From: an uncultured Acidobacteriota bacterium
GTDB lineage: Bacteria; Acidobacteriota; Vicinamibacteria; Vicinamibacterales; SCN-69-37
Direction: 5' to 3'
Length of the DNA: 64,000 nt
Assembly (NCBI GenBank): GCA_963730485.1
Contig: CAVSRY010000011.1
Span: 47,059-111,058, forward strand
The notes beneath the pieces were generated by a model. That model had not been told where the DNA came from and did not search any database. It saw nothing but the letters and a program-made list of their open reading frames with translations. Shown one piece after another: positions 1 through 64,000 of the stretch (position 1 is its first letter; every line of letters begins with the position of its first letter). The translations under genes were made by a program, and so were the position numbers.

Positions 1-1131
1 TGTTTCGGCCGCGTCGTCACGATGGATTCGCCACGCGCTCGTCCGCCAGGCGACTTCAGCTGGCAGGGCACGTTGTGGCACGAGCTCGCGCACGTCTTCT
101 CGCTGCAGTTGTCCGACTACCGCGTGCCGCGCTGGCTGACCGAGGGCATCTCGGTCTACGAGGAGCATCGGCGCGATCCCGCGTGGGGACGTGAGCTGAC
201 GCTCGAGTTCGCGCATCTTCTCGGCAAGGGACAGACGTTCGGCGTGAAAAAGCTGCCGGACGCATTCAAGCGGCCCGAGACGCTGTCGCTCGCGTACTTC
301 GAGGCGTCGCTGGTCGTCGAGCACCTGGTGTCGGTCAATGGTGACGCCGCGGTGCAAACCCTTCTGAAGGCCTACGCGGAAGGCGCGAAGGACGCCGAGG
401 CGTTCGCCAAGGCGTTCGGACGTAGCGTGGACGACGTGGACAAGTCGTTCGCGGCGTTCATTGAACAGCGGTACGCGGGACTTCGTGCCGCCATGGCCGA
501 TCCGCCGCGGCAGGTGGATGCGGCGGATCTCGCGGGTCTTCGCGCTCGAGCGGGCGAGGCCCCGGGCAACTTTCTCAGTCAGCTCGCGCTCGGGCGCGCG
601 CTCGTGCGAGCCGGCGATCTCTCGGGTGCGCGCGAACCGCTCGAGCGAGCGGCGAAGCTCGCACCCGAGGCATCGGGCGACGACAGCCCGCGCGCGCTTC
701 TCGCCGCAATGGATGAGAAGACCGATCCGGCGCGCGCTCGACGATGGCTGCGCGAGCTCCTCACGTACGACCACACGAACATCGCCGCCGCCCGGCGCCT
801 GGCGACGCTGGCCCAGGCCGCCAAGGCCACCGATGACGAGGATTTCGCGCTCCGGCTGATCGCGGCGCTCGATCCGTTCGACGGCGCCACCCACGCGCGG
901 CTGGGCAGCCGGCTCCTCGCGAAGGGCGAGACGGCGGCAGCGCTGCTCGAGTTCCAGGCCACGGTGGCGCTCGGGCCGGCGAATCCTGCCGAAGCCCACA
1001 GTGACGTCGCCGAAGCGTTGTTGAAGCTCGGCCGCCGCGAAGAGGCTCGCCGTTCCGCGCTGCTCGCGCTCAAGGTCGCGCCGACCTACGCGCGAGCACA
1101 GGACATCCTGATCGCGGCGTCAGGGAACTGA
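1..1131 (+). CDS. TPR-repeat protein with HExxH (peptidase MA-like) motif; 5' end lies outside the window
   Basis: The frame is open back to base 1. WHELAHVF (HExxH) sits near the visible N-terminus. The C-terminal half has A/L/R-rich TPR-like repeats (AEAHSDVAEALLKLGRREEARR). Confidence 0.55.
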   Translation, partial: CFGRVVTMDSPRARPPGDFSWQGTLWHELAHVFSLQLSDYRVPRWLTEGISVYEEHRRDPAWGRELTLEFAHLLGKGQTFGVKKLPDAFKRPETLSLAYFEASLVVEHLVSVNGDAAVQTLLKAYAEGAKDAEAFAKAFGRSVDDVDKSFAAFIEQRYAGLRAAMADPPRQVDAADLAGLRARAGEAPGNFLSQLALGRALVRAGDLSGAREPLERAAKLAPEASGDDSPRALLAAMDEKTDPARARRWLRELLTYDHTNIAAARRLATLAQAAKATDDEDFALRLIAALDPFDGATHARLGSRLLAKGETAAALLEFQATVALGPANPAEAHSDVAEALLKLGRREEARRSALLALKVAPTYARAQDILIAASGN

Positions 1132-1132
1132 G

Positions 1133-2130
1133 TTGCACATGCGTTCCACGACGACGATCACCCGGTTCGTTGCCGCGCTCTGCTGGCGCTCGCGTCGGCG
1201 TTACTGCCGTCCATGGCGTCGGCACAGGGCGCACGCTACGCGATGCTGGTTCAGGGCGCCTCGGGTGAGGACCAGTACGCCGTCCAGCATCGTCGCTGGG
1301 TGGACTCGCTTGCGAAGGTCTTCCGCGATCGGTTCAAGTACGACGCGTCGCACCTCATCGTGCTCACCGAAAAGCCGGGCGCCGGCGAGGAGCGCGCGGA
1401 CGCCGCGACCGTGCGGGCGGCGCTCGCGCGCCTCAGCAAGTCCATGACGGCGTCCGACCAGCTCGTGATCGTCCTGATCGGACACGGCAGCGGGCAGGGG
1501 AGCGACCTCAAGTTCAATCTCATGGGGCCCGACCTGAGCGTGGCGGAGTGGGCGACGGCGCTCACGTCCGTGCCGGGCCGCATCGCGGTCGTCAACACGG
1601 CGAGCGCGAGTTTTCCGTTCATCGGCGCGTTGGCCGGACCCGGCCGCGTCATCATCACGGCCACGAACACGACGTCTCAGCGCTACCACACCGTCTTTCC
1701 TGAGGGTTTTGTGGAGGCCTTGTCGTCGGACGCGGCGGACGTGGACAAGAACTCGCGCATCTCACTGCTCGAGGCGTTCACCTACGCCACCCGGCTCGTC
1801 GCGCAGCACTACGAGCGCGCCGGCACGATGGCCACCGAAACCGCGGCGATCGACGACGATGGCGACGGCAAGCCCCGGACAGGACCCGCCACCGGACCGG
1901 ACGGCAACGTCGCGGCGCTGACCTACCTCGATTCAGCGGTCGCGGCGACCTCCACCGATCCCGAAATGCAGAAGCTTCTCGTCAGGCAGCAGGCGCTCAC
2001 CGAGCAGGTCGACGACCTTCGCCGCCGGCAGGGATCGATGCCCGCAGCGCAATACGAGAGCGAGCTGGAGAAGCTGCTCACGGAGCTGGCGGTCGTGTCG
2101 CGAGACATACGACTAAAAAGTTCGAAGTGA
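1133..2130 (+). pseudogene. secreted clan-CD (C13/caspase-like) fold protein, frame-disrupted in the signal peptide
   Basis: The signal-like N-terminus is split over two frames (MRSTTTITRFVAAL then LLALASALLPSMASAQG, shift near 1178). LVIVLIGHGSG is a His-Gly motif. AVVNTASASF lies where clan-CD enzymes carry the catalytic Cys. The tail is coiled-coil-like. Confidence 0.35.
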
Positions 2131-2180
2131 GAAGTCAGAAGTCCATTTTCTTCTCACGAGACTTCGAACTTCGAAACTTC
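2120..2180. repeat. heptad-periodic inverted array (GAAGTSA / TSACTTC family) at a convergent gene junction
   Basis: Left arm gttcgaa|gtgagaa|gtcagaa, loop cattt, right arm ttcttct|cacgaga|cttcgaa|cttcgaa. Pairing is imperfect. Confidence 0.7.
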
Positions 2181-2853
2181 CGGCGAAGCCGGCTAAGCTC
2201 CCCACCACTCGACACGCTGCCGTTCCCGTCGTCTGGCAATCGAACGGCCAGCATTCCTGCCACGGCGCCGCCGACGTACGGCCAGAACGACGGCCGAGTC
2301 CTCGCAAGGGCACGTCGAGCCGGCCGAGCCGCCGAGCATCTGAAGCGCGAACCATGCCGCGGCGAGGAGTACGGCGGGAAGCTCGATGGCGTCGAGAATC
2401 GACCGCGCGGGCACGAGCACGAGCACGCGCGACCGCGGGAACATCACGAAGTACGCGCCCATGAGCGCCCGCGATGGCGCCGCCCGCGCCAGCGAGCGGC
2501 ACGCTCGACGCCGGCGTCGCCCAGAGCGACGCGGCCCACGCGGCATAGCCGGACAGAAGATACAGCGCGAGGAAACGGCCGTGGCCGAGCTGGTCCTCGA
2601 CGTTGTCACCGAAAATCCACAGGACGATGATGTTGAGCGCGAGGTGCACGCTGTTCTCGTGAAGGAACAGCGAGGTGGTCGCCGTTGTCCAGGATGCTTC
2701 GACAGGGACGAACGCGAAGCGCTGCGTCCAGACGTACGCGTCCGCCGCCGGCAGTGACAACGCGTACAGGAACGCGAGCACATTCGCCGCGATCAGCGCG
2801 ACCGTCATCCACGGCGTCGTGCGGGACGGGATGACGTCGGCAACGGGAAACAT
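2135..2853 (-). pseudogene. rhomboid family intramembrane serine protease, frame-disrupted
   Basis: HENSVHLALNIIVLWIFG and GAGGAIAG/MGAYFVMFP rhomboid motifs with multiple TM segments. The reading path uses all three minus frames (shifts near 2460 and 2290). Confidence 0.7.
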
Positions 2854-2879
2854 GACCGCCGTGGCAGTATACGTGGCGT

Positions 2880-2955
2880 GGGTTTTGGGACTTGGGTCTT
2901 GAGTCTTGGGGCTTGGGTCGTGTCTCAAGCCTCAAGCCTCAAGCCAAGCTCTTGA
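2880..2955. repeat. heptad-periodic inverted array (GGGNCTT / CTCAAGC) in a divergent intergenic region
   Basis: gggtttt|gggactt|gggtctt|gagtctt|ggggctt|gggtc, spacer gtgt, then ctcaagc x3. Confidence 0.75.
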
Positions 2956-2973
2956 TAGTCTGAGATGCGCTAA

Positions 2974-3247
2974 ATGGTTTGCAATGCGTGCGGCGCGACG
3001 ATCGCCGAGAAAGCCATCGTCTGTTACCGCTGCGGCGCTCCGACGGCGGCGCCGGCAGCCCGTTCGGCGTCTCCAGCCGGACGCCGCGTGCGGCCGGCCA
3101 CGATCGCGTCGGGCGTGCTGGCCGTCGCGCTTGGCGCGTTGACGCTGGTGGTGCCGGACGACTCGACCAGCTCAGCTGGCGGCGGGCGCGGGAGCGATCC
3201 GCGCCGCGTTGAGCACCGCGTGGTTCTGGCTGAGGCGGTCGCGCTAG
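2974..3247 (+). pseudogene. small zinc-ribbon membrane protein; C-terminus uncertain
   Basis: CNACGATIAEKAIVCYRCG zinc ribbon followed by a hydrophobic segment. A shift near 3165 is probable. The candidate stop lies in the palindrome GCGCTAGCGC, shared with the convergent gene. Confidence 0.35.
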
Positions 3248-3734
3248 CGCGGAATCAGGTCGTCGGACTTGAACTGCGCGCGAAGGATGTTGGACACGAT
3301 ACCGCGCGGCGTGTGCTGAATGTTCTTGGCGTCGAACTCCACGCCGAGGTGATCGAGCTTCGAGACGACGATGGGATAGCGGGTCGAGGGCCTCGTCGCC
3401 GGATGTGTGCGGATCCTGCTTTCTTGGAGCTCACCTCAATCTGGTGGCTGCGCAGGTTGCTGGTGACGACCACCGTCAGCTGTGCACTCAGGCCCTGCGG
3501 CGGCGATGGAAAAGCTGTCGTCCTGCGACCGGAATGTCACGTCCCCAATCGTCGCCCCGAGCTTCGCGTTGAGCTCCTCCGCCTGGGTCTTGGCCTCCTC
3601 GACCAGTGGCTGAAGAAGTCGGGCCCGCGCTCGGTGATGAGCCGGTCACTCAGAAGGGCATGGGCCCTGGCGGTGTTCGCCTGGCGTTGTTCGTCGCTCA
3701 GCTTGCTCACGAAATCGTCTACCCAGTCGGTCAT
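3244..3734 (-). pseudogene. hypothetical protein, reconstructed across about 3 frame shifts
   Basis: Fragments read MTDWVDDFVSKLSDEQRQ..., then LVEEAKTQAEELNAKLGATIGDVTF..., then ...IVVSKLDHLGVEFDAKNIQHTPRGIVSNILRAQFKSDDLIPR. I recognise no family. Confidence 0.3.
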
Positions 3735-3749
3735 GGTGGACGAAGTATA

Positions 3750-3883
3750 GGCTCAAGGCTTAGGGCTCAAGGCTCAGGGCCTGGCACGGCTCAGCTGTCG
3801 CGGCACTGGCCTGGGGCTGGCCCCAAGCCCTAAGCCGTGAGCCCTGAGCCCTCGGCTCGGCTCGGAGCCTCACGCCCGAGCCG
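3750..3883. repeat. heptad-periodic inverted array (GGCTYAR / YTRAGCC) in a divergent intergenic region
   Basis: Left arm ggctcaaggcttagggctcaaggctcaggg, spacer of about 36 nt, right arm ccccaagccctaagccgtgagccctgagccctcggctcgg. Confidence 0.7.
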
Positions 3884-3907
3884 TGTTGTAGACTGACCCG
3901 CTGAACG

Positions 3908-5530
3908 ATGGCGCATCCTCGACTTCAGATCAGCGACACGCTCGGCGACCGGGACGTCACGATCGAGCACTTCCCGTTTTCGATCGGCCGGCGCGAAACC
4001 AACGACCTCAAGCTGCCGGGGAGCGAAGTCTCGCGCGAACACGCCGAGATCGTCTCCGACGGCCAGCAGATCAGCATTCGCGACCGCGACTCGCGGTACG
4101 GCACGTACGTCAACGGCGAGAAGGTCACGGCGGAATGCGTGCTGCGCTCGGGCGACAAGATCCGGCTCGGCCGGGGCGGCGGCGCGGATCTCGTCTTTCT
4201 GTCGGCGGACGCGGCGGCGCAGACCTCGACGCGGTCGACGACCGCGGCGCGCGACGACCTGCGGCAGATCACGTCGCTGCTCGAGGGCTTCCGCGCCCTG
4301 GGCTCAGGCCGCGTGCTGCAGGAAGTGCTGGCGCTGGTGCTCGACGCGGCGATCGATCTGTCCGACGCCGAACGCGCGTTCATCATGCTGTCGGGCACCG
4401 ACAACGTGCTCGAGTTCAAGCTCGCTCGCGGCCGCGACAAGCAGACGTTGACCGACAGCACGTTCGCGGTGAGCCGCAAGGTGCCGGAAGAGGTGTTCCG
4501 GACCGGCAAGGCCAAGGTCGTGGCCGACCTGTTCGACACGGGCACGGCGAACGTTCACGCCGGCACGGTCGCGCTCGGGATCCGCCACGTCGTCTGCATC
4601 CCGTTGCACTTCGTGCAGTACGTGGAGACAGCGGACGCGAAAAGCGAGGACCGTCGCATCGGCGTCCTGTACCTCGACAGCCGCGAACGCGGGACGCTGC
4701 TCTCCGAGAACACGCGCGGGGCGCTCGAGACCCTCGCGGCCGAAGCGTCGGTCGCCATCGAGAACGCCCGCCTCTATCGCGAGAAGCTCGAGAAGGCCCG
4801 GCTCGAACAGGAGATGCGGATCGCGGCCGAGATCCAGCAGGCGCTCTTGCCAAAGCCGCGAGCGAGCATGGGCTTCGTCGAGGCGGCGGCCGCGAGCGTG
4901 CCGTGCCGATCGATCGGCGGCGACTTCTTCGACTACATCGATCAGGTCGGCACGTCGTTCGGCTTCACGCTCGGCGACGTCGCGGGGAAAGGACCGCCCG
5001 CGGCCCTCATGAGCGCGATGATGCAGGGCATGTTCGCGGCCCAGGCGCCCGGATCCGAAGGGCCGGCGTCGGCGATCACCCGGTTCAACAAGGCGCTGTG
5101 CCGCCGCGGGATCGAAGCCAGGTTCGTCACGCTGCTCTTCGGCGTGCTCACGGCCGAGGGCAAGCTCACGTACTGCAACGCGGGCCACAACCCGCCCATC
5201 GTCCTCGGCAAGAAGGGGCTCCGACGGCTCGAAGCGGGCGGACCTGTCGTCGGCCTGCTCGAGGCGGCGCCCTACTCGCAGGCCACCGAGCAGCTCGACG
5301 CCGGCGACGTCATCGTGCTCTTCAGTGACGGCGTGTCCGAGGCATTCAGCGTCACCGGCGAAGACTTTGGCGAAGGACGGCTGCTCGACGTGGCCCGGGG
5401 CGCGTCAGGCGTTTCGTCGCAGGCGCTGGTCGAGCAGATCGTCGCGGCCGTCCGCGCGTTCACCAAAGGCGCGGCGCAGAGCGACGACATCACCGTGATG
5501 GTGATTCGCTACCTCGGTACCGGCGCCTGA
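3908..5530 (+). CDS. FHA - GAF - PP2C/SpoIIE serine phosphatase
   Basis: Uninterrupted 540-aa ORF. N-terminal FHA-like segment (FSIGRRETNDLKL..SREHAEI..YGTYVNG), central GAF-like region, and C-terminal GGDFFDY..GDVAGKG..FSDG..DDITV. Confidence 0.85.
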   Translation: MAHPRLQISDTLGDRDVTIEHFPFSIGRRETNDLKLPGSEVSREHAEIVSDGQQISIRDRDSRYGTYVNGEKVTAECVLRSGDKIRLGRGGGADLVFLSADAAAQTSTRSTTAARDDLRQITSLLEGFRALGSGRVLQEVLALVLDAAIDLSDAERAFIMLSGTDNVLEFKLARGRDKQTLTDSTFAVSRKVPEEVFRTGKAKVVADLFDTGTANVHAGTVALGIRHVVCIPLHFVQYVETADAKSEDRRIGVLYLDSRERGTLLSENTRGALETLAAEASVAIENARLYREKLEKARLEQEMRIAAEIQQALLPKPRASMGFVEAAAASVPCRSIGGDFFDYIDQVGTSFGFTLGDVAGKGPPAALMSAMMQGMFAAQAPGSEGPASAITRFNKALCRRGIEARFVTLLFGVLTAEGKLTYCNAGHNPPIVLGKKGLRRLEAGGPVVGLLEAAPYSQATEQLDAGDVIVLFSDGVSEAFSVTGEDFGEGRLLDVARGASGVSSQALVEQIVAAVRAFTKGAAQSDDITVMVIRYLGTGA

Positions 5531-5531
5531 C

Positions 5532-5831
5532 GTGACCAGGCGGACGATCGCCGTTCTCTGGCTGGTCGTCGGCATCGCGCTCTGGAACGGCATCTTCGAT
5601 CTGTACGTGTCGCGCGGCGCGCGCGAATACCTGCAGCTTCGCGCCGAGTCCGAGCTGGGGCTCGTGCCGCCGCCCTCCATGGCCGTCGTCATGGCCCGGG
5701 CCGAGCGGATGGGCCTCGATCGCGGCGACGCTGTGGGCCTCGGCCGTCGTTGCCGGCGGATGGCTCACAATCGGCCTGGTCTCGCGATCGCGGTCTCGCT
5801 CAACCGTTTCCGCCACACCGACGTCTCATGA
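5532..5831 (+). CDS. small membrane protein; C-terminal frame uncertain
   Basis: GTG start one base after the upstream stop. TM segment IAVLWLVVGIALW. An alternative frame near 5700 reads as a second TM (AATLWASAVVAGGWLTIGLV). Confidence 0.3.
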   Translation: MTRRTIAVLWLVVGIALWNGIFDLYVSRGAREYLQLRAESELGLVPPPSMAVVMARAERMGLDRGDAVGLGRRCRRMAHNRPGLAIAVSLNRFRHTDVS

Positions 5832-5875
5832 TGTCGATGGCTGACTTCCTCACGCACTGCGCGTGAAATAGCGGC

Positions 5876-6020
5876 TTGCGTATTTGTCACTGGTGATTGG
5901 CTATTGGTTATTGCATTGGTAATTGGTGATTCGTTATTGAGGATTCGAACCCCCGAACGTCAATAAGCCAATCACCAATCACCAATGCAATAGCCAATAA
6001 CCAATAACAAATAGCAAATG
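5876..6020. repeat. long AT-rich heptad-periodic hairpin (ATTGGTN / NACCAAT), arms about 60 nt
   Basis: attggct|attggtt|attgcat|tggtaat|tggtgat on the left, with caataagccaatcaccaatcaccaatgcaatagccaataaccaataac as its near reverse complement. Convergent junction. Confidence 0.85.
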
Positions 6021-6021
6021 T

Positions 6022-6591
6022 CTAACTCCCGCTCTGCCAGACGCGGACGGCGTCGAGCGGGTAGAGCAGCATCAGGATGTTGAGCGTCAGGTTGTCGCGG
6101 ATGACGTAGAGCACGAACAACTCGAACGCGATGGCCGTGCACACGGTCAGCCACCACGGCGCGCGCGATGCGACGATGAACCCGACCGCCATGGCGACGA
6201 TATCCGAGAACGAGTTCAGGACACTGTCGCCGAAGTAGTCGAGCGAGATGGTCACCTCGCGATAGCGATTGATGATGAAGTCGGTGTTCTCCAGGATTTC
6301 CCATCCGGACTCGATGACGACCGCAGCGACGAGCCGCCATCCGACCGGCCATCGCCGCGCCACCAGCCAGAGCAGCGCGTAGAACGCGAACCCGTGAAGG
6401 ACGTGCGAGAACGTGTACCAGTCCGAGATGTGCTGCGAATTCTCCGAGCTGTAGGTCACACCGTGCCAGAGCTTCACGTAGCCGCACGTGCAGATCGGCA
6501 CGCGGCCCATCGCCAGCAGGATGATGACGGCGGCAACGGCAACCGCCGCGGCGACGACGACGTGTCGACGGGTGATCCCGCTGGCGGTCAT
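6022..6591 (-). CDS. DUF2585/UPF0314-like membrane protein
   Basis: [34 protein letters not shown] and about 4 TM segments. The internal start MTASGITRR overlaps the upstream stop as ATGA. Confidence 0.55.
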
Positions 6592-7492
6592 CGCGGACCG
6601 GACGTGAGCCGCTGTTCGAGATCGGGAAGTGCCGCGAGGACGACGTCGCCCACGACCTGCAGACTCGTCGCACTCACATGGTCGAGGTCGTCCTGCGCCG
6701 TGTGCCACGCCGGGTAATCCAGATCGATGATGTCCACCGACGGCACGCCGGCCTTCATGAACGGGATGTGGTCGTCATCGACCTCCGTCGTCGGCATCGA
6801 CGAACACGCCGCCGTGACCGATACGGCGCGCGGCCGCCCAGATGAGATCCGTCAACCACGGCGTCGACAGGCCGTCGCGCCGAATCGCGAGATTGCGGTC
6901 GCCGATCATGTCCACGAGCACCATCGCCCGAATCGAGACGAGCGTCTTGGCTTTCTGGGCATCCTGCACGTAGAAGCGGCTGCCGTACGTATGATCGCGT
7001 CCGCCCGTGACCCAGTCGAGCACGGCTTCCTCGCCGTCCAGCCAGATCACTTCGGTCGTGTACTCGAGCGGTCGCGATGAGAGCACCCGGGCGAGCTCAA
7101 TCAGAAACGCCGCGCTCGACCCGCCGTCGCTCGCGCCGACGAACACCTGATCGCGGAAGAGCTTCGTGTCGTAGTGGCCGGTGAACAGAATGCGGTCGGG
7201 CCGACGGCCGGGCAGACGCACGATCAGGTTCGCCATCTCGACACGCCCGAGCGGCGTGTCGGCGGTGAACGGCTGTTCCTGCACGCTGAGGCCGAGCGCG
7301 CTCAATTGGCGGGTGATGTAGGCGCGGGCCTGCCGGATCTGCGTGGAACCTGAGGGACGCGGGCCGATGGCGACGAGTGCTCTTGAGATGCTCCCACGCG
7401 CGGTCACCCTCGAACCGCGCCGCCGCTTGCTGTGCGGCAGCTCCCCACGTCGTCGTAGCGAGCGCCGCCGCAATCGTCAGGGTTTTCAGCAC
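6588..7492 (-). pseudogene. M28 family peptidase / glutaminyl-cyclase-like, frame-disrupted
   Basis: Signal peptide MLKTLTIAAALATTTWG. Motifs [36 protein letters not shown]. Shifts near 7385 and 6790. Confidence 0.65.
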
Positions 7493-7493
7493 T

Positions 7494-7532
7494 GGCCCTA
7501 AGCCTTAAGCCCTAAGCCCCAAGCCCAGAGCC
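7494..7532. repeat. single-arm heptamer array (CCTAAGC-type) filling the whole gltA / M28 gap
   Basis: cctaagc|cttaagc|cctaagc|cccaagc|ccagagc. No inverted partner is visible. Confidence 0.7.
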
Positions 7533-8810
7533 TCACGCCTTCGAGTAGTTCCGTCGCGGCGGCCCGATGTAGATCTGACGGGGCCGCGCGATCTTCTGAT
7601 CGCTGTCGCGCATCATCTCGTCCCACTGCGCGAGCCAGCCGACCGTGCGGGGAATCGCGAAGAGCACCGGGAACATGCCGACAGGGAAGCCCATGGCCTG
7701 GTAGATCAGCCCGGAATAGAAGTCGACGTTCGGGTAGAGCTTGCGGCTGACGAAGTATTCGTCCTGCAGCGCGATGCGCTCGAGCTCGATCGCGATCTCG
7801 AGCAGCGGGTTGCGGCCGGTGACTTCGAAGACCTCGTCGGCCGTCTGCTTGATGATGCGCGCGCGCGGGTCGTACGACTTGTACACCCGATGGCCGAATC
7901 CCATCAGCCGGCGGCCATCGCCGCGTTTGACCCCGGCGATGAATGCCGGCACGTTCTTGACCGATCCGATCTCCTCGAGCATCAGGAGCACGGCCTCGTT
8001 CGCGCCGCCGTGCAGCGGGCCGTAGAGCGCCGCCGCCGCGCCTGCGAGCGCGGAGAAAGGATCGGCCTGCGAGCTGCCAATGCCACGCATGGCGTGCGTG
8101 CTGCAGTTCTGCTCGTGATCGGCGTGCAGGATGAAGAGCACCTCGAGCGCGCGTTCCAGCACGGGCTGCTGCTTGAACGGCGCGTCACCCTTTCTGAAGA
8201 GCATTTGCAGAAAGTTCGCCATGTACCCGAGATCGTCCTCGGGTTCGACATACGGCAGACCCAGGCTGTGGCGATAGACGTGCGCGCCGATGCTCGGGGC
8301 TTTCGCGATGAGCCGTCGAATCTGTTTGCTGCGCGACTCCGGATCCAGCACCTGCTTCGCGTCCGGGTAGTCGGTCGACAACGCGCCGACCGTCGAAAGG
8401 AACACGCCCATCGCGTGGGCGTCGCGGTAGAAGCCCTCGAGGATGGCCTTGACGTTGATCGGCAGCCGGCGATGACTCGTGATTGCCTGCGTCCAGGTCG
8501 CGCTCTGTTCCGCGGTCGGCAACTCGCCAAAGAGCAGAAGGTAGGCCGTGTCGAGAAACGTGCAGTTCGCCGCGAGTTGATCGATGGGGTAGCCGCGATA
8601 CTCCAGGATCCCTTTGTCGCCGTCGATGAAGGTGATCCGGCTCCGGCAGGACGCGGTGTTCTGAAATGCCGGATCGTAGGTCATTAACCCGAAATCATCG
8701 TCTGATTGGCGAATCTTCCGAAGGTCCATGGCGCGAATGGCGCCGTTCTCGATGGGAATCTCGTACTGCTTCCCGGTGCGGTTGTCGGTCACTGTCAGGG
8801 TGTCGGCCAT
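7533..8810 (-). CDS. gltA: citrate synthase
   Basis: Uninterrupted 425-aa ORF with GFGHRVYKSYDPRA and the HADHEQN region typical of type II citrate synthase. Confidence 0.95.
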   Translation of the reverse strand: MADTLTVTDNRTGKQYEIPIENGAIRAMDLRKIRQSDDDFGLMTYDPAFQNTASCRSRITFIDGDKGILEYRGYPIDQLAANCTFLDTAYLLLFGELPTAEQSATWTQAITSHRRLPINVKAILEGFYRDAHAMGVFLSTVGALSTDYPDAKQVLDPESRSKQIRRLIAKAPSIGAHVYRHSLGLPYVEPEDDLGYMANFLQMLFRKGDAPFKQQPVLERALEVLFILHADHEQNCSTHAMRGIGSSQADPFSALAGAAAALYGPLHGGANEAVLLMLEEIGSVKNVPAFIAGVKRGDGRRLMGFGHRVYKSYDPRARIIKQTADEVFEVTGRNPLLEIAIELERIALQDEYFVSRKLYPNVDFYSGLIYQAMGFPVGMFPVLFAIPRTVGWLAQWDEMMRDSDQKIARPRQIYIGPPRRNYSKA

Positions 8811-8834
8811 GGCGCGGTCTGGTTTCTCGTGTCG

Positions 8835-9050
8835 CTACGCTTCGGGGTCCCCGGTCGACACCCCCGGATCCTCCGGTAGCGTGTCGTCGTCGCCCTGCCC
8901 GTCCGGATCGTTCTCCCGAACGGGCACGCGGTAGGTGCCGGACAGCCAGCGGCCGAGGTCCGCCATCTTGCAGCGCTCGCTGCAGAACGGCCTCCAGGCA
9001 ACCTCCGCGGGCCGCTGGCGACAATACACGCACAGCGGAGCATCCGACAT
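8835..9050 (-). CDS. yacG: DNA gyrase inhibitor YacG-like zinc finger protein
   Basis: [36 protein letters not shown]. The upstream part of the 102-aa ORF is translation of the repeat array. Confidence 0.7.
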
Positions 9051-9086
9051 CGACCAATTGTACCTGTACCGGCGAACCGGTAGATC

Positions 9087-9153
9087 GGGTCTTGGGTCTT
9101 GAGTCTTGGGTCTTGGCGGCTGAGCCCAAGCCGCAGGACCCAAGTCCCAAGCC
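9087..9153. repeat. heptad-periodic inverted array (GGGTCTT / CCCAAGN) directly after the phoU stop
   Basis: gggtctt|gggtctt|gagtctt|gggtctt, spacer cggctga, then gcccaag|ccgcagg|acccaag|tcccaag. Confidence 0.8.
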
Positions 9154-9830
9154 TACTTATCGTCCTGGTGGTGTCGGACGTCGCGCGCGGACACCATGAA
9201 GATGACGTCCTCGGCGACGTTGGTCGCGTGGTCGCCGATCCGTTCGAGATGGCGCGAGATCAGGATCAGGTCGAGTCCCGGCTCGATCGTGCCGGGATCG
9301 CGAAGCATGTGGGTGAGGAGCTCGCGGAAGACCATGGTCTTCAGCGTGTCCAGCTTGTCGTCGGCGTCGAGCACCGATTGGGCGAGCGCGATGTCACGGC
9401 GCACGAAGGCATCCAGGGCGTCGCGGAGCATGTCCTGCGCGATGACCGCCATCCGCGGGATATCGATGAGCTCCTTGACCGGCGGGTGCAGGAGGTAGCG
9501 GGCGACGGCTTCGGCGATGTTGATGGCGAGGTCGCCGACGCGCTCGAGGTCGGTGTTGATCTTGACCGCGGCCACGATCGCGCGCAGGTCCACGGCCATC
9601 GGCTGATGCAGCGCCAGGAGCGTGAAGCAGCGGTGGTCGATTTCGATGTGCAGCAGGTTGATGTCGTGGTCGCTGACGAGCACGCGCTCGACAATGGCGG
9701 GATCCCGATCGACGAGTGCGCGCACGGCCAGCCGCACACGGTCTTCGGCGAGGCCGCCCATCTCGAGCAGTCGTGTCTTGAGCGACTCGAGCTCGTCCTG
9801 AAAGTGCCTGACGTGACGTTCCGTATCCAT
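9153..9830 (-). CDS. phoU: phosphate signalling complex protein PhoU
   Basis: Uninterrupted 225-aa ORF with two PhoU repeats (ERIGDHATNVAE, ERVGDLAINIAE). Confidence 0.9.
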   Translation of the reverse strand: MDTERHVRHFQDELESLKTRLLEMGGLAEDRVRLAVRALVDRDPAIVERVLVSDHDINLLHIEIDHRCFTLLALHQPMAVDLRAIVAAVKINTDLERVGDLAINIAEAVARYLLHPPVKELIDIPRMAVIAQDMLRDALDAFVRRDIALAQSVLDADDKLDTLKTMVFRELLTHMLRDPGTIEPGLDLILISRHLERIGDHATNVAEDVIFMVSARDVRHHQDDK

Positions 9831-9841
9831 GTCGCGAATCC

Positions 9842-10668
9842 CTAGCCGAACCGTCCGGTCACGTAGTCCTCAGTCAGCTTCTGCGCGGGGTTCGTGAACA
9901 TCTGGTCGGTCTGCCCGAATTCCACCAAGGTGCCCAGCCAGAAGAACGCCGTGGCGTCCGACACCCGCGCCGCCTGCTGCATGTTGTGCGTGACGATCAC
10001 GATCGTGTAGTTACGTTTCAGCTCGTAGATCAGCTCCTCGATGCGTTGCGTGGCCATCGGGTCCAGCGCCGAGGCCGGCTCGTCCATCAACAGAATCTCG
10101 GGCCGCACGGCAAGCGCCCGGGCGATGCACAGACGCTGCTGCTGTCCGCCTGACAAGGCCAGCGCCGAGTCGTGCAGCCGATCCTTCACTTCATCCCAGA
10201 GTGCCGCCGCCTGCAGGCTTGCTCGACCTGTTCGTCGAGGTCGCGGCGGCCCTTGAACATCCCGTTGATTCGGAGGCCGTAGGCGACGTTCTCGAAGATC
10301 GACTTCGGAAACGGGTTCGATTTCTGGAACACCATGCCCACGCGGCGGCGAAGCTGCACGACGTCGGTCCCCGGCGCGTAGATGTCGGCGCCGTCGATGC
10401 TGACCGAGCCCTCGACACGCGTGCCGGCGATGATGTCGTTCATGCGGTTGAGCGTTCGGAGAAACGTGCTCTTGCCGCAGCCGGACGGGCCGATGAACGC
10501 CGTGACGACGTTCGCCCGAATCTCGATCGAGATATCGGTCAGCGCCCGCTTCGGACCATAGAAGAAGTTCAGCTGCGTAACCCGCACCTTCACCGGCGCG
10601 GCTGGCAGCGGCGTGCGATCGGATGACGCCGACACCACGTTTGGACGCAGCGAAACCTCAGCCGCCAT
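9842..10668 (-). pseudogene. pstB: phosphate ABC transporter ATP-binding protein PstB, one frame break
   Basis: Walker [10 protein letters not shown], signature LSGGQQQRL, Walker B LLMDEP. The two ORFs join near 10200, where one extra A would restore ...[18 protein letters not shown]. Confidence 0.9.
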
Positions 10669-10777
10669 ACGAATTCACTCTATCCCGGAAGGCCGAGGTG
10701 GCTGGTTTCGGCTGTGTAAATTCAGCCCAGACCCCGCGCGCCACAAGCTTGTGAGGCGTTCGGGGTAAGCTCCCGTC

Positions 10778-11769
10778 GTGACCTGGATCCCGCTGTCGGG
10801 ACTGCTGTGTGCGGTGATCGGCGTTCGCGCTTGGCGCAGCACGCGCCGCTCTTCGTCATCGCGCATCGTGGCGCCAGCGGATACCGCCCCGAGCACACGG
10901 TCGAGGCCTACCAGCTGGCCGTCCAGATGGGCGCCGACGCGATCGAGCCCGACCTCGTCATCACGCGCGACGGCGTGCTCATCGCGCGGCACGAAAACGA
11001 GATTGGTGAAACGACAGACGTCGCCGAGCGGTTCCCGAACCGGCGAACCACCAAGGAGATTGACGGCAAGCCCGTGACCGGCTGGTTTGCCGAGGACTTC
11101 ACCCTCGCGGAGATCCGGACGCTGCGGGCTCGTGAGCGGCTGGCGTTCCGGTCCCACGAGTACGACGGCCGTTTCGGCGTGCCGACGTTCGACGAAGTGC
11201 TGGATCTTGCCGCGGCGGCCCGGCGTGAAACCGGCCGCCCGATTGCGGTGTATCCCGAAACCAAGCATCCGACGTACTTCCGGCGCATCGGGCTTCCGCT
11301 CGAGGACGTGTTGCTCGACCGCCTGAAGGCGCGCGGGCTCGTCGAACGCGAGTCTCCGGTGTTGATTCAGTCGTTCGAGCGCCCGAGCCTCGAGTATCTC
11401 CGCCTGCGGACCCGCGTGCGCCTCGTGCAGCTCACGTCGTCGCCGGCCGACGTCACCGCCGACCGTCTGGCCGCCATCGCCCGATATGCGGACGGCATCG
11501 GTGCCGAGAAGACCTTGATCGTGCCCGAAGGGCCGAATCGTCGCGTCCAGCCGCCAACCCACGTCGTGCGCGACGCCCACGCCGCCGGTCTCTTCGTTCA
11601 CGCGTGGACGATGCGCAACGAACCGCTGTACCTGTCTCCGAGCTACGACGGCGATCCGGCGGCCGAAGTCCGTGAGTTCGTCGCGCTCGGCGTGGACGGC
11701 GTGTTCTCGGATTTTCCGGATGTCGCCGTGAAGGGCGATCCCGGCCGTCAGACCCAGCTGAGCCTCTAG
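10778..11769 (+). pseudogene. glpQ: glycerophosphodiester phosphodiesterase, frame break in the signal peptide
   Basis: FVIAHRGASGYRPEHT and EPDLVITRDGVLIARHE. The GTG-start signal segment MTWIPLSGLLCAVIG is in another frame (shift near 10835). Confidence 0.8.
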
Positions 11770-12530
11770 ATCGATTCGGTTCTCACGACCGTCGCGGCTT
11801 CGGAGCCTTCGAGGAATTCGCCGACCTGGCGGCGCAGTTCTTCCTGGATGCTGTTGATCGATTTGCGGCCTTCGAGCACGCGGAAACCGAACTCGTCGGA
11901 CATCGCGGCGTATTCTTTGACGAGCTGCCGCTGATAGGCGCGGAAGCTGTCGTAGATGTCGTCGCCGGACTTGAGGTCCATGCCCGACTCCCAGTACGAC
12001 ATGCCGCCGGTCTGCAGCACGCGGCGGGCGAGGGCGTCGGCGTCAATCTTCAGGTAGAAGATGAGGTGCGGCGCGATCGCGAAGCCATAGAGCTGGCGGA
12101 TCCACTGGCTGTCCACGCCGCGCACGCCGGCGCGGGCGATGGCCGTGTAGATATACCGATCCGCGAGCACGATGAAGCCGGCTTTGAGCGCCGGGATGAT
12201 CTCCTTCTCGAGCCGGTCGGCGAAGTCGCACGCGTAGAGCAGCACGAACGTCAGCTTGTTGAGCGTGTTGCTCGACTTCGCCAGCTCGATCGTCGGCGCC
12301 ATCAGCGGCGATCGGGTCCATCCCGTCTCGATGACGCCGTAGCCGCGTACTTCGAGCCACTCACGGAGCAGTCGGATCTGCGTCGTCCGGCCGACGCCGT
12401 CCGTGCCTTCGATGGCGATGATGCGGCCCGGGTAGTCCGCGATCGGCGCGTAGGGGAGTCCGTGACCGTAGTACTGGCCCGGCGTGACGCCGCCGTGCGC
12501 GCCCAGGTCCTGTGCCGGCGAATCGCTCAT
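11766..12530 (-). CDS. thymidylate-kinase-family P-loop protein, Walker A Lys replaced by Arg
   Basis: IAIEGTDGVGRTTQ (R at the GK[ST] position), LADRYIYTA, and paralogy to the next gene. The internal start MSDSPAQ overlaps the upstream stop as ATGA. Confidence 0.6.
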   Translation of the reverse strand: MSDSPAQDLGAHGGVTPGQYYGHGLPYAPIADYPGRIIAIEGTDGVGRTTQIRLLREWLEVRGYGVIETGWTRSPLMAPTIELAKSSNTLNKLTFVLLYACDFADRLEKEIIPALKAGFIVLADRYIYTAIARAGVRGVDSQWIRQLYGFAIAPHLIFYLKIDADALARRVLQTGGMSYWESGMDLKSGDDIYDSFRAYQRQLVKEYAAMSDEFGFRVLEGRKSINSIQEELRRQVGEFLEGSEAATVVRTESI

Positions 12531-13202
12531 GTCGGGTTGCTCTCCAGGTGCGCGGTGACCATCTCGCGGAATTGCCGCTGCTGCTCGGTGATGCTGCGTC
12601 GAGCGTCGACAACCTCCAGCCCGTATTCGGGCACGATCCGGTCGTACTCCTCGAGCACCTTGGACTGGAAGATCTTGAAGCTCTCCGTGGCGTTGGCGCT
12701 CCATCCCATGTCCATGCCGGCCTCGTAGAACTTCATCTTGATGCGCCGGGCGAGGAGCCGATCCAGCGAGGTCTCGATCGGCACGCGGAAGTAGACCGCC
12801 AGGTTCGGACGGACGGCGAAGCTATACAGGTCGCGCACCCACTGGCGATCGACGCCGCGCGCGACATCGCGCGCAAACGCCGTGTACGCGTATCGATCGG
12901 CGAGCACAATCATGCCGGCCTTGAGCGGCGGGATGATGCTTATACAGCTGCCGGTCCGCGAAGTCGGTCGCGTGCAGCAGGCTGAACGTCATCGGCGTCA
13001 GCGCGTTCTTCTTCTTGCCGGCCTTGGTCGCCGCCTTCACGAGCGCTGACGAGTTCCATTCGGTGACGAACACCCGGTGGCCGTTGGCCGTCAGCCACTT
13101 CGACAGCAGGCTCAGCTGCGTCGTCTTTCCCGATCCGTCGATGCCTTCGACCACGAACAGGCGGCCGGGAAGGGTGTGCGGCGTGGCGAGGGTGTCGAGC
13201 AT
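12527..13202 (-). pseudogene. thymidylate-kinase-family P-loop protein (canonical Walker A), one frame break
   Basis: VVEGIDGSGKTTQ and LADRYAYTA. The two ORFs join near 12930 (..FADRQLYK / IIPPLKAGMIVLADRY). Confidence 0.6.
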
Positions 13203-13249
13203 GCTTCGTGGCGTCCTTTGTGGCCGGGGTCCTGCGACCACCGGCAATC

Positions 13250-14766
13250 TCACAGCGTATCTCGCACCCCAGCTCTTCGGCGAGGGCGGTCGCCTGGCGC
13301 TCGGCGGCCCAGAGCTCGAGCTCGGCGTCGCCTGAGGCCGTTGAGCCCGAGCGTCAGCCTCCTGCCGCTCCCGGTCACGCGGACGCCGGCCACCACCTGC
13401 GCGTGGCTCCGGTCCAGTCCCTCGGCAAGCCGGACGATCGCGCCGAGGACGCGAACCGCGCGCCGCTTGGGCTTCGAGAGCGACTTGTAGCCCTCGTGGG
13501 ACGCCTTCGGCGTCGCCTGACGATGGTACCGCGCCACGAGGCCGATGATGGTGACCTCGTCCGGCTCGAATCCGCGGAGTCCGCCATGCTTCACGAGGTA
13601 GTACGCGTGCTTATGGTGGCGCTCGTAGCTGATGTGCGTGCCGATGTCGTGAAGCAGGGCGCCGTCCTCGAGCCAGTCTCGCTCCTGCTGGCCCAGGCGG
13701 TGCCGCGTTTTCAGGCCGTCGAAGACGGCGAGCGCGAGCCGCGCGACCTGTTGCGCATGCGGCGCCAGGTAGTTGCACCGCTCGCCGAGCTCGATCACGC
13801 TGCGGCGCCGCACGTCCGGGTAGCGGTCGATGGTCTGGATGTGCCGGGCGTTGCGTGTGATGTAGTCGAGCACGAGCCCTTCACGCAGCGCGAAGTCACA
13901 GAGCGTAATCTCGTCAGCGCCGAGGCCATCGATGATCGCGTCGAGCAGCAAGGCGCCGGCGGGCGCGAGATCCGCGCGGCGCGGATCCATGTCCGGGATC
14001 TGCAGTCGCTCTGCGAGCGAGAGCGACGTCAGCCGGCGCGTGAGCCGCGACAGCGCCTTGGCGCTCACTCGCAGATTCCGCAGGTCGTCGGACGGCCGCT
14101 TGTCCGCGGCGAGCGCGCCGAGTGAGAGGATCGTCCCGGAGGTCCCGATCACGCGATCGATGCGGCGCCTTGAAATCTGCGCGAGGTACGGACCGACCTG
14201 ACGTGCGAACATGCCGCACAAGGCGACGGCGGTCGCGATCGGCGATCGGGTCGGTCGTGACGAAGCGCTCGGTCAGCCGGATCACGCCGAGCTTGAAGCT
14301 GCGCCCCGTGCGCAACCGCTCCGCCGTGCCGACCGTGATCTCGGTGCTGCCGCCGCCAATGTCCACGACGACGGCCGTGCGCTTCCCGATGTGGGCCGAG
14401 TACGCCGGCGGCCAGGTGGATCAGCCGCGCTTCCTCGGTTCCGGAGATCACCTGCACGCGCAAACCGACGGCGCGGCGGACCGCCGCGACGAAATCAGGG
14501 CCATTTCCGGCCTCGCGAACGGCGCTCGTGGCCGCGGCGATGATTTCGTCCACGCCGTGCGATGCGGCAATCCGCGTGAACTTTGATAGTGTCTGAAGCG
14601 CCGCCGACATGCTGGGCTCGGCCAGTTGGCGCCCGTCGAGGCCGCCAGTCCCGAGTCGAATCATGTCCTTTTCTCGATCGACGACCTCAAACGACAGGTC
14701 CGGCCGGATCCGGCAGACGATCATGTGGAGCGAGTTGGTGCCGATGTCGATGGCCGCGATGCGCAT
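13250..14766 (-). pseudogene. ppx: exopolyphosphatase / guanosine pentaphosphate phosphohydrolase (Ppx/GppA) with C-terminal HD region, frame-disrupted
   Basis: MRIAAIDIGTNSLHMIV, DIGGGSTEI, LLHDIG..HHKH. At least 3 shifts (near 14400, 14215 and 13330). Confidence 0.8.
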
Positions 14767-14786
14767 GCGTGTAACGTCGGAGTAAC

Positions 14787-15809
14787 ATGCGAGGACGGAA
14801 GCTCGAACCGATGGGCCATGCTACCACGACGATCGCGGGCGGTTTGATCGCCGCACTGACGCGCCAGCACGATTCGCTCGCGCGCCGCTGGTCTGCCGCG
14901 CGTGCCGGCCACGTCAAGGGCGTGCATCGCGCGCGCGTGGCGTCGCGCCGCCTTCGCGAGGCCCTCGCGGTCATCGACGCGGCCGAGCCGAAGAGTCGCG
15001 CCGCGCGCCTCGCGCGTACCGTCAGGCGGATGACGCGAGCGCTGGGGCCGGTCCGCGAAATCGACGTCGCGCTGGTCGAGCTCGATCTCGCCGCCCGCCG
15101 GCACGGCTGGTCGCCCGAGCTCGCGGGAATCGTTCGCCGTCGGCTCGAGCGGGAGCGCGAGCGTCGCGCGAAGCGCATGGTCGCCAAGATTGCCAAACAG
15201 GATCGCGGCAGCGTTCGAGACGACATCCGCGAGCTGTCGAAGTGGATGACCGGTGCAGATGATCGATCCTCAGAGGCCGCACTGAGCGCCAGGATCGTGC
15301 GACGCGCCCGCGCAGTGCTGGCCGCGTCCGCCGCGGCGGGCACGATCTATGTGCCCAACCGGCTCCACGCGCTCCGCATCGCGATCAAGAAGCTGCGGTA
15401 CGCCATCGAGCTGCTGCCGCCGACGCCGGCGTTCGACGTGGCCGTCGCGCTGAAGTTGTTGAAGCGGGCGCAGCGTCGCTTCGGATCCCTTCAAGACATT
15501 CAGGTGCTCACCGCGGAAGTGCGGGCGATTGACACGGTGAAGCGGCGCCCAGCGGATCGTGCCGCGTTGTCTGCGGCGGCTGACGCCCTCGAGCGCGATT
15601 GCCGCGAGATCCACGCGAAGGCGCTCGCGCTCGTGCCGGATGTCGAGGCGTGCGCCCGGCTGATCCGGCGCGAGCTCGGTGTGCGCCGCCGGGGAAGCCG
15701 CCTCGCGATGGCCAAAGCAGAGCTCGACACGAAGGCCAGGGCTCTAAGGCTCAGGGCTCAGGGCTTGGGACTGATGCAGGCGCACGAGCGACCAACGTGC
15801 AGGCTCTAA
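14787..15809 (+). CDS. CHAD domain protein
   Basis: Helical, R-rich repeats (VHRARVASRRLREAL, LHALRIAIKKLRYAIELL). The last ~25 codons are translation of the left repeat arm, so the true C-terminus may be near 15735. Confidence 0.6.
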   Translation: MRGRKLEPMGHATTTIAGGLIAALTRQHDSLARRWSAARAGHVKGVHRARVASRRLREALAVIDAAEPKSRAARLARTVRRMTRALGPVREIDVALVELDLAARRHGWSPELAGIVRRRLERERERRAKRMVAKIAKQDRGSVRDDIRELSKWMTGADDRSSEAALSARIVRRARAVLAASAAAGTIYVPNRLHALRIAIKKLRYAIELLPPTPAFDVAVALKLLKRAQRRFGSLQDIQVLTAEVRAIDTVKRRPADRAALSAAADALERDCREIHAKALALVPDVEACARLIRRELGVRRRGSRLAMAKAELDTKARALRLRAQGLGLMQAHERPTCRL

Positions 15810-15860
15810 ACCCTAAGCCCTAAGCCCTAAGCCCTAAGCCCTAGCCGTGAGCCCTAAGCC
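15734..15860. repeat. heptad-periodic inverted array with a (CCCTAAG)n arm
   Basis: Left ggccagg|gctctaa|ggctcag|ggctcag|ggcttgg, 38-nt spacer, right ccctaag x4 |ccctagc|cgtgagc|cctaagc. Confidence 0.85.
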
Positions 15861-15874
15861 TGACAGAATGCATC

Positions 15875-16381
15875 ATGCCCCAGTCCCGACAGCTCTTCCT
15901 GGTTCGACACGCCATCGCCACCGAGCGCGGTGACAAATGGCCGGATGACGCCAAGCGTCCGCTGACCCATCAGGGCGCCGCGCGGATGAGCACCGCCGCC
16001 GAGGGGCTCTCCGCAATCGGCGTCACACCGGATGTGGTGATTTCGAGTCCGCTCGTTCGCGCCGAGCAAACGGCGGACATCCTCGTGAAGTGTCTCGGCG
16101 GGGACGCCCGCCTCGTGACCGCGCCCGCTCTTGCGCCAGGAGGCTCGCCGGCCGCGGTCGCCGAAGCCGTGGCCGCGCTCGCCAAGGGTCGCAGCATCGC
16201 CATCGTCGGCCACGAGCCCGGACTCGGCGAGCTCGCGGCCTGGCTCGTCGGCGCCCGTCAGCCGCTGCCGTTCAAGAAAGGCGGCGTGTGCCGAATCGAC
16301 GTCGCTGACTGGCCGCCCACGGCGAAGAGCGGAACTCTCGTCTGGTTCGCGACACCCAAGATGCTTCGCGCGCTCGCATGA
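15875..16381 (+). CDS. sixA: phosphohistidine phosphatase SixA-like
   Basis: LFLVRHAIA (RH motif) and VGHEPGLGE, in a 168-aa ORF. Confidence 0.7.
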   Translation: MPQSRQLFLVRHAIATERGDKWPDDAKRPLTHQGAARMSTAAEGLSAIGVTPDVVISSPLVRAEQTADILVKCLGGDARLVTAPALAPGGSPAAVAEAVAALAKGRSIAIVGHEPGLGELAAWLVGARQPLPFKKGGVCRIDVADWPPTAKSGTLVWFATPKMLRALA

Positions 16382-16396
16382 AGTGGACGAGCGCGC

Positions 16397-16470
16397 GAAG
16401 GCTTGAGGCTCGAGGCCTAGGGCTTAGGGCCCGTCGAACCCTCGGACCCCTGCGCAGCGACCTCGAACCT
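16397..16470. repeat. weak heptad-type inverted array at the sixA / glgC convergent junction
   Basis: ggcttgaggctcgaggcctagggcttaggg followed by cgaaccctcggacccc...cctcgaacc. Arm complementarity is only partial. Confidence 0.4.
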
Positions 16471-17724
16471 TCACACCACCGTCCCCGGTTTCACGATCCC
16501 GTTCTTCGGTACGACGATGATGCCGCTGCGGATGTAGTAGCCGTCGCCGTCCACGTCCTGAATATTCCGCTCGTTCACAAGACGGGCGCCCTCGCCGATG
16601 CGTGCGTTCTTGTCGACGATCACGCGGTCGAGCACGGCGTCCGGCCCCACGCCGAGTGGCAGGTCGCCGAACTGGTCCTCGTAGTAGTCGGCCCCGAGCA
16701 GGACGGACTGCGTCACGGTCGCACCGCGGTGGATGGCCGTGCGCACCCCCACCACACTGCTTTTCACCGTGCAGTTGTCGAGGTACGCGCCTTCGGCCAC
16801 GAGCGCCTCGTCCAGCTGGCAGTTGTGTAGCCTGGCCGCTGGCAGAAATCGAGACCGCGTGTAGATGGGCCGCCGGGGATGGAAGAAGTCGAACGGCGGT
16901 ACGCGCTTCGTGAGGAGCATGTTGGCGTCGTAGAACGTGGCGACGGTGCCGACGTCCGCCCAGTACCCGCGATAGACGTAGGCGTGGACGCGGTGCGTGC
17001 CGATCGAGCTCGGAATGAGCTCGCGGCCGAAGTCCACGGCCCGGCTCCGCTCGAGCACGTCGTACAGGACGTCGCGTGAGAACACGTAGATGCCCATTGA
17101 CGCGAGAAATGGTTTGTCGGCCGTCAGCAGTCCAGCCGGCGAGTTGGCCGGCGCGCTCGATCGCATCTCGCCCAGGCGCGCGGCCGCGGGCCTGTGTTCG
17201 AATCCGGTGATCTGCCCGCTCGTGTCGAAGCTGAAGATGCCCATCTCGGTCGCCGCATCCGGGGCGACGGGCTGCGCCGCAATCGTGATGTCGGCATCCC
17301 GCTCGATGTGCGAGTCGATGAGCTCGGCCAGGTCCATCCGGTAGATGTGGTCGCCGGCCAGCACGAGGTAGTACTCCGCGTCGAGCTCCCGGAAGTGGCG
17401 CGCGGCCTGGCGCACCGCGTCGGCCGTGCCCTGGAACCACTGTTCGCCCTCTGGCGTCTGTTCGGCCGCGAGTACCTCGACGAAACCGCCCGAGAACATG
17501 TCCATCCGGTAGGTCTGCGCGATGTGCCGGTTCAGCGACGCGGAATTGAACTGCGTGAGCACGAAGATGCGCTCGAGACCCGCGTGGAGACAGTTGCTGA
17601 TCGGGATATCAATCAACCGCCACTTGCCGCCGATGGGAACCGCAGGCTTGGACCGCGCGTGAGTGAGAGGGAACAACCGCGTACCGCGGCCGCCACCCAG
17701 AATGATCGTGAGAACGTCGTTCAT
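16471..17724 (-). CDS. glgC: glucose-1-phosphate adenylyltransferase
   Basis: Uninterrupted 417-aa ORF with ILGGGRGTRLFPLTHARSKPAVPIGG and a C-terminal left-handed beta-helix region. Confidence 0.95.
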   Translation of the reverse strand: MNDVLTIILGGGRGTRLFPLTHARSKPAVPIGGKWRLIDIPISNCLHAGLERIFVLTQFNSASLNRHIAQTYRMDMFSGGFVEVLAAEQTPEGEQWFQGTADAVRQAARHFRELDAEYYLVLAGDHIYRMDLAELIDSHIERDADITIAAQPVAPDAATEMGIFSFDTSGQITGFEHRPAAARLGEMRSSAPANSPAGLLTADKPFLASMGIYVFSRDVLYDVLERSRAVDFGRELIPSSIGTHRVHAYVYRGYWADVGTVATFYDANMLLTKRVPPFDFFHPRRPIYTRSRFLPAARLHNCQLDEALVAEGAYLDNCTVKSSVVGVRTAIHRGATVTQSVLLGADYYEDQFGDLPLGVGPDAVLDRVIVDKNARIGEGARLVNERNIQDVDGDGYYIRSGIIVVPKNGIVKPGTVV

Positions 17725-17736
17725 TGGCTGTTCATT

Positions 17737-18550
17737 TTATGGCACCGCCGCGTCCCGGTCTTCTTTCCACTCGAGATCGTCCACGCGTTCGACGAGTGGC
17801 ACGTCCGTCCGCAGTGTCGCCAGCGTCCGGAACAGCAGCGCGCGGCTTCTGTCGCGGGCGAGCGTCGCCGCAAGCTCCGCGGGCCGCGTCGCGTTGACGT
17901 GCCACTCGCGATAGTCATCAGGGATGGCTTCGATGTGGCCGAAGCGCGACGAGCACCGCCGCCGTTGACTTCGCGCCCCAGCCCGGCAGGCCCGGATAGC
18001 CATCGGCGGCGTCGCCGACGAGCGCGAGGTAGTCCGGAATCGATGGCGGCGGCACGCCAAACTTCTCGGTCACGCCCTTCTCGTCCACAATCACGCGCGT
18101 TCGCCGGTTCAGTTGCACGATGCGTGTGCCTCGTACGCACTGGGCCAGATCCTTGTCCGGCGTGCAAATCACGACGCGGCCCACGCGAGGGTCTGCGGCC
18201 GCCTGCACCGCCGCGGTCGCCAGCGCATCGTCCGCCTCGAACTCCACCATCGGCCAGACGACGATCCCCATGGCGACCAGCGCGCCTTCGAGGATCGGAA
18301 ACTGTGACCAGAGCGCCGGATCGATGCCTTCGCTCGTCTTGTAGCCCGGCCACAGCTCGTTGCGAAACGACTCGATGATCCGATCGGTCGCGACCCCGAG
18401 ATGGGTCACGCCTCGGCTGGTCATGCCCCGAATGGACGCGATCACACCGCGCACGGCGGCAACCTCGCGGCCCAGGTCGTCGGTTTCGGAGGGCAGCGCG
18501 TAGAAATGCCGGAACAGCTCGTACGTGCCGTCGATGAGGTAGACGTCCAT
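17737..18550 (-). pseudogene. 5'-3' exonuclease / flap endonuclease (Pol I N-terminal domain family), one frame break
   Basis: YLIDGTYELFRHFYA, EFEADDALAT, GVPPPSIPDYLALVGDAADGYPGLPGWG. Shift near 17950. Confidence 0.75.
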
Positions 18551-18722
18551 CGGCTAGAGGTTCTGCATGTGTGTATCGAATGCACCACTCAGGGGCACTG
18601 CAGATTGTCCTGTAAGTGAATGACCAGCTTGATGTTGCCCGAAGTTACGTCAAATTTACATGCGCTGAACGCGTCAGCTTGATATTGATCCCGCATGACC
18701 ACCGAGCAGCTTCCAAGCGCCA

Positions 18723-18740
18723 GACGCGTCTCGACGCGTC
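18723..18740. promoter_or_regulatory. two tandem 8-bp palindromes GACGCGTC spaced 10 bp apart (candidate operator)
   Basis: gacgcgtc tc gacgcgtc, inside a less GC-rich ~300-bp gap upstream of the exonuclease-glgC unit. Confidence 0.3.
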
Positions 18741-18845
18741 ACCGTCACCCGCGGCCGACACGGTTGGGAGGTCAAGGAAGAGCGTGACAACGTCGTCGTC
18801 CACAGCGCCACGTACACGGACTGGCACAGGGTCGAACGGGCGGCC

Positions 18846-18935
18846 GGGTTCCCCGTTCCCGGTTCCACGTTCCCGGTTCTCGGGACCGCGAACGAAGAAC
18901 CTGGAACGGAGAACAGGGAACGCGGAACGGAGTCC
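18846..18935. repeat. heptad-periodic inverted array (NNGTTCC / NNGGAAC)
   Basis: gggttcc|ccgttcc|cggttcc|acgttcc|cggttct, spacer, then gaagaac|ctggaac|ggagaac|agggaac|gcggaac. Confidence 0.8.
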
Positions 18936-19331
18936 GACTAGCGTCAGCGTCGTCCGGAGCGTGGCCTCGTTCTCCGGCGCCCGCCCGGCGTCCTCGAGCT
19001 CTCGCAACCTCGCATCGAGCAGCGCCGTGTCTTCGATCAGGCGATCGATCTGCTGCCGCTGTCGCGAGATGACGACCGAGAACGACACCGACGCCACGAA
19101 CACGAACAGGATCACGACGAGAAGAAGCACCGCCGGCGGGTAGAAGATACCGAGGCCGAGGGCGATCCGATCCAGAAGACCCCGCGCCATCGACAGTCCC
19201 AGCAGCGCCAGCGCGCAGAGAATCCAGACGAAGGAATATTCCTCGGTCAGTTTCTTTCGCCGCACGAGTTCCAGCACACCGATGAGCAGCGCGATGCTGA
19301 TCGCGACGGCGGCGACCTGAAGGCGATCCAT
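18936..19331 (-). CDS. DUF2304-like small membrane protein; 3' end uncertain
   Basis: MDRLQVAAVAISIALLIGVLELVRRKKLTEEYSFVWIL. The start overlaps the GT2 stop as ATGA. The ORF as given runs on through the repeat to 18645 with no stop. Confidence 0.5.
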
Positions 19332-20043
19332 CAGGTCCGATCGCGAACGGCGCCCCTGAGAGGCACCACGAGCAGATGAATGATCAGCCGGGCCATCGCG
19401 GCGCTCGTGCGCCGCGCGGTCAATGAGGTCTGGCCGGCCGGCCGCTCCCGCATCGTGACCGGGATCTCCACCGCACGAAGCTGATTGCGGCTCAGGAACA
19501 ACCTGAGCTCGGGTTCCGGGATATCCCGACGGATGGTGCTCGGCAAGAACGGCCAGCGCCTGTGGGCCAAACGCCCAGAGGCCCGACGTCGGATCGGTCA
19601 CTCGCCCTCTCGTCAAGATGGTCAGGACCATTCCCAGACATCTTTGAACGACGCGCCGCCCGCGCGGTGTTGACGGCGATCGTCGAGCGTGCGTGAAGCG
19701 CGAGCCGATGACGACGTCTGCGCGGCGATTCGAGAAGCGGCTCGATGAGCGCGGGCAGCAGCCGCGCCGGGTGCTGGCCGTCGCCGTCAAGACGCACGAC
19801 AGCATCGAAGCCCCGCTGCTGTGCGTAGCGCAGGCCGACGCGTACGGCTGCGCCCGGTCCGAGTTGCTCCGGCAGACGGATCCAACGAACGCCGAGCGCC
19901 GGCAGCAGCGCCCGCGTCTCGTCGTCGGAGCCGTCATCGACGACGAGAATGTCGTGGGCCGGCGCGTCGCTGCGGATCTCGGCCACGAGACCCGGGAGAG
20001 TTGCGGCCTCGTTGAACGCGGGAATCAGGATCAGGACGCGCAC
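19331..20043 (-). pseudogene. glycosyltransferase family 2 (polyprenol-phosphate sugar transferase-like), frame-disrupted
   Basis: VLILIPAFNEAATL, VVDDGSDDET, DGDGQHP. Shifts near 19730 and 19560. Confidence 0.7.
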
Positions 20044-20058
20044 AGCTGGTGGATGGAT

Positions 20059-21197
20059 CTAGAGCGAGCGTGGGCGCATGCTGTGGACCGGTCGGGACCG
20101 GACGCCGAAGAGTCGCGCGCGCGCTCCACGCCGTCATGGCGGCAACCCACGCGAGGTTGCGCACCGCGTGCACGGGCACGAAGCACAGGCCCGCCGGATC
20201 GCGAAACAGGACGGCGGCCCACAGGCCGGCCGCGAACCGTTCGGCGATGAGTACCGCAGCCAGCGCGAGCGCCACGCTCGCGGGGACCACCCATGGCGTG
20301 CCCGCAACGGCGGCGGCGACCGCGATCGCGCCCGCGGCGACGGCAAGGGCCGTCACTGGCCCCTGCAGCATCATCGAGAGGCCCGACACATTGTCACCCG
20401 CGACGCGCTGCGGGTGCCTGCCAGCAGGTTGAGGCGGCCGTATCCAAACCCGTATTGCTGCCGCGCGTAGTCGACGACGCCCTCGCGCCAGTGGTGAACG
20501 CTCTCCGCGTCGTGGCAATACGCCAGTCGATATCCAGCGCCGACCAGGCGATAGCTGAGGTCGTTGTCGTAGCCGTAGCCGAGACCTTCGTCGAACAGCC
20601 CGACTTCGAGGAGCGCCGATCGCCTGTAGACACTGTTGCCTGTGCACACGTGATTCGTCGTGGACGCGAGACGCCGGTAGCGGAGCGCGAGATCCAGCGC
20701 CATCACGCGCGACCAGATGTCCTGAGGGGTCTGTCCCCGCTCACGAAGTGGGACTGATCGCCCGTCGAAGTGGGTGACCTGAGGGTCTGTCCCTGCTTAC
20801 GAAGTGGGACTGACCCCTCGTGGTCTGCCTCCGCACCTGGAACGTACCGACCCTGCGCGGCCGCGACCTGCGGGTCATCGAACTCCTGACCAACCGCTCG
20901 AGCCAAGTTGGTGAGAGCACGACGTCCTGATCGACTTGGGCGATCAGCGGATACGCGGCGGCGCGCACGCCCCGGTTGATGGCTGCGGCGGCTCCGCGCC
21001 GTCCCCATTGAGCACTCGCATGTGGCCGAGCGACTGGTGGCGCGAAAGGATGGCGGCCGAGTCATCGGTGCTGCCATCGTCGATCGCGATGATCTCGATC
21101 GGGCCCGGACCATGTCTGGCGCGCGAACCGCCGTCAGCACGCTGTCGAGCCAGCGCCCGCCGTTTCGGACCGGAATGACAAAACTGACGCCCATCAT
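20059..21197 (-). pseudogene. glycosyltransferase family 2 with C-terminal TM region, interrupted by a tandem palindromic element
   Basis: VSFVIPVRNGGRWL, then (other frame) IIAIDDGSTDDS, then VMALDLALRYRR..YDNDLSYRL, then TM segments. The element at 20721-20822 sits between the GRYVP and VMALD segments. Confidence 0.6.
20721..20822. repeat. two tandem copies of a ~48-nt REP/MITE-like palindromic element
   Basis: cctgaggggtctgtccccgctcacgaagtgggactgatcgcc and cctgagggtctgtccctgcttacgaagtgggactgacccctcgtgg. Same family as 33844-33938 in the opposite orientation. Confidence 0.8.
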
Positions 21198-21246
21198 TTC
21201 GTCAGGCCGCCATGATACCCGCGTTAGCTCCGGGGCCTATCTATCC

Positions 21247-22331
21247 TTATCGGGCCTGAGTGACAGTCTGATACACCGCTTCGAGCTGCTCGATCAGCGG
21301 CGCCCACTGGCATTCGCGTTCAACTCTGAGGCGAGCCTGTCGTCCAAGCTGTTCGCGACGCTCGGGGAGTTCAGGAGATCGCGCAAGGCAGCCTCGAGAG
21401 CCGCGGCGTCGCCGGTGGGCACGACGAGGCCAGTCGTCCCATGAATCACATTCGTGCGTACGCCTGGCAGGTCCGGGACGATGCTCGGGACGCCCGTCGC
21501 TGCCGCCTCGAGCGTCACCAGACCGAACGCCTCGGCACGGCTCGTTGACGGCAGCACGTGGACGTCGGCCAGACGATAGTAGCGGGGCAGCAGTTCGTCG
21601 CTGACGTCACCGACAAAGATGGTTCGAAGGCGAGGCCGCGGTCTGCGGCTTCGCGCTCGAATCTGGCGCGATCATCTCCGTCACCGACCACCACCAGATG
21701 CCAGGAGAGATGCAGCAGCCTGGTCAGCGCCGTGAAGAGCAGGTCGAGGCCCTTGAATCGATGTGCGGCATCGAGACTTCCGACGAACAGAATCACCGGC
21801 GAAAGCCCGTCGATGTTCAGGGACGTGCGCAGTGCAGGCTCAGCTCCGGGATGGAAGCGATCGAGATCGACACCGAACGGACAGACGTGGACCTGGTCGA
21901 GCGCACCTTCGACGCGCGCGAGCGCCGACGCGGCCGCGTAGTCGCGCGAACTGACCAGCAGTTTGTCGGCGTGCGAGAGGATCCACGGCTGGACGGTCTC
22001 CCGGTGCACATCAAAGACCGTGCCCTTCAAGCCGGAGGCCGTCGCGTCCATGTGGTACGTGACGACGAGGGCGCGGATCTGACCAGACGACCTGGCGTGG
22101 GCGACGGGCTCGGCGCCGCCGTAGAACGGGTAGTGGAGGTGGACGATGTCGAAGCCGGCGAGTGTCGAAGGGAGCGACGGAGAAGCCCAGCGTTTCCGAC
22201 GCGGAGCTGCGCGGTGAGCAGACTTCGACGTCATGCCCGCGCGCGCGCAGCCGCTCGGTATATTCGAACGCGACACGCGCCATGCCTCCGCGATAGGGAG
22301 GGTAGACGGGCGTGACTTGGGCGATGCGCAT
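21247..22331 (-). pseudogene. glycosyltransferase family 4 (GT-B), frame-disrupted
   Basis: MRIAQVTPVYPPYRGGMA, DIVHLHYP, STSRAEAFGLVTLEAAATGVPSIV. At least 4 shifts. Confidence 0.7.
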
Positions 22332-22472
22332 CGGACGGCGGCAAGCCTACACGCCGTAGTAGGGCAGGTCACGGCGCCGCGCGAGCGGCCCTCGGTTCCG
22401 ATCGCCTACTCGACTGAGTACGCACCGGGTTCCACGATTTCCCGTCGCCGCGCGACGCACTAGAGTAAGCCA

Positions 22473-23371
22473 ATGCGCCTCGGGGCCGTTGTTCTGAACT
22501 ACGGAACACCCGCGACCACCATTTCTGCAGTCCGATCTATCCAGGCCTACGCGTCGCCTGGCCAGGTCATCGTTGTCGACAACGCGTCCCGCGACGACTC
22601 CGTGGAACGTCTTCGAGCGGAACTTCAGAACGTGACAGTGGTGGTCTCGCCCAGCAACTAGGGTTCTCCGCCGGCTACAACATTGGGATTCGGGAGGCGG
22701 TCGGACGCGGCGCGGAGCGCGTGCTCATGCTCAACAGTGATGCCGTGTTGACAGGAGACACGATCGATTTGCTCGATCGTGGCCCTTGCAGGCGATGTCG
22801 CAATCGCTGGTCCTCTGATCGTCGGCAGGGGCCGTCAGGCCGAATCGAATCAGCTGGCGTGAACTATGCGGTGTCGACCGGCCGGATGCACCATCGCCTG
22901 CACGGCATTTCCAGCTCCAATGTGGTTGTTCCGGATCTCGCTGAAGTCGACGCGGTCAGCGGCTGCGCAGTGTTGGTGCGACGAGAGGTCTTCGAAACCG
23001 TCGGCCTCCTTGCCGAGGAGTTCTTCTACGGGTTCGAAGACATCGAATTTTGTCTTCGCGCGCGCCGTGCGGGATTCCGAACTGTCTGCATCGGGCGGGC
23101 CGTCGTGGAGCATCAAGGCGCCGCGTCCATCGGTCAGTCCTCGCCGAGACGTCTGTACTTCGGCGTCCGCAACCACTTGCTCCTGGCGACCCGCGTTGGC
23201 CCGCAGGCCTGGCCCATCCGGTTCGCTCGCGCAGCGAACATCGTCGGTCTCAACGTGGCGCATGCGCTCGTTCGATCGCGCACACCCATCGCGCCAGGCC
23301 TCGCCGCAATCGGCAGAGGCGTCCGGGATCACTTGAAGGGGAGATACGGTTCGGACGTGAGCGAGCGCTAG
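22473..23371 (+). pseudogene. glycosyltransferase family 2 (rhamnosyltransferase-like), frame-disrupted
   Basis: VVLNYGTPATT, VVDNASRDDS, GFSAGYNIG, FFYGFEDIEFCLR. Breaks near 22655 (aactaggg, where one more c gives NLGF), 22785 and 22835. Confidence 0.7.
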
Positions 23372-23440
23372 CGAGCCCGCGCGAGCGGGACGGGGAGCGC
23401 GAGTAGCGCGTAGGGGGACAGCGGGGCGAAGCCCTCCGGA

Positions 23441-24133
23441 TTATTCGACGAATCGGTAGCCCAGGCCGACGACCGTTTCGATCTGCGGGCCGACACTGCC
23501 GAGCTTCGAGCGCAGACGGCCGACGTGCACGTCCACGGACCGCGTTTCCACGAAGCGGTCGTATCCCCAGACGCGTTCGAGAAGCCGGTCGCGCGACAGG
23601 ACCCGGTTGCGGTTCTCGACCAGGCAGCGGAGCAGCTCGAATTCGCGTCGGGTCAGCCGGATGGGCTGGCCCTCGACCGTCACCATGACCGCGTCGAAGT
23701 CGGCGACGAGTTGCTTGCCTCGGTAGATGGACAGTCCGCCTGGCTTGGCCGTGGACTTCCGGCGGAGGACCGCGCGCACGCGTGCCGCGAGCTCGCGCAG
23801 GCTGAACGGCTTCGTCACGTAGTCGTCGGCGCCCAGATCCAGGCCCGACACGCGGTCGGATTCGCCGGTGCGCGCCGTCAACATGATGATCGGAAGCGTC
23901 GCCGTCGCCGGACGCGCCCGGACCAGGCGGCAGACCTCCGTGCCGTCGATTGAAGGGAGGTTGAGGTCGAGGATGACGAGATCGGGCTGCGAGTCGGTGA
24001 TCGACTTCACCGCGGCGTCCCCGCTCGTCACGATGTCCACCCGGGCCTCGCCCGAGCGTTCGAACGTGTGTTTGATGAGGTCGGCGATGTCGACCTCGTC
24101 TTCGACCACCAGAATCCGCGTTGGCGCTGCCAT
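23441..24133 (-). CDS. OmpR/PhoB-family response regulator
   Basis: Uninterrupted 230-aa ORF. Receiver domain (ILVVEDE..DLVILDLNLP..TAR) plus winged-helix domain (LTRREFELL..VDVHVGRLRSKL..GYRF). Confidence 0.9.
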   Translation of the reverse strand: MAAPTRILVVEDEVDIADLIKHTFERSGEARVDIVTSGDAAVKSITDSQPDLVILDLNLPSIDGTEVCRLVRARPATATLPIIMLTARTGESDRVSGLDLGADDYVTKPFSLRELAARVRAVLRRKSTAKPGGLSIYRGKQLVADFDAVMVTVEGQPIRLTRREFELLRCLVENRNRVLSRDRLLERVWGYDRFVETRSVDVHVGRLRSKLGSVGPQIETVVGLGYRFVE

Positions 24134-24183
24134 GTGACAGTCGTCACACTACGGCACCCAGGTTTCCCGCCCGTGACGCGGCC

Positions 24184-24230
24184 GTTAAATGTCGGTTACG
24201 GGCCGTTTGTTACATTGACGTTACAATGAC
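24184..24230. promoter_or_regulatory. GTTAM direct repeats at 11-bp phasing (Pho-box-like) between the response regulator and DUF47-pit
   Basis: GTTAA at 24184, GTTAC at 24195, 24209 and 24220. GTTACATTGAC/GTTACAATGAC is a tandem 11-mer. Confidence 0.4.
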
Positions 24231-24252
24231 GCCCGGCTGGGGAGGCCGGGCC

Positions 24253-24870
24253 GTGCGCTTCAATCTGTTTCCGAAAGACGAGCAGTTCTTCGACCTCTAC
24301 GGCAAGATGGCGGCCGAAATTCAGGCCGCCTCGTTGCTCCTCGAGCAGCTGCTGGCCACCGATCCGCCGGATATGGCCAAGGTCGAACCCATCCGGGATG
24401 CCGAGCATCGCTGCGACGCGCTGACCCACGACGCGATTCAGCGCCTCCACCGCACGTTCATCACGCCGTTCGATCGCGAGGACCTCTACGCCCTCGCGAC
24501 GACGCTCGACACGGTGATGGACGCGATCGATCACACCGCGTCGCTCGTCCGCTTGTACAAGATTCAGGTCGTGCGCCCCGGCGCCCGCGAGCTCGGTCGC
24601 ACGGTCTCAGCGTCGGCGGAACGGATGCGCATGGCCCTCGAAGCGCTCGCGACGAAGAAACCCGTCAACCCGCACGCCGTGGAAATCAACCGGCTCGAGA
24701 ACGAGGCGGATCGCGTGTATCAGGAAGCCGTCCGGACGCTCTTCGATACCGAGACCGACGCCATCGTGATCATCAAGTGGAAAGAAGTCTATGACAACCT
24801 CGAGCGCATCACCGACTGCTGCGAAGACGTCGCGAACGTCATCGAAGGCGTCGTCGTCAAGCACGGGTGA
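24253..24870 (+). CDS. DUF47 / PhoU-like Pit accessory protein
   Basis: GTG start after ggggagg. FNLFPKDEQFFDLY...ENEADRVY...WKEVYDNLERITDCCEDVAN, immediately upstream of pit. Confidence 0.8.
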   Translation: MRFNLFPKDEQFFDLYGKMAAEIQAASLLLEQLLATDPPDMAKVEPIRDAEHRCDALTHDAIQRLHRTFITPFDREDLYALATTLDTVMDAIDHTASLVRLYKIQVVRPGARELGRTVSASAERMRMALEALATKKPVNPHAVEINRLENEADRVYQEAVRTLFDTETDAIVIIKWKEVYDNLERITDCCEDVANVIEGVVVKHG

Positions 24871-24876
24871 TTCGCG

Positions 24877-25860
24877 TTGAGCCTGTTGTTCAGCACCATC
24901 GGCCTCATCATCGTCGTCGCGCTCGTATTCGACTACATCAACGGCTTCCACGACGCCGCGAACTCCATCGCGACCGTCGTCTCGACGCGCGTGCTGTCAC
25001 CGGGCCTGGCGGTGCTCTGGGCCGCCTTCTTCAACTTCGCGGCGGCCGCGGTCATGGGCACGGCCGTCGCGACGACGGTCGGCCGCGGCATGGTGGACCT
25101 GTCGGTCGTCACCTACGCGGTCATTCTGTCCGGACTCATCGGTGCGATCGTCTGGAACCTGATCACGTGGTACTTCGGCCTGCCGACGAGCTCATCGCAC
25201 GCGTTGTTCGGCGGCTATGGGGGCGCGGCCGTCACGAAGGCAGGGTTCGGTGCACTGATCATGTCCGGCTGGACGAAGGTGCTCATCTTCATCGTCGTGG
25301 CGCCGTTGATTGGGATGACCGTCGGCCTGCTCGTAATGACGGCCATCGGCTGGATTTTTTACCACTCCGCGCCGTCGCGGGTCGATCGCTGGTTCCGGCG
25401 TCTGCAGCTCGTGTCGGCCGCCGCGTACAGCCTGATGCACGGCGCCAACGACGCGCAGAAGACGATGGGCATCATCACGGGCGCCCTCGTGACCGGCGGC
25501 TACCTGACGACGTTCCACGTGCCGATCTGGGTCGAGATCATTTCGTACACGGCCATCAGTCTCGGCACGTTGAGCGGCGGCTGGCGCATCATCAAGACGA
25601 TGGGGTCGAAGATCACGAAGCTGCAGCCGGTCGGCGGCTTCGCCGCCGAAACGGGCGCGGCCGTCGCGATCTACACGGCCACCGCCCTCGGTGTGGGCAT
25701 CAGCACGACACACACGATCACGGGCGCGATTGTCGGCGTCGGCGCGACCCGACGATTGAGCGCGGTGCGCTGGGGCGTCGCGGGGCAGATCGTGTGGGCC
25801 TGGATCCTGACGATTCCGGCCTCGGCGACGATCGGCGCGCTCTCCTATTTCGTGATCAGC
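24877..25860 (+). CDS. pit: inorganic phosphate transporter, PiT family; the ORF as given reads on to 26043
   Basis: FDYINGFHDAANSIAT and HGANDAQKTMGII with many TM segments. The last ~60 codons of the ORF are antisense to rfbC and look non-native. Confidence 0.85.
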
Positions 25861-26412
25861 TTGATCGATGGACGCGTCGAGCTTCAGCTCGGCGAACGCC
25901 GGGTGATTCCGGTCCCGCTCCGAAATGATTGGCGTCGCCACCGGCCACTCGATGGCCAGATCCGGGTCGTCCCATCGCAGTCCGCGCTCGGACGTTGCGT
26001 CATAGACGTCCGAACACTGATATTCGAGCTCCGCGACGTCTGACAGCACGCAGAATCCGTGAGCGAAGCCAGCCGGGATGAAGAGCTGGCGGAAGTTGGC
26101 GGCGCTCACCGTCACGCCCACCCAGCGTCCGAACGTCGGCGACGCCGGCCGGACATCCACCGCCACGTCGAACACCTCGCCCACGACGACGCGAATCAGC
26201 TTGGCCTGGGCGTGCGGTGGATCCTGCCAGTGCAACCCACGCAACGTGCCTTTCACCGAACGCGAGTGGTTGGATTGCACGAACGTCACGTCGATTCCCG
26301 CCTGCCGGTAGCGGTCGGCGCGGTAGGCCTCGAGGAAGAAGCCGCGCGCATCGTGATGCACGACCGGCTCGATCTCCAGCACTTCCGGGAGTGCGGTCGG
26401 GATGACCTTCAC
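25860..26412 (-). CDS. rfbC: dTDP-4-dehydrorhamnose 3,5-epimerase; no stop at the expected end, ORF reads on to 25192
   Basis: [30 protein letters not shown]. Homology ends after about 182 aa. A one-base shift near 25860 would give a stop. Confidence 0.8.
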
Positions 26413-27296
26413 ACACCACTCCCGTCTGGCCCGGATTCAACCAGCCGAAGCAGGTACTGACCGTAGGAGTTCGAGCGCATCGGCATGGCGATCTCACGGA
26501 GCGCGTCCGCCGTGATGTACCCCATGCGGAACGCGATTTCCTCGACGCAGCAGATCATGAGCGCCTGGCGTTCCTCGATGGTCTCGACGAACTGCGACGC
26601 ACTGAGGAGCGATTCGTGCGTGCCGGTGTCGAGCCACGCGACGCCGCGACCCAGGCGCTCGACCGACAAGGCGCCGCGTCGCAGGTAGTCGCGATTGACG
26701 TCGGTGATCTCCAACTCGCCCCGCGGCGACGGTTTCAGGCGCGCGGCAATCTCCAGGACGTCGTTGTCGTAGAAGTACAGGCCCGTGACCGCGAAGGACG
26801 ACCGGGGCTGCGTGGGTTTCTCCTCGATGCTGATCGCGCGTCCGGCGTCGTCGAACTCCACCACGCCGTAGCGCTGCGGATCGCGCACGGGATAGCCGAA
26901 GACCGTGGCGCCCTGCGTGCGGCCGGCCGCCCGCCGCAGGACGTCCGTGAATCCCTGCCCGAAGAACAGGTTGTCGCCGAGGGCCAGCGCCACGCGGTCG
27001 GCGCCGACGAAATCCCGTCCGAGGATGAACGCCTGCGCGAGCCCATCGGGCGAGGGCTGCACGGTGTATGACAGCCGCAGCCCGATGTGACTGCCGTCCC
27101 CGAGCAGCCGCTTGAACGCCTCCACATCGTCGGGCGTCGTGATCAGCAGCACGTCGCGAATGCCCGCCAGCATCAGCGTGGCCAGCGGGTAATAGACCAT
27201 CGGCTTGTTGTAGATCGGGATCAGCTGCTTGCAGATGCCCCGCGTGACCGGGTACAGACGAGTGCCGCATCCGCCGGCGAGAATGATGCCCTTCAT
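26409..27296 (-). CDS. rfbA: glucose-1-phosphate thymidylyltransferase
   Basis: Uninterrupted 295-aa ORF starting [21 protein letters not shown]. Confidence 0.95.
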
Positions 27297-29081
27297 AGAC
27301 GACGGCCTCGAGCCCTGAGCCCTAGGCCTTGGGCCTCCCGTCTGACCGGCAGACTCACCGTGAAGATGGCGCCGCCGCCCTCGCGGTTTGCCGCGGTGAC
27401 TGTACCACCGTGAAGTTCGACCAGATGCCTGACGATGGAGAGGCCCAGGCCCGTGCCGCCCGGATCGCGGGCGCGCGAACGATCGACCCGATAGAACCGC
27501 TCGAACACCCGGGCCAGGTCGGCGTCAGGGATTCCGGGTCCGCGGTCGGCCACCGTGATCGCGATCATGTCGCCTGACCGGCTGGACGTGACGTCAATCG
27601 TGCCGTCTTCGGGACTGTAGTTCGACGCGTTCTCCATCAGATTTCGCAGCACGTCGTGGAGCTTCGACGGATCGCCAGGCACCGTCTTCGCGCCCTCCGC
27701 CAGACGGACCTCGACGGTCTGCCGGCGTGCCTCGAGCGCGGCTTCCATGTCGCGCTCGACGCCGTCGATGAGTCCCTCGAGCCGGCATTCCGCGCGCGCG
27801 ATCGTCTCCTGGCCGGCATCGAGCCGCGCGAGTCGCAACAAGATCGCGCACGAGCCCTTCCATGCGAAGCGCGTGGCGCGAGATGATCGTCAGGAACTTC
27901 GCGGACTCCTCGGGCGTCGGCGGACTGTCCAGCAGGGCTTCGACCGAGCCGCGAATCGCGGTCAGCGGCGTTCGGAGCTCGTGTGAGACGTTGGCGACGA
28001 AGTCGCGACGAACCTGATCGGCGTGGCGCAACGCCGTGATGTTGTGAAGGACGAGCACCGCGCCGCCGCCCCGCGCGCGCGCGACGGGCACGACGTGCGC
28101 GACGAAAAACTTGCGGGCGTCGCGATCGAGCTGCACTTCCACCGGTGGCGGCGTCTGCCCGCCCAGCGCAGCCGCCAGTTGCGCGGCGATGTCCGGATGG
28201 CGGACGACTTCCAGATAGTGGCGATCCTCGGCGGGCTCCGGAAGACGGAGCATGGACCGCACCGCCGGATTGGTCAGCACCAGCCGTCCGGCGCTGTTGA
28301 CGAGCACGACGCCTTCCACCATCCCGGTCAGAATCGCCTCCATGTGCGCGCGTTCGCGCGCCATCTCGGTGAGCCGGGCGCCAAGCTGCCGCGCCGTGTC
28401 GTCGAGGACGTTCGCGACCGTGCCGATCTCGTCGCGCCCGTGGTCGCGTGCCGGCCGGCTGAAATCTCCAGCCTTGTAACGCTCGGCCGTGTCCACGACG
28501 GCGCGCAGCCGCCGGTTGACGACCACTGACCAGAGGCCGATCAGCGCCACGGCGGCGCCGAGACCTGCCAGAAGTCCGATGAGCGCGAGCCGCCGGACGC
28601 TGGCGACGCGCGCGTCGATCGCCGTGAGCGGCAGCGCCACGCGCACGAACGCGACCGGACCCGCACGGACCGCGACCGCCGCATATCGCGTGTCGATGCC
28701 GGTGGTCTGGCTCGACCTCGTCGCCAACCCCTCGCCCGACTGCCGCGCTTCGACAATCTCCTCGCGGGCGGCATGGTTCTCCACCGACGCGAGCGCTTCC
28801 AGGTCCACGTCGGAATCGCCCAGAACCTGTCCGCCGGCATCGATGAACGTCACTCTGCCGCCGATCAGCCGGCCGACCTCATCGGCCTCCTGATCGGGAT
28901 CCGGCAGCGTCTCCTGGTGCGACAGCAGCGCGGAGGCCAGGCGCGCCTGGTTGAGAAGCCCCGCATCGACGTCCTCGAGCATGAATCGGCGAAACGCCTG
29001 CTCGACCAGAATCGTCGAGACAGCGAGCGCGATGGAGGAGGCCAGCAGGGCGCCGACGAACGAGCGCGTCCGAAAGGTCAC
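27293..29081 (-). pseudogene. PhoR-like sensor histidine kinase (TM-HAMP-PAS-HisKA-HATPase), one frame break
   Basis: [42 protein letters not shown]. Join near 27850. The C-terminal tail [15 protein letters not shown] is repeat-derived. Confidence 0.85.
27304..27338. repeat. short heptad-type palindromic array inside the kinase 3' end
   Basis: ggcctcg|agccctg|agcccta|ggccttg|ggcctcc, roughly symmetric about CTAG. Confidence 0.55.
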
Positions 29082-29770
29082 GACGTGCTGGCAGGATCGT
29101 CCAGCTTGTAGCCGAACTGTTTGATCGTCGCGATGGCGTCAACGAGCCAGGGAATCTTCTCGCGCAGCCGGCGGACGTGCACGTCCACCGTGCGTGTGCC
29201 GCCGGTGTACTGGTAGCTCCAGACGTCGGCGAGCAGAAGATCGCGCGAGAGCACCCGCCCTCGATGTTCGATCAGATATTGCAGCAGCAGGAACTCTTTC
29301 GCCGTGAGCCGCACCTCCCGATCGTCGATCCGCACCTGGTGCCGTTCGAGATCCATGGTGACCGGGCCGTGACGAAGCACGCGCTCCTTGGGTTTCCCGC
29401 GGTCCAGTCGTCGTAACAGCGCGGTGACGCGTGCGACAAGCTCCTTCGGGCTGAACGGCTTGACGACGTAGTCGTCGGCGCCGAGCTCGAGGCCGCGGAT
29501 CCGATCGGCTTCTTCGCCCCTGGCCGTGAGCATGATGATGGGAATGGCCGCCGTCGTCGCATCCTGCCGCAGCGCCTGGCACACGAGCGAGCCGTCCATG
29601 CCGGGCAGCATCAAATCCAGCACGACGAGATCGGCCGGCGTCTCCCGCACGCGCGACATGACCTCCCGCCCGGTCGCGAGGTGATCGACCGTGTGTCCGG
29701 CGCGCTCGAGGTAATGCCGAATGAGATCGGCGATGTCCTGACTGTCTTCGACGACGAGCACTCGCGCCAC
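29078..29770 (-). CDS. OmpR/PhoB-family response regulator
   Basis: Uninterrupted 230-aa ORF (VLVVEDSQDIADLI..DLVVLDLMLPGMDG..LTAKEFLLL..VDVHVRRLREKI). 4-nt overlap with the kinase gene. Confidence 0.9.
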   Translation of the reverse strand: MARVLVVEDSQDIADLIRHYLERAGHTVDHLATGREVMSRVRETPADLVVLDLMLPGMDGSLVCQALRQDATTAAIPIIMLTARGEEADRIRGLELGADDYVVKPFSPKELVARVTALLRRLDRGKPKERVLRHGPVTMDLERHQVRIDDREVRLTAKEFLLLQYLIEHRGRVLSRDLLLADVWSYQYTGGTRTVDVHVRRLREKIPWLVDAIATIKQFGYKLDDPASTS

Positions 29771-29780
29771 GGGCGGAATC

Positions 29781-31078
29781 TTAACTGTTATCGCTCGACC
29801 TGGTCGCCGTCAGGATGCCGCCGCCACGAACGAAGAGGAACCATGCCGCCACGACGGCAAGAACGGCACCGTTGACGGCCATGACGCTCGATGCCGAGAA
29901 CCGGTCCGCCAATGCACCCGCCACCAGCCCGCCAATGGGGCCACCACCTCGTAACGCCACCATGTAGATGCTCACCACGCGGCCGCGGAGCGTCTCCGGC
30001 ACCGTCAACTGCACGAGCGAGAAACTGATCGAGAAGAGCGCCATGAAGAGGATGCCGCCGACGAACAGCAGCGCCAGGCTGAGCAGGAGCGACGTCGAGA
30101 GCGCGAACGCCGGCAATGAGGAGTCCGAGTCCGATCTGCACCACTCAGAAGCAGACGGCCCATGTGCTTCCTCGTATCGACCGTGCCCACGATCAGGGCG
30201 CCGAGAATCGCGCCGAGTCCCTGCGACGCCATCAACATGGACAGCCGGGATTCCGGCGTGCCGGTGCCCGTCAGCACCTCCGTCGCGAACGCCGGCAGCA
30301 TCGTCAGGATGGGCATCGCGAGAAACGTGCTGACGCCGACGAGGATCGTCAAGGTCAGCATGAGCCGGTTGTCGCGGACGTAGAAGAGGCCGCTCTGGAG
30401 CTCGACGCCGAGCGCCCGCCGATCGGGTGATGGCGTGTGGGGCGGCAAGTGAAGGGCCGTCAGGGCCACGACGACGATGAAGAACGACAACCCGTTGACC
30501 GCGAAACAGGCCGCGAGGCCAATCGTCGAAACGATGCCGACGCCCACGCCCGGGCCGAGTACGCGCGAGAGATTGAACTGCGTGGAGTTGAGGGCGATGG
30601 CGTTCGGCAGATCGCGTCGCGGCACGAGCGACGGGATCAGCGCCTGATACGCCGGGCCGCCGAACGCCTGTCCGCAGCCGGAGATGAACGACAGCGCGAA
30701 GATGAACCAGACGGTGATCGAGCCGTTCCAGACGAGCAGCGCCAGCATGAACGCCGAGAACGCCTGCACGTACTGCGACCCGGTCAACAGCCAGCGCCGA
30801 TCGTGCCGATCGGCGACGACCCCGCCGATCAGCATGAAGAGCAGGATCGGCAGCTGACTCAGGAAATCGTCGATGCCCAGGAAAAACTTCGACCCGGTCA
30901 GGTCATAGACCAGCAGGCTCTGGGCGAACTTCTGCATCCAGGTGCCGATCGTGGACCCGAGCGCCGCCAGCCAGAGGATCCGGAAGTTCCGGTGGGTCAA
31001 CGCGCCAGCGACCCGTGCGATCCAGGGCCGCGGCGCGTCAGGCGCGGCGGCTGGGTCGGTGGCGGGGGAGGAAGACAC
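29781..31078 (-). pseudogene. MFS transporter, one frame break
   Basis: About 12 TM segments. FRILWLAALGSTIGTWMQ, GGVVADRHDRR. Join near 30130. Confidence 0.8.
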
Positions 31079-31097
31079 GGGCTTTGGATCTTATAGC

Positions 31098-31164
31098 GGG
31101 CTCTGAGACTTGGGTCTTGGGGCTTGGGACGGGTGTTGCGGCCTCAAGCCTCAAGGCTCAGGCC
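31098..31164. repeat. heptad-periodic inverted array (GGGNCTT / CTCAAGC) in the MFS / imuA divergent region
   Basis: gggctctgagacttgggtcttggggcttggg, spacer, then gcctcaagcctcaaggctcaggcc. Confidence 0.75.
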
Positions 31165-31241
31165 ACGGGCCAGACAGGGCTTGATCCCGGGCGTCACGCT
31201 GTCTATACTCCTGCTTCGCGAAAGGCGAAAATAAAGCGAAA

Positions 31242-31958
31242 ATGAAATCCGCCGCCCGTACCCGCCCCGTCAGCCGAGAACGGCTGGAAGCGCTGCTCGA
31301 TGCCCGCAAATTGGGGGGCGTTCTGCGGCCGGTCTGGGCACTGGGAGGGACGAACGTCCACGTCACCTCCACCGGCGTGCCCCAGCTCGACCAGACACTC
31401 GGCGGGGGATGGAGACAGGGTGAAATCTCGGAGCTTGTCGGGGGGCGATCGTCAGGCAAGACGAGCGTCCTCCTGGCGAGCCTGACGGCTGCGACGGCTG
31501 ACGGTGGCGTGGCGGCCATCGTCGACGCGGTGGATCGGCTCGATCCTCGGTCGCTTGATGGCGCGGGCGGGGATCTCAGCCGCGTGCTCTGGGTGCGCGG
31601 CGCCGCCATCACGATCGAGATGGCCCGGCCGGCGCTGATCGAGGAGGTCGTCTCGCGAGCCGTCCGTGCGTTCGATCTGATTATTCGCGCGGGTGGGTTT
31701 TCCCTGGTCGCGCTCGATCTGTCGGATGTGCCGTCCCGGTACGTGCGCGCGCTGCCATGGGCCACCTGGAAGCGGCTGGCGTACGCGAATGAAGGCCGGC
31801 CTACGGTCGGTTTGATCGTCGGTCAGGAGCCGATGGGCCGCAGTGCCCGCGGTGTGTCGATCGCGCTCGCTTCGTCTCCCGTGTGGACGGGGACGAGCGA
31901 TCAGAGCCGCAGGTTCGCCGGATTCGAGAACCGCACGCGATGTTCTGCTGTCTGCTGA
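31242..31958 (+). CDS. imuA: ImuA (SulA/RecA-like) protein of the imuA-imuB-dnaE2 cassette
   Basis: TGVPQLDQTLGGGWRQGEISELVGGRSSGKTSVLLASL. Position directly upstream of imuB-dnaE2. Confidence 0.7.
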   Translation: MKSAARTRPVSRERLEALLDARKLGGVLRPVWALGGTNVHVTSTGVPQLDQTLGGGWRQGEISELVGGRSSGKTSVLLASLTAATADGGVAAIVDAVDRLDPRSLDGAGGDLSRVLWVRGAAITIEMARPALIEEVVSRAVRAFDLIIRAGGFSLVALDLSDVPSRYVRALPWATWKRLAYANEGRPTVGLIVGQEPMGRSARGVSIALASSPVWTGTSDQSRRFAGFENRTRCSAVC

Positions 31959-32114
31959 CCTCGCGTGCCGACGTGGCGCTGGCTGTCGCGCGCGCGTGCT
32001 CCCCACGCGTCCGCGTCTACGGCCCTGGTGCGGTTTTCGACGTCTCTGGGTGCTCGCGGACGATCGGGACACCAGCGACCATTGCGAGTGAAGTGCTTTC
32101 GTTGGCGAAACGAT

Positions 32115-32215
32115 GGTCCGAGGGTCGCGAGGGTCCGAAGGTCCGAAGGTCCGGTCCAGGGTTCCAGGTCCTCGAACCCTCGGACCCTCGGACCCTCGGA
32201 CCCCTCGGACCCTCC
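32115..32215. repeat. inverted array with 8-nt unit (GGTCCGAR / YTCGGACC) inside imuB
   Basis: ggtccgag|ggtcgcgag|ggtccgaa|ggtccgaa|ggtccgg, spacer, then tcctcgaa|ccctcgga x3|cccctcgga. Confidence 0.85.
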
Positions 32216-32344
32216 CCGTGTCGCTGTTGCCCCGACCGTCACGATGGCCTGGCTGCTGGCTCATGCGCGTCCGGGCATGACGGTCGCGGACGCGGCGTTG
32301 TTATCGCGGCTGCCCGTGGGGTGGCTTGGGGCATTGAGTGATCT

Positions 32345-32440
32345 GAGAGTTCGAGGAGTTCGAAGGGGTCGAGGAGTTCGAAACGTTCAGGACACCCTCG
32401 ACCCTTCGAACTCGACCCTCGAACTCTCGACCCCTCGAAC
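32345..32440. repeat. inverted array with 8-9-nt unit (GAGGAGTTC / GAACTCGAC-type) inside imuB
   Basis: gagagttc|gaggagttc|gaaggggtc|gaggagttc|gaaacgttc, spacer aggaca, then ccctcgacccttcgaactcgaccctcgaactctcgacccctcgaac. Confidence 0.85.
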
Positions 32441-33086
32441 GAGATCGCCGAAGCCCTGGCGATCTTTGAACGCTGGGGGCTTCGCACGCTTGGTGATGTG
32501 GCGGCGCTTCCGCGCGGTGATGTTCTCGCGCGGTTGGGACCACTCGGCCGGCGTTTGCATCAAGCCGCGTGCGGAGAAGACGCGGCGCCGTTCGTGCCGA
32601 TGGACGAGACGCCGGGGTTCGTCGATCGCCTGGAGCTCGAGTGGCCGATCGAAGGACTCGAGCCACTCGCCTTCGTGCTGGCGCGATCGTGCGAGCGGTT
32701 GTCGATGGCGCTCCAGCGCGCCGATCGCGGTGCCGTCGCGGTCCGTACCCAATTGCGGCTCGTGACACGCGAGACGCACGAGCGGACGCTCAACCTGCCG
32801 GCGCCGATGGCCGACGCCCGGATCCTGCGAACGCTCATCCTGCTCGATCTCGAATCACATCCTCCGCCCGCGGCGATCGACATCGTCACGATCGAGCTCG
32901 ACGTCAGTCCCGGTCCGATCGTGCAGGGATCGTTGATTCTGCCGACGTTGCCAACGTCCGAGGAGCTCGCGACGCTCGTGGCGCGATTGACGGCGCTCGT
33001 GGGCGCTTCGCGCGTGGGGGCGCCGATCCTCGTCGATACCCACGATGCGCGGGCGATCGGGATGGAGACATTTGGCGTGCAACTCT

Positions 33087-33184
33087 GGGAGGGCAGAGGG
33101 CAAAGGGCAGAGGGCAAAGGAGAGGAAAAAGTCCGGACACTCTGGCCTCTGCCTTTGCCCTTTGCCCTCTGCCCTTTGCCCTCC
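33087..33184. repeat. heptad-periodic inverted array (CARAGGG / CCCTYTG) inside imuB
   Basis: gggaggg|cagaggg|caaaggg|cagaggg|caaagga, 20-nt spacer, then cctctgc|ctttgcc|ctttgcc|ctctgcc|ctttgcc. Confidence 0.9.
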
Positions 33185-33457
33185 GAAGGCTGCGTTTGCC
33201 GATCGCGGCGCGCGTTGAGGTTGAGCGCCGCGTGCCGGTGAGCGTGCGGCCTTCGGCCCGCGGATTGTCCGGCGGTCGTGTGGTGGCCTCGTGCCGGTCC
33301 CTGGCGCTCGTCCGGCGGATGGTGGACGTTCAACCGCGCCGAATGGGATCGCGACGAGTGGGATGTGGAGCTGTCGACGGGAGACGTGTACCGGATTGCG
33401 CGCAATCGTTCGACGGAGCAGTGGGAGGTCGAGGGAATCATCGATTGAAGTGCACGT

Positions 33458-33615
33458 GCATTGATGATTTGAAATTTGAAATTGATGATTCATTGGTGAT
33501 CGGAGGATTGATGATTTCGAATCGACGGATCGAGATCGCTCATTCCACCGATCGGCAATCATCAATTCTTCAATCATCGATGGATCATCAATTTCAAATT
33601 TCAAATCATCAATGC
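33458..33615. repeat. long AT-rich heptad-periodic hairpin between imuB and dnaE2, arms about 75 nt
   Basis: gcattgatgatttgaaatttgaaattgatgat... and ...atcatcaatttcaaatttcaaatcatcaatgc. The outer ~32 nt pair perfectly and the inner part has diverged. Confidence 0.9.
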
Positions 33616-33843
33616 AGCGTCTTTGTCCATGTACATCGAGCTCCACACTTCCTCGGCCTTCTCCTTTCTCGACGGCGCGTCGCTGCCGGGGACGCTCATC
33701 GAGCGTGCGGCCGAGCTGAACTATCCCGCGCTGGCGCTGCTCGATCGCGACGGGCTGTACGGTGCGCCGCAGTTCTATCGCGCCGCCAAAGCCGCCGGCA
33801 TCAAAGCGATTGTCGGTGCGGAACTGACGATTGGGGATCTGCG

Positions 33844-33938
33844 CCACGCGGGGTCAGTCCCAGCTCCGTAAGCCTCAAGCCCCACGCGACCCACGCGGGG
33901 TCAGTCCCACTGCGTGAGCGGGGACAGACCCCGCGTGG
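33844..33938. repeat. REP/MITE-like palindromic element (one partial plus one complete copy) inside dnaE2
   Basis: ccacgcggggtcagtccca at 33844. Complete copy ccacgcggggtcagtcccactgcgtgagcggggacagaccccgcgtgg at 33891-33938, with 12-bp perfect terminal inverted repeats. Confidence 0.85.
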
Positions 33939-35385
33939 CTGGACCCTGCCCGTGCTCGTCTCGTCGGCGGAGGGGTATCGCCAGCTCTGCCGGATCATCA
34001 CGCGCGCGAAACTCCGGTCGCCAAAGGGCGAGTCGCGCGTCACGCTCGACGATCTGGCAGGACAGACGAGCGGCCTCGTCGCGCTCGTTGGCCGCGAAGC
34101 GCTCCACGCCGAGCGTCACGGCGTCGGCGGACTGATCGATCGACTCGTGGGAACCTTCGGGCGGCAGCAGGTCTGGATCGAGCTGCAGCGTCACCTCGGG
34201 CGTGCCGATGCGCCGGAGCTCTCGTCGCTCATCGATCTCGGCGCCGCGTTTCGTGTGCCGCTCATGGCGTCCAACGGCGTCCGGTTTGCCGCTCCGGATG
34301 CGCGTCCGCTCTATGACGTGCTCACCAGTATCCGGCACAAGACGACGTTGAACAGGGCAGGCCGGTTGTTGTCGGCCAACGCCGAGCGTTATCTGAAGCC
34401 GCCGGAGCTCATGGCCCGCATGTTCGCCGACGTGCCGCAGGCGCTCGCCGGCACCGAGGCCCTTGCGGAGCGGCTCGAGTTCACGCTCGCCAATCTCGGC
34501 TACCGGTTTCCGGAGTATCCGGTCCCGGCGGGCGAGACCGAGTCGTCTTTCTTGCGACGGCTGACGCACGTCGGCGCGCGCGATCGCTATCGGCCGCTTC
34601 ACGACCGCGCCCGCGCGCAAATCGCGCGCGAGCTGGATCTCATCGAACGCCTCCAGCTCTCCGGCTACTTCCTCATCGTCTGGGACATCGTCAATTTCTG
34701 CCGGCAGCAGCGCATCCTGGTGCAGGGGCGCGGGTCGGCTGCCAACAGCGCCGTGTGCTACGCGCTTGGGATCACGGCCGTCGATCCCGTGGGCATGGGT
34801 CTGCTCTTCGAGCGGTTCCTGTCGGAAGAGCGCGGCGAGTGGCCGGACATCGACCTCGATCTGCCGAGCGGCGACCAGCGCGAGCGCGTCATTCAGTACA
34901 TGTACGAGCGCTACGGCACGCTGGGCTCGGCGATGACCGCCAACGTGATCACGTATCGGGGGCGCAGCGCGGCGCGCGAAGTCGGCAAGGTTCTGGAGCT
35001 TCCCGAGGCCGAGGTCGATCAGCTCGCGCGACTGATGAGCCAGTTCGAGTTCGTCGATCCCGAGGAAACGTTCGCGCGGAATCTCCGCGAGTCCGGCCTC
35101 GACCCGGACGATCCGCGTTACCGGCTCTTCGGGAAGTTGTGGCGCGAGGTCCAGGATCTGCCGCGGCATCTCGGCCAGCATTCAGGCGGCATGGTGGTGT
35201 GCCAGGGCCGGCTCGACGAGATCGTGCCGCTCGAGCCCGCGTCGATGCCCGGGCGTGTCGTCGTGCAGTGGGACAAGGACGATTGCGCGGACCTCGGCAT
35301 CATCAAGGTGGATCTGCTGGGGCTCGGCATGATGGCCGCGCTCGAGGACGCGATCGCGATCATCAATGCACCGTATGAGGACATG

Positions 35386-35428
35386 ACAACCGGGTGTCGT
35401 CACCTTCGAGCTCAGGACACCCGGTTTC
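35386..35428. repeat. small hairpin element, GAAACCGGGTGTC...GACACCCGGTTTC family, inside dnaE2
   Basis: aaccgggtgtc, 17-nt spacer, gacacccggtt (11-bp perfect inverted repeat). It coincides with a frame change. Confidence 0.75.
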
Positions 35429-36223
35429 TTCACCGATCGATCTCGCGCACTTACCCCCGGACGACCCCGCCGTCTACCGGATGCTGCAGTCGGCTGACAC
35501 GGTTGGCGTGTTCCAGGTGGAGTCGCGCGCGCAGATGGCGACGCTGCCGCGGCTCAAGCCAAAGTGTTTCTACGACCTCGTGGTCGAGGTGGCCATCATT
35601 CGCCCCGGGCCCATCGTGGGCAACATGGTGCATCCGTATCTCGCCCGGCGCCGTGGCGATCAGCCGGTGACCTACGCGCATCCGCTGCTCGAGCCGGTGC
35701 TCGCGCAGAACGCTGGGCGTGCCGTTGTTCCAGGAGCAGCTGCTGCGGATGGCGATGGTCGTCGCCGGGTTCTCGGGAGGCGAGGCCGAGGAACTGCGCC
35801 GGGCCATGGGCTTCAAGCGATCGGTGAAGCGAATGCAGCAGATCGAGCAGCGGCTGCGCGACGGCATGGCCCGCAACGGGATTCACGGCACGGCGGCCGA
35901 CGACATCGTGCGGTCGATCACGTCGTTCGCGTTGTATGGCTTTCCCGAGTCGCACGCCGCCAGCTTCGCGCTCATCGTCTACGCGAGCGCGTATCTGAAG
36001 GCGCACTACCCGGCGGCCTTCTACACGGCGCTCCTCAACAACCAGCCGATGGGGTTCTATCACCCGGCTACGTTGGTCAAGGACGCGCAGCGGCGCGGCG
36101 TCCGGTTCACGCCGGTGGACGTCCAGGTGTCGTCGTGGAACTGCCGCATCGAGGAGAACGGCGCGATTCGGCTCGGGCTTCGGATCGTGAAGGGATTGAG
36201 AGCTGACGCGGGACAGCATATTG

Positions 36224-36310
36224 AAAAGGCAGAAGGCAAAAGGCAAAAGGCAGAAGGAGAGGAAGAAACAGGGAAGAACGGGGAACGGGGAACGGGGAAC
36301 GGGGAACGGA
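36224..36310. repeat. single-arm heptamer array morphing from AAGGCAR to GGGAACG, inside dnaE2
   Basis: aaggcag|aaggcaa|aaggcaa|aaggcag|aaggaga|ggaagaa|acaggga|agaacgg|ggaacgg x4. It coincides with a frame change. Confidence 0.85.
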
Positions 36311-36483
36311 TGTGCGTTTCACGTCCTTCGATGATCTGGTCGCGCGTGCCGGGCTTCGACAGGACGAAGTTCGCGTGCTGGCCGAGTGTGGCGCGCTGGC
36401 GGCGTTCGGTGGGGATCGCCGGACGGCGCTCTGGCAAGCGGAGCGGGCCGGCCGCCCGGCCGGCCCACTGCTCGTCGATAGCG

Positions 36484-36529
36484 ATGAAACCGGCTGTCCT
36501 CACGCCGAAGGAACGACACCCGGTTTCAT
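36484..36529. repeat. second copy of the GAAACCGG-type small hairpin, inside dnaE2
   Basis: atgaaaccggctgtc, 16-nt spacer, gacacccggtttcat. It shares GACACCCGGTTTC with 35416-35428. Confidence 0.7.
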
Positions 36530-36530
36530 G

Positions 36531-36568
36531 CCCCAGGCCCCAAGTCCCAAGCCTCAAGCCCCAAGCCC
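36531..36568. repeat. single-arm heptamer array (CCCCAAG-type) read in frame within dnaE2
   Basis: ccccagg|ccccaag|tcccaag|cctcaag|ccccaag, translated as QAPSPKPQAPSP. Confidence 0.75.
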
Positions 36569-37005
36569 GCTTCCTCCCATGTCCCTGGCCGAGCGGGTGC
36601 AGTCGGACTACGACCGGACGGGGCTGACGATTGGGCCGCACCCGATGGCCATCGTCCGCGCGTCGCTGGCGACGCGCGGCATTCAGCGCGCCAGCGATCT
36701 CGCCCGCGGACGTCCAGGCCGGCGCGTCCGCGTGGCGGGATCGGTGATCACGCGCCAGCGGCCCGGTACCGCCAAGGGATTTGTGTTCCTGTCACTCGAA
36801 GACGAGACCGGCATCGCCAACGCGATCATCACGCCCGACGTGTTCGCCATGTACAAGCGGACGATCGTCGATGAGCCGTACTTGATCATCGAAGGCACCC
36901 TGCAGAACCAGGACGGGGCAGTTTCCGTCAAGGCCGATCGCGTCGATGTGCTCGATGGCGTCGGGCCGGAAGTCGAGTCGCACGACTTTCATTGAGGCTA
37001 CTCAT

Positions 37006-37074
37006 CGTTCCCCGTTCCCCGTTCCCCGTTGACTGGCCACGTTCCACCGTTCCTCGTTCCCGTTCACTCGTTCC
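37006..37074. repeat. single-arm heptamer array (CGTTCCC-type) just after the dnaE2 stop
   Basis: cgttccc|cgttccc|cgttccc|cgttgac...cgttcca|ccgttcc|tcgttcc. Reverse-complement family of the 36270-36310 array about 700 bp upstream. Confidence 0.75.
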
Positions 37075-37266
37075 ACAGAGGAACGGCTCGGACACCACGC
37101 CGAACGCGGACGTCGAACGCGCGGAGACGGCGCGGACCGTGCGAACAGCGGCGCGACGCTGTCGGAACGCGGCGAACTGACGTTTATCTCTTCTTCAGGT
37201 GGATCCAGTGCGCATATCCGTGCAGGCTGCACACTCGTCTGGAGAAGAAGCCACCGCGGACGATAG

Positions 37267-38037
37267 ATGCGATGGTGGGTGTGTCTGGCCAGCGAAGCAG
37301 TGACCGGTATCCGGCGCGATACACACGGCGTGCCGAATCATGTCCGGACGCAGGCGGTTGGCCTCGGTATCCGCATTCTCCTTGTCGACGATCACATTCT
37401 TGTGCGCCAGGGAATTCGCCTGCTCCTCGAGACCGACCCTGAACTCATCGTCGTTGGCGAGGTGGCGACCGCTGACGACGCGCGGGCTGCTGCGGAGCGG
37501 GAGCGGCCATCAGTCGTCGTGTTGGACGCGGCTTTTGGGGTGAACGGCTTCGAGCTGATTTCGGAACTGACAGCCGGCCAGCGTGACGCCCGCGTCCTGC
37601 TGTTGACGGGGGTAAGCGACACCGAGCAGCATCGGGAAGCCATTCGCGCGGGCGCGTCCGGTGTCGTGCTGAAACAGCAGGCCGGCGACGTGCTGCGCAA
37701 GGCAGTGCGGCGCGTCCACGCTGGCGAGGTGTGGGCCGACCGCAGCACGACAGCGCTCGTCCTGCAGGAGCTGCGGCGCGGGCCCGCGCGTCACGACCCG
37801 GACTCGCACGCGGCACGCGCCGGATCGCTGACCGTGCGCGAGCGCGAGATTGTGACGCTCGTTTCGCAGGGCCACAATACGCAGCGAATTGCCGACGCCC
37901 TGTGCATCAGCGAGAAGACGGTACGCAACCATCTCGCCTCGATCTACGCCAAGCTTCGGGTGTCTGACCGCCTTGAACTCGCGCTCTATGCGGTCAAGCA
38001 CCGCCTGACGAGTCCCGCCGCGCACAAAAACGTCTGA
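37267..38037 (+). CDS. NarL/LuxR-family response regulator; start codon uncertain
   Basis: IRILLVDDHILVRQGI..VVVLD, with C-terminal LTVREREIVTLVSQGHNTQRIADALCISEKTVRNHLASIYAKL. Confidence 0.85.
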   Translation: MRWWVCLASEAVTGIRRDTHGVPNHVRTQAVGLGIRILLVDDHILVRQGIRLLLETDPELIVVGEVATADDARAAAERERPSVVVLDAAFGVNGFELISELTAGQRDARVLLLTGVSDTEQHREAIRAGASGVVLKQQAGDVLRKAVRRVHAGEVWADRSTTALVLQELRRGPARHDPDSHAARAGSLTVREREIVTLVSQGHNTQRIADALCISEKTVRNHLASIYAKLRVSDRLELALYAVKHRLTSPAAHKNV

Positions 38038-38180
38038 CATCCCGATGTCCCGGGACATGTGTCCCGGTCCTGGACCGCTACGCCTAGGTCAATCCATCCC
38101 CTTCAATTGAGTCGCGCGGCTCATGCGTCGCAGTGTGCGTGGGCCGTACCTTGTCGTCTGTGAGCAGCGGCACCCAGCGA

Positions 38181-38528
38181 ATGAGCGAGCGTCGGTCGGT
38201 CGTCCGGATTGACGGCCCGTTTCGATTGCAGTTGCGCAGGCGGGATACGGACGGCGTCTTCGACTTCGCGTCGATCGCGGACAACGTCAGCCGCTGGGGG
38301 CTGTACACGCGGCTGCTTCGTCGTTTCGACCTCGGCCGCTGCCTGTTCGGTCTCGTGTCGCTGCCGACCGGATCGTTTCTCGCGGCCCGCGGCCGCGTCG
38401 TTCGCCTCGAACGGCTGGACGGAGGGGGCTGGGGCGTCGCCGTTCACTTCACCAGCGCTCGACTCCTTCCGACTGGCACCCACCAAATCCGGGACGGCGT
38501 CCAGGGGCCGGACGCGCCCGATTGTTAG
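38181..38528 (+). CDS. PilZ domain protein (candidate c-di-GMP receptor)
   Basis: RRSVVR (RxxxR) followed by DNVSRWG (D/NxSxxG) at PilZ-like spacing. Confidence 0.5.
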   Translation: MSERRSVVRIDGPFRLQLRRRDTDGVFDFASIADNVSRWGLYTRLLRRFDLGRCLFGLVSLPTGSFLAARGRVVRLERLDGGGWGVAVHFTSARLLPTGTHQIRDGVQGPDAPDC

Positions 38529-38556
38529 CGGCCTCAAATTCAAACAGGAGCATGTG

Positions 38557-39515
38557 ATGACTGCACGCACTATTTATTCCATTCGATTCGTCGCGTTGGT
38601 CGCCGTGGCCGTCGCAGCCATCGGTTGCAGCAATCCCGCGGGCAACATGATGACGAGCCCGAGTGAGGTTCCCGACTCACTTGCCGCACAGGGCGGGTCG
38701 CCAACCGTTCGGTATTACGGCGCCGAGGTGACCCCGGTCTCGGTCGCGGCCGGGAGCACCACGTCGTTCTCGATCACGATTGAGAACTGCAACGGCGCGG
38801 CTACGTGCGATGGCGTTCAGGCGACGTCGAACAATCAGGCGATTGGGCACGTCATCGTGGCCGTCCCCGCGGCCTTTAGCGGTGTCAGCAACCTCGTTGT
38901 CAGCAACAGCACGCCCACTGATGGGTGGCTCGTCAGCCTGGTCTCCGGGACCATTCAACTCCGCGCGCCGGCGGGGAACAAGCGACTGGACAAGGGCGAG
39001 TCGGTCACGGTGACGTTCGATGCGACCGCGCCGTGCGCGGCCGGCAGTCATAGTGGATCACGGCGGCGTTCCAGGATGTCGACGTCAACCTTGACGGCAC
39101 GCCCTACACGCTCGTCGGCAGCCAGCCGGCAGTGAGCGTGACCGGAAACTGCGTGACGGCGTGCACGGTGCGCGGCCAGGGGTATTGGGAGCATCAGACC
39201 TCCAATTGGCCGTCCGTTGGCGCCGGTCTGTCGCTCGGCAACCGCGTCTACTCCGCAGCCGAGCTGCTCAGCATCCTCCAACAGAACCCGGTCGCCGGAA
39301 ATGGCTTGGTAGCGCTCGCGCATCAGTTGGTTTCGGCCAAGCTGAACATCGCGAACGGCGCGAACGGCTCGACGATCGCCGCGACCATTGCCGCGGCCGA
39401 CGCGCTCATCGGAAATCAGGTGGTTCCGCCGGTCGGCGGTGGATCGCTGGCGCCCTCCCAGACGGGCAGCCTGACCCAGTCGCTCGACGCATTCAACAGT
39501 CAGTGTGAGGACTGA
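38557..39515 (+). pseudogene. lipoprotein of unknown function, one frame break
   Basis: caggag RBS. Lipobox FVALVAVAVAAIGCS. Two ORFs join near 39050. Cys-rich C-terminal part. Confidence 0.45.
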
Positions 39516-39759
39516 GTACTCCCCTCCTCAGTCCCGCCAGGAGCGGCGGCCGGCACACACCGGCCGCCGCTCGTTCGTCACAGCATCGTTCGCTACACAG
39601 CCCCGCGGCTCTATTCGGCATGAAGAAGGCGTCGTGCGCCCGCATGGCGAGTCCCAGCTGTGGCACGAATCCCGCATTCGATCAGCACCCGTCGCGCCGC
39701 TTCCAGCCCCGAGTGGGCTGGCCCTCCTGCGCGCGAAAAATCCAATGGGGAGGATGACG

Positions 39760-40302
39760 ATGAACAAGAAATGGATGGCAGGGGCGTGTCTGATCGGGGC
39801 GATCGCGGTCGCGGGATGTAACCGCGAGAACACGGCGTCGCCAGACGTCGCGGACAGCATCGAGAAGTCGCTCGATCAGGCGCACATCGACGACGTATCC
39901 GTTGATCAGGATCGAGACAAAGGGGTCGTCACGCTGAAGGGATCCGTCGCGTCCGACGCGGAAAAGGCGCAAGCCGAGGCGATCGCGAAGGCCGCGGCTC
40001 CACGCGACGTCATCGCCAATGAGATTCGCGTACTGCCCGCTGGCATGGAGGGAAGAGCGGACGACGTCGCGGACGATCTCGACGCCGGGATCGAACGCAA
40101 CCTGGACGCGGCGTTCACACAGGCCGACGTGCGCGGCGTCACGCACAAGGTGGAAACTCAGGTCGTCACATTGACCGGCGACGTGACGTCCGCGACCGAT
40201 CGCAGCCGAATCGAGAAAATGGCGGCGGCCGTCCCCAACGTCAAGCAGGTCGTCAACAAGCTCGAGGTCAAGAACCAGCGCGCAACGTCACCCGCGCGGT
40301 AA
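39760..40302 (+). CDS. BON domain lipoprotein (OsmY-like)
   Basis: ggggagga RBS. MNKKWMAGACLIGAIAVAGC lipobox. Two BON-like repeats (VVTLKGSVASDAEK, VVTLTGDVTSATDR). Confidence 0.7.
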   Translation: MNKKWMAGACLIGAIAVAGCNRENTASPDVADSIEKSLDQAHIDDVSVDQDRDKGVVTLKGSVASDAEKAQAEAIAKAAAPRDVIANEIRVLPAGMEGRADDVADDLDAGIERNLDAAFTQADVRGVTHKVETQVVTLTGDVTSATDRSRIEKMAAAVPNVKQVVNKLEVKNQRATSPAR

Positions 40303-40305
40303 CGC

Positions 40306-40408
40306 GCGAACGAGGAACGAGGAACGGGGAACGAGGAACGGGGAACGGGGAACGGGGAACGATAGAATCGCTCTCTCAATGCCCGTTCCTCGTTCCTCTC
40401 TCGTTCGC
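40306..40408. repeat. asymmetric heptad-periodic inverted array (RGGAACG / CGTTCCY)
   Basis: Eight left units gcgaacg|aggaacg|aggaacg|gggaacg|aggaacg|gggaacg x3, 19-nt spacer, then a short right arm cccgttcctcgttcctctctcgttcgc. Confidence 0.85.
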
Positions 40409-40790
40409 CGTCGCTCCGGTATCGCCGGCTGGGGCGTCTACACGCGACTCCCGATCACGAAGAACACACGCATCATCGACTACGCGGGCGAGAAGATCTC
40501 GCACGGGGAAAGCCTGCGTCGAGAGCGCAAGCAGCTCGCTCGCGGCGAGGTGTGGTGTTTCACCGTGGACAAACGCACCGTGCGTGACGCGTCCGTCGGC
40601 GGCAACATCGCGCGGTTCATCAATCACGCGTGCAAACCGAACTGCTACTCGCAAGTGATCGGCGATGTGGTCTGGATTCGCGCGGGCCGCAACATCGCGA
40701 GCCGGTGAAGAGCTGACGTACGACTACCGGACCGACGGCGAAGCCACCATTCAATGCCGCTGCCGGCCGGACTGCCGGACGATGCTGTGA
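40379..40790 (+). pseudogene. SET domain protein (putative protein-lysine methyltransferase), one frame break near the C-terminus
   Basis: GWGVYTRLPI, RFINHACKPNC, then (other frame) GEELTYDY and a post-SET-like CRCRPDC. The first ~10 codons come from the right repeat arm. Confidence 0.7.
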
Positions 40791-41458
40791 CGCCGGTCGC
40801 TCACGTTCTCTACCTGCACGGGTTCGCGTCCTCGCCGGCGTCGTCGAAGGCGCGGCGGTTCGAGGAGGAGCTGGCGGTGCACGGCGTCGGATTCTCCTGT
40901 CCGGATTTCAACCAGCCGGCGTTCGAGACGCTCACCGTGACGCGGATGCTCGCGGACACGCGCCGGGCCCTCGAAGCCGCACGCGGCCGGCCTGTTGCGG
41001 TCATCGGTTCCAGCCTGGGCGCGTTCGTCGCCGTGCACGCGGCCGAGGCGGCATGGGGACGTGACATCGACCGGCTGATTCTGCTCGCCCCGGCGCTCGA
41101 TTTCGGCGGCAACCGTCTGCGGCAACTGGGTGACCGCGGCCTGGACGAGTGGCGCACGTCCGGCCGTCTCGAGGTCTTTCACTACGGCGACAATCTCACG
41201 CGGCACGTCGGGTTCGAGCTCTACGAAGACGCAGCGCGCTTCGACGCGTTCCGTGTGCAGCGAGTCCTTCCCACGCTCGTCTACCAGGGACGGCAGGACG
41301 AATCCGTCAGCGCCGACATGGTCGCCGGCTGGGCTGAGGAGCGGAGGCACGTGACACTCCGTCTTGTTGACGATGGACACCAGCTCACGGCTTCGATGGA
41401 CGAGATCTGGAAGGAGGCGGAGGCGTTTCTGGGCTCCGCGCGACAAGTTCAGAAGTGA
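40754..41458 (+). CDS. alpha/beta hydrolase (YqiA-like esterase family)
   Basis: VLYLHGFASSPASSKA and GSSLGAF (GxSxG), in a 234-aa ORF. Confidence 0.65.
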   Translation: MPLPAGLPDDAVTPVAHVLYLHGFASSPASSKARRFEEELAVHGVGFSCPDFNQPAFETLTVTRMLADTRRALEAARGRPVAVIGSSLGAFVAVHAAEAAWGRDIDRLILLAPALDFGGNRLRQLGDRGLDEWRTSGRLEVFHYGDNLTRHVGFELYEDAARFDAFRVQRVLPTLVYQGRQDESVSADMVAGWAEERRHVTLRLVDDGHQLTASMDEIWKEAEAFLGSARQVQK

Positions 41459-41534
41459 GAAGCCAGAAGTGAGAAGAAACTGACGCGGCAGGCGCCCAGC
41501 AGCTTCTCACTTCTGGCTTCTCACTTCTAACTTG
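41447..41534. repeat. near-perfect heptad-periodic hairpin (GAAGTGA / TCACTTC) at a convergent junction
   Basis: gttcaga|agtgaga|agccaga|agtgaga|agaaac, 22-nt spacer, then cttctcacttctggcttctcacttctaac. The left arm overlaps the hydrolase stop. Confidence 0.9.
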
Positions 41535-41535
41535 A

Positions 41536-42899
41536 TCAAGTTCTTGCCACGTTCGGCGCGCCGAGCTTGAAGACATTCGCGGCGTCTGTCTTGATCGCGT
41601 TGCGTGAATCGACGATCAGCCGCGCGTGCTTCTGGATCACGTCGTAGTCGAAGACGTTGTGGTCGGTGACGATCACGACGCAGTCGGCGGCTTCGAGGGC
41701 CGCGGGCGTGAGCGGCACGGACGCCACGTCATATCCGCCGGGCCAGTCGCGCGCCGCCACGGTCGGCACGTACGGATCGTGGAACGACAGCCGCGCCCCC
41801 TTCAGCGCCATCGCGGCCATGACATCGAGGGCGGGCGACTCGCGGAAGTCCTCGATGTCGCGCTTGTACGACACGCCGAGGACGAGCACCGAGGACCCGT
41901 TGATGGCCTTGCGGTGCGAGTTCAGCGCCTCGCCAACCTTGTCCACGACGTGGTGCGGCATGGCGCCGTTCACGTGCCCGGCCAGCTCGATGAAGCGCGC
42001 CTCGAAGCCCACTTCCTTCACTTTCCACGAGAGATAGAACGGGTCGATCGGGATGCAGTGGCCGCCGAGGCCGGGGCCCGGGTAGAACGGCATGAACCCG
42101 AACGGCTTCGTCGAGGCCGCGTCGATCACTTCCCAGACGCTGATGCCCAGCCGGTCGCACATGAGCGCCAGCTCGTTCACCAGGCCGATGTTCACCGCAC
42201 GGAATGTGTTCTCGAGGAGCTTCACCATCTCGGCAACCCGCGGGGAGCTCACCTCGACGACCGTGTCGATGGAGGCGGAGTAGAGCGCGCTGGCCAGCCG
42301 CGCGCACGCAGGCGTCGTGCCCCCCACGACCTTCGGCACGTTCTTCGTCGTCCATTTCGCGTTGCCCGGATCGACGCGCTCGGGTGAGAACGCGAGGAAA
42401 AAGTCCTCGCCGGCCCGCAGGCCGCGGCGCTCGAGAATCGGACGCACGACTTCGTCCGTAGTACCTGGATAGGTGGTGGACTCGAGAATCACGAGCTGTC
42501 CCTGCCGGAGGTGCTGGGCGATGGCCTCGACGGCGGAGACGACGTACGACAGATCCGGGATCCTTGGTTTTGCGCAGCGGCGTCGGCACGCAGATGTTGA
42601 TCGTGTCGAGCTTGGCGATATCGGCGGTCTCGCGCGGTGGCGCGGAGACGACGCGAGGACGTGAACTGGGCGACGTCCGAGGCGGGCACGTCGCGGATGT
42701 AGGATTCGCCGCGGTTGATGGCCGCGACCTTCGCAGGGTCCAGGTCAACGCCCGTCGTCTCGAAGCCGGCGCGCGCGAACTCGACGGCCAGCGGCAGGCC
42801 GACATATCCAAGCCCGACCACTCCGACGTGGGCGGTGCGGGTGGTCAATTTCTCCTGGAGCGCCTCGGCCAGGCTGATGGAAGACGTGGATTGGGTCAT
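41536..42899 (-). pseudogene. nucleotide-sugar dehydrogenase (UDP-glucose/GDP-mannose dehydrogenase family), frame-disrupted
   Basis: VGVVGLGYVGLPLAVEFA, INICVPTPL, ILESTTYPGTT, PGPGLGGHCIPIDP. At least 3 shifts between 42490 and 42680. Confidence 0.8.
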
Positions 42900-42995
42900 G
42901 TTTGTAACTGAAGGACGGAACCCTTCGTAGTTAGTGTCGTGGCCGGAGAATTATCTCAGGGTTCCCGATTCGGCAGAGAATGAGAGTGAGGCCCT

Positions 42996-43961
42996 ATGTT
43001 GACTAGGAAAAGGACGTCGTGGGACATCCCGTACTCAGACGTCACGCCCGAGCCAGTGTACCGCTCCCGCCGGGATTTCATCGCGACGGCTGTCGCCGCC
43101 GGGGTCGGCCTGGCCGCTGGTTCAGGGCTGAGCGAGCGACGCCTGTCTGGCTCAGGCGAATCTGACGCCGCTGACGGCGACGCGGAATCCGAAATACGTC
43201 GCCCCTGACAAGGTCAACTCGTTCCAGGACATCACGACCTACAACAATTTCTACGAGTTCGGCGTCGAGAAGAGCGACCCGTCGCAGAACGCGGGCGCTC
43301 TCAAGGTGAAGCCCTGGACGGTGAAGGTCGACGGTCTCGTCGGCAAGCCCGGCGAACTACGGCGTCGAGGATCTCGTGAACTTCAAGGCGCTCGAGGAGC
43401 GCGTGTATCGCCTGCGCTGCGTCGAGGGCTGGTCGATGGTGATTCCCTGGATCGGCGTGCCGCTCGCCGACGTCCTGAAGAAAGTCGAGCCGGCCCCGTC
43501 CGCCAAGTTCGTCGAGTTCACGACGCTGCTTCGTCCGTCGGAGATGTTCGCCCAGCGATCCTCCGTGCTCGACTGGCCGTACCTCGAAGCCTTGCGGCTT
43601 GACGAGGCGATGCATCCGCTGGCGCTCATGGTCGTCGGCCTCTACGGCAAGGTGTTGCCGAACCAGAACGGCGCGCCGATGCGCCTGATGGTGCCGTGGA
43701 AGTACGGCTTCAAGAGCGGCAAGTCCATCGTCCGCATCCGCTTCACGGATCAGCAGCCGCAGACGACGTGGATGCGGGCGATTCCGGAGGAGTACGGCTT
43801 CTACGCCAACGTGAATCCGACAGTGCAGCCACCCGCGCTGGAGCCAGGCTCGGGAAATCCGGCTTCCGGGATTCCTGAAGAACACGCCGACGCAGATGTT
43901 CAACGGGTATTCCGAGGTCGCGAGCCTCTACACCGGCATGGACCTCCGCAAGAACTTCTGA
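42996..43961 (+). pseudogene. msrP: protein-methionine-sulfoxide reductase catalytic subunit MsrP (YedY), frame-disrupted
   Basis: Tat-like [56 protein letters not shown]. Shifts near 43150, 43365 and 43870. Confidence 0.85.
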
Positions 43962-43963
43962 TC

Positions 43964-44659
43964 ATGGCCGCGCGGCTCTGGCGTGGCCTCGCGTCAGCGG
44001 TCGCCGCGGTCGTCAACTCGCCCGTTTTCAAGCCCGCGGTCTTTCTGGCGTGCCTCGCGCCGGGCGTGCTGCTCGGCCGTCGCCTGTATCTCGTGTTGAC
44101 GGGCGCCGACCCGTCGGCGCTCGGCGCGGACCCCACCAAGCTCATGGAGCATGAGACGGGCCGCTACGCGCTCATGATCCTGCTCTTCACCTTGACGGTC
44201 ACGCCGTTGCGCCGGCTGTTTCAGGTCAATCGCATTCAGCGCGTGCGGCGCATGCTCGGCGTCTGGTCGTTCGTGTACGCGTTCGCGCACCTCGTCATCT
44301 ATCTGACGCTCGATCAGCTCTGTTACTCCGTCGAGACCTGTCAGTTCCCGGCCGTCTGGGAGGACCTGACGCGGCGGCCGTTCATTTTCGTGGGCATGAC
44401 GGCGTTTTCGATTCTGGCCCTGCTCGCGTTGACGTCCACCACCGGGTGGATGAGACGGCTCGGCCGGAACTGGCAGCGCCTGCATCGACTGGTCTACGTC
44501 GCCGCGGTCGTCGCGGTGGTGCACTTCGCCTGGGGCCAGAAAGCCGACATCAGCGAGCCCCTCCAGTGGGGCGCGTACCTGGCGGCAGTCCTGGGCTTGC
44601 GCGTGGTGTTCGCCCTCCGGAAGCGATCCGCGCGGCTCGTTCCAGCTGTAAGTCGTTGA
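43964..44659 (+). CDS. msrQ: protein-methionine-sulfoxide reductase heme-binding subunit MsrQ (YedZ)
   Basis: 6-TM ferric-reductase-like protein ([29 protein letters not shown]). ATG lies 2 nt after the msrP stop. Confidence 0.8.
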
Positions 44660-44789
44660 TTTATCTCGCCTTGGTGGCCAGAAGTGGCGGGCAGTTCGCC
44701 CGTCGTCTCGGCCCGCTCACCCCCCTGATCCGCCCGCTGAACACATTTCTGTAGGCCGAGGCGGCGACGGGCGATATTCTCGCGTCGCC

Positions 44790-44878
44790 GAAGTTAGAAG
44801 GCAGAACTTCGAAGTCAGAAATGTATGTTCAAACATTCATGTTTCTGACTTCTTACTTCTAAGTTCGAACTTCTTATC
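44790..44878. repeat. heptad-periodic inverted array (GAAGTYA family) ending 10 nt before the radical SAM start codon
   Basis: gaagtta|gaaggca|gaacttc|gaagtca|gaaatg, AT-rich centre, then gtttctgacttcttacttctaagttcgaacttcttatc. Confidence 0.75.
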
Positions 44879-44887
44879 TGGGGGGTT

Positions 44888-46978
<2,091 letters not shown>

Positions 46979-47000
46979 CGTGACAAGCTGCGGGATGGCC

Positions 47001-47046
47001 GACGGGCCGGATGAGGCAACTCATCCGGCCCGTTGTGTTTTTGGGG
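47001..47046 (+). terminator. canonical intrinsic terminator after the radical SAM gene
   Basis: gacgggccggatgag gcaa ctcatccggcccgt, followed by tgtgtttttgg. Confidence 0.85.
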
Positions 47047-47060
47047 CTGCTGCGCTCTCT

Positions 47061-47096
47061 GGTTCAACGTTCCGGGTTAAGGGTTCCGGGTTCTGG
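47061..47096. repeat. single-arm heptamer array (GGTTCNR)
   Basis: ggttcaa|cgttccg|ggttaag|ggttccg|ggttctg. Confidence 0.55.
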
Positions 47097-47115
47097 CCAT
47101 TGGGCTAGACTCCGA

Positions 47116-47135
47116 GGTTACAACCGGTTACAACC
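47116..47135. promoter_or_regulatory. perfect tandem 10-mer GGTTACAACC x2 (contains AACCGGTT palindrome)
   Basis: ggttacaaccggttacaacc, upstream of the methyltransferase gene. Confidence 0.3.
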
Positions 47136-47248
47136 GGGTCGTGAGAGGGCGATGACATGAAGCATCGCGCCGACGCGCACGCCTTCTATCCGGCCGCTGG
47201 ATGGGCGCTCACCGGGCGGAGGTTCGGCAAGCCCCTCGGCAGAGCCGA

Positions 47249-47733
47249 ATGATGCTTGTGTTCGCTCGCGCAGCCACGTATCTCGGCGCTCTTCGTCGGC
47301 CTCTTCCTCATCTTTCTACCGGATCGGATCTTGTCATCGACAGGGATCGTTCGACCCGCGGAATTCGGATTGTGGCAGGTCGCCGGCATGTTCCTGGGAG
47401 CCTTTGGTGCGCTGCTCGCGCTCGCGTGTATCCTCACCTTCGTGTTCGCCGGCAAGGGCACTCCTGCGCCGTTCGATCCGCCTCGCCGGCTGGTGGTTCG
47501 AGGTCCCTATCGGTTCGTCCGCAACCCGATGTATCTCGGTGCCGGCCTCGCGCTGACAGGCGCCGCGCTGTTTTATCAATCGATTCCGATGGCCGGCTAT
47601 GCTGGAGCGTTCCTCCTAATCACGCACGTTTTTCGTCATCCTGTACGAGGAGCCCACGCTGCGGCGGACCTTTGAGGACAGACTATGTCGGCGTATTGTC
47701 AGGCAGACCGGTCGATGGTGGCCGAAGCGATAA
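47249..47733 (+). pseudogene. isoprenylcysteine carboxyl / phospholipid methyltransferase family membrane protein, frame-disrupted
   Basis: LVVRGPYRFVRNPMYLG, then (other frame) ILYEEPTLRRTF. Shifts near 47292 and 47630. Confidence 0.65.
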
Positions 47734-47749
47734 GAACGACCAGGTGACG

Positions 47750-48651
47750 ATGAAGACCTATCTGCTCTCACTTCCTGAGCGACTGGTCCGAGCCACGCTG
47801 GGGGTCGCTGCCGGCGTCGCGCGTGAAGTCGGAGAGGTCGCCCTTCCCAAAGGTATTCGCAGCAGCCAGTTGTACCAGAACCTCGTGGACGCGTCGCTCC
47901 GGTTTCTGATCGAGCAGGTGGGAGGCGCGGAGGGCGTTTACCAGGCCGACGAAGCGTTGACGGATCACTTTCTCGCCAGGCGCGCGGCGGGCAATGCCGT
48001 GGAAATGCTCGGCATCGTCGCGTTTCGCGCGTCGCCCGTCTGGGTGCTCGCGGCACTGGCGGACCTGTGCGGCATGGGGCGGCACCTGATTCCGGAAATG
48101 GCCGACGCGCTGAAGGCCCAGGGCCTGCTGGAGAAAGACACCCATTTCACTAGCGTCGATCAAATGTTGGACGGTCTGGAACGGACCTCGTCTCGGCTTG
48201 CCACAACGATCAATACGCCGCCGCTGGACGTCGCGGGACTCCGGAAGGAATGGGACGCCATTCGAACGGAAGCCCGATCAATGCAGCCCGCGAGTCTTCC
48301 CTCGCGGGAAACGATCGCGCAACTGTGGACCGAGCTCAAGACAGAATCCGCCCGACAGAACAGGTCGGTCTTTGAGACATCGTCAATGATCGCCGTATCT
48401 GCGGTGCGAGCTCTTCCGGACGGCGCACGGTGGGTCTCGGCGTCTGCCCGGATAGGCGCGACGCGTGCCGGCCACATTCTTCGCCACGGCGCTTCTGGAT
48501 CACTACAGGCAGACATTGGGAGAGATACAGCAAGGCGGGTACGCGGCCTATGCCGGCCGGCAGCTTCGCCCCTATATTCGGGCCGCGGTCGACCAGTTCT
48601 CGTCCAAGCGTCGTACACTCACCGAGCGTGTGCTTGAAAAGCTTCGGTTGA
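47750..48651 (+). pseudogene. hypothetical protein; frame break near 48480, 3' end uncertain
   Basis: MKTYLLSLPERLVRATLGVAAGV...continuing as FFATALLDHYRQTLGEIQQGGYAAYAGRQLRPYIRAAVDQF. I recognise no family. Confidence 0.35.
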
Positions 48652-49288
48652 TCGCGATCCTGTCGCTCGGGTTCTCGGTCGCAGCGCACGGCCACTCAGG
48701 ACACGGCAGGCGCTTGCATTCCCGCGAGCGAACGTGCCGGGCGCGCCTTCGGGTGCTTCATCCTGGCGGCGCAGCCACTGGGTCAGCTCGAGCGCGCGGC
48801 GACCTTCTGGCATCTGGAGACATTCCCGACTCGTGCGGCCGCCGAGAAGGCAAAGAGTGCTCGCGGCGCTGGTCGTCGAAGCGTTCGACAAGGTGTGGCT
48901 GCTCTCGATCGCCGACGCCGGCTGGCGGACGGCGGGGCGACCCACGTCGCGGAAATCGGCCCGCTCGCGATAAAGCCCGGCACCGCGTACACGGCCCAGT
49001 TCATGGAAGCCGTCTTCCGTCCGGGCATGAAGTCGCGGGTGCATCGTCACGCCGGTCCCGGAGGCCTGGTACACGATCACCGGCGAAACCTGTCTCGAAA
49101 CCCCTGAGGGCACCATGGTTGGCCGCGCGGGCGGCGCTCATGTCGTCGTTCCACAGGGACCGCCGATGGAACTGACTGCGACTGGCTCGGAGACGCGACG
49201 ATCGTTGGTGCTCATCCTTCACGAGTCCGCACAACCGCATACGAGTCCGGCGCCGGACTGGACGCCCAAGGGACTCTGCAAGGCGTGA
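48648..49288 (+). pseudogene. cupin-like small protein, reconstructed across several frames
   Basis: Fragments TFWHLETFPTRAAAEKAKS, VVEAFDKVWLLSIADAGW, VAEIGPLAIKPGTAYTAQFMEAVFRPGMKSRVHRHAGP, WYTITGETCLETPEGTMVGRAGGAHVVVPQGPPMEL. Confidence 0.3.
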
Positions 49289-49292
49289 GGTC

Positions 49293-50153
49293 ATGAAAGC
49301 GTCCCACCGTCTACGAGGGTTTCTGGTTTCAATCGTCGTATTGATGCTGCCTGGGGCGGCCGAGATGCGACAGCAGACCGGCAAGGCTTCGACCGAGAGC
49401 CGCGCTGACAATGAAGCGTTCCTGTCGAATGGTCGAATCGTGACCGACGCACCAGCGGACGGAAGATCATCCTGGCGGGCGAGTCTTGAGGACGGACTCC
49501 GGAAGCACGACGCGTCGGTCGAGACGGCAGACGGAAGCGGTCCCACCAGGCGGGACCACAGGTTCAACGTCGCCGCTTACGAGCTGGACAAGCTCCTTGT
49601 GCTCGACCTGGTCCCGCCATCGGTCCAGCGACTCGTGGGAGGTCGGCCGGCCTCCCTCACTTGGTGGGTCGACGGGTTTGCCATGAACGAGCTGGATCGG
49701 AGACGAAAAGCCATCGACCCTCCCGACCGAGACACCTGGAGCAGGCAAGTGGACGCTGTGCGTGTCTTCGACGAGTTGATCTCGAACACCTACCGGGATA
49801 CAAGTCCCGGGCTTTACCTGAATACAGTTTGGGACAACTTGCTGATTACGAAGGACTGGACCATCTGGATTATCGATCACACCGCGGCATTCCGGACCCG
49901 TATGAGACTGGAGGATCCGGGGAGCTTGATGCGGTGTCCACGGACGGTCCTCGCCAGATTGCGGGAGCTGAACCGAGAGCAGTTCCAGCGAACACTGGGC
50001 CGATATCTTTCCTCGCAACAACTGGACGCGTTGGACGTTCGGCGGGCACTACTCGTGAAACACTTCGGCGACCGGATTGCGAGCGACGGCGAAGTCACGG
50101 TACTGTTACGACCTCCGACCGAGAGAGTGACTTCGTCCCTGTCCTGGTCCTAG
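49293..50153 (+). CDS. secreted hypothetical protein with weak PI3/PI4-kinase-like catalytic-loop resemblance
   Basis: Signal-like LRGFLVSIVVLMLPGAA. NVAAYELDKLLVLDLVPPS, FDELISNTYRD, WDNLLITKDWTIWIIDHTAAF. Confidence 0.35.
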   Translation: MKASHRLRGFLVSIVVLMLPGAAEMRQQTGKASTESRADNEAFLSNGRIVTDAPADGRSSWRASLEDGLRKHDASVETADGSGPTRRDHRFNVAAYELDKLLVLDLVPPSVQRLVGGRPASLTWWVDGFAMNELDRRRKAIDPPDRDTWSRQVDAVRVFDELISNTYRDTSPGLYLNTVWDNLLITKDWTIWIIDHTAAFRTRMRLEDPGSLMRCPRTVLARLRELNREQFQRTLGRYLSSQQLDALDVRRALLVKHFGDRIASDGEVTVLLRPPTERVTSSLSWS

Positions 50154-50275
50154 ACTGTCCTGCGCGCCCACCGCTTGCGGGTCGGAGCGGGTGCTGCCGA
50201 ATCCCGGCGGCGATCCCTCATGCTCGCGTCTTCCACCGGAAGCGAGGACGCGATCGTACGAGGCGACGCTCAGTC

Positions 50276-50644
50276 GTGCCAGCGGAGATTATTCCGGTTC
50301 GTACCGACGTGCGTGTACCTGACATAGGACTCAGAGAGTTTCACAACTGGTTCGCAATTGGTATCAGCGGAAATTACCTGGCCACAGATGACTACGCGTC
50401 TCCCACGCTTTTCGAGCGCTTCTCCACGAATGCGTACGTCGCAATCGACTTCCTCATTGGAACGACAACGTTCACGATCGTGGAGCACTCGGGTGTCTCG
50501 GTCCCGTTTGCCGGCTCATTTGAGTTCTGCTCGACGCGACCGGGGGCCGCGCCGAATTTCTGCGATCGGTTTGCTCCTGACGTTCTGATCGAACACGAAC
50601 ACTGTTTTGCGGAACGTCACCGCCTGATCCTGGTGCGCCCATAG
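50276..50644 (+). CDS. hypothetical protein (GTG start guessed)
   Basis: Open frame in a visibly less GC-rich stretch. No motif recognised. Confidence 0.25.
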   Translation: MPAEIIPVRTDVRVPDIGLREFHNWFAIGISGNYLATDDYASPTLFERFSTNAYVAIDFLIGTTTFTIVEHSGVSVPFAGSFEFCSTRPGAAPNFCDRFAPDVLIEHEHCFAERHRLILVRP

Positions 50645-50700
50645 CGGCGGCGGAGCGCGATGCGTGAGACGGGCCGAGCGTCTCATCAGCGGTTCATATT

Positions 50701-51072
50701 ATGAAAAGCCGACCCAAAGCGACGACGTTCGATGAGTATCTGGCGGCACTGGACGACGGCAAGCGTGCTGCGCTGGAGAAACTGCGGAAGACGATTCGTG
50801 CCGCCGCGCCGCGCGCTGAGGAATACATCGGCTATGGGCTCGCGGCATTCCGCCTTGATGGCAAACCGCTCGTGGCACTCGGCGCGTCGGCACGTCACTG
50901 CGCCTTCTATCCGATGAATGGCACGACCGTGTCGGCTTTCAAGAGAGAGTTGAAGGACTACGAGACTGCGAAGGGCACAATCCGTTTTCAGGAAACCAAG
51001 CCCCTGCCTGCCGCTCTGGTCCGGAGGATCGTGAAGGCGCGAATCGCCGAGAATGCCGCCAAACGGTCGTAA
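50701..51072 (+). CDS. DUF1801 / YdhG-like domain protein
   Basis: FDEYLAALDDGKRAALEKLRKTIRAAAP..EYIGYG..GTIRFQ, 123 aa. Confidence 0.6.
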   Translation: MKSRPKATTFDEYLAALDDGKRAALEKLRKTIRAAAPRAEEYIGYGLAAFRLDGKPLVALGASARHCAFYPMNGTTVSAFKRELKDYETAKGTIRFQETKPLPAALVRRIVKARIAENAAKRS

Positions 51073-51124
51073 AGGCCGTATGGTGTCGAGCACGGCCGGT
51101 AGCCAAGCGTTCAGCGGGGGGATT

Positions 51125-52084
51125 ATGACGCGCTGTGTCGTGGTTCTGACGCTCGTGTGCGGTGTGTTTTCTCTGCCTGCCTGCAATCGGAGGGATCCGG
51201 CATCTGGGGACGCATCCGGAGTCCCGATCAGGATCCTCACGATCGGAGAACTGACGTGGCAGGATGTCGCTGCGCTCGATCGCAGCAGAACCATGTTTCT
51301 CGTGACAATCGGCATGCTCGAGGAGCACGGCCCGCACCTGCCTATTGCCAGCGACACGTTCGGCGTGGAATACGAAGCGAGAGGGGTCGCGGAGCGTGTG
51401 AGTCAGTCGTTACCAGATTGGAACGTGGTGGTGATGCCAACGCTGCACTACGGGTCGTCGGGAGCCAATCAAATAGGTGGCGTCGCCATCCATCCCGGCA
51501 CGTACGGGATTCGTCAGTCGACGCTTCGCGCGGTCGTCGCGGACATCGGCGGGCAGATTGTCCAGAACGGTTTCAAATGGATTTTCGTCATGAACGGCCA
51601 TGGTGCGCCCACGCACCACATCGCCGTCAACGACGCATGCGATTTCGTCAGCGAGACGTTCAAAGCGACGATGATCAACGTCTCCGGCCTCTTCAACGCT
51701 GACGCGGCCATCCAAGCGAAGGGTGAGGCGATCGCAGCCAGGCACTTCTCGGCGGCCGACCTGTCGTCGTTTGGCCGGGACGTTCACGGCGGCGTCGCAG
51801 AAACGTCCGCCGTGCTGGCCGTTCGTCCCGATCTGGTTCGGACCAGCTACAAGAGCTTGCCCAGCTATTCGGTCGGAAGTCTCAGCGAATCGCGTGAGGT
51901 CGCTCGGAAGCCCGACTGGCCCGGCTACTTCTCAGCGCCCGCGAAAGCCAGCGCCGCCTATGGCCGGGACGTCGAGGCCTGGTGGATCGAGGGCATGTCG
52001 GATCTCATCCTGCAGGGTGTGCGCGGTGACAACTTGTTCGGCCGGCCACGGTGGCCTTGGCCCGTCATCAACGATCCCGCGTAG
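51125..52084 (+). CDS. creatininase-family amidohydrolase with lipoprotein-type signal
   Basis: VVVLTLVCGVFSLPAC. TIGMLEEHGPHLPIASD and FVMNGHGAP. Confidence 0.75.
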   Translation: MTRCVVVLTLVCGVFSLPACNRRDPASGDASGVPIRILTIGELTWQDVAALDRSRTMFLVTIGMLEEHGPHLPIASDTFGVEYEARGVAERVSQSLPDWNVVVMPTLHYGSSGANQIGGVAIHPGTYGIRQSTLRAVVADIGGQIVQNGFKWIFVMNGHGAPTHHIAVNDACDFVSETFKATMINVSGLFNADAAIQAKGEAIAARHFSAADLSSFGRDVHGGVAETSAVLAVRPDLVRTSYKSLPSYSVGSLSESREVARKPDWPGYFSAPAKASAAYGRDVEAWWIEGMSDLILQGVRGDNLFGRPRWPWPVINDPA

Positions 52085-52189
52085 GCGCCGATCGCCGCCG
52101 GCAATTCTCGGGCCGGAACGAGAGTTCGAGGCGAAGCTGGAGGCGTGGCTTCGTCAGCGGGAAGACAAAGGTGCGAACCGTCCGGCGCG

Positions 52190-52420
52190 CTAGGCCGTCT
52201 TCCGGCCGCGGAAGAACCACCAGACGATGAACCCGAGCAGTGCCATCGCGCCGATGTCCCACGAACACAGCCGGCCGACACGGTAATACGGCATGTACTC
52301 CCAGAGGCCGTACCGATCGACGACGGTCTCCTCGAACAGGACCCACGTGTTGAAGAAGGTGAGCCAGATGGCGAACTTGACGATGCGCGGCGTCCCGGGA
52401 ACTGCGGTCGGTGTGGCCAT
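52190..52420 (-). CDS. small two-TM membrane protein
   Basis: MATPTAVPG..FAIWLTFFNTWVLF..AMALLGFIVWWFF. Confidence 0.4.
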   Translation of the reverse strand: MATPTAVPGTPRIVKFAIWLTFFNTWVLFEETVVDRYGLWEYMPYYRVGRLCSWDIGAMALLGFIVWWFFRGRKTA

Positions 52421-52483
52421 GACGGACCACCGTACTGGTTCAAGTGGACTTGAGGTCAAGACCTTGAAGGACCGGAGGTCGCT

Positions 52484-52886
52484 GTGCTTACCATCGGACA
52501 AGTCGCTCTGAAAGCCGGCCTGCGGGCCTCAGCCATTCGCTACTACGAGGCGCAGGGGTTGCTGCCGCCGGCACCGCGTCACGGTGGCAAGCGTGTGTAC
52601 GACGCGTCGATTCTGGTCAGGCTCAGCGCAATCGACCTGGCAAAGACCGCGGGGTTTACGCTGTGGTGAAATTCGCACACTGGTCGCGGCTGGTGGCGAA
52701 CCGGCCGGTCGCGTGTGGAAAAGACTGACCGGGGCGAAGCGTGCGGAGCTCGACCGCGAGATGGCGCGCCTTGCTCTCATGAGGACTGTGCTTGAAAAGC
52801 TCGACGGCTGCCGGTGTTCGACGCTCGAAGACTGCGGCCGAATCTTTGAGAACGCTCTGGCGAACTATCGAGCCGCACATGGGTGA
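52484..52886 (+). pseudogene. MerR-family transcriptional regulator, one frame break
   Basis: LTIGQVALKAGLRASAIRYYEAQGLL. Join near 52665 to ...EIRTLV..C-terminal CRCSTLEDC. Confidence 0.7.
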
Positions 52887-53736
52887 CCGACCGGCCGAAT
52901 CGGAGCGCGCCATGCTGGCGGCCGCCTACGCGGCCTTCAACGCCCGCGACATCGACCGCGTGCTGGCGTTGATGCACGCGGACGTCGAGTGGCCGAACGG
53001 CATGGAGGGCGGGTACGTCCACGGCCGTGAAGGCGTCCGCGCGTATTGGACGCGTCAGTGGGCTCTCGTTGACCCGCACGTCGATCCCATTCTTCTCGAA
53101 TTGGACGACCGCGGGTGGATCGTGCTCGACGTCCATCAGGTCGTTCGCGACCTGTCAGGAGCCGTACTGATCGATCAGATGGTTCAACACGCCTACAAGG
53201 TCGAGGCTGGCCTCATCCGCCGAATGGAGATTCGGCTCGCTCGTCAGCACCCGGCGGTCGTGATTCAGCGCGAGACCCTCACCGACCAGGCAGCCGCCCT
53301 GCTGATCCCGAAGCTGAATGCTGAACTGAGCGGCATCTATCCCGAGCCCGGCGCCAACCACTTTGGCCTGGCGCCGGCGGATGTCGCCGACGGGAACGGC
53401 GCGTTTCTGGTGGCATACAGAGATGACCGGCCCGTCGGTTGCGGGGCCGTTCGTCTCATCGGTCCGGCGACTGCCGAGATCAAGCGGATGTACGTCGAGC
53501 CTGAGCTTCGCGGGGCAGGAATCGGCCGCACGCTCGTCGACGCGCTCGAAGCCGAGGCCCGCCGGCTTGGCGCCCAACAGGTCGTCCTCGAAACCGGAAC
53601 ACGGCAGACCGCGGCACTGGCACTCTACGCGCGGTGCGGGTTCACGCCGATTCCGCTCTATGGCGAGTACTGCCTCTCTCCCGAGACGAGCGTCTGTCTC
53701 GGAAAGTCACTGGATTCGACGCCGACGCCTCGATGA
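52879..53736 (+). CDS. NTF2/SnoaL-like domain fused to GNAT N-acetyltransferase
   Basis: AAYAAFNARDIDRVLALMHADVEW, then RMYVEPELRGAGIGRTLVDALEAEARRLG. One continuous frame. Confidence 0.6.
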   Translation: MGDRPAESERAMLAAAYAAFNARDIDRVLALMHADVEWPNGMEGGYVHGREGVRAYWTRQWALVDPHVDPILLELDDRGWIVLDVHQVVRDLSGAVLIDQMVQHAYKVEAGLIRRMEIRLARQHPAVVIQRETLTDQAAALLIPKLNAELSGIYPEPGANHFGLAPADVADGNGAFLVAYRDDRPVGCGAVRLIGPATAEIKRMYVEPELRGAGIGRTLVDALEAEARRLGAQQVVLETGTRQTAALALYARCGFTPIPLYGEYCLSPETSVCLGKSLDSTPTPR

Positions 53737-53892
53737 AGCTTCTGGTGTTGGGCGCGTCCGGAGGCTGCGGCCGCTGGGTGACTCGACTGGCCTCGGCCGA
53801 CGCGCACACCCATGATCGGCTGGTCGTAGAAAGTTGGAGCACCTCGCATATGCTGACATCCTCGAGCGAACCGGGTGAAACGAGGACACCAT

Positions 53893-55401
53893 ATGAGCGA
53901 CGTCAGCCGGCGCACGTTCGGCCAGGCGATCGGGGCGGCGGCGCTCGCAGGTGCGTGGCCCGTGGCCGGCGCTGAACAGGCTGGTGGCAGCGTGGACCTT
54001 CACTACTCTGAGCGCCACCGAGCTCGCCGCCCGGATTCGCCGTAAGCAGGTCTCCGCGCGCGAGGTCCTGAGCGCACACCTGGCGCAGATCGAGCGCGTC
54101 AATCCCAAAGTCAACGCCATCGTCACGCTCGTGGCCGAGCGCGCGATGGCTGACGCCACGCGAGCCGATGACCTTCAGGCGCGCGGGCAGCCTCTTGGCG
54201 TGCTCCATGGGCTTCCGGTCGCGCACAAGGATCTCGTCGACACCGCCGGGATTCGCACGACCCGCGGGTCTCCGTTCTATCGAGACCACGTGCCGACGCG
54301 GGACGCGCTGATCGTCTCGCGCCTTCGCGCCGCCGGCGCCATTACCTGCGGCAAGACCAACACGCCGGAACTCGGCGCGGGCTCGCAGACGTTCAATGCC
54401 ATCTTTGGTGCGACGCGCAATCCCTACGACCTCGAGAAGACCTGCGGCGGAAGCAGCGGGGGAGCTGCCGTCGCCCTCGCGTGCGGGATGGTGCCGATCG
54501 CCGACGGCAGTGACACGGGCGGATCGCTGCGAAATCCTGCCGCGTTCTGCAACATCGTCGGGTTCCGGCCCTCGCCGGGCCGCGTGCCGAGGGGCGTCGG
54601 CTCCTGGTCGCCGCTCTCCGTGTCGGGTCCGATGGCCCGCTCGGTGGCCGATCTGGCGTTGTTTCTGAGTGCGATGGCCGGACCGGATGCCGGCCAGTTC
54701 GCTGTCCATCGCCGAGGACGGCGCGCGGTTCCGTTCCCCGCTCGACCGGAGTTTCAAGGGCGTACGCGTCGCGTGGTGGCGGGATCTCGGTGGCGTTCCA
54801 TTCGAACCAGAGATTCGCCGTGTCGTCGACGCGAATCGCAAGGCATTCGAAGATCTCGGATGCGTGGTCGAACAGGCTGAGCCGAATTTTGCGGGCGTCG
54901 ACGAGGCGTTTTCGACGTTGCGTTACGCATTCAGCTACGCGCAGTACGCGCCGCTGGTGCGTGAGAGGCCCGAGTGGGTGAAAGACACCATCAGGTTCGA
55001 GGTCGCCCAGGCCGAGCGGCTGACTGGCGCCGACATCGGGAAGGCCCTGGCCAGGCAGGCTCAGATGTACGAGCAGAGCCACGACTTCTTCAGTCGATAT
55101 GACTACTTCGTCCTGCCGGTCACGCAAGTGGCGCCGTTCGACGTGTCAACGCCGTATCCGACGGCGATTGCCGGAACGCCGATGGCGACCTACATCGACT
55201 GGATGCGGTCATGCTGGTACATCACGCTCATGTCCAATCCGGCGATCTCGGTGCCGGGTGGATTCACCGCGGGCGGCTTGCCCGTTGGTGTCCAGATCGT
55301 TGGCCGTCATCGAGACGATCTGGAGCGTGCTCCAGCTCGCCCATGCGTTCGAGCAGGCGACACGGCACGGGCAGCGTCGACCGCCGGTTGCGCTACCGTG
55401 A
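53893..55401 (+). pseudogene. amidase (amidase signature family) with Tat-like signal, frame-disrupted
   Basis: SRRTFGQAIGAAALAG. HGLPVAHKDL and GGSSGGAAVALACGMVPIADGSDTGGSLR. Shifts near 53950, 54690 and 55320. Confidence 0.8.
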
Positions 55402-55793
55402 TGGCTCGAATCATGATTTCGATCGCTCCATTTCTCTCCGTCCGTCGCGGCGCCCAGGCCGTCGAGTTCTACAAGCAGGCCTTTGGAGCCACCGAACTTC
55501 ATCGGATCGAGTCTCCGGATGGCGACGTCGTGTGTCAGCTATCGGTTGACGGTGCGACGTTCTGGGTGAGCGACGAATCGCCCGCGCACGCCAACTTCAG
55601 CCCGGAGTCGCTCGGCGGTGGCACCGTGCGTATGATCCTGACCGTGCCCGATCCGGACGCCGCGTTTGCCCGAGCCGTCGCAGCCGGCGCGAAGGAAATC
55701 ACGGCCATGGAGAACGCGTACGGATGGCGCGTCGGCCGCGTGGTCGACCCGTTCGGCCATCATTGGGAGATCGGCCGGCCGCTGGCGGCGTAG
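55401..55793 (+). CDS. VOC/glyoxalase-fold protein (PhnB-like)
   Basis: ISIAPFLSVRRGAQAVEFYKQAFGA..DPFGHHWEI. ATG overlaps the amidase stop (GTGATG). Confidence 0.65.
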   Translation: MARIMISIAPFLSVRRGAQAVEFYKQAFGATELHRIESPDGDVVCQLSVDGATFWVSDESPAHANFSPESLGGGTVRMILTVPDPDAAFARAVAAGAKEITAMENAYGWRVGRVVDPFGHHWEIGRPLAA

Positions 55794-55804
55794 ACGGCAT
55801 CGTC

Positions 55805-56235
55805 ATGACCATCGCGACGATCCTCGAGACCGCGCTGTACGTCGAGAACCTCAACCGTTCCATCGAGTTCTACGATCGTGTCCTGGACCTCAAGCCGGCG
55901 TCCGATCACTCGGCGCGGCTGTGCGCGCTGGACGTCGCGCCCGACCAAGTGCTGCTGCTCTTCACGAAGGGCGGATCGGTGCGACCGACGATCACGCCCG
56001 GCGGGTTGATTCCAGCGACGGACGGTGAAGGCTCGCTGCACGTCGCCTTCGGCATTCGCGCCGTCGGCGTTCGACGAATGGCGTGACCGCATCAAGAGCG
56101 CCGGTGTCCCGATCGAGAGCGAGGTGAGCTGGCCGGAAGGTGGCCGCAGCCTGTACTTTCGAGATCCCGATCGCCACGTCATCGAGCTCAAGACGTCGAA
56201 CTGGCAAGGGCGGCCGGTGCGCGAGCGACCGATGA
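55805..56235 (+). pseudogene. VOC/glyoxalase-fold protein, frame-disrupted
   Basis: ILETALYVENLNRSIEFYDRVLDL..SLHVAFGI, then (other frame) FDEWRDRIKSAGVPIE..SLYFRDPDRHVIEL. Confidence 0.6.
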
Positions 56236-56910
56236 GCCAGGACCGATGGACCGCCGTCGAACGCTACTTTGGCGATTTGCTCTTCCCGCCCGATCCGGCG
56301 CTCGACGCCGCGCTTGCCGATAGTGTGGCGGCGGGTCTGCCGCCCATCAACGTGTCGGCCGCGCAAGGACGTCTGCTCGCTCTCATGGCGCAGATGATCC
56401 AGGCACGGCGAATTCTGGAGATCGGCACGCTCGGCGGCTACAGCACCATCTGGCTCGCCCGCGCCCTCGCTGCCGGAGGGCGGATTGTCACGCTCGAGAT
56501 CGACCCCGGCACGCCGACGTTGCCCGTCGGAACTTCGAGCGTGCGGCCGTCGAACGACCGGATCGATCTCCGCGTCGGGCCTGCACAGGAAACGCTGCCC
56601 GCGATCGACGCTGAAGGTCTTGGCCCATTCGATCTGATTTTCGTGGACGCCGACAAGCCAAGCTACGCCGAGTATCTCGAGTGGTCCATTCGACTCGTCT
56701 CGTCCCGGCGGCGTCATCGTCGTCGACAACATCGTGCGGGACGGCGCCGTGGTGGACGAACACACGGCTGACGCCAGGGTGCAGGGCGTCCGGCGATTCA
56801 ACGCGGCCCTCGCCGTCGAGCGGCGCGTCACGGCGACCGCGATCCAGCTCGTCGGTGCGAAGGGCTACGACGGGTTCGCCGTGATGATCGTCAAGGGCAC
56901 CGATGCCTGA
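56232..56910 (+). pseudogene. class I SAM-dependent O-methyltransferase (caffeoyl-CoA OMT-like), one frame break
   Basis: RILEIGTLGGYSTIWLA, FDLIFVDADK, then (other frame) PGGVIVVDNIV. Shift near 56700. Confidence 0.7.
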
Positions 56911-56916
56911 CCTTCT

Positions 56917-57967
56917 ATGGGCTCCGGGCGTCCGCTAGCGGGCGAGTTCGCGCCCGTCCTGGCCTCGCCGGATCGCGTGATCCGCGAGGTCGTCGGCCTG
57001 CGGCCGTTCCGCCGTTCGGGTTTCAACGTCAGCGTGGATCGCGTCGGTGACGTCGTCGTGATTCACAACTACGGTCATGGCGGCGGCGGGATCTCGCTCT
57101 CGTGGGGCACGGCGATGATGGCGGTCGAGCACGCCCTGGCGACGCCCCATCGCGTCGCGGCGGTGATTGGCGCCGGCGTGGTCGGTCTCTCGACGGCCCG
57201 CTGCCTCCAGCAGCACGGTTTCCGCGTCGCGATCTACGCGGCCGATGTGTCACCGAACACCACATCGAACGTGGCCGGCGCGTCGTGGGGGCCATTTTCG
57301 GTCTTCGACAAGGACCGAATGCCGCCAGGTTTCGACACCGAGTTCACGCGCGCGTCGCGTCTGGCGTACGCCTACTTCGAGGGCCTCGCCGGCCCGCGCT
57401 ACGGCGTGTCGTGGCGGCAGAACTACTGCCTGTCGGATGGAGAGGCGGAAGGATTCGCGGTGCCGTCCGAAGAGGACCGGTTGATCGAGGGCATCAGGCC
57501 AGACGCTGAGCCGGTGCCGCCGGCCGAGCATCCCTTCGGCCGGTTCACGGTGTCGCGGCGTCTCACGATGCTCATCGAGCCGCCGATCTACCTGTCCGCG
57601 TTGATGACCGATTACCGGGCCGGCGGCGGCTCATTCGCCATTCGACGGTTCACCGAGCCTGGAGAGTTCGCGTCGCTTGGCGTTCCGCTGGTCGTGAACT
57701 GCACGGGCCTGGGCGCGGGCAGCGCTCTTTGGCGACGCGGACGTGCTGCCGATCAAGGGCCAGCTCGTCGTGCTGAAGGCGCAGCCGGAGGTCGACTACC
57801 TGACGATCGGTCCCGGCGACCTTTACATGATGCCCCGCGCCGACGGCGTCATGCTCGGTGGGACGCACGAGCGCAATGTGTGGTCGCTCGATCCAAGCCC
57901 GGCCGAGACCGAGCGAATCCTGACCGGGCATCGCAAGTTCTTCAGCCAACTGCCGTCGGGCCGGTAG
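56917..57967 (+). pseudogene. D-amino-acid-oxidase-family FAD oxidoreductase with apparently permuted segment order, one frame break
   Basis: VVGLRPFR..VIHNYGHGGGGISLSWG precedes VAAVIGAGVVGLSTA (GxGxxG). It ends with LPIKGQLVVLKA..MLGGTHE. Shift near 57722. Confidence 0.65.
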
Positions 57968-57977
57968 AATATTTGCG

Positions 57978-58241
57978 ATGGCAAACGCGGAACGATGCGT
58001 GTTCACCGCCAGCGGCCAGACCGAGGCGGAGCAGGTGCGCGGCTTTCTCGAGGCGTCGGGGATTCCCAGCGCGCTTCGCGGCGAATCGCTGACCAAGACC
58101 CACGGCGTCACCGTCAGTGAGTTGGGACGGGTCGATGTGTTCGTCTCCGAAGCCGACGCCGATCGCGCGAACGATCTTCTGGCGTCGGTCGAGCGCGGCG
58201 AATTCCGGCTCGACGATGAAGACGACCCCGGCGAGTCGTGA
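57978..58241 (+). CDS. small DUF2007-like protein
   Basis: 87-aa ORF (AEQVRGFLEASGIPSAL...EADADRANDLL). Confidence 0.4.
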   Translation: MANAERCVFTASGQTEAEQVRGFLEASGIPSALRGESLTKTHGVTVSELGRVDVFVSEADADRANDLLASVERGEFRLDDEDDPGES

Positions 58242-58912
58242 GCGTCACCGCCGTCATCTTCGACATGGACGGGTTGATGCTGGACACCGAGCGGATCGCG
58301 CTCGCTGTCTGGCGTCAGGCTGCGGCCGATCTTGGCTTCACGCTGGACGACGAGGTGGCCGAGCGGATGGTCGGCCGTACCTCGGCGACCAATCGCCTGA
58401 TGCTCCAGATGGAGTTCGGCGAAACATTCTCCTATGACGAGCTGTCGGTGCTCGCCGATACGCGCTATCGCGAGACGCTCGATCGTGACGGCGTGCCTCG
58501 GAAGGACGGCCTGATCGAGTTGCTGGATTTCCTCCAGTCGCGGGACATTCCGCGTGCCGTGGCGACGTCAACGGCCCGCGATCTGGCCCGCCACAAGCTG
58601 GAGCAGGCTGGCGTCGGGGGCTACTTTGACGTCGTGGTGGGCGGCAATGAGGTGACGCACGGCAAGCCGGCGCCTGACATCTTCCTGCGAGCCGCCGAAC
58701 GACTCGGCAAGCTGCCGGCCGAATGCGTCGTCCTCGAGGACTCCGGCCCTGGCATCCACGCCGCGTCCGCGGCGGGAATGGTGACGATCCTCATTCCGGA
58801 CGGCGGGAGAGTGCCGCTGCCGGAGACGCGGGCGCGCGCGACGTTCGTCGTGGACTCGTTGTCCGCCGCTCAGCCGATCATCGAGCGGCTGACTTCACGT
58901 ACGTCCTGCTGA
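58238..58912 (+). CDS. HAD-superfamily hydrolase (beta-phosphoglucomutase-like subfamily)
   Basis: AVIFDMDGLMLDTE, ATST, GKPAPDIF, EDSGPGIHAA. Confidence 0.8.
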   Translation: MSVTAVIFDMDGLMLDTERIALAVWRQAAADLGFTLDDEVAERMVGRTSATNRLMLQMEFGETFSYDELSVLADTRYRETLDRDGVPRKDGLIELLDFLQSRDIPRAVATSTARDLARHKLEQAGVGGYFDVVVGGNEVTHGKPAPDIFLRAAERLGKLPAECVVLEDSGPGIHAASAAGMVTILIPDGGRVPLPETRARATFVVDSLSAAQPIIERLTSRTSC

Positions 58913-60003
58913 AGTTGTTGCGCGAGTTCGTGACCGTGAACGTTCCGTTGGTCTCCGCGGAAATCTTGATCCAGTACGCCGGGGAGTGAGCGTTCGCCGC
59001 CGAGCCGCGACCCTGTCCGCCCGCCGGAGGCGCCGGCGCCGCCGCCGGTGGCACGAGCACGCCCGCGATCGCCGGCAGGTCGTCCACGCCGTTGGCGATG
59101 AACACGCCCGGCGGGTTGTGCTCGATCATCGCCGTTGTAGGACCAATGCAGCTGCCAGACGTCCTCGAAGCCAGGTGATGAGCGAAGGGTCTGGAGAGTG
59201 TTCGGTGTTCCGCCCTTGCGGGTCCCGTTCTGCATGACCGCCACGCGCGGCCGCACGCCGCGGACGAGCGCCGGAGATCCGGACGCGTCGAGCCCGTGGT
59301 GCGTGACCATGTAGAGATCGACGTTGCCCACCATGTTCCGCGGGCACACGAGATCGAATTCGTTGTTCCACATCAGGTCGCCGAGGTCGATGAGCCTGAA
59401 CTGACCGAAGGTGACGACACTGCCGACTGACTGGTTGTTCTCGTCAACTGGCGCGTCCTTTTTCACGAACGTCGCGCACTCGGCGTTGGCCTGTCCGCCG
59501 CCGGGCAGCGCCGTCTTCAGCGCGGTGGCGCCGGCTGTGACGATCCGCCAGTCGAGCCCCGCGACCGGCACGCGGTCGCCCGGCTTCACGACAGTGTGCT
59601 TCGCCGCTTTGTAGATCGCCGCGTAGGCCTCCTGGAAGCCGGCGACCTGCTCCTTCGCCTCGACCGTCGGGCCATGGTCGATGAAGTGACGCATCGGGAT
59701 CCGCTTGGCGAGCTCCGGCAGACCGCCCACGTGGTCGACGTGATAGTGGGTCAGGATCACGTGGTCGATCGCCTTCACGCCGGCGTGCTCGATCATCGCG
59801 ACGATGCGGTCGTGATCGCGGGGGCCGGGATTGCCGGCGTCGATCAGCACGGTTTCGCCGGAGGGCGTCACATAGAGGGCGGCCTTGCCGCCTTCCGTAT
59901 CGGCGACGTAGATGTCGAGCGTCTTTCGCGACGGCGACGTCTGCGCCCACAACCCCGTAGCCATCGCGGCGCCGAGCGCCAGTGCGAACATCGCGTGTCT
60001 CAT
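58878..60003 (-). pseudogene. secreted MBL-fold metallohydrolase, one frame break
   Basis: Signal MFALALGAAMATGLWA. ILTHYHVDHVGG and MVTHHG. Join near 59130. Confidence 0.75.
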
Positions 60004-60024
60004 GTCAACCTCACGTCCTCAGGC

Positions 60025-61156
60025 TCAGCAGTGCGCACTCGTCCACTTCAAGCTGGCCTCGACGTCATCGAGGTTGCGTTTCTGTGCTTCGAGATTGGGT
60101 CCGGCGCCTCGGCCGCCCGCGGCTCCTCCGCCTCCGCGACCTTGACCGGGCGGTGGCAGCGGCCGCGGCGTGCCCTTGTCGCACAGGGCCAGGAATCGCG
60201 CGAACTCCCACGCCGGCGTGGTGCTGAAAATCTCCCAGGCTTGCGGGTCGCGATAGTTGAACATGCGGGGCGTGCCACTGACGATGACTTCGAGCGATAC
60301 AGCCTTGCCGGGACAGAGCGTGACGTATTTGCGGATGTAGTCGTCGATGCCGACGTTGCCCTCGCCCATTCGCGACCATTGCACGGCGGTGCCCTGCGGC
60401 GAGTTGAACACGTAGCTGTCGCGGACGTGACTCGTCTCGACGTAGGGCGCCAGTGTCTCGAGGGTCAGATGTGGATCTTCAATCGTCCAGACCGCATTGC
60501 CCGAGTCGATGCAGACGCCGACGTAGTCGCGGCCCGCCGTCGTCGATGAGGCCCTTCAGCTCGCGCGCCTGCATGTCGCCGGCGTGGTTCTCGATCGCCA
60601 CCTTGAGTCCGGCGTCCATGACCTTCGATCGGACGTTCTTGAGCACGCGCACCGTCGCGTCGATGTGCTTGTCAATCCCGCCGCGGCGATCTGTCTGGCT
60701 GCCGAGGACGCAGCGGACGAGTGGCGATCGCATGATCCTGGCGGCGTCCACCATGCGGGAGAGTTGTTCCTCCGCCGTACCAACGGCCGGATCGAACAGG
60801 GTCGAGGTCGGGCAGATCGATCGCATGCCGATCTCGACGTCGAGATTCAGTTCGTCGGCCCGGCCGCGGATGCGCTTGAGATTCGCCGGATCGAGCGCGA
60901 CTTTCCAGTCCGCATTTCCCAGGAACCGGATCTCGCTGAAGTGGACCATCTTCACGTTCCACTTCGCCGCGAAGTCCATCTGCTCGAAAGGCGTCCAGTT
61001 CTGGATGGCCACGCTGAACATGTCGAGGCCCAGACGCGGCCGCGGAGCAGGCGTTTGTGCCTCCGCTCCTGCGCCGAGCGCAACGGTTGCGGCCCCCATA
61101 GTCTTCAGAAACGTCCGACGGTCCGGTGCAAGGGCAGCAGTGTCCAGATGAGCCAC
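60025..61156 (-). pseudogene. sugar phosphate isomerase/epimerase (xylose-isomerase-like TIM barrel) with Tat signal, one frame break
   Basis: DRRTFLKTMGAATVALGAG and KVAIENHAGD. Join near 60540. Confidence 0.7.
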
Positions 61157-61212
61157 GAAGTGACCCCTTTCGGTGACTGAAACGCCATCAAGATACCCCC
61201 AGAGAACGGGTC

Positions 61213-61246
61213 GGGACGCTTTTACAATCAACGTGAAAAGCGTCCC
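61213..61246. promoter_or_regulatory. 11-bp perfect inverted repeat GGGACGCTTTT..AAAAGCGTCCC in a divergent promoter region
   Basis: gggacgcttttac aatcaac gtgaaaagcgtccc, between the TIM-barrel and Gfo/Idh/MocA genes. Confidence 0.4.
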
Positions 61247-61359
61247 GTCCTGCTGTTTCGATCGGGTGTAGACTCCCACAAATTCAGGCCCGGCGTGGCC
61301 GATCACACGGTCGATGTGCGCACGTTGCGCGGACGACGCCGATACCAAGGAGAGAGGCA

Positions 61360-62727
61360 ATGCACCGACGGGAATTCTTGAGGAACGGCGCGGTTGCGCT
61401 GACGGCGGTCGCGACCAAGCCCCTGTTCGCCTTTCAGGGGGCGAACAACCGCGTCCGGATGGCCGTCATCGGCATGGGCGGCCGCGCCGGCCGCGTGTTC
61501 GACTCCTTCACGCGCTACGACGACGTGCAGTTCACGATGGGGTGTGAGGTCTCGCGAGTCCAAGCAGCAGGGCTTCCAGGGTAATCGTCCGCTCGCCCAG
61601 ACGCTCAACGTCGTCGGCGACTATCGCCGTGTGCTCGACCGGAACGACATCGACGCGGTGCTCGTTGGCACGCCCGACTTCTCGCATGCCAGGATCACGG
61701 CCGACGCACTCGCCGCGGGCAAGCACGTGTTCGTCGAGAAGCCGATTTCGAACAACATCGCGCGCATCAACATGATGCTCGACGCCTATAACAAGTATCC
61801 GAATCTCGTCGTGCAGGTCGGCACGCAGCAGCGGAGCTGGGATCACTTCATCGAAGCGAAGAAGCAGATGGAGCTGCTCGGCAACGTCACGCAGGTGCTC
61901 ATCCAGCAGCCCGGCGGCTATTCGCAGAATCGGCAGGAGGTCGCCGAGGTGCCGCCCGGACTCGACTGGGACGCGCTGGCAGGTGGACGCGCCGAAGAAG
62001 CCGTTCAAGCCCGGGTACACGTCGTTCCGTGCGTGGTGGGAGTACGGCAGCGGCCTCGTCGGCGACTGGGGCGCCCACCACATCGACGTCGCGAACTGGT
62101 TCATGAACGCCGACAACAAGCAGCCGCTCAAGACGACGGCGGTCGGCTTCTACGCGAACGCGAACACCGATCCGGAGTGCGTCTACAGCCAGTTCTCGAT
62201 CGCCTGGCAGTACGACAACTTCATCATGACGTTCGCCAACAGCGTCTATCCGCGGCCGAACTTTGCCGATCCGAAAGCGCCGGACATCGAGGGCTGGGGC
62301 GTCTACTTCTACGGGAACAATGGGACTCTGCAGGTCAACCGCATGGGTTGGGCGCTCCGGCCGCCGGTCAGCACGACGCGCAATCGCGTCCCGGCTGAGC
62401 CGCCGCCGGGCGCGCCTGCGGCGGCCGCGGGTGCGGCCGGCGCCGGCGGCGGTCGAGGCGGCGGTCGCGCGGGTGGAGCCCCCGGCGGCGCCAGGCGTCG
62501 CGCTAAACGTGTACATCAATCCGCGAGGAGGCGTGGAGGAGGACTATCCGCTTCACGCCCACACGCGCGACTTCCTCGACAAGCTGAAGGTCAGGAACCG
62601 TAAGACCAACGCGTCGATGGAGGTCGGCTACAACTCGGCGCTGCCCGCCCTCCTCGCGCTCGAAGCGATGAAGGACAACAAGGTGCTGGGCTGGGATCCG
62701 GTGGCGAGGAAGTCGAAAGTCATCTGA
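61360..62727 (+). pseudogene. Gfo/Idh/MocA-family oxidoreductase with Tat signal, frame-disrupted
   Basis: MHRREFLRNGAVALTAVA, RMAVIGMGGRAG, HVFVEKP, GDWGAHHIDV. Shifts near 61555, 61980 and 62440. Confidence 0.75.
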
Positions 62728-62896
62728 GGCTCGAGGTCGCCGACGACCGACGACCCGGAGTGTCCCTGTATAATCCCCGCGTCCGCATGCAACGCTCGCC
62801 AGCTGCGCGCCTCGGTCCCTGCGAGGTCGCCGCTCCCCTCGGCGCCGACGGCATGGGCGCCTCTGGGCATCGCGAGCGAGCGACGCGAATCGAGCG

Positions 62897-64000
62897 ATGG
62901 CGCGTGGCGGTGGACCTCCACGCGCCGTGACGGAAAGCCTGTCCCGACCGATCGCCGCGCTTGCCGGGCTCTGGGCCCTCGGAATCACCCAGCCGCTTCT
63001 TGATGCTCTTCGGCGTGCGCCGGAGTTCTTCGTCGCGCATCGCGCCGACGCGTCCGACGCCATCCTCGTGGCGGCGGTCCTGACATTCGCCGGGCCGGTC
63101 ATCCTCGCGGCCGTCGTGCTGGCGGCCCGTGCCATGCACGAGACGCTCGTCGGCCCAGTCGCGGCTGCGCTCGTCGGTGTTCTGGGCGCGATCGTCGTCG
63201 TCCAGGTGGCGTACCGGCTCGGGGTCAATGGGTGGGTGGGTTCGTCGGTCGTGACGATCCTCGCGATCGGCGCGTTCGCCGTCGCGTGGCTCCGGCTGCG
63301 CGCGTTCCGGATGTTCGTGCTGGTGTTGTCGCCTGCGGCGATTGTCGTGCCCGTCGTGTTCCTGCTCAGCGCGCTGCCCGCGGTCTCGAGTGGCAGCGCC
63401 GGGCAGACAGCCGCAGCGGCGCCGTTGCGCATGACGCCGGTCGTCGTCATCGTGTTTGACGAACTTTCTTCCGTGTCGCTCATGGATCGGGCGGGGCGGA
63501 TCAATTCTTCACGGTATCCGAACCTCTCGGCCCTGGCCGCCGACGGCGTCTGGTACCGCAACGCGACCGCCGTGAGCGACTACACGCGCTGGGCCCTGCC
63601 GCCGATCCTGACCGGGCGGTATCCGGTCAGCGGCAGCACGCCGACGCCGAGCCATCATCCCGATACGCTGTTTTCGCTCCTCAGCCGGAGCCATCGGCTC
63701 GAGGTCGTCGAGCAGGTGACGTCGCTTTGTCCGCGACAACTCTGCGACGATACGCCCGCACCGCGATGGGACCGGTGGAGGGCGATGGCCGGCGATCTTT
63801 CAGTCGTGACGGCCCATCTGATCCTGCCGCCTGCCGCCCGCGGGGACCTGCCGGATCTCACCGCCAACTGGGCGAACTTCGACGACGGCCCGGACGCCGG
63901 CGACGACAGGCTGGGTGACAGCGATGAAATGTCCGGCCCGCGCGTGATCCGCCCGGTGCGGAACTGGCGAGAGCACTGGCGCCGCGCCATCCGAGCGGAT
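62897..64000 (+). CDS. membrane-anchored sulfatase / alkaline-phosphatase-superfamily protein (LTA-synthase-like); 3' end outside the window
   Basis: Absent from the ORF track because there is no stop before the window end. Several TM segments, then PVVVIVFDELSSVSL and YPNLSALAADGVWYRNA..DYTRWALPPILTG. Confidence 0.55.
   Translation, partial: MARGGGPPRAVTESLSRPIAALAGLWALGITQPLLDALRRAPEFFVAHRADASDAILVAAVLTFAGPVILAAVVLAARAMHETLVGPVAAALVGVLGAIVVVQVAYRLGVNGWVGSSVVTILAIGAFAVAWLRLRAFRMFVLVLSPAAIVVPVVFLLSALPAVSSGSAGQTAAAAPLRMTPVVVIVFDELSSVSLMDRAGRINSSRYPNLSALAADGVWYRNATAVSDYTRWALPPILTGRYPVSGSTPTPSHHPDTLFSLLSRSHRLEVVEQVTSLCPRQLCDDTPAPRWDRWRAMAGDLSVVTAHLILPPAARGDLPDLTANWANFDDGPDAGDDRLGDSDEMSGPRVIRPVRNWREHWRRAIRAD

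Follow-up and report, generated by a model that had tools for sequence, protein, structure and literature searches.

How does a 48-nt palindrome come to lie inside two coding sequences, and are the genes that carry it broken or is it read as part of their proteins? The question is raised by a short hairpin-forming repeat in the window, by which we mean the whole 64-kb stretch of DNA analysed here, where copies occur in a gene for a GT2 glycosyltransferase and in dnaE2, the gene for an error-prone DNA polymerase. A first-pass annotation had described the repeat as a REP/MITE-like element. We propose that it is in all likelihood a member of a lineage-specific family of REP-like stem-loop repeats of soil Vicinamibacterales, of which about one site in five is intragenic and read in frame.

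The repeat and its copies in the window

The repeat is composed of an invariant 36-nt core, GGGGTCTGTCCCCGCTCACGMAGTGGGACTGACCCC, and of covarying flanks of about 6 nt on each side, which together make up the 48 nt. A perfect 48-mer, CCACGCGGGGTCTGTCCCCGCTCACGCAGTGGGACTGACCCCGCGTGG, is located on the minus strand at 33891-33938, with none expected in shuffles. The core pattern is matched at 20726-20761 (2 mismatches), 20782-20817 (3 mismatches) and 33897-33932 (no mismatch), and shuffled sequences would be expected to contain no such match. With an nhmmer profile made from 42 copies, the window yields exactly four matches, all of them within the GT2 or dnaE2 genes (Table 1). This corroborates the arrangement given in the first-pass annotation, namely two tandem copies at about 20721-20822 and, in the opposite orientation, one partial and one complete copy at 33844-33938 in the region of dnaE2 that encodes the PHP domain. 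Both copies at the GT2 site are degenerate, and between them lies a short segment that we take to be what is left of a third unit, since three units are present at this place in the closest relative (L001). On the coding minus strand, the first GT2 copy reads ...SVPLRERGQTPQ|DIW. At the dnaE2 site, a relative (L013) has a full copy where the window has the partial one.

Table 1 Copies of the repeat and their host genes in the window
Feature	Coordinates	Strand	Remarks
Host GT2 glycosyltransferase gene	20058..21197	-	At least 3 frame pieces; 3' end approximate
Element copy 1, GT2 site	20722..20766	+	Degenerate; right arm GACTGATCGC where GACTGACCCC is expected
Remnant of middle unit, GT2 site (loop and right arm)	20764..20780	+	cgtcgaagtgggtgacc; from the alignment of the window, L001 and L016
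Element copy, GT2 site	20781..20823	+	Starts AGGGTCTG (run of three G; GGGG in all other copies)
Host dnaE2 gene (error-prone DNA polymerase)	33623..36995	+	At least 5 frame pieces
Partial, degenerate element copy, dnaE2 site	33844..33873	-	Right arm intact; left arm changed to ggggcttgaggctt
Complete, perfect element copy, dnaE2 site	33890..33938	-	Read in the dnaE2 frame as HAGSVPLRERGQTPRG

Folded as single-stranded DNA, the perfect copy reaches -23.5 kcal/mol (z = -6.6). Its hairpin has 12 perfect pairs on the outside; a T·T mismatch separates these from 5 inner pairs, and the resulting 17-bp stem is closed by a 12-nt loop. The first-pass annotation gave 12-bp terminal inverted repeats and a stem of about 18 bp. 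The conserved flanks, CCACG-N and N'-CGTGG, belong to this stem. The two GT2 copies, which are about 83-88% identical to the consensus, form weak hairpins (z of -1.1 and -3.7). The G+C content of the element is 70% or more, that of the window 61-69%.

Three other identities were considered for the repeat and dropped: a CRISPR (no spacers), an attC site (no GTTRRRY-type ends) and an intrinsic terminator (no U-tract). A scan for promoters and terminators around the GT2 site found none, with no T-tract behind the hairpin, and a scan of the window against Rfam 15 gave no match at or above the gathering score.

Frame breaks in the window

As had been annotated, the copies in the window are flanked by different reading frames. 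The window is syntenic with contig CAWBZK010000010.1, and it is 94.3% identical to L001 over 8 kb at the GT2 site and 92.8% identical to L013 over 7.7 kb at the dnaE2 site. The alignment of about 8 kb to L001 contains 23 single-base indels, approximately one per 350 nt, and many genes of the window are split, which gives substance to the general indel problem mentioned in the first-pass annotation and looks like assembly error. The window resembles a Nanopore-type MAG. With one more G in the run at 20782 (AGGGTCTG becoming GGGGTCTG), the GT2 frame of the window is open again through the element and for 170+ residues beyond it; reasoning from the printed frames, one base added near 33830-33850 would do the same for dnaE2. 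To judge from the sequence, the frame breaks at both sites are most likely single-base assembly indels.

Alternatively, GT2 and dnaE2 could be real pseudogenes in the window genome, inactivated by decay of the arrays through indels in G/C runs and partial deletions. Both sites are indeed out of frame, their copies are more degenerate than those of relatives, and three indels fall within about 40 nt at the partial copy of dnaE2. However, the single-base differences from the relatives amount to about one indel per 350 nt, and many unrelated genes of the window are split as well; if these indels were real, most genes would be pseudogenes. Moreover, the relatives come from Nanopore MAGs (PMC12313526), of which L001 and L018 also contain stray frameshifts, and a single homopolymer base suffices to restore GT2. 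We consider a genuine loss of the two genes unlikely, and assembly indels remain our preferred explanation of the broken frames.

In-frame copies in the GT2 glycosyltransferase

The GT2 copies lie between GRYVP and VMALDLALRY, a location that holds from the first-pass annotation and that corresponds to the connection between the strand ..AAAQGRY and the helix DIWSRVMALDLALRY. In L001 the gene is read in frame through three 39-nt units, as ...AAAQGRYVPGAEADH-EGSVPLRKQGQTPR-ESVPLRKQGQTPR-ESVPLGEQGQTP-HGQAPKDIWSRVMALDLALRY, and in L016 through one unit, also in frame. Orthologues were collected by protein search from independent JGI and ENA metagenomes. Five of these, with 77-91% identity to the query (P0001-P0004 and P0006), carry 1, 4, 1, 2 and about 1.5 units, respectively, at exactly the position found in the window, each 13-aa tandem unit being a variant of GSVPLR(K/E)(Q/R)GQTP. 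Peptides such as YVPGAEADHEGSVPLR and GQTPRDIWSR would span the junction of the element with GT2.

The first-pass annotation had suggested an alignment to element-free orthologues, and such orthologues exist: P0007 and more than 30 further GT2 proteins, at no more than 69% identity, have a short insert-free loop in the protein alignment, YVPAPQARDIF. The same GT2 loop is therefore found with 0, 1, 2, 3 or 4 units among related genomes, which makes it an unusually clean case. In the AlphaFold model of P0001 (60 homologues; mean pLDDT of 93.9), the insert, residues 121-140, is modelled as coil, preceded by strand 111-118 and followed by helix 142-156, with pLDDT values of 55-61 against 94-99 for its surroundings.

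Copies in the PHP domain of DnaE2

In DnaE2 the segments AELTIG and LPVLVSS of the PHP domain enclose the element. The relative L013 reads AELTIGDPDAT-RGQSHSVSGDRPHATHAGSVPLRERGQTP-RGWTLPVLVSS inside an ORF of 909 aa; its two units do not share a reading frame, and the net length is 3n. The 39-aa segment aligns opposite residues 73-83 of the E. coli Pol III alpha subunit. Across Acidobacteriota orthologues the site AELTI...LPVLV is hypervariable, with 2 to >60 aa, and the closest DnaE2 orthologue (P0121/L018) contains only a 14-nt remnant, CGGGGACAGACCCC, which is read as GDRPR. The PHP loop is genuinely hypervariable, and in the lineage of the window its occupant is the repeat.

The first-pass annotation had itself named ordinary variable linkers as an outcome that would speak against it. 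In such a reading the segments are fast-evolving or low-complexity loops with no discrete repeat in them. The variability of the DnaE2 loop makes this half true for DnaE2, but the core recurs with at most 4 mismatches at about 21 intergenic sites and in six genes unrelated to one another, in several genomes, and the GT2 loop is short and free of inserts in 30+ more distant orthologues. We count the ordinary-linker reading as refuted, its probability being very slight, and keep to a discrete repeat that occupies these loops.

Proposed translation of the intragenic copies

Further host proteins tell a similar story. The inserts of two Ser/Thr kinases are read as HPxIxxLHDxG-SVPAHEVGLTPS-...FLVME. 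In the alignment to PknB, the kinase insert falls in the N-lobe loop that follows the strand with ..YDTGE at its end and leads into the strand ..YIVMEY. The insert of an HI0933-like flavoprotein, GQSHVVGRDRP, is matched by an 11-residue gap in the alignment to 3v76, and that of a zf-HC2 anti-sigma factor is situated in the linker preceding a membrane helix. All mapped internal inserts sit in loops or linkers. The Pfam domains GT2, PHP, Pkinase, HI0933_like and zf-HC2 were confirmed in the host proteins, and the matches to the first four of them span the inserts.

Outside the window, every internal copy examined is free of stops, lies in the frame of its host and has a net length of 3n, both at loci of related MAGs and in independent metagenome contigs; open spanning ORFs are present at L001, L016, L013, L002, L010, L003, L017, L028 and L033. 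The earlier comparison with the palindromic elements of Rickettsia, which insert in frame, is borne out in this sense, since the copies are open and in frame at the same GT2 and DnaE2 positions in relatives and metagenome contigs. Four of the six frames of the core contain no stop, as read directly from its sequence and consistent with the frames left open at the loci, and three of these four are in use, in both orientations. The element contributes an extra loop of 12-16 amino acids in frame, with the peptides GSVPLR(E/K)(R/Q)GQTP, GQSHFVSGDRP or GSVPA(H/Y)EVGLTP. Because the length of the unit is divisible by three (36, 39 or 48 nt), most frames (four of six) lack a stop and the surviving insertions fall in surface loops or linkers, read-through of the intragenic copies is possible, and it is compatible with the sequences at hand.

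The ribosome might instead pass over the element by programmed bypassing, or the element might be cut out of the mRNA, and in either case it would remain untranslated. The presence of a GC-rich hairpin within genes and the out-of-frame copies of the window speak for this. However, the internal copies outside the window are all stop-free with a net length of 3n, the period of the GT2 arrays is 39 nt as opposed to 38, 47, 48 or 49 nt for intergenic arrays, and neither matching take-off and landing codons nor an Rfam match were seen, the latter in the window. Only the coding arrays are held to 3n, a constraint that would be expected only if the element is translated. We judge skipping or excision highly improbable and favor in-frame translation of the insert.

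Distribution and genomic context of the family

The element is present elsewhere than in the window, both between genes and inside four further genes, whereas its absence from the rest of the genome had been named in the first-pass annotation as evidence against it. A scan with the exact pattern, using one genome per species, gave 17 loci in four MAGs of uncultured Acidobacteriota/Vicinamibacterales (CAWBZK01, CAVTYZ01, CAVVWN01 and CAWKMQ01); this strict pattern matched only 8 loci per MAG, and dispersal probably amounts to some 10-20 sites per genome. When the exact pattern was run a second time, on metagenomes, it matched 18 JGI contigs. No matches were found in a scan of viral contigs, and nothing specific was found in the literature searched linking Vicinamibacteria to palindromic repeats.

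The isolate names of the four MAGs all begin with MFD, for Microflora Danica, a project based on deep long-read Nanopore sequencing (PMC12313526). It could thus be supposed that the repeat arose as an artefact of Nanopore MAGs, during sequencing or assembly. Its occurrence in the 18 JGI contigs excludes this, and JGI and ENA gene calls from other projects also contain it, at orthologous positions and with sequence variation; we count the artefact as refuted, with a vanishingly small probability.

Collapsing orthologous loci leaves about 29 independent sites, whose contexts were assigned from spanning ORFs together with Pfam and an ORF-based GC3 filter, profiles of GC3 phase around the copies having been only partly informative. 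About 21 of the 29 sites are intergenic, 2 overlap gene ends and 6 are internal, so that about a fifth lie inside genes. This is the count of intragenic against intergenic copies that the first-pass annotation had proposed, and it shows that the exclusively intragenic location noted there holds for the four copies of the window but not for the family as a whole. The six internal hosts are the GT2 protein, DnaE2, the two Ser/Thr kinases, the HI0933-like flavoprotein and the zf-HC2 anti-sigma factor. The overlaps with gene ends concern the C-terminus of a DinB_2 protein (L011 and P0241) and the 5' end of an ABC ATPase gene (L025); the tail at the C-terminus of P0241 is composed of two copies of the element. 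A protein search with the four translated frames concatenated, a query too short for HMMER statistics, gave only 411 candidates and one weak match, P0241. The intergenic copies are typically found between co-directional genes, often 0-20 nt past the stop codon, and one of them begins at most 10 nt from the 3' end of a tRNA-Arg. Among the sites collected there is thus a bias toward the 3' ends of genes.

Where copies cluster, they form head-to-tail direct arrays in every case, with periods of 38-56 nt. Copy number varies between orthologous loci: one intergenic site has 1, 2 and 3 copies in L033, L003 and L026, respectively, and L008 and L009 have 1 and 3 copies at another orthologous site. Decay by deletion is seen in the remnants of L018. 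No consistent direct repeat flanks the copies that would point to a target-site duplication; the flanks are inverted.

Conservation of the hairpin

Pairing in the core stem was counted over 40 distinct copies: of its 12 positions, 11 are paired in at least 85% of the copies, and the twelfth is the T·T mismatch, which is invariant (40/40). The pair flanking the core covaries across copies (AU 10, CG 10, UA 6). The covariation score amounts to 0.136, compared with 0.081±0.010 in shuffles, none of which (0/500) scored as high, and it is clearly above all slid controls; flank complementarity is 2.08 versus 0.70±0.21.

Within genes, six GT2 orthologues share 97% identity in the arms of their first unit, compared with 87% in both the loop and the flanking coding sequence, and the third codon positions of the arms are identical in 8/8 cases, as against 0.69-0.70 for the remainder of the gene. 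At the level of DNA, the element-bearing GT2 orthologues keep the hairpin of the first unit intact, while later units are decayed. A purely neutral passenger does not predict GT2 arms that are more conserved (97%) than the coding sequence around them (87%). Read from the sequences, the conservation of the GT2 arms suggests either constraint or homogenisation acting at the nucleotide level, in a small sample in which gene conversion would look alike.

The intragenic hairpins could accordingly be retained by selection on the nucleic acid rather than being tolerated passengers. They would serve as an mRNA structure with an effect on translation or decay, or be bound, as DNA, by a protein that recognises hairpins. 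This would fit the excess conservation of the GT2 arms and of their third positions, the invariant T·T mismatch and the covarying outer pair. However, the sample is small, with P of about 0.02-0.1 for single comparisons, and gene conversion among copies or recent common ancestry would yield the identical pattern. The second and third tandem units of the GT2 gene in P0002 have lost the hairpin, the GT2 copies of the window fold weakly, and the host genes are unrelated, with three frames in use. We find such selection improbable, and tolerated, in-frame insertion of a hairpin repeat remains the reading that we prefer. The more specific proposal that the hairpin is an actively maintained signal in coding sequence, for example for a candidate HUH-type or other hairpin-binding enzyme, or as an mRNA structure that tunes translation or decay, appears distinctly doubtful. 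If true, the changes of one to four times 13 aa in GT2 and the filling of the PHP loop in DnaE2 would represent lineage-specific enzyme remodelling.

Proposed origin of the intragenic copies

Based on the above data, we propose that the copies derive from the present or past spread of a non-autonomous unit that would be recognised by its hairpin, or else from recombination. Mobility is suggested by one observation, the dispersal of the copies; no fresh insertion was caught among the copies examined. Insertions that break genes would be purged. Tandem units would be generated by slippage or unequal exchange, and inside genes only changes of 3n would persist. Intergenic copies probably act as hairpins at the 3' end of transcripts, as has been proposed for REPs.

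A practical consequence concerns annotation. The G4/C4 runs of the element and its tandem structure are spots of base gain or loss in long-read assemblies. Because such assemblies err at these runs and tandems, annotators unaware of the repeat will meet spurious frameshifts in GT2, dnaE2 and genes like them.

Comparison with known systems

The closest precedent for in-frame insertion is that of the Rickettsia palindromic elements (RPEs), which are described, in the account of Ogata et al. 2000 given by PMC3733652 and PMC3184786, as palindromic repeats with many copies in frame inside functional genes. They are approximately 105-146 bp long, AT-rich and found in an obligate intracellular alphaproteobacterium, according to the same sources (PMC3733652, PMC3184786). 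Like RPEs, the present element has in-frame copies inside bona fide genes, where the extra peptide is tolerated in loops, and it also occurs between genes. Unlike them, it is 48 nt long with at least 70% G+C, it belongs to free-living soil Acidobacteriota, and it forms head-to-tail arrays of variable copy number. It falls outside RPE-1 to RPE-8, from which it is set apart by size (48 bp versus about 100-150 bp) and host alone.

REPs that lie wholly inside ORFs have been reported by Di Nocera et al. 2013 (PMC3733652) in several species, including Opitutus terrae and Thauera. These intragenic REPs encode about 12-30 aa (20-30 aa as dimers), and many are located in replication and repair genes, including the one for DnaE2 (PMC3733652). 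The element shares with REPs the nature of a short, GC-rich, imperfect palindrome with a stable stem-loop (36-nt core, -23.5 kcal/mol). Among the sites collected, it also appears REP-like in its location, mostly between co-directional or convergent genes and near the 3' end of the upstream ORF, with an intragenic minority and with DnaE2 as a shared host. In contrast to REPs, the alignment of copies displays no GTAG or CGTC terminal tag. The 17-bp stem and 12-nt loop differ from the 8-9 bp and 4-5 nt of CGTC REP families, clustering is head-to-tail rather than head-to-head or tail-to-tail (BIME/REPIN), and copy number, as counted with the exact pattern, is low.

As to MITEs, the element is likewise small, non-coding and dispersed, has inverted-repeat ends and is occasionally fused in frame to genes. 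MITEs, however, measure 70-300+ bp, have TIRs of 15-30 bp around an internal region and create target-site duplications, whereas the element is a single 48-nt hairpin at which no duplication was seen. The REP half of the initial REP/MITE-like label, a REP-like palindrome inserted in coding sequence, can therefore be kept, and the MITE half is not supported.

The MIRU/VNTR repeats of mycobacteria consist of 40-50-nt units in short head-to-tail arrays whose copy number varies between related genomes. MIRUs themselves lie between the genes of operons and have no strong palindromic character. The element shares with MIRU/VNTR repeats the head-to-tail arrays of 40-50-nt units and variable copy number, but it is primarily a dispersed single hairpin. 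Translational-bypass inserts, such as that of T4 gene 60 and the 'byps' of the mitochondria of the yeast Magnusiomyces, are short, GC-rich and hairpin-forming; they are untranslated, their length and frame are unconstrained, and stops may occur within them. The element is similarly a short GC-rich hairpin in coding genes, but, unlike these inserts, it keeps its frame and its openness; translation is therefore a simpler reading than bypass.

Taken together, these comparisons define a new REP/RPE-like family of a kind that is already known, since REPs inside genes, DnaE2 among them, have been published before (PMC3733652). What the family adds is an extension of the RPE and intragenic-REP phenomenon to Vicinamibacterales, soil Acidobacteriota known here from MAGs alone, in which selfish or structural DNA hairpins become protein parts too.

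Repeat-derived inserts in dnaE2 and reading-frame quality

The polymerase gene dnaE2 carries two heptamer arrays (see table), both downstream of the catalytic core, which translate as KAEGKRQKAEG...GERGTGNGER and PQAPSPKPQAPSP; the first is where the dnaE2 ORF of the related locus L013 terminates. There are therefore at least three separate repeat-derived inserts in dnaE2 of this lineage. The PHP-domain loop between AELTI and LPVLV, in which the hairpin element sits, can be as short as 2 residues or exceed 60 among Acidobacteriota (DnaE2 orthologues P0122-P0180) and is often occupied by peptides resembling translated simple repeats, such as GLGARGWGLGK, EVRSKNSEVRTR and PQAS... This loop appears to be a general hotspot of repeat insertion.

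Many genes of the window are broken across several frames, including GT2 (20058-21197) and dnaE2 (33623-36995). Relative to the closest relative, single-base indels occur about once per 350 nt (L001, the related locus with the GT2 site, shows 23 over 8 kb of alignment), and only 7 of these 23 gaps lie in a homopolymer context. Inferences that depend on reading frame should assume a contig of low sequence quality.

The GT2 loop that bears the hairpin element in closer relatives holds another GC-rich hairpin, GGCCTCGGCGCTCAGGCGAGGCC, after GQYVPG in the more distant locus L040 (orthologue P0005, 66% identity), where it translates as SRRPRRSGEAG.

Heptamer arrays and decay of the hairpin element

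In the window, about 20 short arrays repeat in tandem every 7 nt; the majority are intergenic, and their units include GGCTYAR, TGGGTCT, GAACGGG, CAATAAC and AAAAGGC. Several form inverted pairs and thus potential long hairpins, including those so marked in the table. A cluster of arrays with an 8-9-nt period (CGAAGGTC, CCTCGGAC, GAGTTCGAG, ACCCTCG) is located at 32111-32452, upstream of dnaE2 and some 1.2-1.5 kb from its start.

Positions of 7-nt-period arrays and of the stem mismatch
Feature	Window position	Remarks
7-nt array	2879-2945	
7-nt array	3750-3780	
7-nt array	5891-6017	inverted pair
7-nt array	7495-7526	
7-nt array	9087-9116	
7-nt array	15732-15860	
7-nt array	18847-18922	
7-nt array	33089-33183	inverted pair
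7-nt array	36224-36309	within dnaE2
7-nt array	36530-36568	within dnaE2
7-nt array	37006-37074	
7-nt array	40308-40362	
7-nt array	41450-41533	inverted pair (41450-41528)
T·T mismatch	33917 and 33904	perfect copy, 33890-33938 (-); alignment A2 columns 15 and 38

Where the hairpin element is intergenic in related loci, a GGCTYAR array often lies immediately 3' of it. At L018 3462-3487 a truncated copy, consisting of the left arm and loop, is fused directly to a GGCTCRAG heptamer array. Since a complete hairpin is present at the orthologous sites of L013 and L027, this locus shows the element decaying by deletion where heptamer repeats adjoin it.

An invariant T·T mismatch in the stem

The lone T·T mismatch of the stem is kept in all 40 distinct copies of the element compared in alignment A2, and in none is it "repaired" to a pair. 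Such invariance may be a simple outcome of recent common ancestry. By analogy, it could also reflect strand-specific recognition of the hairpin; HUH transposases bind imperfect hairpins.

Follow-up and report, generated by a model that had tools for sequence, protein, structure and literature searches.

The window, by which we mean the whole 64,000-nucleotide stretch of Vicinamibacterales DNA analysed here, carries an imuA-like gene, imuB and dnaE2 in a row (Table 1). The product of the first gene gives a weak match to the Pfam RecA family (E 2.6e-10) and a match to NCBIfam ImuA_translesion (E 5.3e-9) that lies under the curated cut-off; the gene's divergence from that of the closest relative, L001, is third-position-biased (1:2:13 over codon positions 1:2:3). 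ImuB is the inactive Y-family polymerase of the imuA-imuB-dnaE2 mutasome. Similarity at the sequence level points to Y-family DNA polymerase homology for the product of the second gene, which also stands in the expected order (RecA-fold imuA or imuA', imuB, dnaE2), an order found in related loci as well. Its best 120 homologues listed span E values of 2e-201 to 2e-123, many of them called "protein ImuB" in JGI naming, and its NCBIfam matches, weak but specific, are to models of DNA polymerase IV, at E 1e-7 and thus far under the equivalog cut-offs; no solved structure related to ImuB was found by sequence search. The dnaE2 product is recognised by its PHP, DNA_pol3_alpha, DNA_pol3_finger (split into 23-110 and 110-166), HHH_6 and OB-fold domains. 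A LexA box of the form GTTC-N7-GTTC is absent upstream of the imuA-like gene and occurs at chance level across the window.

Table 1. Genes, repeat arrays and single-base breaks of the imuA-imuB-dnaE2 region (positions in the window).
Feature	Position	Strand	Details
Heptamer hairpin array	31109..31164	+	divergent promoter region upstream of imuA-like gene
imuA-like (RecA-fold) gene	31242..31958	+	first in cassette; 3' end overlaps imuB start
imuB	31940..33448	+	five segments, frames 2/0/2/1/2; one 502-aa ORF after four 1-nt edits
Array 1	32112..32214	+	8-nt units GGTCCGAR x5, loop, then complementary CCTCGGAC x5.5
Array 2	32345..32440	+	GAGTTCGAG/GGGGTCGAG units and their complement
Array 3	33087..33184	+	GAGGGCA/AAGGGCA x4.6, loop, CCTTTGC/CTCTGCC x4.4; heptamer, GGGCARA type
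Extra C	33290	+	relative to closest relative L001; fourth imuB frame change, no array at site
Near-perfect AT-rich hairpin, 160 nt	33457..33616	+	imuB stop to dnaE2 start; 78-nt arms, 83% complementary
dnaE2	33623..36995	+	five pieces, four frame changes (tblastn frames)
Hairpin insert in dnaE2 PHP domain	33843..33939	+	z -7.1; not heptamer-based
Degenerate variable dnaE2 insert	35373..35432	+	frame 1 to 0; AACCCTCG octamer arrays at this site in L001 and L025
Extra A	35707	+	relative to L001 and L025; splits conserved dnaE2 finger domain, no array
Two adjoining G-rich heptamer arrays in dnaE2	36224..36309	+	(AAAAGGC)n and (GAACGGG)n; not a hairpin, -5.7 kcal/mol; frame changes
One-armed C-rich heptamer array in dnaE2	36530..36568	+	(GCCCCAA)n; in frame
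(CGTTCCC)n array	37006..37074	+	just past dnaE2 stop; complementary arm kept in L001 (43 nt), absent here

Three arrays of about 100 nt each, in which tandem units of 7-9 nt precede the same units in inverted complement, lie inside the coding region of imuB. A preliminary description of this DNA had reported them at coordinates that agree with ours, and RNA folding bears the report out: arrays 1, 2 and 3 fold at -73.1, -54.9 and -80.4 kcal/mol (z = -6.2, -4.7 and -10.4), and for each array none of 200 shuffles folded as well. The imuB hairpins are far beyond chance. None of the three holds a stop codon, either in the entering or in the leaving frame. Array 1 sits in the loop between a helix ending in ASEVLSLA and the strand PRVAVAPT, array 2 in a variable loop preceding the EIAEALAIFERWGLRTLGD motif, and array 3 in the linker that joins the polymerase-like core to the C-terminal domain. 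An AF2 model predicts coil at sites 1 and 3, with pLDDT below 50-56 (below 50 at array 3).

The ImuB-like segments succeed one another in frames (position mod 3) 2, 0, 2, 1 and 2, passing from 2 to 0 across array 1, from 0 to 2 across array 2 and from 2 to 1 across array 3. The earlier observation that the frame differs across each array and breaks once more near 33290 thus holds, the last break being of a single nucleotide. Removal of 1 nt repairs the frame at array 1, and removal of the C at 33290 regains GGRVVACAGPWRSSGGWW, as in the homologues P0001, P0004 and P0005. Array 2 shares an identical left arm with its L001 counterpart, which is in frame and 28 nt (4 x 7) longer. The ORF obtained with four edits is 77% identical to P0001 from end to end and regains the conserved motif VVACAGPWRSSGGWW.

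With every segment of imuB and dnaE2 taken in the frame that it uses, differences between the window and L001 are distributed 25:20:149 over codon positions 1:2:3, and this third-position bias is present in every segment of both genes. An old pseudogene is ruled out by this pattern, which also contradicts the first of three readings offered in the preliminary description, namely a dead gene colonised by repeats.

Equivalent native linkers, whose existence in orthologues the preliminary description had left to be checked, are found at the same three sites. The proteins P0001, P0002 and P0003 (67-75% identical) carry array-encoded inserts at these positions within full-length sequences, and in the two loci encoding P0003 and P0002 (L026 and L027, which were taken to be short-read assemblies) the arrays are seen in the DNA, within one unbroken ORF per locus (1446 and 1485 nt). 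Homologous in-frame arrays occupy the array 1 site in L026, P0001 and P0003, and the array 3 unit family recurs at its own site in P0002, P0005, P0008, P0009 and P0021. In the orthologue alignment (A1) all three sites fall in regions of variable length, where array-free orthologues have short loops. Decayed, one-armed arrays that can form no hairpin are kept as in-frame linkers at site 2 of L026 and at sites 1 and 3 of L027. Across 20 non-MFD loci, every one of the 43 period-7 or period-8 arrays in imuB and dnaE2 is frame-compatible, barring two imuB exceptions described below, and stop trinucleotides on the sense strand are 3.3-fold rarer in intragenic than in non-genic arrays. Proteins more than 90% identical show in-frame indels inside the arrays; most length differences within 90% protein clusters reflect alternative start codons and not array changes. 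A few truncated ImuB fragments that end at array sites also exist (P0141, P0122 and P0138, from long contigs of unstated technology).

Similar elements are found in dnaE2 and in the spacers. The insert in the dnaE2 PHP domain has a homologue in L001 (7934-8032), and heptamer arrays take its place in L012, L019 and L022. The hairpin between imuB and dnaE2 folds at -101.9 kcal/mol with 75 pairs and is only 62% identical to its L001 and L025 counterparts, which occupy the equivalent spot and are full hairpins themselves. Such arrays or hairpins are also present in about 12 other intergenic spacers, and in the window TRF detected period-7 arrays at about 20 places, all of which, outside imuB and dnaE2, lie between coding segments. 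Array density per kb is 0.62 in imuB, 0.49 in dnaE2, 0.52 in intergenic DNA and 0.048 in other genes, which puts imuB and dnaE2 about tenfold above the other genes. The intragenic arrays keep fixed positions and have lineage-specific units, and their arms are still complementary despite divergence. Reading of the sequences by eye showed no MITE-like shared loop, core or flanking duplication, and a MITE with a conserved core or target-site duplication was set aside on that ground.

The occurrence of frame breaks follows sequencing technology. Frame changes in dnaE2 are absent from all 19 non-MFD (non-Nanopore) loci, whereas six of seven Nanopore-only MFD MAGs have at least one; the window has four. 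In 16 of the 18 non-MFD loci imuB keeps to a single frame; of the two exceptions, one reflects a scaffold gap (a run of N) and the other a GC-rich insert in L011 that is not an array. The MFD MAGs were assembled with Flye and given one round of Medaka polishing without short reads (PMC12313526). The assembly of the window is most likely Nanopore-only as well, like those of its two closest relatives. Pfam domains are moreover split between overlapping frames in unrelated genes of the window far from the arrays (ABC_tran, 1-88 and 87-136; Peptidase_M28; Thymidylate_kin; MFS_3; GFO_IDH_MocA), and a pstB-like ABC ATPase and an M28 peptidase are among the genes with frameshifts verified in this way. 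A GC3 frame plot gave 18 candidate junctions, an upper bound with true gene boundaries mixed in, five of which are verified by split Pfam domains. Breaks affect six of the seven intragenic sites of the window, against about 0.1-0.5 indels per kb elsewhere, which is far above the background prediction; L001 and L025 likewise have breaks at arrays 1 and 3. This excess fits an error hot spot, and equally a real slippage of 7- or 8-nt units. Nanopore accuracy reportedly falls in inverted repeats.

We consider it highly probable that the arrays are genuine in-frame linkers, that the frame changes are single-base assembly errors and that the real gene is one ORF. This was the second reading of the preliminary description (tolerated linkers, with frames obscured by sequence errors), and it is supported by the in-frame arrays at all three sites of orthologues, by breaks that track Nanopore-only assemblies, by frameshifts in unrelated genes and by the four 1-nt edits that restore the ORF. 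The arrays are genuine insertions in the genome and belong to a lineage-wide class of 7-9-nt tandem repeats, usually accompanied by an inverted copy and so forming hairpins of about 100 nt, which in Vicinamibacterales fill intergenic spacers and, unusually, a few fixed loop or linker positions of imuB and dnaE2. Those within genes would be transcribed and translated in frame into low-complexity, probably disordered linker peptides, selection retaining lengths that preserve the frame and units free of in-frame stop codons. It is the integrity of the ORFs that suggests such peptides are made, and the hairpins themselves probably have no essential role. The frame changes at the arrays and the break at 33290 would then be single-base indel errors of an error-prone assembly and not biology, gathering where basecalling and polishing fail against hairpins, tandem units and length variation among strains. 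As breaks are also found at non-repeat sites within conserved motifs (the C at 33290 and the A at 35707) and in housekeeping genes, a general error process is indicated. The real imuB most likely comprises one ORF of about 500 codons.

The frame changes might instead be real, slippage of 7- or 8-nt units or small indels having switched imuB and dnaE2 off in this strain, either by very recent pseudogenisation or reversibly, the SOS mutasome then being in a phase-variable OFF state. Units of these lengths are not divisible by three and each of them shifts the frame by one, the changes gather at arrays in L001 and L025 as they do in the window, array lengths vary among proteins more than 90% identical, array 2 is shorter than the in-frame array of L001 by four units, and some truncated homologues (P0141, P0122) stop at arrays. 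We nevertheless hold this to be unlikely: dnaE2 is unbroken in every non-Nanopore locus and the imuB exceptions there are a scaffold gap and a non-array insert, breaks also occur at the non-repeat positions 33290 and 35707 and in unrelated housekeeping genes, and the strong third-position bias persists in the segments past the breaks, so that any inactivation would need to have happened only very recently, and separately in three lineages. Still less probable, in our view, is that the arrays serve as a regulatory device of the SOS mutasome, either by unit slippage between ON and OFF (the breaks in long-read assemblies being real OFF states) or as very stable in-ORF hairpins that lower expression as RNase III or ribosome-stalling attenuators; this idea is prompted by the tenfold concentration in imuB and dnaE2, the fixed positions across the order, the lineage-specific units and the co-evolving arms.

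Very stable hairpins (-55 to -80 kcal/mol) flanked by segments that are all protein-constrained though in different frames could also suggest that the arrays are removed or skipped in expression, whether by processing of the RNA at the hairpin with religation, by a bypass in translation or by a programmed frameshift. The preliminary description had placed this reading last; we regard it as very improbable. Length modulo three and stops would vary freely in arrays that are removed, but those of non-Nanopore orthologues are in frame and stop-free, which contradicts removal; sense-strand stop trinucleotides are depleted in intragenic arrays, and the one-armed arrays of L026 and L027, unable to form a hairpin, survive as in-frame linkers. 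The upstream frames, too, stay open for 150 to more than 300 nt past the arrays with no stop after a possible take-off site, and the breaks at 33290 and 35707 occur without any hairpin. A bypass of the T4 gene 60 type was rejected for the lack of stop codons where the arrays start. At the gathering threshold Rfam returned nothing in the window, which led us to reject an intron, ribozyme or other known RNA, and at E <= 1 only generic miRNA-hairpin look-alikes well under their thresholds appeared. Foldback chimeras are a recognised long-read sequencing artefact, but it is hardly credible that assembly artefacts of this or another kind produced the arrays, since contigs and MAGs of independent, non-Nanopore origin (L012, L026, L027 and others) have homologous ones at the same sites, as do many proteins predicted from JGI and ENA metagenomes.

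With single-base errors at translated arrays as the preferred explanation, a warning for annotation follows: in Nanopore-only soil MAGs, hairpin-forming short-unit repeats would be hot spots of frame-breaking consensus errors, and intact genes with such errors resemble pseudogenes or recoding candidates. The SOS mutasome proteins of an abundant soil order would appear to tolerate several translated inserts of about 30 residues, encoded by hairpins of -50 to -100 kcal/mol, which raises the question of why two mutagenesis genes have an array density at the intergenic level and their neighbours almost none.

Among known repeat systems, G-rich heptameric simple-sequence repeats of the GGGNATC type have been described in Xanthomonas and Nostoc (Rehm et al. 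2015, PMC4692102). Like these and the cyanobacterial STRR heptamers, the arrays of the window are dispersed tandem 7-nt units, mostly intergenic and in some cases inverted pairs, and several units share the G3N4 form (GGGCARA, GGGTCTT and GAACGGG here; GGGGATC in L019). Unlike them, the present arrays reach intergenic density in imuB and dnaE2 and are nearly all two-armed hairpins; imuB arrays 1 and 2, of 8-9-nt units without G-tracts, make the fit a loose one. The under-representation in coding regions that characterises GGGNATC and STRR repeats holds for the other genes, but not for imuB and dnaE2. A search with the peptide encoded by the (GGGCARA)n array 3 revealed no other host protein families, only short, domain-less, spurious ORFs in Nostoc and other bacteria.

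Rickettsia palindromic elements (RPEs) are reported to be palindromic repeats of about 100 nt that lie in frame in protein genes; their translation adds surface segments to a host protein that stays intact. The arrays resemble them as palindromic inserts in frame within genes, with intact ORFs in non-Nanopore loci and constrained flanks. RPEs, however, form consensus families, whereas the arrays share architecture and not sequence: their internal tandem units vary by site and lineage, and among the copies compared units and loops vary and no conserved core or family consensus is visible. They also occur in a different phylum, with hosts concentrated in two genes. REP and REPIN sequences are intergenic palindromic repeats that form inverted pairs and long hairpins in many copies per genome (PMC3116915). 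The arrays likewise make inverted pairs and long hairpins in intergenic spacers; REPINs, in contrast, have a conserved 20-40-nt core, which was not seen in the arrays, and depend on a RAYT transposase, and arms of short tandem units are a feature of the arrays and not of REPINs.

As in contingency loci, the tandem units within the ORF are not multiples of three and slippage would switch the frame. The arrays differ in having only in-frame states in accurate assemblies and in lying in mid-protein loops rather than near the N-terminus; among the assemblies compared, no frame-toggling polymorphism of repeat number was found between close relatives with accurate sequence, frame-changing states being almost restricted to Nanopore-only MAGs. 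In Borg elements, fast-evolving in-frame tandem repeats add low-complexity, disordered segments to proteins (PMC9879509). In-frame nucleotide tandem repeats add low-complexity segments here too, although the Borg repeats are described as direct tandem repeats and ours are inverted pairs of 7-9-nt units through each of which the frame rotates.

The mutasome cassette (imuA-like, imuB and dnaE2) lies in a window of 65.8% G+C, and the homologues of its imuB come from Vicinamibacterales (Acidobacteriota). All three arrays inside imuB consist of 7-9-nt tandem units, then a short loop, then the complement of those units. The preliminary description reported a frame change at each array and a further break near 33290, and this was confirmed: the ImuB-like segments occupy frames 2, 0, 2, 1 and 2, and the last change corresponds to one extra C relative to L001 (with L025 the closest locus, both from the Microflora Danica MAG catalogue, MFD). 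Each array is open in the entering frame and also in the leaving frame.

Features of the cassette, repeat arrays and split genes in the window (folding z-scores refer to dinucleotide shuffles)
Feature	Position	Properties
Mutasome cassette	31242-36995	three genes
imuA-like gene, RecA-fold	first in cassette	Pfam RecA; weak NCBIfam ImuA_translesion
imuB	31940-33448	E 2e-201 to 2e-123 for the best 120 homologues listed, many named "protein ImuB"
imuB array 1	32112-32214	RNA fold -73 kcal/mol, z -6.2
imuB array 2	32345-32440	RNA fold -55 kcal/mol, z -4.7
imuB array 3	33087-33184	RNA fold -80 kcal/mol, z -10.4
dnaE2		domains PHP, DNA_pol3_alpha, finger, HHH, OB
dnaE2 insert in PHP domain	33843-33939	non-heptamer hairpin, z -7.1
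dnaE2 degenerate array site	about 35373-35432	
dnaE2 array	36224-36309	
dnaE2 array	36530-36568	
Array flanking cassette genes	31109-31164	
Hairpin flanking imuB/dnaE2	33457-33616	160 nt
Array flanking cassette genes, after dnaE2	37006-37074	(CGTTCCC)n
Intergenic heptamer arrays	2124-2180, 2879-2945, 3750-3865, 5881-6025, 7495-7526, 9087-9116, 15732-15860, 18847-18932, 40308-40398, 41450-41533, 44790-44874, 47069-47137	
Five genes with split Pfam domains	6591-7476, 9845-10674, 12530-13610, 29784-31090, 61237-62724	in this order: M28 peptidase, pstB-like ABC ATPase (profile split 1-88 / 87-136 between frames), thymidylate-kinase-like, MFS transporter, GFO/IDH/MocA oxidoreductase

With each segment read in its own local frame (about 1650 codons), differences from L001 at codon positions 1, 2 and 3 stand at 25:20:149. 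This third-position bias was found in all imuB and dnaE2 segments, and comparison with L025 gave the same pattern. Real, old frameshifts upstream would have erased the bias, and its retention in every segment argues against them; the suggestion that imuB is dead and colonised by repeats is therefore not borne out, and the gene is not decaying. Four single-nucleotide edits (removal of 1 nt from array 1, addition of 1 nt to each of arrays 2 and 3, and removal of the extra C at 33290) yield a single 502-aa imuB ORF that regains the conserved GGRVVACAGPWRSSGGWW motif and aligns end to end with the homologous protein P0001 at 77% identity.

Among 25 loci fetched from species-representative genomes for comparison, dnaE2 has no frame change in 19/19 non-MFD loci and at least one in 6/7 MFD loci; the window has four. 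imuB is in one frame in 16 of 18 non-MFD loci, the two exceptions being an N run at a scaffold gap and a non-array GC-rich insert. MFD MAGs are Nanopore-only, Flye-assembled and polished once with Medaka, and their authors checked for Nanopore-associated errors (PMC12313526). The cassette DNA is 91.9% identical to L001 and 86.8% to L025. We infer that the window derives from an assembly similar to the MFD ones. An extra A at 35707 splits the DNA_pol3_finger domain of dnaE2, and frameshifts also affect unrelated conserved genes without a nearby array, where single Pfam domains are divided between overlapping frames. Such frequent single-base indels throughout the window make its ORF-based annotation unreliable. 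Between 47201 and 50644, plus-strand ORFs overlap in shifting frames without a Pfam match; GC periodicity at the third position is weak there and G+C is slightly lower (0.61-0.64). This region could be atypical DNA or a single large gene, unannotated and disrupted by indels.

An assembly artefact most likely accounts for the frame-shift aspect of the arrays, which is what made imuB look exotic. In Nanopore MAGs frame breaks cluster at arrays to an extent well beyond background indels, with 6/7 intragenic array sites broken in the window and arrays 1 and 3 broken in both L001 and L025. Inverted repeats are reportedly basecalled poorly; this, the tandem units and polishing over strain-mixed array lengths would account for breaks at these sites. 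The frame would be altered identically if an array gained or lost a 7- or 8-nt unit, and a few truncated homologues on long contigs stop at arrays, but beside the retained codon bias and the unbroken dnaE2 frames of non-MFD loci we regard real frameshifting or phase variation at the arrays as improbable.

Low-complexity inserts encoded by arrays occupy the same three sites (columns 67-107, 155-250 and 465-515 of the ImuB protein alignment A1) in P0001, P0002 and P0003, the closest homologues of full length (67-75% identical), so that orthologues with equivalent native linkers, as envisaged earlier, do exist; more distant ImuB homologues have short loops there. In L026 and L027, the loci encoding P0003 and P0002, the array-bearing gene is a single ORF at DNA level (1446 and 1485 nt, respectively), part of the arrays being still two-armed hairpins and part decayed to one arm. 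In an AlphaFold2 model of P0003 (input A1, mean pLDDT 71), sites 1 and 3 are coil with pLDDT below 50-56, flanked by confidently predicted elements, and site 2 is less clear.

The imuB and dnaE2 genes of 20 non-MFD loci contain 43 arrays of period 7 or 8 (TRF), all fitting the uninterrupted reading frames of their loci, the two imuB exceptions aside. This compatibility argues against RNA excision or bypass, where length modulo three could vary freely. Intragenic arrays have 0.0089 stop trinucleotides per nt in sense versus 0.0153 in antisense (non-genic arrays, 0.0295), and in-frame indels inside arrays separate proteins more than 90% identical (P0042/P0134; P0018/P0180). No Rfam family matched at threshold, and possible take-off sites in imuB are not followed by a stop codon. 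Judged by these sequence features, translation of the arrays looks more plausible than their removal, in line with the earlier ranking of removal or bypass at the RNA or translation level as least likely.

Arrays number 0.62 per kb in imuB, 0.49 in dnaE2, 0.048 in other coding sequence of the same loci and 0.52 in intergenic DNA, so that density in imuB/dnaE2 is about tenfold that of other coding sequence and equal to intergenic. All seven intragenic arrays in the window lie within imuB and dnaE2; those outside the cassette are all in gaps between coding segments. Sites are constant across the order and units vary by lineage (GGGGATC throughout L019, AGGCCGA in L012 and L023, ACTGCCT in L022, GCACCCA in L002 and L004). 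Identity to L001 is 78-85% in arrays and only 62% in the intergenic hairpin, versus 91.9% over the whole cassette region; 42-75 paired positions are retained in every hairpin copy despite the divergence, and the arms appear to co-evolve. Density, fixed sites and arm co-evolution have three candidate explanations: selection may be relaxed on genes that are rarely expressed and have permissive linkers, arm-to-arm conversion may occur, or the in-ORF hairpins may serve regulation. One heptamer family can fill several imuB, dnaE2 and intergenic sites per genome (GGGGATC at six or more places in L019), suggesting that units are homogenised or drawn from an active pool particular to the genome; in the window's lineage, by contrast, each site has its own unit.

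The Rickettsia palindromic element, a palindromic insert kept in-frame in protein genes, is the nearest functional parallel to the in-frame arrays, which lack the shared family consensus defining those elements. Among described classes, dispersed heptameric simple-sequence repeats come closest; an excess of heptamer repeats was reported in bacteria (Mrazek et al. 2007, as cited in PMC4679880). A search with the array-3 peptide matched nothing but small spurious ORFs lying across similar arrays (Nostoc, Blastocatellia, others). The short public "hypothetical proteins" P0194 (Nostoc linckia), P0197 (cyanobacterium), P0236 (Blastocatellia) and P0234 (Limnobaculum) are mere translations of (GGGCARA)n/(TTTGCCC)n arrays, so the gene calls over this repeat type in these distant phyla are spurious.

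Around 20 arrays similar to those in imuB occur across the window, with GGGTCTT/GCCCTAA, GAAGTSA, GAACGGG, GGGCARA and ATTGGTT as recurring unit families. Nearly all intergenic spacers above about 100 nt contain a heptamer tandem array, usually with an inverted copy; several lie between convergent genes and resemble bidirectional terminators, and others lie upstream of genes. The imuB-dnaE2 spacer is a near-perfect hairpin of 160-190 nt in the window, L001 (7526-7703) and L025 (7494-7728), with AT-rich ATTGATG/ATTTGAA units in the window versus GATTGCG-type units in the other two, to each of which the window copy is only 62% identical; the two arms must have changed in concert, unless the element was replaced. 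In L001 the array after dnaE2 (11079-11160) includes a complementary (GAACGGG)n arm that the window's array does not have, 43 nt being absent through either a real one-arm deletion or assembly collapse of the hairpin. The dnaE2 PHP-domain hairpin (counterpart in L001, 7934-8032) contains a direct repeat of CACGCGGGGTCAGTCCCA; at the equivalent protein site the more distant L012, L019 and L022 carry heptamer hairpin arrays of the ordinary kind.
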